This document shows, one piece after another, positions 1 through 54,065 of a stretch of DNA of 54,065 bases. The notes below the pieces were generated by a model. The model was not told the origin of the DNA and ran no database searches. It saw nothing but the letters and a program-made list of their open reading frames with translations. Position numbers and translations under genes: made by a program. Source of the stretch: Catajapyx aquilonaris (Eukaryota); contig JYFJ02002606.1 of assembly GCA_000934665.2 (NCBI GenBank), positions 1-54,065 on the forward strand, read 5' to 3'. Each line of letters begins with the position of its first letter. The first letter of the stretch is position 1.

Positions 1-3000
1 AGGACAAAGGGATGCGCAGGAAGGAAGGCGAAAAAAAGGAAAGTGGAAAGCGGACAAAGACGAAAGACGAGACGCAGGACAGTGGGACTGTCATCGAGAT
101 TATTTATTTGAGGTAGGTTCAGTCGACTTTAAGGTTATTCTGTGGAGCAGGGTGAGAATGAAATGTATACAGGTAAGAATAACAAGGGATATTTATTCCA
201 GGAATGAATGAGCACTAAAATGTGCTTGCTAACAATCGGTATTGAAAAACATAAGTGTTAAACACTGTTTGAGTAGCCTACTAAGAACACTTGTTGTAAA
301 CTTACGTGGCGTGGACGTCCTGTGAGGGGGAGAATGTGGCCAAGTGCTGAGTTTGGCGGTGTGGTGTGCCCTGCATGGAGGATCTCTGCTCTCAAGACTG
401 CCCAAACTTCGTCTTTTATACTTAACTTGCACGTGTTAACTACTTTATGACGGTGTCCAATGACGCACACCGATGTCTATTGACGTAGGGGAAGGTGGGG
501 CAAAGTGAAACGGAGGGCAAAGCGAAACACAGGCGTAAATTTTTCGTGCGGTGTGTGCCATCTCCTGTATCTTGCTACATCTAATGATCCACATAATGAT
601 GCACATAAATTACCTGATGGCAGCACTTTTTTGAAACTACAACGACTCAGGCAGCCATTTTTCATTTTGAACGGTCGCTGATGTAAATTCGACCATTCAC
701 TGAATAAGCTCTTGAAGTTGGCGTAAGTCATTGTCAAAGCTATCAATTATTTTGGAGGTATGTAAGATCACTCTTCACAGCATGGCAGTTCTTAAAGTTT
801 GATTTGATCAGCACTGTTAAAATGCCAGTAAGTTAATCGAGACCACGTGGTATGGGGCAAAGTGGAACGGGCAAAGTGGAACGCGTACCGCTATGCTCCG
901 TATATGCAAGAAATGGTCGCACGAGGAATGCACATTGTTTGATGCCGAAATAGATGATGAGGCTGCATACATTTGTGACTTATGCAAACTGTAGACTAAA
1001 GTGTAAGATGAGGGGTCTCACAAGTCAGATCAAAGGCGGCTAAAGTCCCAAAAAACACTGGTCGTAAAATTATGTGTCAAATAAAGTTTAATCGTGGCAG
1101 ATAATTGGAAAAAGTCCTTAATATTACTATACATTCCCGTAGGACCTGGATCATGAGTGTGCTGGTAGTATACAAGCATCCAGGACTGATTGATCTCATT
1201 AAAGCAGAGTCGTTCCGCTTTGCCCCACTACGTGTTCCACTTTACCCCGCAGGTGGGGCAAAGTGAAACGGGTTGGTGGGGGTTCAAAAATAAGGTTCTA
1301 ACTCCTACGGTAATTGACTTTAGTAATTCATCACTTCAGGTATTACAGAGGAGACATAAAGGTATTGTGCTGTGCACATTTTATCCCCTCAAGTTTTTCA
1401 TCTGATTGGGAAAAAAATAAACATCCCTGAACCGTTCCGCTTTGCCCCACCTTCCCCTACATTGGGACACCTGACACTACCGATCTCGACTCGATTGGAT
1501 ACGGTTAGTTTTTATGTGCTGAAATGCGTCATATGTTGCTCTACATCAGATGACGCATTTCCTATTTAATGATGATACGGTAAAATTGAAAGGCACCTTT
1601 GCCACGCACAAGAAAATAGTTTAACATGTTACATCAAAGGTTTCGCAAGTAACTCAATGTTACTGGGTGGTTCCATTTCAGATCAGCCAGTGAGTGAAAA
1701 AAGGTGTCAGGTCATAGTCATCGATTTTTTTGAAAAAAATATATGTGAAACCCACATCCAATTGAACTCTTATGGAGGAATCAGTTTTACCAGATTAAAT
1801 TTAGTTATCGAGATATTAATATTTCTTTGAAGGGGCTGTATGAAGTATAAAAGAATATTGCATATTAAAATGGCGTTTTCCATATATTAATTTTTGAAAT
1901 GTGCATGTTGTTGCATAGAAACAAAAATCATCACTGTAAATAAAAAATCGTGTCTCACTTAATACAAATATATACCGAATTTTGATATAATTTTATAATC
2001 GAACTCATGCTACTTTGTTATACAAAAAATAACGATTAAATCTTCAAATTTGCTTCTTCGAGAAAATATTTATTTTAAGTGTGCATATTGTAGCACAATT
2101 ACAAAAGTTGGGACTTTACAAAAATTTATATCTCACGTATAAAAAATATATACCGGGTTTTGACACTACTTAATTTTATAACATGTCCGTCCTTGTAGAG
2201 TAAAAAATAAAAATAAAATATTCAAAATGGCTTCTTCGAGAAAATGTTTATTTGAATTGTGCATTTTGTAGCACAATTACGAAAGTTGTGACTTTACAAA
2301 AATTTGTATCTCACGTATAAAAAATATATACGGGGTTTTGACACCAGTTAATTTTATACCATGCCTTTCCTTTTAAAATAAAAAATAAAAATAAAATATT
2401 CAAAATGGCTTTTTTGAGAAAATAATTTTTGAAATATGCATGTTTTCGCTTGTTGCCATATTTTCACCTCGCATATCTCAACTACACGCGGAGCTAACGA
2501 AGGTTTTATTTCATGGCCTGGAGGAGGAGGATGGGGTCAATATAATCAGCACAACCGTCACTTTTACCATAACGGCGTAATAAATTGCGAAATATGCGCA
2601 TTTTGACCAAAATATGCAAGATTGGTGATTTTTTTTGCAGGTGACTGTACCATTAAATAGTGTAAATTTATGCATTAAATGACAGTGTGTTATTCCAAAA
2701 GCACGAGTTTAAAATGTCATGATGGTTCTCAGAACAGTTCCCGAGATATACTCATTGAAAGCAATGGAAGAAGCGGGAAAAAGTGCGTCTTCGCGTGATT
2801 GTGATTTTGGTACCCCTTCAAAAAAATATTAATATCTCGATAACTAAATTTAATCTGGTAAAACTGATTGCTCCATAAGAGTTCAATTGGATGTGGGTTA
2901 CACATATATTTTTTTCAAAAAAATCGATGACTATGACCTGACACCTTTTTTTCACTCACTGGCTGATCTGAAATGGAACCACCCTACTAAAGATTTTGGC

Positions 3001-5892
3001 TTACTCAGCAAGGATGGCAGGATGACCAAAGACGTTGGGGAAGATGATGAAAGGGCAAGTGGAATGCAAGCGAAGACGAAGGGTGATGAGGAGCAGGACA
3101 AAGGAATGAGCACGAAGGAAGGCGAAGAAAAGGAAAGTGGAACGCGGACAGAGACGAAAGACGAGAAGCAGGACAGTGGGACGACCAAAGACGTTGGGGA
3201 AGATGATGATGAAAGGGCAAGTGGAATGCAAGCGAAGACGAAGACTGATGAGAAGCAGGACAAAGGGATGAGCACGAAGGAAGGCGAAGGAAAGGAAAGT
3301 GGAAAGCGGACAGAGACGAAAGGCGAGACGCAGGACAGCAGGACGACCAAAGACGTTGGGGAAGATGAGGAAAGGGCAAGTGGAATGCAAGCGAAGACGA
3401 AAGGTGAGAAGTCGGAGGGAAGGACAAGCACGTCGAGAGGAGAGGACCATGAGGAAAGGGCAAGTGGCAAGCGGGCCAAGACTGGTGAGAAACAGGAGAG
3501 AAGGAGGAGCACGAAGGACGATGAGGAAAAGGCAAGTGGAAAGAAGAAGAAGAGGGCAAAGAGCGTGGTGGACAGTGACAAACAGGAGTCTGGAAGCCGG
3601 AAAGAAAGAGAACCTGCCGAGAGCGTGGACGGAAAGGACCAACACGTGCAGTTCAAGGAAGCTAAAGGCAAGTAGTTCTAGATGCCTCGGCCATTTTTCT
3701 CCCTCCCACCAAGCGTAGCGTTGGAAATAAGTACACCAACTACGCCTCAGGGCAGTACAACTAAATAAATCAATAAATAAGTACACTAACTATATATACA
3801 TAGAACCAGTCCCCTGCAACTCCCAGCCCAGTCTTATGGCCTTGGCAACGTCGCAAACGTCGTCACTTTGTTCCCCCCTCCAAGATTTGGAAATAAGTTA
3901 ATATAGCTTATTTACCAGTACAACCACTACACATAGCTATCGTTGATATTTCTAACCGTGCAAGCTTATGGTAACGCCTATCCTCCTATACAGTTCGCAG
4001 ACGAAAAGAGTCCGACGAAGGCCGCCTGAAGTACACGGCCAAGACAGAGAAGTTGAGGCAGCACAGTTCCGTGAGGGCCCTTCTGGAGGCTGGAGCTGAC
4101 GTGAACCTGGAGGTGAACGGACAGAACCCTCTGTCACTGGCCATCCTCCACGGGAACGAGCATCTCCTACCTCTCTTGCTGAGTTCCGGAGCGGATCCGA
4201 ACAAACCTCTGTCCATGGGCACCGGAAGCGCCTTGGGAGCGGCTCTCATCGTCGAGGGGGAACGGGACAGGACGCTCAAGAAGAGGAAGAAGATAGTGGA
4301 CACCCTTCTGGACAAAGGGAAGGGGAATTTGAGACAGAAGCTGAAGTTCTCCCCTGGAGAGAAGGACGTTGGGAACGCTGTGGAACTGTTTGAGCGAAGC
4401 ATCAATAGTGAAGAGTGAGTGCTATATGTAATAGTCGCACGACCAGACGCGTGCGACCGAGGTTCAAATCGTGAGAGTTTTAACAAGGCCTTTAGAAGCA
4501 ATCGTCACGACCAGACGATGTGCGACCGACAAAGATTGGCTCCTTTGGTCGTGCGACCGTTGCTCAAATTGTGACGTCGTAAACATGTTTTAGAAGCATT
4601 CGTCGGACGACCAGACACTTTACGACCGACAAAAATGGGCTCCCCTGGTCGTGCGACCTAGGTTCAAATCGTGAGAGTTTAAACATGCCTATAGAAGCAA
4701 TTATTGTCGCACGACCAGACGATTTGCGACCGACAAAAATTGGCTCTCCCTGGTCATGCGACCGTTGCTCAAATTGTGACGTCGGAAACAGGTTTTAGAA
4801 GCATTCGTCGCACGACCAGACACTTTACGACCGACAAAAATGGGCTCCCCTGGTCGTGCGACCGAGTCTCAAATCGTGATGGCTTAAACAGGCCTTTGTA
4901 AGCAATCGTCACACGACCAGATGCTTCGCGATCGACAAAAATTGTCACCCTGGTCGTGCGACCTAGGTTCAAATCGTGAGAGTTTAAACATGCCTATAGA
5001 AGCAATTATTGTCGCACGACCAGACGATTTGCGACCGACAAAAAATTGGCTCCCCTGGTCATGCGACCGTTGCTCAAATTGTGACGTCGTAAACAGGTTT
5101 TAGAAGCATTCGTCGCACGACCAGACGCTTTACGACCGACAATAATGGGCTCCCCATGTCGTGCGACCGAGTCTCAAATCGTGATGGCTTAAACAGGCAT
5201 TTGTATAAGCAATCGTGTGTGCAATCGTCGCACGACCATACTCTTCGCGACCGACAAAAAATTGGCTTCCCTGGTCGTGCGACCGAGGCTGAAGTCGTCC
5301 ATTTTTCTAGCACAAGACAGCTCAACACGTTGACCCTGGTTCGCAAAGGTTACCAGAGAGCCAAGCTGAGGAAGTACCTTGAAGGCCTGTTGCGTTCGAG
5401 CATCATGGATAGAATCAAAGAGATCCTAGAGCTCCTGATGGATCCGACACTGGACGCCAACAAGAGGAAGAGACTCATGAACGAGCTTCGCAGGCTCTTT
5501 CTGTCGGAGATACGCAAGAATAAGGAGGTAATAATTAGGCTCCTGATTGGTTACAACGCTATAGTCTTTGATTTGATTTTTTCCAGATGTTTCTTACGAT
5601 GTTGATGGCCATGGAGAATTTTTGCTTCAGTTGCGGACGACTTGCGAAGAAAGACACGTTGCAGAAGTACGCTTGCAGAGAGTGTGGGATGGTGTTCTGC
5701 TCGGCCGTTTGCAAAAATGAGGCGCATGCTCATAAGAAAAAGGAATGCGGCATTATCAAAAGTAAGCGTAGCTTCATTGCAGGTCAACAACAATTGGCCC
5801 ATCAGATGAATTTTTTGACGAACGCAACCGAGTGCGCACAACAGTTAGCACAGCTTGCAGGGTTGTCATTAGCAATTATTTCTCCCTTATAG
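1..5892 (+). CDS. ANKMY1: Ankyrin repeat and MYND zinc-finger protein (ANKMY1-like), 5'-partial, with an N-terminal 53-54 aa charged tandem-repeat region; repeat exon interrupted by a TE insertion at 89-3019
   Basis: Phase-compatible exons: <1-88 and 3020-3667 (repeat TTKDVGEDDERASGMQAKTK..., GC donor AG|GCAAGT), 3994-4414 (ankyrins: VRALLEAGADVN..QNPLSLAILHGN..GADPNKPLSMGTGSAL..GEKDVGNAVE), 5311-5527, 5587-~5892 (MYND: FCFSCGR..ACRECGMVFCSAVCK..HAHKKKEC). The GADPN..GSAL..VG.AV segment followed by FCxxCGR-MYND matches the ANKMY1 C-terminal layout as I recall it. Confidence 0.7.
488..1457. mobile_element. Non-autonomous Tc1/mariner-pogo-type DNA transposon (MITE) nested in the LTR
   Basis: TIR GGGGAAGGTGGGGCAAAGTGAAACGG (488-513) versus CCGTTCCGCTTTGCCCCACCTTCCCC (1432-1457), flanked by TA on both sides. 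Internal copies of the TIR core at ~853-883 and ~1210-1271. No transposase ORF. Confidence 0.8.
1665..2984. mobile_element. Non-autonomous DNA transposon with ~170-bp TIRs and 4-bp TSD (Sola2-like), nested in the LTR
   Basis: Near-perfect inverted repeats 1665-~1835 and ~2813-2984 (GGGTGGTTCCATTTCAGATCAGCCAGTGAG...). TSD TACT at 1661-1664 and 2985-2988. About three internal ~178-bp AT-rich tandem units (~1865-2440). A 4-bp TSD with GRG termini fits Sola2, but the superfamily call is tentative. Confidence 0.8.
3022..3530 (+). repeat. Coding tandem repeat, 159-162 bp units (53-54 aa), continuing at window positions 1-88
   Basis: Units begin ACCAAAGACGTTGGGGAAGATGA at ~3025, ~3184 and ~3346, then degenerate; positions 1-88 match the unit's 3' half. 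Confidence 0.9.
4434..5290. repeat. Intronic tandem array of ~101-bp hairpin-containing monomers with a 3-monomer higher-order period
   Basis: Monomers start GTCGCACGACCAGA at ~4434, 4504, 4602, 4706, 4807, 4908, 5011, 5112 and 5227. Each full monomer contains the inverse CTGGTCGTGCGAC about 30 nt later. Confidence 0.9.
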
Positions 5893-7616
5893 TGGGTGGA
5901 CTGAGCTGCACTTATTTCCAACGCTACGTTTGGAGGGTGAGAACAAATGGTCGACGTTTACGCAGTTTCAATGCGGGTCAACAATTGGCCCAAAACTATA
6001 TAATTAACTTTTTTACAAACGTAATAGAGTGCCCAGCCTGTTTGTTTGTTTGTTTGTTTATTGAGAAGAAGCCAAAGCAACTATGGCTATCTGGCTATAA
6101 GAAGACGCAAAGGTGGGACTGGACAGATGGAGAGAGAAACGAAGAGGAAAAAGAAGAGAGGAAAGACTATCTCTCTTTGTCTGTCTCCTATCCCAAAGAC
6201 CTGTCCAACTTGGGCGGCCCTACCAGTAGACGAAACTACCGCCGGCGTAGCTCTTGGGGTCATGGGAGAAACGCAAACCCCTCCATTGTATAGTGGGTGT
6301 ACCGTGTGCTGCACTTATTTCCAACGCTACGTGTGGGGGACGGGAACAAAATGGCCGACGTTTGCGACGTTGCCAAAGCTCTGGAGACTTCTTATAGAAC
6401 GGAGCTGTGACCGTCCTTCCGTCCGTCCGTCTGTCTGTGAACAGGGATCAGGGCCTGAACCGCAAGAGGTAACCCAGGCTGCAAACGGTTTTCGGATTTG
6501 CTGGATTCAGTGTGACCAAAACACGTGTATAGGTTTCATGGTCAATTTCCGGTGACCAGCCCCTTCAGCAGGTACCCAGGTTCATTCTATCCTGCAAGGC
6601 AACGTGAAATGAGACTGACAACATTCCATGTCAGTGTTGTCCAATTTGAATTTTGTGAAAAAGTCTACTCTGATCACGCTCGTGTGATTTGCCAATCTTG
6701 TTTGTTTGTTTTTTTTTTCTCCTGGAGAGTTGTTGTCAGAACAATGGAGCTGCGTGAGTGAGGGTGCGCACTCGGTTGAGCTTGTAAAAAAATTTCATAT
6801 AATTACCCTAATATAGTTTAAAATGTGAGGTGAAAACTGTCGAGAAATCGACCGTTAACGACACCATTAGACGTGTGGTAACCTACCCTTGATTGTTGTG
6901 TATTGTTTCAGAGGCCCGAGAAATCTGGGGTATTCCGGTGAATTTTGTGGAGAAACCAAAATACGGAAGTAAGAACCACTCGTCTCATTGCCTACAGAAC
7001 ATGATCGTTAAACACTTTGCTCTTTTTTTCCTAAGAATATGTGCCGGTCAAGCCCGTGTTGCGACGTGCGGTTGGTCACATTCTGACCGAATGCAGAGAT
7101 GCGAGGATGGTTCTGACACCGTCGGAGGCCACTCTTCACACCAAGCCCAAACAAGAAAACTACAGCATCGATTGATGGATTGGTCCTGAACACTGTATAG
7201 CTTATAGCCTGAAAATAGGCATATTATGACCCACCCTTTACACATAGCAGGCTCTATGAAATAAAATATGAATAAGAAAAATGGTTCATATCGAAGCTGG
7301 CATGCGCAATATAGGGTACAAAGCTTCAAAGTGCATTACGTAGGAAGTACTAATCATCAGTCATAATTATTACTCATTACCAATCCCGAGGACTGCATGG
7401 CACACGTGGTGTGTAATGTTTGTTCTATTTGTGTGGTTCTCTGACGGTAGCTGTGCGACAGGCGCTTACATTACGTCCAGAGACAATCATGTCGGAAGCC
7501 CACAAAACATACAGAACAATATGATTATCACTTCTCGTAAAATCTTCGACGCATCATCTTTTATTTTCATTTACGAGGTGAATATATCATCTGTTGTTAA
7601 TTCCAGGAATTGGATG

Positions 7617-9945
7617 TCATTTTCTGTTGCGGGAGTGGGGAATTGGATTGTTACTTCTTACTCTGAAATATTTGGGCCATTTTTGTGTCATGTTTGCACT
7701 CTTCCAGTATCCGAGCTCAAAGGTGAATGCTAGTGCAGCAAGGGACATACCTGTGATCCAGAAAACACACACAACAACAAGATTTTCAACTTTGACTGAT
7801 GCGCCTTTGATGTCTTCGTTCTTCGTCACGTCTTCAGACAGACGCAGAGTTCGGAGGTTGAAGCAGAAATTGCGGAAGCTGTCCTCTCTCTTCCACTGGT
7901 AGTAGAGGTCACTCTCCCACAGCTTCATGCGAAAGTTGAGGAAGTTTGGTACCTCAGCGTTACCCTTGCCGTAGACAATAGAAGTATACACGGTGTAAGC
8001 ATGTTCAGGCGCCACTTGCAAGGTGGGGTCTCCGTTTTCATCTCTCAATTTGGCCTCGTCTCGGTCAACAAAGTAGTTGTACAGTAGACATGCTGTTCTT
8101 GGAGTGTCCACCACTTGTGCCATGCAGTCCTCGGAATTGGTTATGATTGACGATTGGTTGATGAGATCTTCGTAAGGGGTGTTGGCGTATATCTGAGACA
8201 CGACCACCAGGTTTGAGTAGGGTATTAGTGTCTCGTACCCTTCCTGAGCCAGCTGACCCAAGGTCTTGGGCAGTTCCTCCTTGGACAACACGGCCAAGAA
8301 GGCCAGCAGTTTGGTGACGTACCCGCAGGAAACGATGATGGCCATTAGCCTCATTGACCCTTCGAACTCACGAGATGCTGTGAGTTGAGGAAGATCATGA
8401 GGTTGACCGATGAGCATCTTGAAGAGAGAGGCAATGGCTGATCCCAGGCTGATATTTACCCCTGATCGACGGAAGATCATCCACATGGCCACTCCTGAGA
8501 CGACCCAGGTCACGAAGATCAAAGCCCACAGTGGAGGATCAAACGGGTCGAACAACAAGCTCCAAGGGATGATCTTTCTGGGCAAGGCGGTGACGAAGGT
8601 CATGTAAAAATTAAGGACTGCCGTAGAAAATAGCACGTACCGGGGGACCTTGTCAGACATGATGTAAACCATTCCCGAATAGGCTTTTGAGGAGAGGATG
8701 TCTCCAACTGTCCCCGTCCAGCTTCCGTTGGGACGCAACTTGTCCCAGTCGTCCAATGCGATGTCAACAAGACTTATGACCTGAATCCTGCCATTGAAGG
8801 TGTCCTCCCAAGAGAGGTACATCTTCTCCAACCGCGTGAGGTACAGTCGGCCAAACATTTTCAGGTTTTTACGTGCCTCCTCCGTGTCATGGAACTCAAA
8901 GTGGACGAACTTGACCGTACGTCCGTGCAGGTCTCTGCTAGTGTCCGGATAAATGTACTGAACAGGGAATCTGTCCGGATAGCTGCCCAGAGTCATCCAG
9001 TTTGGTTCTCCGTGGTCGCAGTAGAAGCAGACAGTCTCAACTGTCAACAGCTTTCCCGCTTGATTGGTTCTGAAATGACACAATCATTGATAATAAGAGT
9101 GGCGTTTCAGTCTTCTGAAATTAATATATTTATCAAAAGTGTCACTTTATGGTCTACACTCAACAATATTTTCAGGTGGTATATCGACAAATAGCCTAAT
9201 TATTACGGTACCATATATTTTTACCTAACTAATATGTGGGATGCGCTGGTTTCAGTCAAAAATCTTAAATAACAGTGGCGCGAGAATTGAAAAACTGATT
9301 TGTCACAAAGTCACCCCCTCCCCATTTACGGTATAGGTATGTTATTATTGCTTAAATAATATTGCTATAGATAAAGCAATACCTGCTTGATATGATCTTG
9401 TACCGTATCCCTCTGGCTGGATGATCCAGTAGCATATCCTTGTTCTGCTCACTCATGTTGCGAATGTGAAGGACAAAGTTGTCGTGCAGATTCCTGACCT
9501 GTACTGTCCCTGCCAGTTGCACCAGCTGGTCAGGCAGGGTGGACGGAGTGTGGGACACCAAGAGGTGCATGGCACACTTGTCTCCGAGGTTCACCTGGGA
9601 CATCATGTCTGGAGGCATGGTGGTGAAGGAGTGCATCTGCTCAGGACCAGTGATTCCGACGTACTCTCTCCATGGTTTGGGTCGAAACGCGTTGTCCTTT
9701 TTTGCAGCGAGTGTGACCGTCGTGTGGTACCCTCCATATCGTTCAGTCAACAATCCGGACATTCTCGTGCTGTCCTCTCCTTCGCCCAAGGACAGCAGCA
9801 GGGAACAGTCCTGAAGCTGGTTCTCCAGCAGATCTAGGACCATCCTGGACAACAGCTGGTCCTCCTCATCTTCCTGTCGCAGTGTCACCCTGCTTCCGTG
9901 ACAGTCCTGCAGGACAAGAAGTATCAGCAGACTGCAAGCCAGCAT
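7617..9945 (-). CDS. Divergent ionotropic receptor (IR, variant iGluR chemoreceptor) IR-A, 2 exons, ~671 aa
   Basis: Exons 9945-9383 and 9069-7617 (phase 2, GT-AG). Signal peptide, DLHGRT, S1 PNGSWTGTVGDI, LFDPFDPPLWALI-M1, M3 GYVTKLLAFL, S2 and M4 followed by FTFELGYW. Confidence 0.88.
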
Positions 9946-10336
9946 TGTTGCTTCGCACTGCGTAACACTTCTATCCTCGCTCTACTTCAATACCTTCTTG
10001 CGTCATGTTCAGTATACGTTATAACTGAATGTTTTATATTCCCATCTAGCAAGTCGGTTTCTCTTCACTTATTAGAGTGATTACTTAGCTTACAGCTTGA
10101 AGTGCAATCAAATAGAGTGCAGAACTGTACCACAAATCACAGTCATTGTGATAGTGGCTGGCCTTGCGCGATTACGCGTAGTTATGATTTTTTAATAAAT
10201 TGGGCTAAGTGGTCAATAAAAAAAGCCTTTTTAACTATTAATGGTTCTGGCATTTTCGCGGCAGACTATGGCTTTCCAATCGCTTTATTTGGGATAATTT
10301 AATGGCTGTTGTATTTCAGACAGAAGTAAATCTCGT

Positions 10337-10485
10337 CTATTTTCGGTTTAAAAAAGGTGGTAGGAAAAGAAGAATATATGGAAGGAGGCAATATTTGTAA
10401 ATTAACGAATATAAAGTACATTAATTCTTATTGCCTCCTTCCATATCTTCTCCTTTTCCTACCTCCTTTTTTAAACCGAAAATAG
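10337..10485. mobile_element. Small hairpin MITE
   Basis: ~57-bp imperfect inverted arms CTATTTTCGGTTTAAAAAAGG...GGAGGCAATA / TATTGCCTCC...CCTTTTTTAAACCGAAAATAG with a ~35-nt spacer. Confidence 0.6.
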
Positions 10486-10804
10486 TAAAATTTCTGGACT
10501 GATCCAGAATTTTACGGAAATAGTTATCGAGCCGTTTGGTACTTATAAGTTTTATCAGACATTCGATGTTGTTAATTATTCAGTGATCAAAATATTGATT
10601 ATTATCATTGATCTGACTCATCTGAGAAAGTAGTGTTACGGACCTAGTAGGCCTATATACTGACTCTGATGGATGATTATGCCAATAAAAATTGCACACC
10701 CACAAAACATACAGAGAAGTGAGGGTTGTTAGTGTTTGTATGGGTATGCCCATACCATTTGTTCAATCCTATAGAGACACGATGAGTCTATTTGTATTTC
10801 CCAG

Positions 10805-11666
10805 ATGGCAAAAAATCCATAACAATGTGAAAGAGGAAACCAGAGAAAGTGATGATGATGAGGAAGATGCTACTCCGATGATTAAGCAAGAGAGGCTCTC
10901 ACCAGTGCAAGACCAAGAGGGCAATGACGAAGATGAGTGGAACATTGGAGAAGTGGAGGTGAAGACTGAAGAGTTGGAGACAAAGAATGAAGACGAAGAG
11001 GAAATGTTGGTGGATGCTCCAAGCATCACCGAAGGAGTTGAAGACCCACTTGGCACAATTCCTGCAATGCCTGTAGAGCCTTCTAGTGAGCATTTTGTGT
11101 GCCTGTACTGCCACAAAATATTTGCTGACTTGAAAAACCTGGAGTGCCACAAGAGAAAACACATTGGACCTAGGCCATATAGTTGCAATATTTGTTACAA
11201 AACATTCCCTTGTAGCAGTGACATGATGAAGCACAAAAATATTCACAGCGGAATGAAGCCAATGGACTGTCCGGAGTGTGGGAAAACTTTCTCTTACCGC
11301 TTATCCTTGGCGAGGCACCGTAGAATTCACACTTTAGAGAAGCCGTACAAATGCGAAGTGTGTGACAAGTCATACACACGGAAGGATGTGCTAGTTATTC
11401 ATATGAGGACCCACACTGGGGAGAGACCATACAAATGTGACAAGTGTGACAAGTCGTTCACATGGAAGGATGGGCTAGATAATCACGTGAGAACCCATTC
11501 TGGTGAGAGACCATACAAATGTGCAGAGTGTGACAATAAGTCATACAGGCAGAGGAGTGGACTAATTAATCACATGAAGACCCATACAGAAGAGAGGCCA
11601 AAGAGTGCGAGAAGACTTTTTAATGCACTCAATGGTCAAGAGGCGCATTGCCATGAAGCACGGTGA
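10805..11666 (+). CDS. C2H2 zinc-finger protein, last exon (acidic linker plus 6 fingers); upstream exon(s) not identified
   Basis: Acceptor TTTCCCAG at 10804. Six CxxC-x12/13-HxxxH fingers with TGERPY/LEKPY linkers, preceded by an acidic IKQE/VKTEE linker. Confidence 0.88.
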
Positions 11667-11997
11667 ACTGCTCAATCTTCAGCACATAATATCTTCAAAG
11701 TGATGGAAACAACCAACTATGACAGTGTGACTTCACAATATTACTTCGGACATTAACATACTGCTAGCAGATTCCTAGGCACCTAGTTATCGGGAAATAA
11801 TTACACGGCATTTTGAAGGAGTGCCAGTCACTTTACCTTCACTACGCATTGCTGCCAGATAGGCTAGGGCAGGTTCTGGAGTGGTTAATTACAGTCACGT
11901 TGTTCCCAATTCTAGGAAGCATAATCAGAAATTTAGTTACATGACGCAGGTTTGATACACAGAAGAAGAGCACAGATTTACGCAGTGTGATGACATA

Positions 11998-12336
11998 ATG
12001 TTGGCGTATTGGTTGTTGCTGCTTCTTGTCCTGCAGGATTGTCATGGAGGTAGGGTGACACTGCGACAGGATGATGAGGAGGACCAGCTGCTGTTCAGGA
12101 TGGTCCTAGATCTGCCAGAAAACCAGCTTCACGACTGCGCGTTGGTGCTGTCCTTCGGCGAAGGATACTGGAAGAGTGCAAAAGTGTTCTCACACAAGAA
12201 TGGCAAACAAACAAAGGAAGAGAAAATAATCCCAGTAACTCTCAGTACTTCTGCAACAGAAAATGTCATTCAAGTCCTGGAATATTATCAACAGATGGGA
12301 TCAATGCACGTCATGAATGAAAATGAAAGGTTGTGA
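11998..12336 (+). pseudogene. Internally deleted IR duplicate (IR-B): N-terminal ~56 codons fused in frame to the C-terminal tail
   Basis: MLAYWLLLLLVLQDCHGGRVTLRQDDEEDQLL..LVLSFGEG joins directly to YWKSAKVFSHKNGKQTKEE. Its 5' flank (~11800-11950) and 3' flank (~12475-12630) match those of IR-D. Confidence 0.85.
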
Positions 12337-12866
12337 CGTTGAAGATTCCGTATGATGTACTGTGTACTGTAGGTAATGTTATTATCCTCAGTAGCTTCTG
12401 CTACACGGACTTTTGCGATCCAATTTTTATTGCCACATTCATCACTGTCAATATGGGCATACTATGTCCGTACACTACTTTCTCGTATCAATGAGAATCA
12501 ATATGTTGCGCAATCACTGAATGATTAACAACCTTGAATGTCAGGTGTAAGTACCGGGTTCCGGCAACCACACGACACTGCAGAATTATTTTTGACCTTT
12601 ACATGCTTAATAATATCTACGAACTGACAGTTGTATAGGGCGCCCATGTCTTGGGAATCGATTATCACATCTTGATGTACAGTCACACATTGCTATACCA
12701 GATAGTTAAGCTGGTTCGTGAGTGGATAAAATTACAGTATCGCCCTTGTTCCCACTTCTTGTACGTAGAAGGATCATTAATTATTGAGTTATATGACATA
12801 AGATTGCTACCGAGCAGAAGTATTGCGTGCAGGTGTTATGCAGTGTTCTTGCTACTGGAAGAAACA

Positions 12867-15022
12867 ATGTTGGCTTACAATCTTCTGGTGCTTCTTGTCC
12901 TGAAAGAGTGTCAGGGAGGTAGGGTGACACTGCGACAGGAAGATGAGGAGGACCAGCTGCTGTCCAGGATGGTCCTGGAGCTGCTGGTTAACCAGCTTCA
13001 GGACTGTTCACTGGTGCTGTCCTTGGGCGAAGGAGAGGACAGCACGAGAATGTCCGGACTGTTGACTGAACGAAATGGAGGGTACCACACGACGGTCACA
13101 CTCGGTGCAGGAAAGGACAACGCTTTCCGACCCAGACCATGGAACGAATACATCGGAATCACTGGTCCTGAGCAGATGCACTCCTTCACCACCATGCCTC
13201 CAGATATGATGTCCCAGGTGAACCTCGGAGACAAGTGTGTCCTGCACCTCTTGGTGTCCCACACTCCGTCCACCCTCCATGACCAGTTGGTTCAACTGGC
13301 AGGGACAGTCCGGGTTATAAACCTGGACGATCACTTCGTCCTGCACTTCCGCAACATGACTGATCAGACGAACAAGGATTTGCTTCTGGATCATCCAGCC
13401 AAAGGCATCCGGTACAAGATCATATCAAACAGGTACCTTTTCTAGTAATATTCATTTTTGTTAATATACGAGTATAAAACTGCACTCTTTTTGATATATG
13501 TGTCTATCATTTCAGAATCAATCAATCACAGAAGCAATTGAGAGTTGAAACGGTCTGCTTTTACTGTGACCATGGCCATCCGAACTGGATGACGCTGGGT
13601 AGCTATCCGGACAAATTCATTGTTCATGACATGTATCCGGACACTAGCAGAGACCTGCATGGGCGTACGATCAAGTTTGTCCACTTTGAATATGGAGACA
13701 CGGAGGCGTCACGTAAGAAGCTAAAAATATTTGGGCGCCTGTCCGTCACGTGGCTGCAGAAGGGTTTGCTCGCGTGGGAGGACACTTTCAATGGCAGGAT
13801 GAAGATCATAAGCCCTGATGACCCCACTCTGGGAAATTGGGACAAGATCCGTCCAAACGGAAGCTGGACGGGAACAGTTGGAGACATAATATCAGGAACA
13901 GCTGATTCGGGAATGGTGTACATCATGTCTGACCAGGTGGTCCGTTACGTGATATTCTCTCCGGCAGTTTATAATGCCTACATGACCTTCGTCACAGCCT
14001 TGCCCAGAAAGGTCATCTCCTGGAGCTTGCTGTTCGACCCATTTGATCCCCCACTGTGGGCATTGATCCTGGTAGCCTGGATCATATCAGGAGTGGCCTT
14101 GTGGATGATCATCCGTCGTTCAGGGGTGAAGATCAGCCTTGGATCAGCAACGGCCTCCCTCTTCAAGATGCTCATTGGACAGCCTCATGATCTTCCTCAA
14201 CTCACAGCATCTCGTGAGTTCGAAGGGGCAATGAGGCTCATGGCCATCATCGTCTCCTGCGGATACGTCACCAAACTGCTGGCCTTCTTGGCCGTGTTGT
14301 CCAAGGAGGAACTGCCCAAGACCTTGGGCCAGCTGGCCCAGGAAGGGTACGAGACACTAATACCCTACTCGAACCTCATAGTCGTCTCTCAGGTCGACGC
14401 CAACACACCTCACGAGGGGTTCATCAACCAATCATCAATCATTGCCAATGCTGAGGACTGCATGGTACATGTTGTGGACACTCCAAGAAAAGCTTGTCTG
14501 CTGTACAACTACTTTGTTGACCGAGATGAAGGTAAAATGAGAGACGACAATGGAAATCCTACCTTACAACTGGCGCCTGAACATGCTTACGTCGTGTATT
14601 CTGCAGTTGTATTCGGGAAGGGTATTGTTGAAATACCAAGGACTCTCATGTGTCTCACGAAGTTGGATGAAAGTGGGCTGTACGACCAGTGGAAGAGAGA
14701 GGACACCTTCAGCGCCTTCTGGACCAACCTTCAAAATATACGTCTCACAAAAGTTGTCACAAAGGCAGATCACGTGGAAGACGCTGTCAAGGCTGATAAT
14801 CTCATTGTTGTGTTTGCTTTATGGGTCACAGGAATATTCTTAGCTTCACTGTTATTCACCTTTGAGATTGTGTACTGGAAGAGTAAAGACATGTTCTCAC
14901 ACAATATTGGCAATAAATCAGACGAAGAGGTGACAATCCAAATCACCGCTCCAGTCACAGAGTTTGAATTACAAGAAGTGAGATGTTCACCACAGACAGT
15001 CCTACCTCAGTGTGATTATTAA
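12867..15022 (+). CDS. Divergent ionotropic receptor IR-C, 2 exons, ~690 aa
   Basis: Exons 12867-13432 and 13516-15022 (phase 2, same intron position as IR-A and IR-D); same IR motifs. Confidence 0.88.
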
Positions 15023-15103
15023 ACCATTATATTTCTGTGCGTTCTACACATTTGGACGAATTTTATCCATTTTATTAATACTGTACGTATGAACAAATAT
15101 GAG

Positions 15104-16558
15104 TCAATCAATTCGAATGTCTCCTATCTTTATGTGCAGATCATATGGACGAATCTTGTCTCTAAGTTGGTCCAGACATTCCTGAGTCAAGGTCATCTGG
15201 CATCTCAAGATTTCGAACTCCTCCAAGTATTCTCCAAAAAACTGAAAAGCTACTAAGGCCACATTTGCAGTCAGATTGATACTTTCAACTCTGAAGTGCT
15301 CCAGTTGTTTCATTGGGTTGACTCGAAGGATCTTGTAGATCAAACGGTTGTCCAGAGAGTCGCATCTTACTAGGAGACGCTGCAGCTTCTTACAACCTGA
15401 GAGCATACACTCCAAGTCAGCACTTTGGACATTTGTGTCTATATCTGTCACCAGGAGTTGCTGAAGTTTGCTGAACATTTTGTGACGCACACTTTGTATT
15501 GGTAGCATCCTGTTTCTGCTTAACACTAGGCTGTTCAATCCTGGAAACACATCAGCTATTTGAAGCACGTCTATGTCTGTGCACTCTACTATAGCTAGTT
15601 CAGTCACATGCTTCACACAATCACTGGTGATGTAGCTGAAAGAAGCTCGCACTCCTAATATGTCGAACAACGTCAGACTCACGAGGCTGTGAGCAAGCAG
15701 GTCTGTGAGCATCGACATTTTTAGAGGTGATGAGTCCGAAACGGTGAGGCTCTTCACGCATCTCATGTGTCCAGCAGGAGATGGATCGTCACACTTTACA
15801 ACGTTCAGATTGTCCAAGTTCGGAAAATGTGTGGATAGCGACACAAGTTCGTTCCCAATGACGTTATGTCCAACAAGGTCCTTCAAAAAGTACGTGTTTG
15901 AACAACTCTCCAGCAACTGCTGTTCCATGTACTTCCAAACTTGTAGAGACTCCAACTGAGGTACGCTGTCCAGGATGTGCATCACAGTTACTATGGACTG
16001 TCCATGGTAGATCACACTGACCCTCTTCAGGTTTGGACAGTTCAGAGTCACATGCTCAGTGGACATGTCCCACACAAACGACAACTCCTCTAGATTCGGG
16101 CAGAACCTCAGGTTCTGGAACAATGTGCCGTCTGTAACTTCAGTCTGAAGATGAAGCGACTTCATCTTCGGAAGATGCTGTAGCTTCTGACACACCTTAG
16201 AAGCTGTGTTCCAATCACCTCTTCCAACTACAAGGCGAGTCAAACCTGTCATTTGGTCCAGATTGTCCACTATCTGCATGGCCACGTGTTTCGAGAGGAT
16301 GTCTGTGTCCACGTTGAGGTGTGTGCAACTCGTGATGCTCAGAGGGCCTCGGATGTTAATCTTGTTCAGATCACGTATCCAGATGGTCCTAAGAAGATGA
16401 TGGACGAACTGGTTGGCCATGATGGTTGGCAGTTGCTGGCAGTACCGCTGGATGTCCAACTGTCCATTTGGCTGTCTCTCACAGGCGCTCACAACAGTGC
16501 TTACAATCGTCTTCATGGAGAGGAACTGCAGAGGACTTGGTGTCTTTGGTCGTGGCAT
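15104..16558 (-). CDS. RNI-like leucine-rich-repeat protein with a putative N-terminal BC-box/Cul2-box (~484 aa, single coding exon)
   Basis: Repeated LxxLxL units (LPKMKSLHL, CPNLEELSF, CPNLKRVSV, FPNLDNLNV, FPGLNSLVL, FSKLQQLLV, CKKLQRLLV). N-terminus MPRPKTPSPLQFLSMKTIV. A probable 5'UTR intron lies upstream (acceptor ~16574, donor ~16645). Confidence 0.72.
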   Translation of the reverse strand: MPRPKTPSPLQFLSMKTIVSTVVSACERQPNGQLDIQRYCQQLPTIMANQFVHHLLRTIWIRDLNKINIRGPLSITSCTHLNVDTDILSKHVAMQIVDNLDQMTGLTRLVVGRGDWNTASKVCQKLQHLPKMKSLHLQTEVTDGTLFQNLRFCPNLEELSFVWDMSTEHVTLNCPNLKRVSVIYHGQSIVTVMHILDSVPQLESLQVWKYMEQQLLESCSNTYFLKDLVGHNVIGNELVSLSTHFPNLDNLNVVKCDDPSPAGHMRCVKSLTVSDSSPLKMSMLTDLLAHSLVSLTLFDILGVRASFSYITSDCVKHVTELAIVECTDIDVLQIADVFPGLNSLVLSRNRMLPIQSVRHKMFSKLQQLLVTDIDTNVQSADLECMLSGCKKLQRLLVRCDSLDNRLIYKILRVNPMKQLEHFRVESINLTANVALVAFQFFGEYLEEFEILRCQMTLTQECLDQLRDKIRPYDLHIKIGDIRID

Positions 16559-17885
16559 TGTCTTCACACTGACCTGAGATAAGGACTAACTAATGGCAAG
16601 TCTAAGTTTGCACATATAGCTAGATAATTGTTGTCACAGACTTACCTTATTAGTACGGAGCTTGAATATTGTTTGATCAGAAATCTGTCGATGAGATTAT
16701 CCCACAGCTGTAATTAGATTCATTGTTACCATGCATATCAATAGTAACCGCGAACGATATAAACAATCATTACCTGTAAGAGCCAGATACTTTGCACTGC
16801 AAAGTAAAAGTGAGCTTTCCCAACTGTTACATCCAGACAAGCCTTTATATTGACATGATGCATGTGATGAGTAAGGGTGACCATGAGTGAACATGTGTCA
16901 AGGGTTACAAGAATAGTCAGGCAGTGATTCGCAAGTCATATACAGTGTGACAATGACATAGTGAATCAGATATTACAATTTTACTATCACAGTCAGAGAT
17001 AATGAACAACTCCTAATGTAACTGATAACTAATAGAAAAATTTCCATGTAAATTTTTATTTAAATAATTCGTGCCCCTGTATGTTACTGACCTGCCTATA
17101 CTTGGAGGTGTGTAAATATATTGTTGAACAAGTGAGTTGTTGACATCGTAGCTCCTTTGATCCTGCGGTGTGTCTCTCATTACTCGACACGCTCCGGCAT
17201 ACATGACAGTACTTATTATATTATTAATATTATCGATCGTATTCTTGGAAAACAACAGGTGACTCTGTTGCGCTCTGTTGCATATATGAACTGACATATT
17301 CAAATTTCGGATTAGAAACATCTCCACTAGTAAAAACGGACGAAGCAAGTCGTGATTTCACATAATATACCGATTTTCTGTCAAATATTAACCCAAACGA
17401 AAGGAATTTGCACGATCAAATAATTTTGCAGTTCACAGTGTATTGTGTTGGATTCTATTTAATGTGACAAACGTTAACAGCAACATCTGATAATTATTTT
17501 TCGAAGTAGTAATTGGCAAACAATATTTTGCGTAGTGCCCACGTGTATATCAATATTTGCAACACTGAGTCCCAGGTGTATGACTGGAGCGGCTGCCAAC
17601 GACAACACTGATACCCCATCATTATTACTGGCAATAGCATGATCTCGGGACTGATAGTAAGGCGCTCCGTTCTCGAGAAACAATTATCACAACATTTTGA
17701 AGGGCTAACAGTCACTTTACCTTCACCACACATTGCTGCCAGCTAGTCTAAAGCCGGTTCTGGAGTGGTTAATTACAGTCCAGTTGTTTCCAATTCTAGG
17801 AAGGATAATCAACTATTTAGTTACATGACGTCATGACGAAGGTTTGTTTATCTAGAGGTACAGTGCTACGCAGTTGGAGGAAACA

Positions 17886-20012
17886 ATGCTGGCTTGCAGT
17901 CTGCTGTTGCTTCTTGCTCTGCAGAACTGTCAGGGAGGTAGTGTGAATCTGCTGCAAGAAGATGAGGAGGACCAGCTGGTGTCCAGGATGGTCCTGGAGC
18001 TGCTGGAGAACCAGCTTCAGGACTGCTCGTTGGTGCTGTCCTTGGGCGAAGGAGAGGACAGCTCGAGTTTGTCCGGACTGTTGACTGAACGAAATGGAGG
18101 GTACCACACGACGGTCACACTCGGTGAAGGAAAGGACAACGCGTTTCGACCCAAACCATGGAACGAATACATCGGAATCACTGGTCCTGAGCAGATGCAC
18201 TCCTTCACCACCATGCCTCCAGACATGATGTCCCAAGTACCAGCCGGAGGAACATATTGTGTCCTGCACCTCTTGGTGTCCCACACTCCGTCCACCCTGC
18301 CTGACCAGCTGGTTCAACTGGCAGGGACAGTCCGGGTCAGGAATCTGCACGACCACTTCGTTCTTCACTTTCGCAACATAACTGCGCAAAACAAAGATAT
18401 GCTACTGGATAATCCAGCCAGAGGCATCCGGTACAAGATCATATCAAACAGGTACTGTTTTCTTTTTAAAAAAATCACATTTTTGCTAAAGTTCGAGAGC
18501 AAGCTTGCACTCTTATCGATGACTGGATCCTTATTTTTCAGAACTAATCAAGCAAGAATGTCCGGAAAGCAGTTGACACTTGAGACCGTGTGCTTCTACT
18601 GCGATCACGGACATCCCAACTGGATGACTCTGGGCAGCTATCCGGACAGATTCCCACTTGGAGATGTGTATCCGGACACTAGCGGAGACCTGCACGGAAG
18701 TACGATCAATTTCGCCCACATTGAATTCCATGACACGTCGTTGGCACGTAAAATCCTGAATTTATTTGGGCGGCTGTACCTCACTTCGCTTCAGAAGATG
18801 TACCTCACGTGGGAGGACACCTTCAACGCAAGGATGAAGGTCATAGACGTAGATGACCCCAAGACGGAACAGTGGGACAAGATGAGACCAAACGGAAGCT
18901 GGGTGGGGTCAGTCGGACAAATACTGTCCGGAGAAGCCACTGCTGGATTGATGTACTTCATGTCTGACCAGGCCGTCCGGTACGTGCTATTTTCTCCGGC
19001 AGTCCTTAATTTTTACATGACATTCGTCACAGCCTTGCCCAGAAAGGTCATCTCTTGGAGCTTGCTGTTCGACCCATTCGATCTCTCACTGTGGGCATTG
19101 ATCCTGGTGACCTGGATCATATCAGGAGTGGCCATGTGGATGATCATCCGTCGCTCAGGAGTGAATATCAGCCTGGGATCAGCAACAGCATCTCTCTTCA
19201 AGATGCTCATTGGACAGCCTCATGATCTTCCTCAACTCACAGCATCTCGTGAGTTCGAAGGGGCAATGAGGCTCATGGCCATCATCGTCTCCTGCGGGTA
19301 CGTCACCAAACTGCTGGCCTTCTTGGCCGTGCTGTCCAAGGAGGAACTGCCCAGGACCTTGGGTCAGCTGGCTCAGGAAGGGTACGAGACACTGATACCC
19401 TACTCAAACCTGGTGGTCGTCTCTCAGATCTACGCCAACACCCCTTACGAAGATCTCATCAACCAATCATCAATCATGACCAATTCCGAGGATTGCATGG
19501 CACAAGTGGTCGACACTCCAAGAAAAGCATGTCTACTGTACAACTACTTTGTTGACCGAGACGAAGGCAAATTGAGAGATGAGAACGGAGACCCCACCTT
19601 GCAAGTGGCTCCTGAACATGCATACAACGTGTATACTTCTGTTGTCTGCGACAAGGGTATCGTTGCGGTACCAAGAGCTCTCATGTTTCTCATGAAGCTG
19701 TGGGAGAGTGACCTCTACAACCAGTGGAAGAGAGAGGACACCTTACGCGATTTGTGGGCCAACCGTCCCATAATGCGTCTTGCAGAAGATGGTCCAAAGG
19801 ACTATCGCAGGGAAAACGCAGCCAAAGCTGAAAATCTTCTCGTTGTGTGTGTTTTCTGGATCACCGGAATGTCTCTTGCTGCACTGGCATTCACCTTTGA
19901 GCTTGGATACTGGAAGAGTTCAAAAGTGTTCTCACGCAAGAATGGCGAACAAACAAAGGAAGAGGTAATAATCCCAGTAACACATTCATCAGAATCAGTA
20001 CTTCAACTATAG
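17886..20012 (+). CDS. Divergent ionotropic receptor IR-D, 2 exons, ~678 aa
   Basis: Exons 17886-18451 and 18542-20012. The 90-nt intron is at the conserved position but is stop-free, which explains the 712-aa ORF in the track. Confidence 0.88.
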   Translation: MLACSLLLLLALQNCQGGSVNLLQEDEEDQLVSRMVLELLENQLQDCSLVLSLGEGEDSSSLSGLLTERNGGYHTTVTLGEGKDNAFRPKPWNEYIGITGPEQMHSFTTMPPDMMSQVPAGGTYCVLHLLVSHTPSTLPDQLVQLAGTVRVRNLHDHFVLHFRNITAQNKDMLLDNPARGIRYKIISNRYCFLFKKITFLLKFESKLALLSMTGSLFFRTNQARMSGKQLTLETVCFYCDHGHPNWMTLGSYPDRFPLGDVYPDTSGDLHGSTINFAHIEFHDTSLARKILNLFGRLYLTSLQKMYLTWEDTFNARMKVIDVDDPKTEQWDKMRPNGSWVGSVGQILSGEATAGLMYFMSDQAVRYVLFSPAVLNFYMTFVTALPRKVISWSLLFDPFDLSLWALILVTWIISGVAMWMIIRRSGVNISLGSATASLFKMLIGQPHDLPQLTASREFEGAMRLMAIIVSCGYVTKLLAFLAVLSKEELPRTLGQLAQEGYETLIPYSNLVVVSQIYANTPYEDLINQSSIMTNSEDCMAQVVDTPRKACLLYNYFVDRDEGKLRDENGDPTLQVAPEHAYNVYTSVVCDKGIVAVPRALMFLMKLWESDLYNQWKREDTLRDLWANRPIMRLAEDGPKDYRRENAAKAENLLVVCVFWITGMSLAALAFTFELGYWKSSKVFSRKNGEQTKEEVIIPVTHSSESVLQL

Positions 20013-20643
20013 GTCCGTAGCATTACTTTCTTTGATCAATGATAATAATCAATATTTTGCGCAATCACTGTATGATTAACAACCTTGAATGTCAGGTGTA
20101 AGTACCGGCTTCCGGCAACCGTATGGCACTCCAGAATTATTTTTGACCTTTACATGCTTAATAAAGAACTGACAGTTTTTGGTACGGTAATCGATGATGT
20201 ATTGATGTACCGGTACAGTCACCTTACCTACACTTAGCATGTACACTTTACAATTTTACTCTCACAGTCAGCTAATGAACAAATCTATTACTCGTAACTG
20301 ATGACAAATAGAAAATTTTGTATTGTAAATTTTTATTGAAATAATTCCTGGCCCTGTAAGGTCATGTTGCTTCCATATGTTATACTGACCTTCCTATACT
20401 TGGAGGTGTTCGAATTGTTGAACAAGTGAGTTGTTGACATCGTAGCTCCTTTGATCCTGCAGGTATGTCTGTCATTACCCGACACGCTCCGGTACATGAC
20501 AGTACATAGATTATTATCGATCATATTCTTTGAAAACAACAAGAAGTGACTCTGTGGCGCTCTGTGGTCAGGATGTTTCACAATATTTTCTTACGCTGAA
20601 AGAGACAGTCCGGTTGCCCCATTGCGGGACAATTATTTAAATT

Positions 20644-22520
20644 ATGTTTCCTTTTGGACTTGTTGTTTATTGTTGCTTCAACATTGCGGGAGCTCTCGTA
20701 CATATACAGTCTGTAAATGGGACAGACGATCGAATCCCTCAGTTTGTCATCAATATTCTTGGACATGACCTCGTCATGGACATGGAGTGTCCACTGGCCA
20801 TCACCCACGACTGGGACGGACCAATCCCTCAGAGTCTGGACACACTCCTGTCCAGCATGTCATATTCTGGACGACCCCTGGTCATCAGGGCAAGTTCTCG
20901 GAGCACCTGGGATTGCCAACCGACATCTAGAGACAATGCGGCCGTGTTCAGAGAGCCATACCGCGCATCCAAGTGTCTGGTGCACATGGTTGTGACATGC
21001 CAGGACACCTACGAGGACATGATGGACATCATTTTGGACCCGGACGAAGGGATGCTCGGAGTGAGGAAGACAAAGGACCGGTTCGTGTTCTGGATACGGG
21101 ACTCGACTCGTCCGGATTTCATGATGGACAAACCGGCCTCGCAGTTCAAGTACAAGGTGTCGCTGAGTACAGGAGGAGCCAACGGTGCTCTCAAGGCACA
21201 CTCGGTGTGCTTCTTCTGCGACCAAGGAGAACCACAGATCGAATCAGTGTCTGGGGACAGTTTGTTCAGAGACACTGCAGAGGACTTACATGGGAAACAC
21301 CTAGAAGGTGTGTACATGTGGGACAATATAGACGACAAGTGCATCGGCGGAGACTTACTCGATGTCCACATGTGCTTCTTAGGTCAAGCCATGAACTTCA
21401 AATGGCATATGACCGAGGTTGATTTCGACTCAATCCTTTCCGATGCTGGCAGAAGCCTCGATCTGATGGAAGATTTTCAATCAGGAAAAGTAGCCTTCAT
21501 ACCAAAGGCCCCTGTGTTAGACCTGATATACCAACTGTTTGACTGTGCTACACCTCACGGTGCATACAGATACACGTTCATAGCACGTAAACCACGAGCA
21601 CTAATTACGCCATTAATTTTAGTAATGCCCTTCTCACTTACGACTTGGTGCATGTTGATTGCATCTTTTTTGATGGAGGTTGGATTTTTTTCATTGATCG
21701 CCAAGTTTCATAGAAGACATGGAGTATTTAGCCTACTCCGTTCAATTCAACTGTGGCTATTTTTAAATATTTGGCGAAAATTGTTGTGGAGCAGTTTCCT
21801 CCTTCTCCTTCATCATCATCGTACAGAATGTTCCTGATGTTCTGGGTATATTTTTGCACAATTTTTTGCACCGGATACAAAAGCAAGTTGTTCGACAAGC
21901 TTATTTTTCCACCATTAGAAATAATTCCTAGGGACATACATGAACTGACGTATTCCAATTTCGCCATAGAAACGTCTCCAATAGTGAAAATGTTTATGGA
22001 CGAAGCAAGTAGTGATTTCAAAGACACATATTCCGCTTTCTTGTCAAAAATAAATGTTGTAGATCGGATCGTGACACGCTCTGAGGACATTACGACAGGT
22101 GATGTTGTGATCCTGGAAGCCGATCCTGTTCTGGAGGATATCTCTTTTGTATTATCTATTGAAGGCATTGGTGAGACTCTAACATCAAGTGACACCATGG
22201 CTCTTGTACACACATCTTTGATCGTACTCAAGGACAGCATTTACTCTGAGAACATTAACAAATGGATGCATGTGTTCAACAGCATCGGTTTGGAGTTGTA
22301 TCGGAAGAGTTTGAAGAGACATGAACTATCGTTGTATGCTTCTAAAATGAAGGAGATGAGGAAGTTGTACACTTCGGACAGAAACGATGTGCAGTTCACA
22401 TGGCGTCATGTCGAAGGATCTTTCTTGATTCTGTTCATTGGATGTATGGCAGGATTGGTTGCACTTTTGCGAGAACTGTGCTCTGTTTGTAAGCGAAAAC
22501 GGCATCCATTTCTACCCTAG
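20644..22520 (+). pseudogene. Intronless divergent IR (IR-E) with one frameshift after M1 (pseudogene or sequence error)
   Basis: ORF 20644-21837 carries the signal peptide, CFFCDQG, DLHGKHL and LVMPFSLTTW-M1. ORF 21753-22520 carries IVVEQ, M3 GYKSKLF, S2 and M4. A -1 frame change occurs at ~21730-21755, with no room for an intron. Confidence 0.78.
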
Positions 22521-22551
22521 GCTTCTGACCACACAATCAGTCAATACCCAT

Positions 22552-23346
22552 ATTATATCAAAAACTTTCCCTTCAGTAAAAAAAAGAGAAGTAAGACCTC
22601 CGCGGCGGAATAAAGGTACTGAAACAAGGCAGGCGCACGTAAGACCTTCACCAATTGATTTAAGCTGTACCATAGGTCTTACTCAAGCAATTTCCAATTT
22701 ACTGCTCATGATATCTCCTTTCTGAAAACAAATTTGTGGAATTTCTCTCGTACTACTAGTTACTTCTAACTTAGCAGTACCAGTGTAGTGCAATGGTACT
22801 GCTATAAGTTAGCAGTAACTACAGACCTATAGTTAATAGTAATAATAGTAGTACGACAAAAATTCCACCCATTAATTTTCCATGAGCCACTCCATATTAG
22901 TGTTTTATGAAATTAGGAACTTCAAAAGCACATTGAATTTATATGCGATTAGTGTGAATTATTGCCATGAAACATTCATGCAGAATCGTCACCTCTTTTA
23001 GATGCTGATTTTAACTCTACCGTTTAATTTTTCACATATAAACGTTAATTGGTGAATTTTGGAGGGTCTTTTTCGATTGGACCAAGTCTTAGAATGGGTT
23101 TAGTTTTCCCCCCATTTTTTTCTTTTCATAATAAAATCCTACGTATACTGCTCTGAGTATTAGTCTGCAGCAGTCATTTTACGAGCCGTTCCGTACCGTA
23201 CTTGAGAATTGCTTGAGTAAGACCTATGGTACAGCTTAAATCAATTGGTGAAGGTCTTACGTGCGCCTGCCTTGTTTCAGTACTTTTATTCCGCCGCGGA
23301 GGTCTTACTTCTCTTTTTTTACCGAAGGGAAAGTTTTTGATATAAT
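22552..23346. mobile_element. Non-autonomous DNA element with ~140-bp inverted repeats
   Basis: 22552-22691 (ATTATATCAAAAACTTTCCCTTC...GGTCTTACTCAAGCAATT) is the near-perfect reverse complement of 23207-23346. Internal hairpin at ~22735-22868. TSD not resolved, so the left end may be truncated. Confidence 0.75.
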
Positions 23347-23562
23347 TTCAGTTCTTTTTTGACAGTACACGTAACTTATGCTCTACACTATACAGTCTGC
23401 ACAATGAATGCATTGGAGACGATTTTCGTCGCTTAGAAGTCCCTAAAATTATTTTCACAGAGATAGTCGTAAAAAAACGAAAGTCGAGTGCTATATCAGC
23501 CAACGGTTAGTCTGATTTAATTATTATGAAATAGCCTATACGCTAAAATATACGGAATATAT

Positions 23563-24065
23563 ACATTGAGAACTCTACCAGACGAATTTGCTGAAATCGT
23601 GGTACTTTGCAAGAATTCAATCAATACTTCTCTGCGGCTTGCGTCCGTCACATCTGAAAACTCCCAACCGTACTTAATTTTCGCGAAATGCGATGATTTC
23701 AGCAAATCAGTTCGTCTGGCACGTTACAATAAAATACGCAAGTACATGTCTGCAAAACCTGCGTAACGAACGGACAGTATGTCTGTGTTTGCATGGAAAT
23801 GCCCATGACATGCGTCTTTTCCAATTCCCGGACCCGCGGAAACCAAAACTAGATAACTGTCACCAGTGTCACTTACAACATTATTCGGGGCAACCCTTCA
23901 ATTATCTACATTGAGAACCGTACCAGACGAATTTATTGATATCGTGGAACTTTCCAAGAATTAAATCAATACTATGTGTGGCTTGCCTCTGTCACATCTG
24001 AAAACTCCCAAACTTATTTAATTTTCGCTAAATGCAACGATTGCAGCAAATATTAGTCTGGCACA
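23563..24065. repeat. Diverged ~160-bp direct repeat pair
   Basis: CATTGAGAAC..CCAGACGAATTT..TCACATCTGAAAACTCCCAA..GTCTGGCAC at ~23563-23722 and ~23909-24065. Confidence 0.7.
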
Positions 24066-24209
24066 TTTCTCAAGGTAGATATTCCGCATACTGGAACATA
24101 ATATCATAATTAAATCAGCTTAAGAGTTGGGGCCGGTATTACCTGGCGATGGCGATATAGCAGGGAGCGAACGCCGGATACAACAAACTTCAAGAGACTG
24201 CGGAAAAAG

Positions 24210-24630
24210 TATGTTATAACCGAGGTCTGTTATAGCCGAATCGTCACGCAACGAAAACATAAATTTCTGCTTTCAATGTGGCTGTACTATGCACTACTAG
24301 ACCAAAGTATATAGAATTCTATAGTATACTTTGCTACTAGACTACATACCGATTAATGAAATCTGTCACAAATGCAATATTGGCTCACCCGAAAATTATG
24401 CAGGACCAAAATATCCGAAATTTCCTTCTGCCGTCTCCTTTGTGCATACCTGGAAAACAATATTTTCCCACCGAGGGTCCAAGAAATGGTCTGTTATACC
24501 GGAGGTGAGGTGAAACTGAGTCTGTTATATCAGGAGTGAAAATACACAGCAGTGCCTAATGGAAGCATGCCGGGACGGCCTTTATAACCGAGTCTGTTAT
24601 AGCCGAGGCTGTTATCCGGATTCAACTGTA
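24210..24630. mobile_element. Truncated pogo/Tigger-like MITE (one terminus)
   Basis: Repeated CTGTTATAGCCGA / GTTATAACCGAG motifs and a terminal GTTATCCGGATTCAACTG-TA, typical of Tigger-type ends. The other terminus was not found. Confidence 0.45.
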
Positions 24631-24879
24631 AATCTGGAATAAGTGCAATGCGTTCACACCAGCGGCAGGGTATTTCGATCGCTAATAACAATATGGCTAG
24701 TGGGTAAACAAGAATTGTCGTTTCTCGGTGATGGCTCATGAACAAATGAAGTAATGACAGAAAAAATAAGAGGTAAAAAAATCACAGATCCGATCCTGTA
24801 GCAGTGGGAACTGAGATTTTGAACAGAGATCCGCACCATCCCACTGCACCTGCGGCCCTTTGATGACGAAACCAAATTC

Positions 24880-25160
24880 CGAATAGTTATTTAGCAAAAA
24901 AATTGAGGCGTATTTTTTGGTGGTTTAAAATTTTTTGCGGCGTTTTGAAGAGGAATTAAGTAAAAGTGTAAATGGTAGGAATGCACCTCACGACGGTGGG
25001 CATATGTGTTCAAAATTTGGAAGCTCTACCTACAGCAGGACTTGAGTTATTAGGGCGAATAAAAAAAGCGTAACAACAACAAGAAGAAGAAGAAGATGTT
25101 GAAGAAATTCATTGTTGAAATCTATGCTACGGTCTTACTAAGGGGCTATCGCCCCTTAAA
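24880..25160 (+). mobile_element. Helentron-associated (DINE-1/HINE-like) element, 3' part
   Basis: AAATTTGGAAGCTCTA core, then an (AAC)n(AAG)n microsatellite at ~25070-25096, and a terminal hairpin TAAGGGGC-TATC-GCCCCTTA (25139-25158) followed by AA. Confidence 0.45.
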
Positions 25161-25438
25161 TAGAGAGTGTTGGATGTCGACCTGTTTACTGTCTTATTGA
25201 CCACGGACGTCACGAAGAAGTATTTGAAACAATATCATAATTATATATTGTCACATCTTGACTCTAATCGCAACAATAGTGCATGTTACCTAGCACACAA
25301 TGCAAACAGATTTGTTAGAATAGGAAGACGTATCTGCATCTTCTCTCATTTTTTTTTTACAGTGAATAGACTACTATGTCACGGCTTCAGAAGAAGGTGA
25401 GAATATATAAGCTACTTTAAACTAGTTCCTCCTCCCAG

Positions 25439-25519
25439 CCACCAGAGGCGCTCCCATTGCGCATGCGTAGAGCGGGGGCCAATAGGAATCGACGCAGTAA
25501 CAATATACGGCGGGCCAAT
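25439..25519 (+). promoter_or_regulatory. Promoter-like motif cluster upstream of the orphan ORF
   Basis: CCACCAGAGGCGC (CTCF-like) at 25439, TGCGCATGCGT (NRF1/Ewg-like) at 25458, and two CCAAT boxes at 25479 and 25515, all within 80 bp. Confidence 0.4.
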
Positions 25520-25791
25520 CAGAAGGCATAACCATACAACATGAACCTTAAGATTTTAAGAAGGCGTATATTCAAGCATGATTATAGATTACTAATCATC
25601 ACATAAATAGGTTGTGTGACGGTACATTGATGTCAATTATTTTTAGTCGTCTGCCATGTATAAGTCATCTGGAGACAAGAAGTCTGCTAATAGGGAATGT
25701 CCACTTTGGATGCCCAAAAAGTGGAGACCCACTTTCCCATCGAAAAAATGGAAAGATTTTACGGTAAGCAACAATAATTTCTGGGCATTGT

Positions 25792-26313
25792 TTGAGAGTC
25801 ATTGTTGACACTGTTTGGTTCATCATCAAGGGCTGCTCTGAGACGGAGTTTGCAAAGAAATGGCTGGATGAGATAGACCGTGCTCTTCCTATTGCCTGCA
25901 AGGGTAAGATGGACGGACTGAGGGCTCGACTGTACGAAGATGGAGACTTGGACTGGACCCAATTCTACAAGGACCTAGCAAAGGAGATCAACGAACTGCC
26001 CAAGTGCATAGCGAAAGAACGAAGGAGGATCGCATTGCAGCACAAGCAGTACCTTTACAACATCAAGCTGAACAACAACGTGGTCCTGATCAACGGCATT
26101 CCACAGGCGGCTGAGTCGGTGTTGCACATCGAAGGGGACGACGAGAGTGATGACGACACTCAAACCACTCTCCCCACAACACAGAGCCAGTGGACCCTTT
26201 CGAAGATGACAGACGAAGAGCTCACCGCGGAGTACCTGAGGATCACCCAGCAGGCCATGACGACGACTCTTGATGACGACCCGAGAATGTCCATGGGAAG
26301 CCGACATATATAA
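25792..26313 (+). CDS. Uncharacterised ORF (~170 aa); family not recognised, true start uncertain
   Basis: GC3-rich open frame against an AT-rich background, with helical composition and an acidic/Thr-rich tail. A possible upstream exon (MSTLDAQKVETHFPIEKMERFY, ~25697-25763) ends at a GTAAGC donor. Confidence 0.4.
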   Translation: MRVIVDTVWFIIKGCSETEFAKKWLDEIDRALPIACKGKMDGLRARLYEDGDLDWTQFYKDLAKEINELPKCIAKERRRIALQHKQYLYNIKLNNNVVLINGIPQAAESVLHIEGDDESDDDTQTTLPTTQSQWTLSKMTDEELTAEYLRITQQAMTTTLDDDPRMSMGSRHI

Positions 26314-26385
26314 AGAGAGATGGTGTCATGAAATGGTGTTTTTCATTCACTGAGTCTACAACAATTAGAATTGAAAAAGCAGAGC

Positions 26386-26697
26386 GACCCTCCCATGCCC
26401 CTCAACTTGGCACCAAACACAGCAAACAAAGGGGAATGAAGAAGAAGAATCAAAGGGAATTCCTCTCACTGAAACCACAAACAAAAACGTTCCAAATTCC
26501 GACGCCATCTTGGGTCGAACGGAAATGTCGCGTAGCTGCTATTTAGCAGCCTGCAAGTTAGCAGCTACGCGACATTTCCGTTCGATCCAAGATGGCGTCG
26601 GAATTTGGAACGTTTTTGTTTCAGTGAGAGGAATTCCTTTTGATTCTTCTTCTTCATTCCCCTTTGTTTGCTGTGTTTGGTGCCAAATGGGAGGGTC
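26386..26697. repeat. Fold-back inverted duplication of the ARL14EP 5' end
   Basis: Arms 26386-26541 and 26559-26697 are reverse complements apart from two short indels and a few substitutions; 17-nt spacer. Confidence 0.92.
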
Positions 26698-27379
26698 AAA
26701 GGGAAAGGGGAAGGCGGCCAAGGGGGCCTCATCATCCTCCACTAGTAGTAGCGGGGCTGGTGGTGGAAGCAGCGCTACAGACCGGCCAGGGTCATCAGCA
26801 GCAGAGAAGGGTGCGGCTGGTGGTGCCCTTCAACAGGTCAGCAGGAGACTTGGATTTGTGGTAAAGAGATGGGTTCTAATGTGGCCGTCTCATAGGTGCA
26901 GCAGGGTGTGGCTGGAACGGGGGCCAGGCCGAAGAAGGGGCAGTGGCGGTCCAACAGCAGGCAGACGACGGACCAGGCCAGGACCTTCCTGCACACCTTC
27001 GACCCGAAGAAGAGCAACAGGGAGAGGAGGAAGAAGAACAGGAAGAACTACACCGAGACGTAATAACGAGATCATCACAAGCGCAGGCTGCTGTGCACGC
27101 GCTCACACTTCTCTCTTTATTATTATTCCCATCAGCAGCAAGAGCAGCCAGACTCTGTACGACGAGCAGGGCCTGCTGACCATCGCTGGTGGGATTGACC
27201 TCTGCGACTGCCTGGATGTGACCTGCCCTGGCTGCCACTTCCCCTGCCCCAAGTGCCGCAAGAACAAGTGCGGACACGAGTGCAGGAACAACCGCAAGTG
27301 GATGTATGACCAGATCGAAATTGAAGGGTCGGACAGGGTCATCAAGAATCCCTTCTATGACCTTGTTCACAATAAGTAG
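26687..27379 (+). CDS. ARL14EP: ARL14 effector protein (ARF7EP C-terminal domain), 3 exons, ~185 aa
   Basis: Exons 26687-26836, 26896-27059 and 27136-27379 (the last with a NAGNAG acceptor). Motifs [16 protein letters not shown] and [50 protein letters not shown]. Confidence 0.9.
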
Positions 27380-28847
27380 TAGCCAATGACCAAGTAGCCC
27401 AGTTGCACCGCACTGCTTATCACAAGTGCCATTGCCATATGTTGATGTTAACGAAAATGATAGAATCCGCAGGGATGCAACGGGACCGCTGGTCTTTTTG
27501 AAAGGGAAAAATTAGGATGAAACGTTTGGAGAAAAATTACGTAGGATAAACATTTGGGACAGAAATTCATAGGACAAAAATTCAGACAAAAATTCATAGG
27601 ATAAAATTTGTTTCAGTTTAATCGTTGGACAAGAGTTTTCATAGGATAAAATGATTCGATTAAAATGTCGGGCACAAATTTTCGTAAGATAAAATTTGTT
27701 TAGGTTTAATCGTTGGACGAGATGTATTCCTGCCAAAAAATTCATTATGCAGTTACAGTATGAAATCGTGAAGTCCGTTCATTGTTATGTAATACTCAGG
27801 GAAATTGCGACGGGTAACACTTGCTAACAGTATTAGCTTCATGATGCGCAGACTGAAATGTGTTGTCAATTAATTAACCAGTCCTGAAGAGAAGGTCAGG
27901 TTAAAACTAGGTGTTAAATATATATTTTTAAGATCTGTCGTCCACTGATTTTGGCCAGTTGGCTTTAAATATATCGCTATTTAGTGAAGCTATTTTCCTT
28001 TTTTCCTTCATAATTTTGGTGCGTAACACTTGTGCAATTATATTTCCACATTTTGGTAAAAATATTGAAGGTCACTGTAGCGAAATTAGACCATTCACGA
28101 CATGAGTATTTTTCTGTGCGATTTGTGTTCAATCTGACTTGTTAACATTGATTATTCGGAATAAAAGTGTGACCATTGAAGTGAATGTTTCGCAATGAAA
28201 CACCCATCCAAATCGCATGTGATGTTCAGTTGGTAAATCGCATAAAATTTTGGGGGTGATTATTTTATTTAAAGAAGCGGACTTATGACATGTAATACTT
28301 TTTTGAATTTTTATTCACATAGCAAACAATTTACAAACAGTTCACCAAAAAAAATTTAACGAGCATGAAGCTTACAGCAGGTTGCTATTTAAGATGCAAT
28401 GAACGAATAATGAGAAACATTAATTACAATTTTGTTAACTGCAGCATTCTTGTTAGTGCAAATCCATTAGATACATTTTAAAAGCTTACGATTTAGTCAT
28501 CGTACGGCAACTAGATTAATTAACCTCGATATCACACCTAGCGCACATTTAATTGCACAAATTTGAAGTTAATTGCTCGTTACTTTCCAACAAGCGGACA
28601 ATACACACCTAGTTGTGATTTGAGTGCAATTTTGCCTTTTATGCTTAGAGATGGGGAAAAATTTAAATTATTAATTTAATTGAATTAAATATTAATTACA
28701 TTTATCAAATAATCCCGATGACAATATTTGCGGCTTAGAGAAGCAAAAAAAAATTAAGATAAAAATTGCCTGATGACACAATATTTTAATTATGATTTTG
28801 ACATTGAAAGTCGGACAAGCTTCAAATTATCATGATTGTATTTTTTT

Positions 28848-30743
28848 TTACAAGACCGCGGCTTTTGAAGTTGAACGAAAATGAACAAGTTCGCAAACAA
28901 AACTTATGATGCAAGATGCCAAAAGGAGCGATAGAAGTACAAACAGACCTTTCATCTGGCGTATATTTAGAGCCATCGAGTACGTGTACAGACGGTTTTC
29001 TTTTCTCGCATCCTTAAGTCCCATCATGAAAAAGGACCGGACGAACTCATCCATGTAATGATCGTATATTCCGGCTTCTGATATGTAAATCTGCATCCTC
29101 GCAATTACAGGACCAATCGGCGAGTACTTAGGCATTGCTATTCCGCATATGATTCGTAATGAGTTGTCATCAGCTATTTCCACAGGAAGCGTTCCTTCTT
29201 TGTCGACCTGCTGGTACGCCATTGCGTTCAGAAGTTCTTCGACCGCCAAGCAACTGAAGTCCTCGTTAATAGACCGCATCAGACACGCCTTCATATCGCC
29301 ACCGTTCTGAAGCTTCGGCTGAATATCATGATGATACGAGACCTCCGAATCGGCTATGAACATGTCCATATAAGGTCTGACCCAATCGAGCGCGCCCCAT
29401 TGCCAATCAGGCCAGTTCACCATCTGTCGTAAGTCGTTCGGTAGCGATTCCATCTGCGGCGACACTAGAAACCCAAAGTACTTGGCCTCGTATCCACAAA
29501 TAATAACGTCGCATGATATCCACCAAAATGCAATTAGTACACGAAGCGTATGAGCTGTCGGTACCAAGTTCGGATTCTCTTCAATTAGAGCGGAAAATAT
29601 GTAGCGGATGGAATACAATGCGGCGGACGGAGGTGGTTTATCGTCGAATGACGTGGCGAATGAACCATGCAGTTTGATGAGTGCTAACAATGTTATGCTG
29701 GTGATCGTTGCGGTTACAAATATTGCGGCCCACATGCCTTTAGTGAACGGCAATGCGATTGAGTAAAATGAGAACAGTCGGCCAGGCGTACGTCTCATGA
29801 ATGTTGTTTGCGCCGTATAAAAATTAAACGGCAAATCCACAACCTGCACAAGACCTACTCGGGACATACCCGAAGCGATGTCAACCTCACGGCGTATCAT
29901 CTGCCCAGCCATACCAGTCCAGTTGCCGTCCGGAAGCGCAATCTCCTGGTTTTTTCCGGGTATCTCCGGAGGCGTGTCGATATGCCAGTCGAAGTTCAGT
30001 TGTCGTCCGGATGCTGCGTACATACGGAGGTACGGATATACCGGAAGTCCACTGTCCAACATGAAGTTGAGCTCGTCTGGCGATGCACCGAGAGGAAACG
30101 AACCGTTCAGATGACGTCCATGGAAATTTAATGTGAAGTCCGGATACAGCTCAAGATTCAAATCCGGGTACTTCCCGCGTCGTACCACCGCCGGATTGCC
30201 TTCGTTGCAATACAGACAATTGTTGCTTATGGTCAACTCTGCGTCCAATGCGAGTTGATACAGAAAGTTGTAATCCGGATGAAGCATCGCCGGTTCCGCA
30301 TTGTTGTCACGACTAATGTACATAAACCGGTCACGTCTCGGGTTCATCCGGACTATACTCGCGACATACCGGATCAGCCGTTCGTAATGTTCGTTACGGT
30401 ACATCAGTACGAACAAGGTGCATTTGCTGAGATGCTGCGATGTTGGTCGTTCCAGCCACGAGAAGTAGTATTCGAAGTCGCCAGGTCCTGTGTTTCGAAA
30501 CGGTTGCGGTTCAGGTGTCGACGATGTCCATTTGACGATGGCTACCGGACCACCGGAGCTGATGTTCATCATGTCATACCGCGGTGTTACGTCTCGATCA
30601 TGAGCAATCACTAATAGACAATCACTTTTCTGGCCGTGCACCATTTGTATAAATGAACCAACATGTTCGTCTTCGTTGATTGATTGTAGATTAATCGCAG
30701 CGACGGCCAATAACAGCAACGACAATGCAACGACACAGTACAT
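28848..30743 (-). CDS. Intronless divergent ionotropic receptor IR-F, 631 aa
   Basis: Signal peptide, CLYCNEG, YPDFTLNFHGRHL, LPDGNWTGMAGQMIRREVDIA, IALPFTKGMWAAI-M1, M3 GYEAKYFGFL, S2, and M4 ending SFVCEL. Confidence 0.88.
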   Translation of the reverse strand: MYCVVALSLLLLAVAAINLQSINEDEHVGSFIQMVHGQKSDCLLVIAHDRDVTPRYDMMNISSGGPVAIVKWTSSTPEPQPFRNTGPGDFEYYFSWLERPTSQHLSKCTLFVLMYRNEHYERLIRYVASIVRMNPRRDRFMYISRDNNAEPAMLHPDYNFLYQLALDAELTISNNCLYCNEGNPAVVRRGKYPDLNLELYPDFTLNFHGRHLNGSFPLGASPDELNFMLDSGLPVYPYLRMYAASGRQLNFDWHIDTPPEIPGKNQEIALPDGNWTGMAGQMIRREVDIASGMSRVGLVQVVDLPFNFYTAQTTFMRRTPGRLFSFYSIALPFTKGMWAAIFVTATITSITLLALIKLHGSFATSFDDKPPPSAALYSIRYIFSALIEENPNLVPTAHTLRVLIAFWWISCDVIICGYEAKYFGFLVSPQMESLPNDLRQMVNWPDWQWGALDWVRPYMDMFIADSEVSYHHDIQPKLQNGGDMKACLMRSINEDFSCLAVEELLNAMAYQQVDKEGTLPVEIADDNSLRIICGIAMPKYSPIGPVIARMQIYISEAGIYDHYMDEFVRSFFMMGLKDARKENRLYTYSMALNIRQMKGLFVLLSLLLASCIISFVCELVHFRSTSKAAVL

Positions 30744-31379
30744 GTTTGCAGGCTACGTACACCCAAGGAAATGTACTGAGTTGTGTAATGAGCGTTTAAC
30801 TTTTGATCTTTACTCATGCAAGTTCCCTTAACAATGAATCGAAATTACAATGTAAGTTTTTCTTTGAAGTGATCGCAGGGTATGAACAATAGTCATGTCA
30901 ATGTGCGGATGACGAGATGGTTCACATCCGCATGTCAGCCGTTTTGCCATTGAATGATTTCAAAGCGAGTACTGTCGAATTAAATATGCTGTTAAATATG
31001 TAACGATAACATTGTCCCATTTTTTTGTGCTGTATAAAATGAGTGTGTAGCAATGTACCTTTTTTCCATTGTTATACTGTATGAGAAAAATATTGATTGA
31101 TTTCGAACCCGGAGTAATTTAGCTCAACATGCGGACTAATAAGCCTTCATTTTACTATGAACGATGCATGTCAAAATGTCATGATTGCGACATGTCGACC
31201 ACATGTCGGATAGCTTCAAACGACATGATAAATGCATTAGGTAACTTGAAAAAAAAAAAAGGCCATTAAATTTAATTGAACACCGATATCAATTTTTGTA
31301 CATTTAATCATAATTATATAAACAATATTCAGGAGTACACCAGCGAGCACAATATTTGTATATAGGACAATTCAAACAA

Positions 31380-32625
31380 TATTATTTACATTCTTGATAA
31401 TAATTTTTTGAACTGAAATATGCTCAACAAAGATGATTACCACAGAGATAATCACTCACTTTTAATTAAATTGCGTCACTTACATACCCTTTTAGGAACA
31501 GAAGGTCCTTCTTTCGGGCATCTCTTACTCCCATGGTCAGACAGGCATACTCGAAGGCCCTCCGTAACCTATTGTGTACACCGGACTCTCTGATGTATTT
31601 TTGCATCCGGCTAATGATCGGCAGGCTGTGCTTCTCAGTCAGGATTGTTCCGACAACAAATATGTCTCTTTCCTGTGCAAATTTTGTGGGCAGGTTACCC
31701 GCCTTGTCCGCAAACTGATAACAACCGGCCACCAGGACGTCGTAAGAAACAATGCAGCAGTGGTCGGAATTGATGGCTTCCAGCACTGCACGTGTTGATG
31801 TCCACGTGATCCGTCATTTCCCTGGCAGCAGATGAAAAGTATTCCAGTCCTGCAAGAGCACCGTAGAAGAACGGTATAAAGAATCCAATCGTACCCCAAG
31901 TCCAGTTCTTGCTGTCCCAGGGAATGGCGGACTACACTGCCAAAGACTACGGAGACCATCCCATCCGGAGTGTACGGTCGGAGCATCGCGTTCCAAGTGT
32001 AGCTCACTCGAGGGGCCCTGGTTGCGAATGAAATTGTGCCAAATCCATGTGGAAAATTGATGGCATTACCAAGCTAAACACTGCTTTTCCGCTGAGGACA
32101 ACTCCTGTTCCTCCGGTGTAGTTTCCATCGGGCAGTGGAACATCACTTTCCCCGTCTTCCAAAGCAACTGATTCCATGTTCCAATCGAAATTGAGGGCCT
32201 CGCAGATAGGAAGGGCGGCCATTACCTCTGGGAACATGGCCAAGTTGTTATCCAGGAAATATTCCAGCTCGTTCTTGCTGAGTTCCACCACGCATGATCC
32301 GTTCAAGAACTTGTTGTTCAGATTCCGGGAATAATCCAGGAATATCTCCAGTCCGGATGGAGTCACTTGTCCTCTTCCGGGGTCGAACCATCCCCGAGTG
32401 ACCACCCCGGGATGACCCCCTTTGCAGAAATGGCAGTTGGAGAGCAGCCTGGCCATCCCCCCTGACGAGGAGGTGTCCACCCCAGTCAGGAAGAGGAACC
32501 TCTCCGTGACCCCGTGCAGCATGACCTCCTCCAGCCCCCTCCCTCCACCATCGCTGACCCACACCACGAACTTGTCCCTTCCCGTCTGGATGGAGACCAG
32601 TCTGGCCACCTGCTCCACCAGTTAC
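31380..32625 (-). pseudogene. Degraded IR paralog of IR-F (IR-G)
   Basis: Fragments in different frames: RDKFVVWV..CHFCKGG..FLDYSRNLNNKFLNGS..LPDGNYTG (32618-32004), and CYQFADKAGNLP..IISRMQKYIRESG (31786-31466). The start/signal peptide and the M1-M3 region are deleted. The upstream block ~32750-32935 matches the IR-F upstream block ~31034-31230. Confidence 0.8.
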
Positions 32626-33088
32626 CTCGGGTCGGATGATGGTGATGTTTGATAACTCGAGGAGAATATTTCGTGACCCAGTTATGCGTACTTCGGTAGT
32701 ATTCGCCGTGACATCAAGCCGAAATTATTAATTCTGCCGAGAACAAGATATAAAATGAGTGTGTAGCAACGTACGCTCTTTTCCATTGTTATACTGTACA
32801 AGAGAAATATTGATTGATTTCGATGCCGGAAGTTGAATCTACATATACGAATAAGCAGTCATTTTACTTTTGACAGATGTCAAAATGTCAAGATTGCGAC
32901 ATGTGATTCATGTCGGATTGCTTCAAACTACATGTAAAAAGCACAATAAGTAGTAACCGTACGCTGTCTATACGTGAACGTGAAAGAATTACCATTACTC
33001 GGGTTTAGAAAATATGGGGAAAAAATTGGCATGTATAAAATTGAACAAATCCGAGATATAAATTCTCGTATGTTTAATACCAGGAAAA

Positions 33089-35368
33089 TTAAAATCCGGC
33101 CACTTTTCGCTTCTTCCTCGGAGGCTTTTGGATCTCCGTGTTTACACTGGCTGGTTCGGGAATCACGACACTTTGAACTGCCAATCCGGATACAAAGTCA
33201 GTGTAATCTGGCTGGGTGTTCATGTCATTGTTTCGTGTAATCTCGACGTTCGTCTCGGGCATACATGTTGAGTCCCAAATATTCAGGATTCGCTGACTCA
33301 TGAAATCAGTGTACTTCTTCAACTCTGAAATCTGCGATTCTAACGATGGCCAACTAGCTTCCTGCAGCTCTTCAACATCGTCGGGATCATGCCTGTCGAC
33401 TGGAACTGTCATCGTCCGAAATGCTGCACCGAAATCATTACAGGTCGAACCCACAAATTTAGTCATTCGCTTCGTCTTCACCGCACATTTTTCCCACTCT
33501 TTTAAGTAACCGATAATGTCACTGGATTTCCTCGATTTGGTTAAGGCGAATCCGAGCAAGTCGCCCGATCCGATGCGCTCCACTACCTGAATCGCATCGG
33601 AATCAACCCATGCGCACAATCCGGTTCGTCCTGTGCACAACCGCATTTGGATGTCTGGATCGTTCAAGACACCATTAATCTGGCCGTATGGGACTAGTTC
33701 AGGTCCGGACGGCAATGAGATGGAAATGCATGGACCTGTCGGATAGTCAGGCACACGCTGGGAGCACTCGGGAAGTACGGTGGCATCTAATGAAGCGGAG
33801 AAGCTGCTGGATTTGTCGCAAGTCAGGTGCTCCCAATCGCTGATCCAACACGATGTGTCACGACCATACTGCGCTGCATACAGCACCAGCTCAAACCCAG
33901 AATCCGACACGGTCTGGCAGAACATCGGCGGAAGCTGAAACAACGCAGAGGATAAGTCGACAGTAATTCGCACACAGTTTACGGCTTACCTCGAACAAAT
34001 GTGTTATTTTCTGCACCGGACAATTCGGTCTTCTCGAGTCCATCAGCAGGACGTACCGATCAGTCCCGATGTACGTGTACCAATCTTTAACGCCTGTTGC
34101 GACCATCGAAATCTCTTCTTTCTCAAGAAGAAGCGTGGACAGACCTTCACAGCTGCAGACTTCATGCCTGGAGTCACGATTCTGCAACATCGTTTAGTTA
34201 ATTGCGCACATACATGTTCGTACCGTACTTACTCTGAGGTCAAGCTGGATTACTTTAGCTCTGTTCGCAACCATGACGCATCGTGGATGAGTGGCATATG
34301 TTAAGCCGTGCCACAAGTCGGAGCAGTGCTTCACTTCGATGAGCTTGCGGGACTTGAACGAGGCATGTTCGACACCGAAGTCGACAATTGTGAGTACGCC
34401 CTGATCGCTTATGACGGCCGATTCATCCGGTATGACTGGGCATACAGCCAATGAAGCGAGTGTGTCCGAAGAGTGATGCTGCGCCGACTTTTCAAGATGA
34501 ATGTCCCCGTCTGATTCCGTGACGGTGTAGAGTTGGACGTCACATTTGGTGCGGACCCACACGTTTCCTATTAATAAGAAACGATTACGGCAATGAAATT
34601 CAGTAACGATGAGACTTACCATTATTAGGTACACCCGCAGTGACTTGGTAAGCGCATGACTTCCCGATAGACTTTTGAACTGATCTTTCGGTGAACAAGC
34701 TTCGTTCCCTGTCCATTTCCCACGGAATCACATCTGTAAGTACGAACAATTAGCCAAAAATGCGTCGGAAATGTGCGGTACGTACAGATCTCATTTCCGC
34801 TCCTGGTGGGCTTAGTGCTTCCGACGTACTTCCGTCCGTCTAGCTCAAAGCAGCAGACGTTTCCGCCAGTGTAGAGGTGGTTGTACCTGCTGTCCATACC
34901 CTGCTTCTTCATGGTCTGCCAGCAGTACGCAGCCTTCCCGATGGTGAGAGGAACCGACACTTTGTCCGCTTCCTTCTGCAACAGTGCGTCGAATGCCTTC
35001 CGAGCCGATGGCATGCGGAAGCCAGTTCGGTTCATTTGGAGCAGGTTGTCCTGCCAGGTCATGACTGGCTTTATGCTCGGATCGGTGTCGGACGTCCCTG
35101 AAAATAATTGCGTTAGTGTATCGGCAGGTACATTACAGGGCAACGTACATTTCCGTGCGATGAACTTGGCCGGGAGTAACGGAGCGGACGGCTCAATGTG
35201 GTATGGAAACTGGGTGTTTGTGTGGCTCCCGCAGGAGATGACCACCCCTCCTTCGTGAGGCCAAAGGTCAGGCAGGGTCAGGGAGTGGTTGGGCAACGAA
35301 GCAAGTCCGCTCCTCTCCACATCAACGTACGAGTCCCAAACAGGCCTCACTCCGCTCACGTGGTTCAT
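33089..35368 (-). CDS. TAF1C: TATA box-binding protein-associated factor, RNA polymerase I subunit C (SL1 / Rrn6 family), 5 exons, ~689 aa
   Basis: Phase-consistent exons 35368-34786, 34733-34620, 34567-34233, 34181-33990 and 33934-33089. The beta-propeller motifs VRTK..VQLY, LAVCPVIPDESAVISDQG, WHGLTYATHPRCVMVANR..DLR and VLLMDSRRPNCPVQKITH parallel TAF1C (SPHLPGELA, W..F..HPR, LVDERLPLVPM.W.H) as I recall it. C-terminal KPPRKKRKVAGF. Confidence 0.8.
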
Positions 35369-35502
35369 CGTCTGAAATAGTAATGCAAATCTAATTAGAT
35401 TAATTAGTATAATTAGATTAATGCTTGCACAATACTCTGGCGATGCTTGTTAATGTTTAGCCGGATGTCGATAAATATTCATGTTAGAATCACACGCTCA
35501 AG

Positions 35503-36480
35503 GCTATGTACGTACACTACTTACATGTATGTCTATGTACAGTAAATACATGCATGTCTATGTACAGTAAATACATGCATGTCTATGTACATTAAATACA
35601 TGTATGTATGCACAGTAAATACATGCATGTCTATGTACATGAAATACATGTATGTCTATGTACATTAAATACATGTATGTCTATGTACATTAAATACATG
35701 TATGTCTATGTACACTACATTTACACGTCTGTATGTGAAATATGTACGTTTATATACTCTACGTACGATGCCTAAATACGTTACGGTATGTAATTAGTTC
35801 TTGGTTACGTACATATATGTCTGTAAGACTAAGTACGTTATGTACCTGACTATGTAAGACTAAGTACGTTGTGTACATGTCTGTAAGACTAAGTACGTTA
35901 TGTACCTGACTATGTAAGACTAAGTACGTTGTGTACATGTCTGTAAGACTAAGTACGTTATGTACCTGACTATGTAAGACTAAGTACGTTGTGTACATGT
36001 CTGTAAGACTAAGTACGTTATGTACCTGACTATGTAAGACCAAGGTAAGACTAAGTACCACTTTGTGTACCTGACTATGTAAGACTAAGTACGTTGTGTA
36101 CCTGACTATGTAAGACCAAGAGCTCTTGGTAAGACTAAGTACGTTGTGTAGGCTACATGTCTGTAAGACTAAGTACGTTATGCACCTGGCTATATGTAAG
36201 ACCAAGTACGTCATGTACCTGACTATGTAAGACCAAGGTAAGACCAAGTACGTCATGTACCTGACTATGTAAGACTAAGTACATTATGTACATGTCTGTA
36301 AGGCTAAGTATGTTATGTACATGTCTATGTAAATATTGTAAAACTAAGTACGTTGCGTACATGTCTGCTCACATGTACTTATATAAGTACCCTACATACA
36401 TGTACGTCTACGTACCTTATGTACATTTATGTCTAAGTAAGATACATACATACGTCTGTGTACGTTACATGTTACATACC
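35503..36480. repeat. GTAC-rich minisatellite region (25-bp units, then a 60-bp unit made of 32+28 subunits)
   Basis: GTCTATGTACAGTAAATACATGCAT repeats at ~35530-35715. The 60-mer CTGTAAGACTAAGTACGTTATGTACCTGACTATGTAAGACTAAGTACGTTGTGTACATGT is exact at 35821, 35881 and 35941, then degenerates. Confidence 0.92.
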
Positions 36481-37180
36481 AGGCCAAAACATGCGCTAAT
36501 TACATTTGAAATAATTAAGGGGCCATGCGGACATTTCAATGGGCGCCGCCATTTGTAATCGACGCCATATTGGATCCCACTCTCACCTGGACCCCACCCA
36601 AATTATACTCCAATCTAATTACATCCACACGCCATTAATAATTATTTCTCTAATTTTTAAAAAATAAACCCATCATTATATGGACGGTTGAGGTTTATTT
36701 TGTGGCGTTCCATTTTGGGTCCCCACCGGTCCCCACAGTGTCGGCCATCTTGAAGCGGTGTTGCCAAATCTGCCGAAGAGAAGCCGGCTCATTACGACGA
36801 ATCATTTTTTGGAGTTAATTGGTCCTTATTTTCACATGATAATTTTTGGGGAAGTCAACCTCACACGAACGCCTGTTGCCATTAACCTCCCTGTTGCCAT
36901 AACCCCTGTTTTCCATGCTGTGCCTTGCTGAAAGAAAGAAAATGAAAGTGGATCTCCCAGTTGTAAACAACAGAGACCCTCCCTCTTATTTGAAGGGTCC
37001 AACCACCAAAAATACCAGAAGGGTGTCCCTCTTCCTGCTTTTGGTCAAGGCAAAAAAGGAGGAAGCTGTTGGAAGGAGGAGACAAAGAAAGGAATAAAAA
37101 GGGGATGGTTCTCCCATTTACTCTTGTTCTCCTCTATCATGTCAAGGACATAGGGACATTTCAAGCAATCTTGATTTCAA

Positions 37181-37580
37181 GTGCCTTGCACTGCAATGAC
37201 AGCAGCAAAGAACCTTCCCCATAGGGAACTAGGGAAGGTAATTTTCAAGCGGGGCTGGGCACATGCTGCGCTTGGGAAATGGGTCGACAAGCAGGCCGTC
37301 CACTTCCTGACAACCATATCCATGGGGCAGAAATGCAAGAGGTGGTACGGCGTCGCAGAAGATCTAAGGAGCTCGTCGAGCCAATAAGTCACCCAGAGTA
37401 CCAGCAGCATGTGCCGCAGTGCCAGCGGGGCAGGCTGCAGCATCAGGTGGATTTGAAACTGTCTCCAAACCGGTGGCTGTAATGGAATACAACAAGTACA
37501 TGGGCAGTGTGGACCGGATGGATCAAAGGCTTAGCTACTATCCGCTGGAGCACCCTACAGTTAAATGGTGGGAAAAGGGC
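37181..37580 (+). mobile_element. Degenerate piggyBac transposase fragment
   Basis: KWVDKQAVHFLTTI (W.DK..V..LST motif) and, after frameshifts, KPVAVMEYNKYMGSVDRMDQRLSYYPLEHPTVKWWEK (YNKxMGGVDxxDQ, the third catalytic Asp region) at ~37467-37577. Confidence 0.85.
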
Positions 37581-38242
37581 GGTTAGTATACATTTGCATC
37601 CACAATTTGTGGGTAATCAAGAAGCCCGAGACAACGTCCAAGGATGTGAGGAGGGCTCTGGCTTATGCTTTGGTGGACAGAGCACGAAAGGAAGCTTCTT
37701 GTACAGTGTAATTATTTATTACTCAATAGCTTTTACTACTTGTAATTTTTCTTTATGTAACGCATCATCTGTTTTAGATCCTGGACACAACAAGGGTACG
37801 TCTTGCACAACAATAATGGAAGGACACCTTTTCTTTTTTTTTTAACCAACTCCGCAGACCTTGATTATGCCTAAAAATGTGGACCATTTAACTTTACCTA
37901 TATACAGATAGTAGTTATGTGGATTTGTTTACTTTTGAGTCCATTGGTCTTGACATTGGTCTGTGGGGATTTCCCTCAGGAACATTGGGCAATGAGCCAA
38001 GCATACCAGTCACTTTTCTATTTTCATCCTGACTTCGGGGAAGATTTTGGTGAGTCTGAACAGTGCTAGCTGAATGGCTGCATGTACGTTGGTATGACTT
38101 TGGTCGCACCGCTCGGACTTCTTCCAAGTGCGGCTGGTGCAGTACGTGGGTCAATTCCGGACACCCCGGATAATAACAATATTTTTCGTACCTTTCAGGT
38201 ATTTCAAGCAACACTGCCCTGTTGAAAGGGATCGTACCCACA

Positions 38243-41200
38243 ATGGACGTACCAAGTAACAAGTCCGACCAGTCTCGCACTATGGCTGCTATGGTCGGAT
38301 CAGTTGCAAGTGCGATGAGCAAGAACTTGAACCAGAGCAGGTGAAGTTTAGAACGAATGTACGATGTTTGTTTTGGTTCTTGAGTATATCAATACTGATT
38401 TTTTAAAACACTTTGTAGGAATCTGACGGAGTATCGTATGGTGGAAGGGATAAGGCCAGTAGTGGAAGTACGGACGGACGAGCCAGATGGTGTCGAGACC
38501 CGTAATCCTATCCTGAGAATGGCAGAGTCAGTTACAAGTGAACTGAACGAAAGCGTGAAAAGGTGCGTTTACGTCCGACCTTATTAAAACATATAGTTTG
38601 TAGTCCAATATCAGTGTAAATTAGGTGCATGCAAGAGCTAATGTAATAGACTAATTTTTTTAGCACATGTCTTTTTTAGCTATTTTTTAAAATCAATATG
38701 TAGAATTTATTACTGATTGTTTTTATTTCCATTAGGGGTTTAGAAGGGCCTCACATTGGCCGCTGCCTGTCTGATGATGCGAACGAGTTGCAATCATGGG
38801 AGAAAGTAGAGAAGTCGGAGCTGAAGGACACATCCGCGTTGTCTTCCAAGCCAGTTTTTTCACACATTGCATCACAGTTGAAGCGTGAGTATTAAACCAA
38901 CAGTAAGTTCGTCTGGTATGCATTAAATGTACCAGTAATTTTATTATTATTTTGCTAATTAATTTTTTAATACATAAGGGAGAGTGGGCTGGCCTGTCAC
39001 CATAGTGGAGAAGGACGGAAACGGCTTTAAACTGAACAAAAGTGCCCTGAGAAAAGTGTTAACGAAAGGTCGCATTAAGGACAAACCTGTCGTTGTGGTG
39101 TCAGTAGCTGGGGCCTTCCGACTGGGGAAGTCCTTCATGCTGGATTTCTTTCTGCGATTCATGAACGCAAAGGTCAGTGTCATTATTAGTAATAATAATT
39201 ACACCCAAGTAACGTTGTATTTTTGGCATGCGCATAGATGTTACTTGGCTGGATTGGAGCGGAAGACACTCCCTTGGAAGGATTCTCCTGGCGAGGCGGA
39301 ACCAAACCTGAAACAACAGGCCTTGTGGTGTGGAGCGAACTTTTCGAGGCAGAGGGACCAGACGGACACCCTGTTGCCGTCCTGTTGATGGACACCCAGG
39401 GATTATTTGACAACAGGTCCACTGCCAATGATTGTGTCAACATATTTGCACTCAGCACCTTGATCAGCTCTGTGCAGATATTCAACCTGTCCGGCAACAT
39501 ACAGGAGGACGACCTGCAACACCTGCAGTACTTCACAGAGTATGGTCGGATGGCACTTGAGCAGAGCGGTGAGACGCCTTTCCAGCGACTGCTCTTCCTT
39601 GTGAGAAACTACGGCTTGACTGATGAGTACGGACTTGAAGGAGGAAGAAAATTGCTTGATGAAATGCTGGAGGTGAGAGACGATCAAGTTGGAGAACTTC
39701 AGATGTTGAGGGAACACATCCGCAATAGTTTTTCGGATGTGGATTGCTTCTTGATGCCCCATCCTGGCAAGAATGTGTCCAAGGCAGGCTTTGATGGGAG
39801 TACACGGGACTTGGATGAAGATTTCAAGGAGCAGCTGCAGGTGCTGGTGCCACACGTGTTGTCGAAGGAGAACTTGGTCGTTAAGAAAATTGGAGGAACT
39901 ATAATCAAAGCAAAGGAGCTGATTGGCTACATCAGTTCGTACTTCAGTGCTCTGAATTCTGATGCAATACCGGAGCCGAGAACTTTGCTGAAGGTAATTA
40001 CTACAGTTGATTTTTAGACTGATTGTATGATCTGTCTTTCTGTGTATTTAAATACATTTTTCTTTACGTGTGCCAGGCGACGGCTGAGGCGACACACATG
40101 GTTGCAGTAGATAAAGCCAAGGAGCATTATGACGAGCAGCTGGATGAGATGTTTGGCGACAGAGACTTGTTCGTATATGTGGACGAGGAAATGCTGAAGA
40201 ATAAGCATGACACAACAGTAGATTCCAGTCGAGCAGTGTTCACGAATACGAGGAAGATCGGTGGAGAGGATATGTGTATGGCATATGAAGGAAGGTTGTT
40301 GCAGGTGGTTACTTTATATTTGCCCCTACCTAACATAGTACTTTTGACTGTACTAATTAGCTGATGATATTTATTAGCTTATGTGTGAAGAGCGATGCTG
40401 AAGTAAGCTGACCCTAATTAACAATACTTTCCTTTGCAGGAATTGAGCAAGAGGAAAGATTACTACAGCCAACTGAACAGAAACAATTACGAAGTGGCCA
40501 AGAAGAGTGCTGCCGATGCTGCCAATGTTGCGATAAAGTTGTACGAAGAGTTGCTGGATGCTGTTTTTCCATGTGAAGACTCGTTTGTGGATGGGAAGAA
40601 ATTAGAAAGCGAGCATAGGGATGCAAAGGAGAAGAGTCGAGAGATGTACAGAACAACACAGAAATTTGGGAGAGAAGATTTGTGGACGGAGCACGAAAAC
40701 AAGCTTATGAAGGTACATTCTGTACATTTTGCAAGCGTCTTGTAACTTGATTCATGTAACACATTATCATATGACTTGTTTTAGATCCTGGACGATACAT
40801 TTCAAGCCTACATCTCATGCAACAAGAATAACACCGAGAAGGCAAAGAAGTTGTACATGGAAGAATCAAAAACGGAGTACGACCAGATGATGCGTGCAAT
40901 TTTTGCATACGAGTCGCTCTTCATATATGATTCAGATCTGCGGAAAATGCACAACGAAGCTAAGAGTCTTTGTTTGAACCTGTTCACCAAGAGTATGGCT
41001 GGAAAATCAGTTGCGGAAGAGAACAGGGAGACTCTGGACAACATGTATAACGAGGCTGCAACACAAGAATCCGGCGAAGGATCTTCTTCGGTGGTGGCCA
41101 ACGATATTCAATGGAACATGAGTGATGGAATATCGTGGTGTAAAGAAGAGTACAACCTACTTGAAATGGTAATGATCGTATCGTAACTAATCCGATTAAT

Positions 41201-42268
41201 AATGTAATCCACCGGGTATGTCTCGATGTGGTGTTCATTAATCAGGTAAAAAATGTGCATTTCAGGAGCTGGAGAGAATGTATGATCGCTACCTACTGAT
41301 CAACAAAGGCATACACGAAGCCGCTCACAAGCAGAATGAGGGTGTATTGCAAGGAGCGCTTGCCAGTTACACAGAGATTATGGATGATTCATGTGGGGAC
41401 AAAAGCAGGGAAGTGTTCAACAGAGAAGAATTAGCACGACAGCATACTTTTGCGGAGAACTGGAGCATGGACGTGTTTCACAACGCCAATAAAATGGGTG
41501 ACGATATGTTCATAGAGAGATACCAGGAAGAATTAAATCAGGTAGTTTGTTCAAAAGTGGATTGTTACTGGCACATTACAGATGAATTTTTCCTCCTAGA
41601 AATTAGGCCACAAGTTCCAGATGTATGTTGGGAAGAATGACGAAAGACGTCGGCAGGCCGAGAGGGATAATGATGCGGCCATTGCTGCTGCGAGAGAGAG
41701 CTACTGCATGCGTCTGAGAGACATCACTGATCGGCATCCAAATCAGTTCATCCCCGAGGCGGACTTAATTCGAGTACTTAGCATTGCACGTGATGAGAGT
41801 CTCGATATCTTCAGGAATGCGGAGAAGATGGGTGGTGATAGATTCTCAAGGCCATATGAGGATAAGCTCAAGCAGGTAATATTATCTGCCTGTTTATTTA
41901 TTTTGTGTAACCACAAACCTGTCAACTTCTCTTGCATTTAGGAATTGGACAGCATATTTAGAACATGCCTTGCCGACAACGCAAGGAAGCTGTCCATCAT
42001 CCCAGATGGTAGACAAGCTGCTGCGGCTGGTGTGTCGTGTGCGTTGATGAACGTTGGTTTCATGGCTCTGGATTATGCAGCTGCAGTTACCGCAGCTGGT
42101 GCTGGGGGTGCGGCAGCAACCGGTGCCGTGGGTGTTGCGACTATAGCAACCGCTGGAACTGGGATGGTCATAGTGGGTGCTACTGCGTCAGCTGTAGCAG
42201 CCAGTCTTATGGCAAAAACTTTATTATCTACGATCTTGCTGAAGCTTAAACGCACTTGGAGGCGGTGA
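38243..42268 (+). CDS. Atlastin-family large GTPase, copy 1, with five tandem three-helix-bundle modules; 11 exons, ~1034 aa
   Basis: Exons 38243-38340, 38419-38562, 38736-38884, 38979-39172, 39238-39993, 40077-40304, 40440-40712, 40785-41168, 41266-41541, 41600-41875 and 41942-42268, all phase-consistent. G1 VAGAFRLGKS, G2 FSWRGGTKPETTG, G3 DTQG, NIQEDDLQHLQYFTEYGR, G4 FLVRNY, CFLMPHPG and ATAEA. Confidence 0.9.
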
Positions 42269-42789
42269 AGGAATTATATTAAACTGAAGGCAACAAAGTT
42301 ACATATTCCGGAGTAAAATATTTTTGGGTACTGTTAATGCGAGTTGCAGTGGGGAAATAACTGGAGATTCATGTTCAAATAATTTTTCCTGGTTCCTTAT
42401 CTGCTACGGAGATATATTTTGGGCCTCTTCCATGATGTTTTTAAAGCATAATTATGTTTTATGTAGCCTCCCTCGCATTGCGTGATGGAGGCTTTTTATT
42501 TCATCGTAGGTGCAGCCTTGGTATATCTTGAATGCACATTCGCTCACACTGTTGTTGTCTTAGCAACAATAGCTGGGGAAAGTGTACAATCATAATGTAC
42601 GGAAAACGAGAGGACTATCCGACGTCATGGTTTCTTCCATTGTTGCCTTTTGTTGACACTGTTTGCTCATATTGTTCTGTGAGAGTATTTCTATGATGGA
42701 AACCTCAGTCAGATCGTTCTCTCATTTTGCGTACATTGTAGTGACGATGTAAGTCAGTCTGGAATAAACGCACTATCTGGAATAGACGT

Positions 42790-43270
42790 GGTTGGCTTTT
42801 GTTCTGAGACTCAGGTACTGCCTCGTCTGCCTCGCCTGCAGCTGGTGGCAAGGGGCCCACTACATGGTGTCAAGAAGCGGGTTCTTCGGGACAGATGTCA
42901 GAGAGGAGTGATGTGCAGCACGGCAGTATCATTGTGGCAGGAGGGTCTGGTATCGATTGCCGGAATCAGTCCCCAAGCATGTTAGATTTACTAAAATATT
43001 AGGCATGGATAAAACATTCGACGTCCTGAGGATCCACCACTCTGCAGTGTGCCAACGTGCGACAGTCAAAAGATTTATAAAGTGCCCTAAATGTGGAGGT
43101 ACTTCGTGCTTTAAGATTATCTTATGTATATGCATAATGCATTATATAAAAGAGAAAATCTCTGTTTTTTTGTCGGGGCTACCTAACCCACTTTCGGAGT
43201 GCTTCGAGTGCTGAAACTATTGGCACACTGATGGCTTAGGTGCCGCTAATTCGAGGGACACTCCGAAAAC
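42790..43270 (+). mobile_element. Possible degraded piggyBac C-terminal (Cys-rich) remnant
   Basis: VPKHVRF...AVCQRATVKRFIKCPKCGGTSCFK resembles a piggyBac CRD. Short inverted motifs TTTCGGAGTG / CACTCCGAAA at ~43192 and ~43259. Weak evidence. Confidence 0.3.
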
Positions 43271-43614
43271 TGAACTTTTTTTTTTTTTTTTTCAGAATTT
43301 TTATTGGCGTGTATGGATGACTTGTAAAAAAAATTACCATTTAACTCGACCTATTTACATAAATAGTTATAGTAGTTTAATTATAATCAATTTGTCTTAT
43401 AAATCCGGATTTGTTTCCTTTTGAGTCTGGTTTTTTGAGTGTATTGGTCTTCGGTGGTCTCTGGGGAATTCCCTCAGGACCTTTGAGGGCTTCAAGGACA
43501 ACTTTTACTAGCCAAGCATAGTAGCATACCAATCCAGGTTTGGGGGAAGATTTGTTGTTGAGTCTGGGGAGTGGTGAGGATGACATTGGTTGCGGCTGGC
43601 CTTACAGTATAACT

Positions 43615-43697
43615 ATGACGTGTGAGTACATATTGGTCAATTCTGGACACTCCGGACCGGAGTGTCCAGAATTGACCAATATGTACTCACACGTCAT
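43615..43697. repeat. Perfect palindrome, 41-bp arms, 1-nt spacer
   Basis: ATGACGTGTGAGTACATATTGGTCAATTCTGGACACTCCGG-A-CCGGAGTGTCCAGAATTGACCAATATGTACTCACACGTCAT. Confidence 0.95.
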
Positions 43698-43782
43698 CCG
43701 GAGTGTCAGGATATTAACAATGTTTTTCGTACTCCTGTCAGGTATTTAAATAAGCAACCTGTTGAAAGGGATCGTACCAACA

Positions 43783-46700
43783 ATGGAAGTACCAAGTAAC
43801 AATAATAAGTCCGACGGAGGCCAATCACGCACTACGGCTACAACGGTCGGATCAGTTGCAAGTGCGATGAGCAAGAATTTGAACCAGAGCAGGTGAATGT
43901 TTTGGATCTTGAATATCAATACCGTACTGATTATTTCAAAACTACTTGTAGGACTACTCTGACGGAGTATCGTATGGTGGAAGGGATCAGCAGGTCAGCG
44001 GTGGGAGTACGGACAGATGAGTCGGCCTGTGTTGAGCCTTGTAGTACTTTGCAAAGTGTGGTAGAATCAGTCGCCAGTGAACTGAACGAAAGTGTGAACC
44101 AGATCAGAAGGAAGTGAGTTTAATTGAACATCCTTATTAAAACGTATATATAAATTTGTAGCACATTATCAGCTTCAATGTATGGTGCGTGTAATAGATA
44201 TCTGCACAAATTAATTTTTTAACAGCATAATAATTATGTCTTTCTTTAGTTGTGTAGTATTGTTCCAATATTGGTCGATTTTATTACTGATTGGTTTTAC
44301 TTCCATTAGGGATTTAAGAGGGCCTCGCATTGGCCACCGTTTGCCTGATGATGCAGATGATTTGCAATCTTGGGAAAAAGTAAATATGTCGGAGCTGGAA
44401 GACACATCTGCACCATCCTCCAAGCCAGTATTTTCAAGTACAACACAGTTTAAATGTGAGTCTTAAACCAACATTTAGTCTGTGTTAATGATATTTACGT
44501 TTTTTTAAACACAAAAGGGAGAGTGGACAGAACTTCTGAGTTGGGCAAGCCTGTCACCATAGTGGAGAAGGATGGAAACGGCTTTAAACTGAACAAAAGT
44601 GCCCTGAGGAAAGTGTTAAGGAAAGGTCGTATTAAAAACAAACCTGTAGTTGTGGTGTCAATAGCTGGGGCCTTCCGATTGGGGAAGTCCTTCATGTTGG
44701 ATTTCTTCCTTCGATTCATGAACGCAAAGGTCAGTGACTTTAGTAATAGTGGAGTTGCGGAATGTGTAACTCTTAATTTGCGTGCGCATAGATGCGACCT
44801 GGCTGGATTGGAGCGGATGACACTCCCTTGGAAGGATTCTCTTGGCGATGCGGAAACCAACCCGAAACGACAGGCCTTGTCGTATGGAGCGAACTCTTTG
44901 AAGCCGAGGGACCAGACGGATACCCAGTTGCCATCCTGTTGATGGACACCCAGGGATTATTTGACAACAGGTCCACTGCCAGCGATTGTGTCAACATATT
45001 TGCACTCAGCACCATGATCAGCTCTGTGCAGATATTCAACCTGTCCGGCAACATACAGGAGGACGACCTGCAACACCTGCAGTACTTCACAGAGTATGGT
45101 CGGATGGCACTTGAGCAGAGCGGCGAGACGCCTTTCCAGCGACTGATCTTCCTTGTCAGAAACTACAGCTTGACTGATCAGTACGGACTTGAAGGGGGGA
45201 GAAAATTGCTGGAAGAAATGCTGGAGGTGAGAGACGATCAAGTTGGAGAACTGAAGATGTTGAGGGAACACATCCGCAATAGTTTCTCGGACGTGGATTG
45301 CTTCTTGATGCCCCAACCTGGCAACAATGTGTCCAAGGCAAGCTTCGATGGGAGTACACGGTATTTGGACAAAGATTTCAAAGAGCAGCTGCAGGACCTG
45401 GTGCCACACGTGTTGTCGAAGGAGAACCTGGTCGTTAAGAAAATTGGAGGAACTGTAATCAGAGCAAAGGAGCTGATTAGGTACATCAGTTCGTACTTTG
45501 ATGCTCTGAATTCTGATGCAATACCAGAGCCGAGAACTTTGCTGAAGGTAATTACTGCAGTTGATTTTTAAACTGATGCATGATCTGTCTTTCTGTGTAT
45601 TTAAAAACATTTTTCTTTACGCGTGCCAGGCGACGGCTGAGGCGACAAACATGGTCGCAGTGGAGAAAGCCAAGGAACATTACGATGAGCATCTAGATGA
45701 GATGTTTGGCGACAGAGACTTGTTTGCATATGTGGACGAGGAAATGCTGAAGAATAAACACAACACAACCACAGAATCCAGTGTGGACGTGTTTAAGAAT
45801 GCGAGGAAAATGGGTGGAGAGGATATGTGCATGGCATACGAAGGAAGACTGGTGCAGGTACTTGCTTGTTGATTTACCTGTACAAGTACTTCTCAATATT
45901 TGCTTAGTGTTCGCATTAGAATTTTTGAAATATATTACCAATTAAGTTTATTCTGAAATGAACTCTGTTGCAGGAATTGAACAAGAGGAAGGATTACTAC
46001 TGGCATCTGAACAGAAACAATTGCGAAGTGGCCAAGAAGAGCACTGGCGATGCTGTCGATGCTGCAGTAACGACATACGAGGAGTTACTAGATGCAGTTT
46101 TTCCATGTGAGGACTCGTTTGTAGCCGAGAAGAAATTAGATAGCGAGCATAGTGTTGCGAAGGAAAAGAGTCGAGAGAGGTACAGAACAACCCGGATAAT
46201 TGGCACAGAAGAATTGTGGACGGAGTATGAAATGAAGCTTCTGAAGGCAAGGCGTAATGATTTATTACTACGGTACGTAATTTGTCTGAGCACAATGCGT
46301 GATCACATGACTTTGTTTTAGATCCTGGAAGATACATTTCAAGCCTACATGTCACGCAACAAGAAGAACACTGAGAAAGCGAAGAAGTTGTACATGGAAG
46401 AATCAAAAACTGAGTACGACCAGAAGATGCGTGCAATTTTTGCAAATGAGTTGCAGTTCATACGCGATTGCGATCTGCGGAAAAAGCACAATGAAGCTAA
46501 GGATCTTTGTTTGAAGCTGTTTGCTAACAATATGGCTAGAAAATCAGTTGCAGAAGAGAACAGGGAGACTCTGGACAGCATGTGCAATGACGAGACTACA
46601 ACAGAAGATGACAACATCAATGCGACCAGCGAAGGAGCTGCTTCTGTGGTGGCCAATGATACACACCAGAACTTGAGTGATGGAATATTATTGTGCTGTA

Positions 46701-47789
46701 TGGGAGATTACAAATTGCTTGACACGGTAACTAATTGCAATTCATTTGATGATAAGAGAATCCAAGTAGTACATTTGCATTTCAGGAGTTGGACAGAATG
46801 TATGATCGCTACCTACTGATGAACAAATGCATACACGAAGCAGCTCACGAGAAGAATGAGAGTGTATTGAAAGAAGCTTATGCGAGGTACATGACGATTA
46901 TGGATGCTGCCTGTGGAGACACAGAAGTATTTGATGCGGAAGAATTAGCAGAAGAGCATAACGTTGCAAAGAACAGGAGCATGAACCTATTTCGGGAGGC
47001 GAATAAAAAGGGTGACGAGAAGTTCATAGAGGAATACAAGGAAAAATTAATTCAGGTAAGTGGTTCAAAACTGGACACTGATACAACATGTTACACTGAT
47101 TTTTTCTCCCAGAAATTAGGCCACAAGTTCGAGATGTATGTTGTGAAGAATGACGAAAGACGTCGGCAGGCAGAGAGGGATAACGATGCGGCCGTAACTG
47201 ATGCAAAGGAGAACTACAGAATGCGCCTGAATGAGTTCACTGGCCAGCACCCAAATGAGTTCATCCGCGAGGCGGACTTATGTACAGTAGATGTAGCCGC
47301 AAGTGATGAGAGTATGAATATCTTCAGGAGTATGGAGAAGATGGGTGGTGATAGATTCTCAAGGCCATATGAGGATAAGCTTAAACAGGTAATAATATCT
47401 GTCTGTTTTCTGTTTATTTGTGTGACCAAACAGTGAATTTCTTTTGCAATTAGGAATTGGACAGGATATTTAGAATGTGCCTTGCTGACAATGCAAAGAG
47501 GCTGTCGATGATGCCGAATGGTAGACATATGACTGCAGCTGGAGTGTCAGGTGCAGTGATACGCGTTGGTTTCTTGGCTCTGGAATATGCAGCTGCAGCT
47601 ACTGCGGCTGGTGCAGCAGGGAGTGTTGCATATGGTGCTGGGGGTGCTGCAGTGGGTGTTGGGGCTATAGCAACCGCTGGCACTGGAATGGTCATAGCGG
47701 GTGCTACTGCGTCTGCCATAGCCACCTGTCTTATGGCAAAAACTTTATTATCTACGATCATGTTGAAGCTTAGACGCAGGATGCGATGA
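43783..47789 (+). CDS. Atlastin-family large GTPase, copy 2 (tandem duplicate); 11 exons, ~1057 aa
   Basis: Exons 43783-43892, 43952-44113, 44310-44455, 44518-44729, 44792-45547, 45630-45857, 45974-46246 (GC donor, or a GT at 46277), 46322-46726, 46786-47055, 47113-47388 and 47454-47789. Same motifs and intron positions as copy 1. Confidence 0.9.
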
Positions 47790-49279
47790 ACCCCAGAATC
47801 AATTATTTGTATCATTTTTATATGTTTTATGAACAAACATTTTCCATCACTCTCAGTAGTCAGGTTGTGGGTTAGGTAGCTGCGTGACATACATACCAAG
47901 AAACTATGTGATTTATATTATTAACGGTATGTACCGGTGTTTGTGGCTCAAGCCATATGGCTTCAGTATGCGCAGAAAAAATTCTATTGCACGAGCTCAC
48001 TTATATGTTCAGAATTTTAATTGGAATTTCGTCATATTTTTATACCTTCATGATGATAATTCATAATAAGTGTTTGTACGTCTTGTGTAACCCCTGTATG
48101 GTTGTGCTGTATGAATAAATGGAAACCTTCAAACAAATCTGATGACAATTTAATGGATTCAATAAATTATCCAAATTTAACAATTTTGGAACTATCGTGT
48201 GCCGCATTCATCTGGTAACCCTCCCTCCCTTCAACCGTCGCCTATTCCCTTCTCCGTCTGGCAACCCTGCAAGATTTGAAAACGTCTCTTTTTATTCCCA
48301 GCAGGCAGCAGTGGCCGTGATGACCTGAAGGACGGTCAGTTCCTTTGGCCATAATAAGCAAAATATTCTTCTTCCAGTCCGCCTGCCCATCTTGTTGTGC
48401 AGGGGAAGGGTCGACTTAGTCTATACACGGCACCAGCACAGCACCACACAAGGTCGCTACCCATAACAGTTAAGAGGAAGATTAGAACATTACAGAAATT
48501 AAGTGAGCGGAATGTACGTGAGATGGTGTGGAACGGAACGTGTCAAGTTGCTCAATTATTATTATTACATGTCATGCAATTGGTGCTATTAGCGTTATGT
48601 ACTTACTGATCTTAGCATAATGTACTGGGGTTAGCACAATGTACTTACCGTGTGCGGCGTAATGTACTTACTGTGTGCGGCGTAATGTACTTACTGGTGT
48701 TAGCGTAATGTACTTTGTGCGGCGTAATGTACTTACTGGTGTTAGCATAATGTACGGTACTTACTGGTGTTAGCGTAATGTACTTACTGGTCTTAGCATA
48801 ATGTACTGGTGTTAGCGCAATGTACTTACTCTTGGCAGCGTAATGTACTTACTGTTCGCAGCATAATGTACTTACTGCTCACAGCCTAATTACTTACTGT
48901 TCGCAGCTTAATATACTTCATGTTCGCAGAGTAATGTACTTACTGTTCGCAGCATAATGTACTTCCTGTTCACAGCCTAATTACTTACTGTTCGCAGCTT
49001 AATATACTTCATGTTCGCAGAGTAATGTACTTACTGTTCGCAGCGTAATGTACTTACTGTTCGCAGAGTAATGTACTTACTGTTCGCAGCGTAATGTACT
49101 TACTGTTCGCAGCGTAATGTACTTACTGTTCGCAGCGTAATGTACTTACTGTTCGCAGAGTAATGTACTTCATGTTCGCAGCGTAATGTACTTCACGTTC
49201 ACAGAGTAATGTACTTACTGTTCGCAGCGTAATGTACTTACTGTTAATGTACTTACTGTTCGCAGCGTAATGTACTTAC

Positions 49280-50103
49280 CAGGGTTGTGAACCGAACCGA
49301 ACCCTTGCTCCGTGAACCTGATAACATCGGAACCGCTCCGGAGTGAGCGTCGGAACTTGGTTCGGGTTCGAGCCGGTTCAGGAGCAGAGTGGAGCCAAGC
49401 GGGTCCGGAGTTTGGTTGGGAGCTTGCCAGCTTGGTCCGGAGTTTGGTTTGGGCCAATGGCTCCGGAGCGGGGAGCGGTTCAGGGCTTGGTTAGGTCATA
49501 CACATACCAACTCAATGGGTGGAAAGGCAGAAAAACCGCTGGATTTACTCCAGCGTATGAGTCATGTTTTCATGCTGGCAGAATGACATTTCCAAGCACC
49601 TGCGATACAGGGTGTACAGCAAATGTCACATTTTCATGTCACACGCATTTTTTGTATGTTAAAATATTATATTGTAACATACAAAAAATGTGTATTTCAT
49701 GAATATGTCACATGTACAACAAATGCATATGACCATTAGCTCTTGGTATGACATGAAAATGTGACATTTGCAGTACACCTTCTGTCGCGGGTGATTGGAA
49801 ATGTCATTCTGCCACCATGAAAACATGACGCATACTCTGGAGTAAATCCCGCGGTTTTACTGCCTTGCCCCTTGTTGGGTGTGTATGTTGAACCTAACCA
49901 AGCTCTGAACTGCTCCGAACCCACTCCGGAACCGGGTTCAGCTCCGGAGCCGTTGGCGTGAACCAAACTCCGGACCCGCTCCGACCTTGGCTACACTCTG
50001 CTCCTGAACCCACTCGAACCCAAACCAAGCTCCGACGCTCACTCCGGAGCAGCTCCGATGTTATAGGGTTCACAGCAAGGGTTCAGTTCGGTTCACAAGC
50101 CTG
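49280..50103. mobile_element. hAT-type non-autonomous fold-back element
   Basis: Termini CAGGGTTGTGAACCGAAC / GTTCGGTTCACAAGCCTG with an 8-bp TSD GTACTTAC at 49272-49279 and 50104-50111. The two halves are imperfect reverse complements around ~49690. Confidence 0.88.
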
Positions 50104-50277
50104 GTACTTACTGTTTGCAGCGTAATGCACTTGCTGTACCTACAGTTAGTGTAATGTACTTGCTGTACTTACAGCTAGTGTAATGTACTCTACCGGTATT
50201 TAGTGCATTGTTCTCATTGTATTAGTGTCATGTGCTTAACAGTTAGTGTAATGTAATTAGTGTACGTACTGTACACA

Positions 50278-50389
50278 GCTGGACGTAATAGCATTCCCTA
50301 AAAATTTTCTGATGTTAGCGGCACGAACGAAGATAGCACCTTGTGCCGCTCACGCCTGCAAGTTTTGAGGGACTGCTGTTACGTCCAGC
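50278..50389. mobile_element. Small hairpin MITE-like insertion
   Basis: GCTGGACGTAATAGCATTCCCTAAAA... versus ...TTTTGAGGGACTGCTGTTACGTCCAGC, with an inner AGCGGCAC / GTGCCGCT pair. Confidence 0.55.
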
Positions 50390-50493
50390 CATGTACTTAC
50401 AGTTAGTGTAATGTACCTAGGGCACTGTAACTGATGCTGGGTCTGGTCCGCAGCATGATGGAGTTCGGCTTGTAGCAGACATCCTTCAAAGCG

Positions 50494-52679
50494 ATGGCGT
50501 GTGGAGGCTCATCACAGTTTTCCCTGCCTTCTGCTGGCAGAGGGAAAGACGATGCTTCTGCGCTTTTGTACGACACGCTCACCACCTTGAAGCAAGTCGC
50601 ACCGCCTGCCAACCTGAGGTGCTACAAGAACAACTTGCAGTTTCCGCCCGACATGTTCAAGACGTACAACGTGGAGGCGTTTCAGGATATTACCCACTAC
50701 TTTTACACCACATACAATGCGGATGAGTGCGAGAGGAATCTGGGGAAGTGCTGGCCGGTGGTGGACAAGAAGCAGCAGCTCCTGTTCCGGAAATGCGCTT
50801 GCAGGTGGTTCCAGGAGCTCAAAGCGGTGAGGCCGCCTTAACAAATAATACGCACAAAAAAGTTATTGCAAACAGTTCTAACTTGTTCCTCATTTTATAT
50901 CCGCGCGACACACAGACATATCCTGGATACAACTTCCCCATCTTTAACGAATGCCTGTTCATGTCGCCGAGCGGTGAAAAGTTTGTGTCCTTCATGAACA
51001 AGGTAGCCCACTGCGTCCTTGCACGTGTTTGCCACAGGCATGCTGGTGAGTTGAGAAAATTTCACCCGTCCCGTATCCTACGATTGCGAGTACCGCGCTC
51101 TCGTTGTTGTCTGAACGCTACCAATTATATGTAAAACTGTGCTTCCCGCAGATGCTGCTGGTATCTCCATCTTCCAAATGCCGATGTGCAAGCTGCCCGA
51201 GCACAAGGAAGTGATGCTGAACCTTATGCGTGCCGAGGAGGAGCGACATTTGGAAAAGGCTCGGGAGATGCAGGAGAAGGTGATGGACACAATACGAACA
51301 GGACAGATTCGCATCAGCCGTGAGGTTGCAACCTTCAGGAAACTCCGACTTGAGAATGAGGAAAAGGAGCTGGAGCTGACCAGGACCATCGTGGAGAAGG
51401 GGTGTTCGCCGCAACTCCAGTCGAAGATCAGGGACCTCACCACCAAAGCGGGGATTGGAGGTGAGTTTATCAGAAATCAGATTCGCATTAAATTTGCTTC
51501 AAATTTTTTGCCTCTTTTTACGTCACTAGAATACAAATTACCTGTCATGAGCAAGCTGGATGAGGTAACTTCTTGGTTCAACTTCCTGAAGGAATTTGGG
51601 GTAGTTGGTTTGGAGTTCACGAAGCATACTTCCAAGGCTCTTGAGATGTGCCGTCAACGCAAGGGGGTGGACACGACTGAGTACGAACAGTTGGGGATGT
51701 GGCTGCACGTCATTCAGGAATTGACCAAACGACTTGGCGCAGTAGCTCCGTACGCAGTTATGACCCAGCCGTCCGTATCTACTATCAGAGATCTGGTGAG
51801 CAATTGAAAATCTTCGGCTGAATGAGAAATTGCATAACCGTACCTTTCTTTCCGCAGCTGACAGCAACATTGCACGACATGACGATGATCGCAACGGCAT
51901 GTCCATTCCTGAGGAAATACGCAAACATGCTGGCTGAAGACATTAGCAGTAGGGAATCCAAACTTGTGCTGAAAATGACGGAACAAGTGAAAGACCACCC
52001 TGCAACGTCAAAGGTTCTGAGTCGGGATGTTATAAGGCCACTGCCAGATGACCTTCCCACCCGAGGCCCCATATTGAAGGTAAATGAGTGTGTGTATTTT
52101 AACGTTGCCGCATGATAGTTTTCCCATCTCGTTTTCAGCTGGAAAAGGTGTCGCCAGGCCAGGTGATGAAGTGCTTGACCACTGGGAAGCTGAATCTCGA
52201 TCCAATCGACTTGAGTCTGTCTACGAAGCCCAACAGCAGAGACGGGTCTTCCCAAGCCACTCCCAACATCTTCAACACTAAGGAGAATGCTCCCGGAGAG
52301 TTGCTTCCGCTACGACTCACCACGGAGAAGCTACTTTCCGGTTCGAAGATGCTGGACCCATCGATGAAAGCTGCTGCGGTCCTAGCTTATGCCGAATCCA
52401 TGCTCCAGGATTCATCAGAAAGTGAGTCCGGCAGGATGTGACACTCACGTCCAAATGGCTAAGCCAATTTTTTAATTGTTTCTAGTGCCCATCCCTGTGC
52501 AGCTCCACAAATCTTCAGGCGCTTATGCCTATCCTGCAAAGGAGCAGCCTCGCTATGAACGTCCAACTGTAGTCGAACAGTTCATTAACAAGGACTTCCC
52601 GCACTACCGTCGTCGTATTAAGACCAAGGAGGCCAGCCTGAAAAAGACGGAATCCGAAAGACTGACCAAACTCCAATGA
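50494..52679 (+). CDS. HAUS6: HAUS augmin-like complex subunit 6 (Dgt6), 7 exons, ~578 aa
   Basis: Exons 50494-50826, 50916-51045, 51152-51460, 51530-51795, 51858-52079, 52139-52421 and 52486-52679, all phase-consistent. The N-terminal domain MFKTYNVEAFQDITHY..CWPVVDKKQQLLFRKCACRW..FPIFNECLFMSPSGEKFV matches HAUS6_N (MF..N..AF..I..FL..CWP..D......FRK....W..FP......F.SPGG.KF), followed by coiled coil. Confidence 0.85.
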
Positions 52680-53650
52680 ACGCTTGCTTGCTCACAAAGC
52701 TAACAAGCAACGCAAGAGTACAAAACTGCATAATTTTTTTTGTGGCATGTAATTAGGGAATAATGGTGAGCCGGATTTACTTAACAAAATTAATACATTT
52801 ACATTGTTGAATATGTCAATAAATATTTTGGGGTAATAAAATGGTACAACGTAATGATTCTTCTTTCTGTTTTCACACTTTCAGAGATGCGGGTGGATGC
52901 TTCGGATATATTTATACGTACTTGATGTTTTATACCTAAAAACTTATTGCAACTTGTCATGTACTACGTCGTATCTGCGCAAAGTTGAGCAAGGAAGCAT
53001 CCTACGTAATTGATTGATTGATCTCGTATGACATCCAATTCTTGCTCTATTTTTTGCCTTGATTAGGGGTTGTAAATGACTTATTTTTTCCTTGAACCCG
53101 ACACTTTTCCCACATCCTAACGAACACCATCGGGTTGTCCCAATGCTCGTTACCATCTAATAATACACTGAAACGTGTCAGCGCATCAGTCACGTTTGAC
53201 ATGCAAGCTAAAAATAAGTTTGGGTTGTTTTTTTTACCGGTGGTATATTACTAAGTATAGCATAACCACCTGAATTTTACCAAGTGCAATTGGCTCTGTC
53301 CAGGGTGAGTCATCAGCTTGGTCCACTATACCTGCATGAAGCTGTGAGGAAATATTTTTCCGACATGATTAATGTGCTGTCCTCTCTCTTTTTTTTAGAC
53401 CCATTTACCCCAGGAGACGAGCCCTTAAACCGGACACCTTTGAAACGTCCCCAACCATAGGATGATATGATCCCACAAATCGCTGCTAACAGGCTGGCAA
53501 ATCCCCCTCCCCCGGATAAAGGAGAGCAGACGCAGAACTTGCCTTGGAAGGGGGTATATATAAAAGTGTCCTTGCCTTGCCTCCCACCCTTTAAAAAAGA
53601 GGTATTAAGGCTGGAGGCACAGTTTGTCCACAATTAGTTTGGTCCTTTTT

Positions 53651-53783
53651 ATGATGCGGTTGAGATCATCTGCTGCAGGGATGCTGATGGGATACCTGGT
53701 TCTGGCCGTGTCTTCGGCCGTGGCTGCACCCGACACGACGACCATGCAGGAGGACAGGGTGGTGTTCGACGGTGTGTATCCTG
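53651..53783 (+). CDS. Probable first coding exon of a secreted protein (continues beyond the window)
   Basis: TATATATAAAAG at 53555-53566. ATG at 53651, signal-peptide-like MLMGYLVLAVSSAVAA, and a phase-1 donor CCTG|GTACGT at 53784. Confidence 0.45.
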
Positions 53784-53889
53784 GTACGTACATGTCTGGC
53801 CATCATTTTATGTACAGATGTCATTTGGGCTGAGATGCTTCGTTGCTGAGATAACAGGCAATGGAAGTGTCGTAGGTTTGTATTCGCTC

Positions 53890-53933
53890 AAATTAGCCTC
53901 CAAGAAAGAACATCCTCTCTTGGAGGCTAATTT
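53890..53933. repeat. Short perfect hairpin (16-bp stem, 12-nt loop)
   Basis: AAATTAGCCTCCAAGA / TCTTGGAGGCTAATTT. Confidence 0.7.
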
Positions 53934-53972
53934 CTGCGACTTTAAACCATGTTAATTCCATAACGAGAGGGA

Positions 53973-54065
53973 GACGGAGTGGCGCCGTGGTAACGCGTGC
54001 GCCCACGGAAGTTAAGGTCCCGGGTTCAATCCCCACCCGGGGTCCCACCTTCTTTCGTGCAGAGT
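53973..54065 (+). mobile_element. tRNA-derived SINE head or tRNA pseudogene (tRNA-Arg-like)
   Basis: A-box TGGCGCCGTGG and B-box GGTTCAATCC at tRNA spacing, and GTGGCG..TGG.TAACGCGT resembles tRNA-Arg. The anticodon and acceptor stems do not pair properly. Confidence 0.6.

Follow-up and report, generated by a model that had tools for sequence, protein, structure and literature searches.

An LTR-type insertion in a coding repeat of an ankyrin-repeat gene of Catajapyx aquilonaris: a possible young intron

The DNA analyzed here, referred to as the window, is a stretch of 54,065 nucleotides from Catajapyx aquilonaris (GCA_000934665.2, JYFJ02002606.1:1-54065), and all positions are counted from its first letter. 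Its left end contains a predicted gene on the plus strand whose layout, judging from the reading frames and family matches, runs from charged repeats through ankyrin repeats to a HIT-like zinc finger. Specifically, the gene comprises the left part of an interrupted coding repeat unit (1-88), the remainder of a K/E/D/G-rich repeat exon (3009-3667), an ankyrin-repeat exon (3994-4414), an exon with no Pfam match (5311-5527), and a zinc-finger exon with eight Cys/His ligands (5587-5761). The repeat exon lies within an open reading frame at 2854-3675, is followed by a GC donor at 3668 (AAG/GCAAGT, 8/9 consensus matches), and enters the ankyrin exon in phase. A model that joins 3-112, 3009-3667, 3994-4414, 5311-5527, and 5587-5761 has phases that agree throughout and is free of stops. 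The three downstream introns retain their signals and phases, and the ankyrin and zinc-ligand residues are intact. Membership of the ankyrin exon in its family was found with both Ank (E = 5.8e-08; 33 bits, cut-off 21.1) and Ank_2 (31.6 bits, cut-off 27.3). The initial annotation had described the downstream exons as open and as encoding ankyrin and MYND domains. The open frames, the consistent phases, and the ankyrin assignment all stood, but the MYND label was not supported: a search of 5587-5761 for zf-MYND gave no Pfam match at E <= 0.01, and the best match of that exon was to zf-HIT (E = 0.0023; 18.1 bits, under the cut-off of 24.7).

Relatives of this gene were sought by homology. The repeat exon had no match among 1,835,955,588 representative sequences, and for exon 5311-5527 none of the 69 candidates reached E <= 1. 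Searched against longer proteins, the ankyrin exon returned 616 matches at E <= 0.001 from 2,826 candidates, all of them generic ankyrin proteins; among the best-ranked matches, identity did not exceed 55%. A metagenome scan with the same exon matched 595 pattern stretches, none of which was confirmed. These homologue searches thus yielded neither a gene model nor an orthologue of the host gene, and the absence of relatives for the repeat exon and exon 5311-5527 suggests that the gene may be young and dispensable. Elsewhere in the neighborhood, an atlastin-like open reading frame has its closest matches, at 53-59% identity, in insects, Daphnia, and horseshoe crabs, and the nearest clusters of an ionotropic-receptor-like open reading frame are mostly arthropod. 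Both neighbors suggest that the genome is arthropod-like and that its proteins are absent from the databases.

The repeat region is interrupted close to the edge of the window. Positions 1-88, read in a frame whose codons begin at positions divisible by 3 and that stays open over 3-113, are 92% identical to 3095-3182 and 91% identical to 3257-3344 (repeat family D2), and they form the left portion of a coding repeat unit of 162 nt. Intact units are uninterrupted, whereas the unit at the start of the window is broken after position 88 and picked up again at 3024. Alignment with an intact unit delimits an insert of 2.9 kb (89-3019) that begins with TG at 89-90 and ends with CA at 3018-3019. When one end is reverse-complemented, six of the first seven bases agree, so that the insert has short inverted ends. 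Comparison of the flanks with the intact unit further reveals a 4-bp target site duplication, GGAC at 85-88 and GGAT at 3020-3023. Three of its four bases are identical, and simple arithmetic gives a chance of about 0.05 for at least that many matches. At the fourth base, the C of a CpG in the intact unit has changed to T, which creates an in-frame ATG at 3022-3024. Our comparison with intact units reproduced the earlier description of a TG...CA insert that splits a coding repeat unit. Read-through translation from the left flank in the repeat frame likewise ended where it had been predicted to end, at TAG 114-116, 26 nt into the insert.

The insert is composite. Three LTR-like pieces on the minus strand, at 89-485, 1460-1664, and 2985-3019, total about 631 nt when duplicated bases are discounted. 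The first would represent the 3' part of the element if the element is antisense to the gene; its word depth is a few times that of single-copy DNA, and its minus strand carries motif matches to TATAAA (420 to 415) and AATAAA (197 to 192 and 108 to 103). The second piece lies between two nested elements, and in other copies it is joined to sequence from 2985 onward. The third piece holds TACTAAA at 2985-2991 and a candidate acceptor CAG ending at 3008, with a second in-phase CAG ending at 3020. The TATAAA and AATAAA motifs in the LTR pieces are found on the minus strand only, which fits an LTR that is likely antisense to the gene. Furthermore, because AATAAA is absent from the gene's strand of these pieces, a transcript of the gene would encounter no LTR poly(A) signal.

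The two nested elements are delimited by inverted repeats and target site duplications, in agreement with the initial annotation. Nested transposon 1 (486-1459) consists of an element at 488-1457 that ends in 29-nt terminal inverted repeats and carries copies of the GGGGCAAAGTGRAACG motif in its interior; a TA duplication lies on either side of it, at 486-487 and 1458-1459. Nested transposon 2 (1665-2984) has 172-nt terminal inverted repeats, with three mismatches and two gap columns between the arms, and contains 178-nt tandem repeats; it is flanked by a TACT duplication at 1661-1664 and 2985-2988, and its final base is the C at 2984. From these features, the outer element reads as LTR type and the two nested elements as cut-and-paste passengers inside the LTR. 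A blastn search of five insert pieces against the 54-kb window returned self matches and internal-repeat matches only, and no further copy.

Additional evidence comes from DNA contigs, rather than raw reads, that were aligned to window positions 1-6000. They derive from three runs of one sample, which is probably the sample behind the assembly, and from one run of another sample; all four runs are DNA or of unknown kind. A 250-nt contig spans the junction between exon and insert, covering window 1-163 together with 87 nt of upstream sequence. It was recovered in run X2 with no differences at a depth of 27.1, and in run X3 with one difference (98 G>A) at a depth of 24.5. By comparison, a single-copy contig at 3372-4581 had depths of 26.1 in X2 and 19.3 in X3. 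The junction is therefore covered at single-copy depth, which indicates that the insert is real and gives no hint of half depth or of an empty allele; the sequenced sample carries the insert at full single-copy depth. The search for an empty site that the initial annotation had proposed was answered in part, with no joint skipping 89-3019 or 89-3023 among the 15 of 38 joints listed and no orthologue found. The fourth run (X5, from the other sample) contributed 18 aligned contigs, mostly 90-95% alike and located on the nested elements, which are uninformative about the gene.

The same contigs bear on the history of the insert. In contigs of other LTR copies, position 485 is joined to 1458 at depths of 53.3, 61.5, and 48.9, with two letters (TA) that fit either side, and position 1649 is joined to 2985 at depths of 50.5 (X2) and 43.1 (X3), with 13 letters inside the joint that correspond to window 1650-1660 and two inserted letters. 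Other LTR copies are thus free of elements 1 and 2, and at each joint the target site is present once. This outcome answers in part the earlier suggestion to look for further LTR copies, for which the short contigs cover the interior and not the ends. Judging from word depth, the LTR pieces and element 1 are repeated from a few-fold to about ten-fold, and element 2 belongs to a very high-copy family (9,048-47,156 versus 19-33 for single-copy DNA). In principle, the nested elements could predate the arrival of the LTR at this locus; what the contigs show is that other LTR copies are free of them. The one mutated base of the duplication, along with the G/A difference at 98 between runs of the same sample, suggests that the insert is not brand new. 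We also considered whether an ancient intron had persisted in this unit and disappeared from the others, and rejected this because the TG...CA ends, the target duplication, and the multi-copy status mark the sequence as an insertion. Taken together, the structure is very probably that of an LTR-type element, most likely an antisense solo LTR of about 631 nt, that integrated into one unit of the 162-nt coding repeat, took up two cut-and-paste elements before or after that event, and is fixed in the sample; the host gene is single-copy.

The ends of the insert carry signals that could allow it to be spliced. A candidate donor, GTAGGT at 113-118, lies 24 nt inside the left end; with exon end 112 in phase 2, its context GAG/GTAGGT matches MAG/GTRAGT at 7/9 positions, and it contains the in-frame stop at 114-116. 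It is the sole GT donor with at least 6/9 matches among intron starts 4-116, and the other donors of the gene match at 8, 7, and 6 of 9 positions. On the other side, two CAG acceptors are in phase with this donor, with intron ends at 3008 (...CTTACTCAG/C, phase 2) and 3020. Pyrimidines occupy 8/16 of positions -20 to -5 at the first and 7/16 at the second, compared to 10-12/16 at the three other acceptors of the gene. The first AG that lies sufficiently far behind a branch site is usually chosen, and given that TACTAAA stands 18-19 nt before 3008, the acceptor at 3008 is the expected one. The joint between 112 and 3009 leads from phase 2 to phase 2, leaves the frame open, and adds 39 nt (13 codons net), whereas the joint between 112 and 3021, also phase 2 to phase 2 with an open frame, adds 9 residues. 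The initial annotation had proposed just this path, and our translation of the 112/3009 joint recovered the restored frame and the 39 added nucleotides; the donor and the acceptor were each found in the place and phase given for them. The branch-like motif CTACTAA is likewise present at 2984-2990, but its first base belongs to nested transposon 2.

How surprising this arrangement is can be approximated from the motif frequencies of the window itself. Over both strands, 287 of 108,112 positions (0.0027) hold a GT donor that matches the consensus at 7/9 positions or better, which corresponds to a probability of 0.07 for one such donor in the 28 permissive bases. For the acceptor, the 170-nt open zone has a probability of 0.6 of containing an in-phase YAG whose tract has 8/16 pyrimidines or more. 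The joint chance of the donor and acceptor arrangement is then about 0.04, which is a crude value. That donor 113 stands alone before the stop, with two in-phase YAG acceptors and this joint chance, counts in favor of an intron. The same can be said of the verified insertion anatomy combined with an in-frame path, of the absence of TATA and poly(A) motifs on the gene's strand of the LTR pieces, and of the consistent phases, stop-free exon model, and repeat spacings in multiples of 3.

Based on these observations, it is quite possible that the insert is removed as an intron from at least part of the transcripts, and the intron interpretation of the initial annotation is plausible. Of that interpretation, the LTR-type insertion stands, its antisense orientation is likely from the minus-strand TATAAA and AATAAA motifs, and the in-frame splice path is present; the step from insertion to intron is the part that we hold at lower confidence. 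In such a scenario, an LTR-type element would have integrated into one coding repeat unit and made the 4-bp duplication, and the gene would have remained productive as the spliceosome excised the insert. Splicing would use the donor at 113, the branch-like TACTAAA at 2985-2991, and the acceptor at 3008, or alternatively the acceptor at 3020, a CAG that would have been built from the end of the LTR and the duplication. The spliced product would carry 13 (or 9) additional residues in a disordered, charged repeat region whose length is already variable. Once transcribed, nested element 2 would fold back on itself through its long inverted ends and loop out about 1 kb of the pre-mRNA. Stated in full, this account, in which a solo LTR in a coding exon became a young spliceosomal intron whose ends supplied donor, branch, and acceptor, added 13 residues, and later hosted two transposons, is the explanation that we favor, albeit tentatively. 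The other LTR copies free of nested elements and the junction at full depth also count in its favor.

Several features count against such an intron, or at least against a clean one. The acceptor tract is poorer in pyrimidines than those elsewhere in the gene. Three further donor-like sites, at intron starts 134, 152, and 173 (134-178; 7/9, 7/9, and 8/9 matches, the last being CAG/GTAAGA), lie after the stop, all in phase 2 and within 61 nt past donor 113. Together with donor 113, they make four donor-like sites where 0.16 would be expected, which is odd. By consensus match they could outcompete donor 113, and since their use would lead to a premature stop, some transcripts would probably take premature-stop forms. 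Pseudo-exons could moreover arise within the insert, where strong pairs of acceptor and donor lie at 1252/1253 and 2640/2641. Furthermore, the openness of the downstream exons is likely enough without selection, and there is no orthologue or gene model for the repeat exon or exon 5311-5527; both points count against the intron reading.

These features lend themselves to a different account, in which the gene was lineage-specific and dispensable, and the insertion that disabled it became fixed by drift, in this sample at least; the splice motifs would then be coincidental and the exons not yet decayed. We regard this as possible, if somewhat doubtful. The in-frame stop early in the insert, the competing donors behind it, and the failure to find relatives for two of the exons all speak for a dead or dying gene. 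In addition, the 7 nucleotide differences between the units at 1-88 and 3095-3182 result in 6 residue differences, which suggests that the repeats are under little constraint. Against this, the splice arrangement would arise by chance in about 4% of cases, the downstream introns still have their signals and phases, and the ankyrin and zinc-ligand residues have been preserved. The mutated duplication and the nested elements also suggest some age, and meanwhile about 1.5 kb of exon has stayed free of stops and frameshifts.

The weight of that last argument depends on how fast a neutral gene would decay. We simulated neutral decay over the 1,471 nt of downstream exons and recorded the probability that they stay free of stops and frameshifts. 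It was 0.23-0.59 at 0.5% divergence, 0.05-0.35 at 1%, and 0.003-0.12 at 2%. We therefore rejected open downstream exons as proof of function, as openness is probable enough without selection, and intact exons are not improbable under neutrality. At 1% divergence, the values of 0.05-0.35 make openness a weak argument that the gene is alive. The clues to the age of the insert are the one mutated CpG base in the duplication, the mismatches and gap columns between the arms of element 2, and the nested elements themselves. They bound the age poorly, and combined with the neutral probabilities this leaves the intact exons as weak support for a living gene.

Two further explanations are improbable, and we give them about equal standing. 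According to the first, transcription starts from some point within the insert, such as one of the nested elements, and translation from the ATG at 3022-3024, resulting in a truncated product from which the upstream part is missing. This ATG is in the coding frame, has an A at -3 (context GGCAGGATGA), and derives from the ACG of the intact unit via the C>T change in the duplication; all sequence downstream of it is open. Nevertheless, the TATA motif of the LTR itself faces the opposite way, there is no promoter evidence, and out-of-frame ATGs at 2891, 2927, 2933, 2973, and 3014 come first. Such a product would also leave the openness of the left repeat part unexplained. According to the second, the purine-rich repeat is not coding at all, being an untranslated region or an intronic minisatellite, so that the insert broke no frame. 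The repeat is indeed strongly skewed (AT skew 0.44 and GC skew 0.26 over 3001-4000) and has neither a Pfam family nor a homologue that our searches could find. A second frame of the plus strand and 3/3 frames of the minus strand likewise have long open stretches; with several frames open on both strands, the openness of the repeat exon proves little on its own. Yet, each of the six spacings between repeats in the exon (78, 84, 78, 81, 84, and 72; repeat family D1) is a multiple of 3, and the longest open frame, 2854-3675, ends at a consensus GC donor whose phase fits the ankyrin exon. Finally, a different splice bypass, either from exon donors 43 or 82 (phase 1) to the phase-1 acceptors at 2992, 3031, or 3043, or by skipping of the whole repeat exon, is very improbable: the sites are present and the repeat region tolerates changes in length, but the donors are weak, with 5/9 matches, and a purine at -3 and poor tracts mark the acceptors.

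If the solo LTR did become an intron, the locus would offer an animal example of intron gain from an LTR element that can be dated. Recent intron gains are rare in animals, and most of what is understood about intron origins is still deduced from protists, fungi, and plants with large transposon families. Here, a single transparent animal case would display every step by which an LTR element gives rise to an intron. Within the gene itself, the intact paralogous repeat units serve as an empty site, against which the duplication, donor, acceptor, and nested growth are visible. The case would also show how a disordered repeat region can buffer a small insertion into a protein. If the gene is dead, the locus is an ordinary transposon knock-out.

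Transposons in exons can be removed precisely or imprecisely through splice sites in or near the ends of the element, leaving small in-frame additions or losses. Tc1 was reportedly found to be spliced from exons in Caenorhabditis elegans (Rushforth and Anderson, in 1996), and Ds is said to behave similarly in maize (Giroux and colleagues, in 1994). Those are cut-and-paste elements in mutant alleles, whereas at the present locus the outer element is LTR-like and the cut-and-paste elements are passengers. A closer likeness is retrotransposon 412 in an exon of the Drosophila vermilion gene, which Fridell, Pret, and Searles reportedly described in 1990 as being spliced from the precursor RNA. Splicing there is said to use cryptic sites near the ends of a full-length element, in a laboratory mutant allele with reduced gene function. 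Both cases concern an LTR element in an exon of an arthropod or arthropod-like gene, antisense to that gene (in ours, probably so), and its removal by splicing, which in ours is predicted. The passages of PMC4691828 considered here indeed term 412 in vermilion an antisense TE insertion. In contrast to that full-length laboratory allele, the insert described here is most likely a solo LTR, stands at full depth, and contains nested elements, and its splicing is predicted.

The introners offer a second comparison. In the sections of Gozashti et al. (2025; PMC12130899) that bear on this point, LTR retrotransposons account for about 12% of confidently classified introner families, and in Panicum virgatum functional introns arise from full Copia elements as well as from their solo-LTRs. 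As far as those sections go, solo-LTR introns are therefore already published, and the splicing of exon-inserted transposons has long been known. Among the papers listed by a thin literature search there was no animal case of a solo LTR as a new intron in a coding exon, and we do not claim that such cases are absent. What our locus would share with the LTR introners of PMC12130899, as described there, is an LTR element in a coding exon and its removal as a spliceosomal intron, which here is predicted. It differs in scale and in host: introners comprise many intron-forming copies with gene models, whereas here there is one copy, in one gene, from a few-fold repeated family, and the low copy number of the LTR argues against a large introner family. 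The host of the splicing predicted here is also arthropod-like, and not a plant or protist.

The left end of the LTR-like insert (89-3019), where the proposed intron would begin, carries four donor-like sites within 61 nt (window 113-178), with intron starts at 113, 134, 152, and 173. Each of these sites matches the donor consensus at 7-8 of 9 positions, and the window's own frequency of such sites predicts about 0.16 in a stretch of 61 nt. Furthermore, all four share an identical phase, and consecutive sites are 21, 18, and 21 nt apart. This donor cluster may be characteristic of the antisense end of the LTR.

The same end of the insert differs among LTR copies. Specifically, 217 nt at 159-375 are missing from the contigs of other copies (depth 63-74). 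This piece could represent a third small insertion in the window's copy, and like the insert itself it starts with TG and ends with CA; a clear flanking duplication was not found around it. Alternatively, the difference could reflect a deletion in the other LTR copies.

Position 98 lies within the 24-nt left end of the insert that the proposed splicing would turn into exon. It is G in the contig from one DNA run (X2) and A in that from another run of the same sample (X3), and in the proposed frame both versions of the codon (GAG/GAA) encode the same residue. At the opposite edge, a lone C-to-T change in the right-hand target duplication (window 3020-3024) converts the intact repeat unit's ACG codon into an in-frame ATG, located directly at the insert edge with an A at -3.

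Downstream in the host gene, the intron that follows the repeat exon (3668-3993) seems to start at a GC donor (AAG|GCAAGT) whose phase fits that of the ankyrin exon. Within this intron lies a high-copy short repeat, also present near 5900 and 6300, where the word depth is ~2,700-3,600. The next intron (4415-5310) is full of tandem repeat copies with a unit of a few hundred nucleotides, abundant CGACC/GGTCG motifs, and depth up to ~680; reads contain a form that lacks 287 nt of it (4740->5028).

Five clustered, long single-exon ORFs (7617-9083 and 28848-30752 on the minus strand; 13478-15022, 17856-20012, and 20641-22520 on the plus strand) look like ionotropic-receptor genes. For the first of these, 7617-9083, the nearest Atlas clusters were Lig_chan and mostly arthropod, with a score of 0.97, and a Pfam comparison gave no match at E <= 0.01. 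Two plus-strand, atlastin-like GTPase ORFs of 259 residues each (39238-40017 and 44792-45571), which are highly similar to one another and separated by 5.5 kb, look like a tandem duplication. Both fall in a stretch of sustained positive GC skew at about 38-48 kb.

Finally, the first of the two inverted-repeat transposons nested within the insert (488-1457) contains a short plus-strand ORF (821-994) with a Cys/His-rich motif (C..W.HE.C ... C..C) at its end. This motif is reminiscent of the zinc-binding tails of transposon proteins.

Follow-up and report, generated by a model that had tools for sequence, protein, structure and literature searches.

The 54,065-nucleotide contig JYFJ02002606.1 of Catajapyx aquilonaris, hereafter the window, carries two adjacent genes that a sequence-only reading had taken for a candidate new class of long-reach membrane GTPases, and the question it raises is whether these genes stand apart from known atlastins and what their products would do at a membrane. 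The pair consists of tandemly duplicated atlastin-family GTPase genes with products of about 1040 aa (Table 1). As had been claimed, both copies are open across 11 exons in the spliced models, which are 74% identical over their full length; all splice sites are GT-AG, with the sole exception of a GC donor at exon 7 of gene 2, for which there is an alternative in-frame GT donor 30 nt 3' of it. Neither copy is disrupted and both evolve under purifying selection, with dN/dS values of 0.15-0.59 across all exons (gene 1 versus gene 2), and the N-terminal extension reported earlier is present as about 131 aa of constrained sequence (exons 1-3, dN/dS 0.18-0.34), the alignment of canonical atlastins to gene 1 beginning at about aa 134.

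Table 1. Positions in the window of the two genes, their exons and the associated upstream elements.
Feature	Position	Strand	Description
Gene 1	38243-42268	+	11 coding exons, 1034 aa; spliced model open, GT-AG throughout
Gene 2	43783-47789	+	11 coding exons, 1057 aa
Tandem duplication unit	38168-42269	+	pairs with 43709-47790, 79% nucleotide identity including introns
Gene 1 upstream patch	37933-37987	+	conserved between copies; kB-like site GGGGATTTCCC at 37965-37975
Gene 1 exons 1-3	38243-38340, 38419-38562, 38736-38884	+	N-terminal extension, ~131 aa
Gene 1 exons 4-5	38979-39172, 39238-39993	+	atlastin-type G domain: P-loop GAFRLGKS, DTQG, G4 RN
Gene 1 exon 6	40077-40304	+	3HB module 1, comprising helices 1 and 2 and the head of helix 3
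Gene 1 exon 7	40440-40712	+	helix 3 tail of module 1, then module 2
Gene 1 exon 8	40785-41168	+	module 3; ~36-43 aa insertion near helix 2/helix 3 boundary
Gene 1 exon 9	41266-41541	+	module 4
Gene 1 exon 10	41600-41875	+	module 5, most atlastin-like; versus ATL1 residues 350-421, E 2.5e-6
Gene 1 exon 11	41942-42268	+	last helix 3 tail, Ala/Gly-rich hydrophobic anchor of ~75 aa, 8 basic-rich residues, stop
Gene 2 upstream patch	43433-43485	+	matches gene 1 patch; kB-like site GGGGAATTCCC at 43463-43473
Gene 2 exons 1-3	43783-43892, 43952-44113, 44310-44455	+	N-terminal extension
Gene 2 exons 4-5	44518-44729, 44792-45547	+	G domain with G4 RN; Pfam GBP E 1.1e-58
Gene 2 exons 6-10	45630-45857, 45974-46246, 46322-46726, 46786-47055, 47113-47388	+	five 3HB modules; exon 7 donor GC
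Gene 2 exon 11	47454-47789	+	helix 3 tail and Ala/Gly-rich anchor, stop

Judged by the sequences of their G domains, both products can be placed in the atlastin family. Exons 4 and 5 of gene 1 matched the Pfam family GBP with E-values of 3.6e-11 and 1.8e-59; this is the only significant Pfam family in the G-domain exons, where no RHD3/Sey1-type family was found. Among solved chains, the G domain matched Drosophila atlastin 3x1d with an E-value of 2.5e-86, atlastin chains in general with values from 2.5e-86 to 4.5e-78, and GBPs with 4e-9 or weaker. Exon 5 is 53-59% identical to arthropod atlastins, and no protein among the 120 matches listed exceeds 59%. Within the genes, constraint is strongest on the G domain (90% aa identity between the paralogues, dN/dS 0.25), and the P-loop with its Arg finger, the switch 1 Thr (ETTG) and the DTQG motif are intact in both. 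The G4 motif reads RN in both genes; among 257 related G domains it reads RD in 252 and never RN. Since this is the same change as that in hGBP1 D184N, which is employed as a loss-of-function mutant (bioRxiv 10.1101/2021.08.26.457804; PMC5571548), it may by analogy impair an atlastin G domain.

We could align the ten stalk exons of the two genes in one register, in agreement with the earlier claim that every module is cut by a phase-0 intron at the same position, and each of exons 5-11 has phase 0 at both ends. The exon lengths previously given (228/273/384/276/276 nt) are exact for gene 1 but not for gene 2, where they are 228/273/405/270/276 nt. The stalk exons of gene 1 match one another by tblastn with 25-29% identity and E-values of about 1e-5 to 3e-6, and the identity of stalk exons to the module-5 exon is only 20-31%. 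A profile built from the ten exons matched the solved three-helix bundle (3HB) of the ATL1 middle domain (residues 349-423) with an E-value of 2.7e-15, and exon 10 alone matched it as well (Table 1). An iterated module HMM found five modules in each gene and exactly one in each of the six canonical atlastins shown, which bears out the five-fold 3HB repeat proposed for both genes. The string LRKMHNEAK, quoted earlier as the motif of module 3, lies instead in helix 2, the KMGG-equivalent position of this module being TKSMAGKS. These results show that one middle-domain 3HB was amplified to five tandem copies, each with a phase-0 exon of its own, as would be expected if the repeats arose by tandem exon duplication. 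In the module trees, the modules of the two genes pair by position, with SH-aLRT values of 98-100 for four of the five pairs; the module 1 pair are mutual nearest rows with 83% identity and carry no starred SH-aLRT support. The five-module stalk predates the gene duplication.

The five modules follow one another without a linker, and all eight inter-module junction windows are free of proline. An AF2 model of a five-module relative from Bombyx mandarina (pLDDT 86.2) contains four long helices (388-436, 476-518, 559-602 and 646-689), each of which spans two bundles, and it aligns with Sey1p 5ca8 over 563 residues with a Z-score of 21.8 (VIA-align); the Foldseek matches listed for this model include atlastins, RNF112 and GBPs, and Sey1p is not among them. 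By this geometry, which is that of a model of the relative and not of a window protein, the stalk would be a rod of about 20-25 nm that holds the G domain well away from the membrane.

At the canonical hairpin position, both proteins carry about 75 aa of hydrophobic sequence (maximal KD19 1.74 and 1.63), and the last module together with this anchor aligns collinearly with the canonical 3HB and hairpin. The anchor contains 20-23 small-xxx-small motifs, compared with 1-3 in all six canonical hairpins, and the AF2 model of exon 11 consists of two long helices at a low-confidence pLDDT of 55.5. A kinship of the anchor with the small interferon-induced Ala/Gly-rich membrane proteins IFI6/IFI27 was dropped, as exon 11 matched no such Pfam family at E-values up to 1 and the best Atlas score was 0.79, below lead level. 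Following the anchor, the proteins end in ...KLKRTWRR and ...KLRRRMR. In the alignment, the C-terminal amphipathic helix is absent, 8 residues following the hydrophobic stretch versus at least 50 in canonical atlastins, and neither protein has the Cys at position -4 of a CaaX box.

The window proteins are like canonical atlastins (human ATL1-3 and Drosophila) in the G domain and in their stalk modules, each homologous to the ATL1 3HB. They differ in having five bundles where those have one, some 131 aa added at the N-terminus, a G4 motif that reads RN and not RD, an anchor rich in Ala and Gly where canonical atlastins have an aromatic-rich hairpin, and no amphipathic helix. The earlier proposal of a new class was right in recognizing an atlastin-family protein with five 3HBs; however, a new class is unsupported, because an exhaustive profile search showed that proteins combining an atlastin G domain with 3-6 3HB modules are already in public databases as scarcely studied 'atlastin-like' proteins, and the stalk of Sey1p has already been solved. 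This is largely the case that the earlier proposal itself had named as refuting it. Those of Lepidoptera have five modules and no membrane anchor, those of tephritid flies three to four modules, those of an ostracod five to six, and those of barnacles and a gall midge three modules and a CaaX box. Such GBP-like CaaX ends are found in 8 of the 20 three-module proteins, and 33 five-module proteins lack a hydrophobic end. Among all the proteins fetched, even the best match to the stalk has an identity of only about 25-38%. None of the 80 loci found in a metagenome scan (best identity 58%) is a close relative of the window genes, all 41 metagenome ORFs carrying a module have exactly one, and a word-index search among longer proteins with the module alignment gave no matches. 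In the literature searched, no paper was found to describe a tandemly repeated 3HB in an atlastin paralogue of animals. A quick tree of G domains puts the window pair on a long branch (0.86) and the long-stalk lineages outside the canonical arthropod clade in no settled order, which is compatible with a single origin as well as with several. In the module tree, lepidopteran modules 2-5 cluster together, apart from the window modules, and a test of positional orthology between the two sets rejects it at modules 2 and 5 (p-AU 0.015 and 0.019, respectively) and does not reject it at modules 3 and 4 (p-AU 0.195 and 0.083). The module trees suggest separate stalk amplifications in different lineages. 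What is new here is the G4 RN, the lack of an amphipathic helix, the small-residue-rich anchor and a common upstream kB-like site.

According to PMC4926086, BmAtlastin-n of the silkworm is an antiviral protein restricting the baculovirus BmNPV, with 770 aa, no TM segment and a middle domain described as 'coiled-coil'; the paper makes no mention of a 3HB repeat in this region. BmAtlastin-n and the lepidopteran 'atlastin-like' proteins (744-808 aa) have an atlastin-type G domain and five 3HB modules, as in the window, but the lepidopteran proteins are anchorless and keep RD, whereas the window proteins have a hydrophobic anchor and RN. The five-module group of Lepidoptera is probably the branch of BmAtlastin-n; P0277 (767 aa) and BmAtlastin-n (770 aa) are from sister species and only putatively equivalent. 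GBP1/2/5 belong to the same G-domain superfamily (Pfam GBP) and are likewise elongated, their helical stalk beginning with two 3HBs (PMC4576867), and they share CaaX ends with some of the long-stalk relatives; in contrast, the window proteins would be integral or monotopic and are not prenylated. The best match to a GBP_C domain had an E-value of 0.022 in one exon only, under the curated cut-off, GBP5 gave 0.2 with the module profile, and no back-folding alpha12/13 element of GBPs was identified in the window proteins. The fungal and plant ER fusogens Sey1p/RHD3 (Candida Sey1p 5ca8 and others) also combine a G domain, a tandem 3HB stalk and a membrane anchor. The solved stalk of Sey1p has four tandem interconnected 3HBs, in which the last helix of one bundle runs into the next and one bundle has a long loop (PMC4576867). 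However, the module profile matched no Sey1p chain at E-values up to 10, and the window proteins differ from Sey1p in their atlastin/GBP-type G domain, in having five bundles instead of four and in the recent exon amplification within an atlastin gene.

The window proteins would most likely be non-fusogenic long-reach tethers or defence GTPases. In the specific form that we prefer, and to which we would give a little less than an even chance, they would be long-reach, nucleotide-regulated membrane tethers or coats rather than ER fusogens, functionally grouped with the non-canonical long-stalk arthropod 'atlastin-like' paralogues, including the baculovirus-restricting BmAtlastin-n, and perhaps controlled by NF-kB/Rel; a GBP-like defence role is plausible. 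Most probably they do not fuse ER membranes, since they lack the amphipathic helix, have G4 RN and show a small-residue-rich segment in place of the hairpin. Stalk length, from which tethering rather than fusion had been inferred earlier, is alone no argument, since the long-stalked Sey1p is an ER fusogen that requires its long stalk for fusion (PMC4576867); these other features do oppose classical fusion. A long-stalk fusogen or homotypic tether like Sey1p/RHD3, its five-bundle stalk being what animals have in place of the fungal and plant one, would work on the ER or on some other organelle, be confined to one tissue or bridge a wider membrane spacing, and have no defence role. This reading would fit the four 3HBs of Sey1p and its need of stalk length for fusion, the alignment of the Bombyx mandarina relative's model along Sey1p, the anchor retained at the canonical hairpin position and the intact catalytic motifs. 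We nevertheless regard it as rather unlikely, as the C-terminal tail helix described as 'essential for membrane fusion' (PMC10278267) is missing, G4 is RN, the anchor composition differs from that of all six canonical hairpins, and the G domain belongs to the atlastin/GBP type, with no RHD3-type family given by Pfam.

Any subset of the stalk exons would encode a well-formed protein, because each is of phase 0-0 and interrupted at the same point of the structure; splicing exon 6 to exon 11 would restore the one-bundle form of a canonical atlastin. Shorter in-frame isoforms are therefore possible, but a stalk of variable length, arising through skipped exons or their mutually exclusive use, with the five-bundle protein as perhaps a minor product, seems quite unlikely to us: all stalk exons are under purifying selection in both paralogues (dN/dS 0.16-0.59), and they are of unequal length and diverged from the module-5 exon, whereas typical mutually exclusive exon clusters are unlike such length-variable, divergent exons. 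Also against it, the lepidopteran five-module proteins of 756-773 aa lie on assembled contigs of 2.4-3.1 kb that scarcely exceed the CDS, and BmAtlastin-n was cloned from cDNA as a 2313-bp CDS (PMC4926086). We consider it very unlikely that the products are GTPase-impaired regulators, which would bind GTP poorly through RN and heterodimerise or compete with canonical atlastin, damping or localising fusion; RN in both genes and in none of the related G domains, together with the loss-of-function use of hGBP1 D184N, favours this, but all remaining catalytic motifs are conserved and the G domain is the part under the strongest constraint.

Many arthropods and the source of the window have extra atlastin paralogues with 3-6-bundle stalks, contrary to the view, taken in a review (PMC10278267), that insects have a single atlastin and that animals build the middle domain from one bundle. 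These long-stalk paralogues have ends resembling GBP targeting signals, and one branch has published antiviral activity. They form a natural series for asking how stalk length sets the working distance of a dynamin-like GTPase, with Sey1p as the only solved comparison, and bear on a question posed by a GBP review (PMC9005921), namely, whether the GBP niche of GBP-less animals is occupied by atlastin paralogues. To this series the window genes contribute three oddities: the G4 RN, the missing fusion helix and the Ala/Gly anchor. A wider, and rather doubtful, proposal is that the atlastin 3HB serves as a 'length dial' amplified independently, by exon duplication, in several invertebrate lineages. 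This would have given rise to a family of long-stalk defence GTPases, analogous to GBPs and so far unrecognised, whose membrane-targeting ends are interchangeable: a CaaX box, a tail anchor, an anchor like a glycine zipper, or no such end. The window pair would be its anchored, kB-regulated member, with RN marking a changed nucleotide switch and a small-residue anchor that allows it to oligomerise in, and disturb, ER membranes associated with pathogens or remodelled by viruses.

Across the window, the kB-like motif shows no enrichment (10 matches versus 6.6 +/- 3.6 expected, with 19 of 100 shuffles reaching 10). The kB-like site of each gene falls in the sole conserved upstream patch, which is common to both genes, and the pair may be under NF-kB/Rel control.

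Both window genes, two neighbouring long-stalk atlastin paralogues referred to here as gene 1 and gene 2, could be rebuilt as models that are open across 11 exons, as the sequence-only reading had proposed, and the stalk exon lengths that it gave for gene 1 agree with the rebuilt model. Exons 4-5 encode the G domain, exons 6-10 encode the stalk, and exon 11 encodes a helix-3 tail and the anchor. When aligned, all ten stalk-exon translations fall into one common register, in which exon 6 begins at helix 1 of its bundle, exons 7-10 each open with the final 16-17 residues of helix 3 of the preceding bundle, and exon 11 likewise opens with this helix-3 tail, followed by the anchor. A profile of the ten exons matches the three-helix bundle (3HB) of ATL1 (residues 349-423) with an E-value of 2.7e-15, Drosophila atlastin with 1.9e-11 and ATL3 with 2.9e-11, and GBP5 with 0.2 only, while exon 10 by itself matches ATL1 at E 2.5e-6. 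Since the stalk exons share a register and match the ATL1 3HB, the earlier observation of a 3HB repeated five times on phase-0 exons is confirmed, and the five-bundle anatomy (modules m1-m5) is real and well supported. The motif formerly assigned to module 3 is located in helix 2 and not at the KMGG-equivalent position.

The two proteins are 74% identical over their full length, the introns of the duplicated unit measure 57-196 nt, and a tblastn search of the window with gene 1 found only these two copies. The sole irregularity of gene 2 is a GC donor at exon 7; an in-frame GT donor lies 30 nt downstream, and its use would add 10 residues. According to the Nei-Gojobori method, dS between the two genes is 0.34 and dN/dS is 0.36 overall. 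As dN/dS is 0.15-0.59 in each of the 11 exons, the N-terminal extension, all five stalk exons and the remaining exons have been maintained by purifying selection in both copies. In each gene an acceptor-like sequence (...cag|gt) lies about 40 nt 5' of the start codon, and the two copies begin to be conserved at 38168; together these suggest a non-coding exon upstream of both coding regions. The gene pair is flanked by tandem DNA repeats, recognized as such because the ORF translations there consist of short peptide units repeated many times over, and a remnant of a piggyBac-type transposase lies immediately 5' of gene 1.

Positions of the features discussed in the text
Feature	Position (strand)	Description
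Gene 1	38243-42268	11 coding exons; open 1034-aa protein; every junction GT-AG; stalk exons 6-10 of 228/273/384/276/276 nt, phase 0 at both ends
Gene 2	43783-47789	Same 11 exons; 1057 aa; stalk exons 6-10 of 228/273/405/270/276 nt, phase 0 at both ends
Gene 2 exon 7 donor	46247-46248	GC instead of GT
G4 RN codons (...LVRNY...)	39600-39615 (gene 1); 45154-45169 (gene 2)	
Duplicated DNA unit	38168-42269 vs 43709-47790	79% nucleotide identity, introns counted
Acceptor-like sequence	38190-38200; 43735-43745	
Flanking tandem repeats	35759-36274; 48645-48848	
piggyBac-type remnant	37368-37586 (+)	DDE_Tnp_1_7, E 7.4e-4, below cut-off
kB-like sites	37965-37975 (gene 1); 43463-43473 (gene 2)	Aligned positions in upstream patch
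Third kB-like site	43255	
Paralogous ORF cluster	7617-9083 (-); 13478-15022 (+); 17856-20012 (+); 20641-22520 (+); 28848-30752 (-)	Long, seemingly intron-poor
Further ORFs	10689-11666 (+); 15104-16585 (-); 26375-27379 (+); 3975-4418 (+)	C2H2 zinc-finger array; LRR protein; ARF7EP_C-domain protein; ankyrin repeats

Exons 4 and 5 encode a large G domain of the GBP fold (Pfam GBP, E 3.6e-11 and 1.8e-59), which by sequence comparison is clearly of the atlastin type: among solved chains it matches Drosophila atlastin 3x1d at E 2.5e-86, human ATL1/ATL3 at 7.6e-84 to 4.5e-78, an RNF112-like chain at 8e-29 and the GBPs at 4e-9 or weaker. Both genes retain an intact P-loop, Arg finger, switch 1 Thr and DTQG. 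The G4 motif is RN in both, where relatives have RD (21 of 23 aligned relatives, and 252 of 257 related G domains, none of which has RN). The same D to N change in hGBP1, D184N, serves as an oligomerisation-defective, GTPase-deficient mutant (bioRxiv 10.1101/2021.08.26.457804; PMC5571548). The sequence-only reading reported neither this motif nor the C-terminal peculiarity and the upstream patch described below.

In its last module and the helix-3 tail behind it, each window protein is collinear with canonical atlastins. Where these have their hairpin, it carries a segment of about 75 aa: 46-48% of the residues are Ala+Gly, and there are 20-23 small-xxx-small motifs and 2-3 aromatic residues, compared with 13-24%, 1-3 and 8-13, respectively, in six of six canonical hairpins; exon 11 folded alone gave a low-confidence prediction. 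As the proteins end 8 residues past this hydrophobic stretch, they have no amphipathic tail helix, the element past the atlastin hairpin that is essential for fusion (PMC10278267). With the fusion helix missing, RN at G4 and an odd anchor, a classical fusogen role seems unlikely for the window proteins. The earlier argument that stalk length by itself disfavours fusion is contradicted by the long-stalked Sey1p, in which truncating the stalk abolishes fusion (PMC4576867).

A module profile was scored against 1.84 billion representative proteins, yielding 258 matches at E up to 1e-3, several with many matched stretches, and modules were counted with an HMM iterated on the fetched proteins. By this count the canonical atlastins shown have exactly one module (6/6), as do all 41 module-bearing ORFs from metagenome and metatranscriptome loci that form an independent set, whereas 3-6 are counted in a group of 'atlastin-like' proteins. 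The tally over 213 single-G-domain proteins, counting the two from the window, is one module in 135 (132 with a hydrophobic C-terminal end), two in 8, three in 20 (8 ending in a CaaX box), four in 13 (6 with a terminal hydrophobic anchor), five in 36 and six in one. A hydrophobic end is lacking in 33 of the five-module proteins; the remaining three are the two window proteins and one from an ostracod. The anchor-less five-module proteins, of 744-808 aa, occur in Lepidoptera (Ostrinia, Bombyx mandarina, Heliothis, Spodoptera, Helicoverpa, Manduca and others), those with three or four modules in tephritid flies (Bactrocera, Zeugodacus, Ceratitis), and anchored ones with five or six in the ostracod Darwinula. 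Those of the three-module CaaX proteins that carry a source name come from barnacles (Amphibalanus, Pollicipes) and a gall midge (Contarinia). GBP1/2/5 use this targeting device too, and some of the eight CaaX proteins (P0123, P0132, P0195, P0280, P0281, P0292, P0295 and P0305) have basic residues before the box. Predicted genes carrying between two and four atlastin G domains (P0001-P0016) in ticks, mites, a pseudoscorpion, an ostracod, chironomids and a flatworm are probably fused predictions across tandem atlastin-like gene arrays. Nothing closely related to the window genes was found: the best exon 5 identity is 59% among 120 matches listed, and for the window stalk no fetched protein exceeds about 38% identity.

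Whether such stalks arose once or several times was assessed from module comparisons and a G-domain tree. For window modules 1, 4 and 5 the closest match is in each case the single bundle found in canonical atlastins, Lingula and Nucella ranking highest; the same-position modules of insects or crustaceans are less similar. In a weakly resolved tree of 49 modules (71 columns), modules tend to cluster by lineage: lepidopteran modules 2-5 form one group (SH-aLRT 89), as do all four modules of one other four-module protein (81) and window modules 1, 2 and 5 (82). The modules of gene 1 and gene 2 pair position by position in every case, with support of 98-100 for m2-m5; the two m1 modules are nearest neighbours but lack starred support. 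When window modules are compared with lepidopteran ones, the AU test rejects positional orthology at modules 2 (p 0.015) and 5 (p 0.019) but not at modules 3 (0.195) and 4 (0.083), with groups defined by position and p values uncorrected for four tests. A quick G-domain tree does not separate one origin from several. Taken together, these results give moderate support to the view that bundles were amplified independently in different lineages.

The structure model is that of a relative, the 767-aa five-module protein of Bombyx mandarina, predicted with 31 homologues (mean pLDDT 86.2). Beyond its G domain, short helices alternate with four long ones (388-436, 476-518, 559-602 and 646-689), each running from the last part of one bundle into the first part of the following one, the same arrangement as in Sey1p. 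Foldseek placed ATL1/ATL3 first (target-normalised TM-score up to 0.89), then RNF112 and the GBPs. An exhaustive VIA search gave Z 39.9 for Drosophila atlastin, 23.9 for GBP1 over model residues 4-500, and 21.8 for Sey1p 5ca8 over 563 aligned residues (model residues 8-670), the only solved chain tracking most of the modelled stalk, at an rmsd of 16.3 that reflects different bends. In the window proteins, proline is absent from the 50-residue windows at all eight inter-module junctions, and 3-4 prolines are all that the stalk of about 500 aa contains, each within a helix 1/helix 2 loop or where a helix 3 starts. From these features and the relative's model, we infer that the window stalk would be a continuous bundle chain of roughly 20-25 nm, assuming 30-35-residue helices per bundle.

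The GBP1 stalk opens with a pair of 3HBs in the same arrangement as Sey1p's first two (PMC4576867). In the literature searched we found no account of animal atlastin paralogues with tandem 3HBs. The silkworm BmAtlastin-n, a 770-aa protein cloned from cDNA, clusters with two other TM-less silkworm atlastins and inhibits BmNPV, and that report makes no mention of the repeat (PMC4926086); the B. mandarina protein very probably belongs to this branch. The same multi-bundle design also occurs in many 'atlastin-like' paralogues of arthropods, where it has gone unremarked; one branch of these paralogues is antiviral. Of the proposal of a new class, what stands is that the window design is a lineage-specific, membrane-anchored five-bundle variant; the design itself is already known from Sey1p/RHD3.

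The sole conserved patch 5' of both genes (82% identity) has a kB-like decamer. As the motif is not enriched across the window (10 against 6.6 +/- 3.6 expected), these sites give a weak hint. Elsewhere in the window lies a cluster of paralogous ORFs, two of which match Lig_chan, a ligand-gated ion channel family (E 9.3e-9 and 3.2e-4, the latter below cut-off); they look like divergent ionotropic-receptor-like genes, and four further ORFs are listed in the table.
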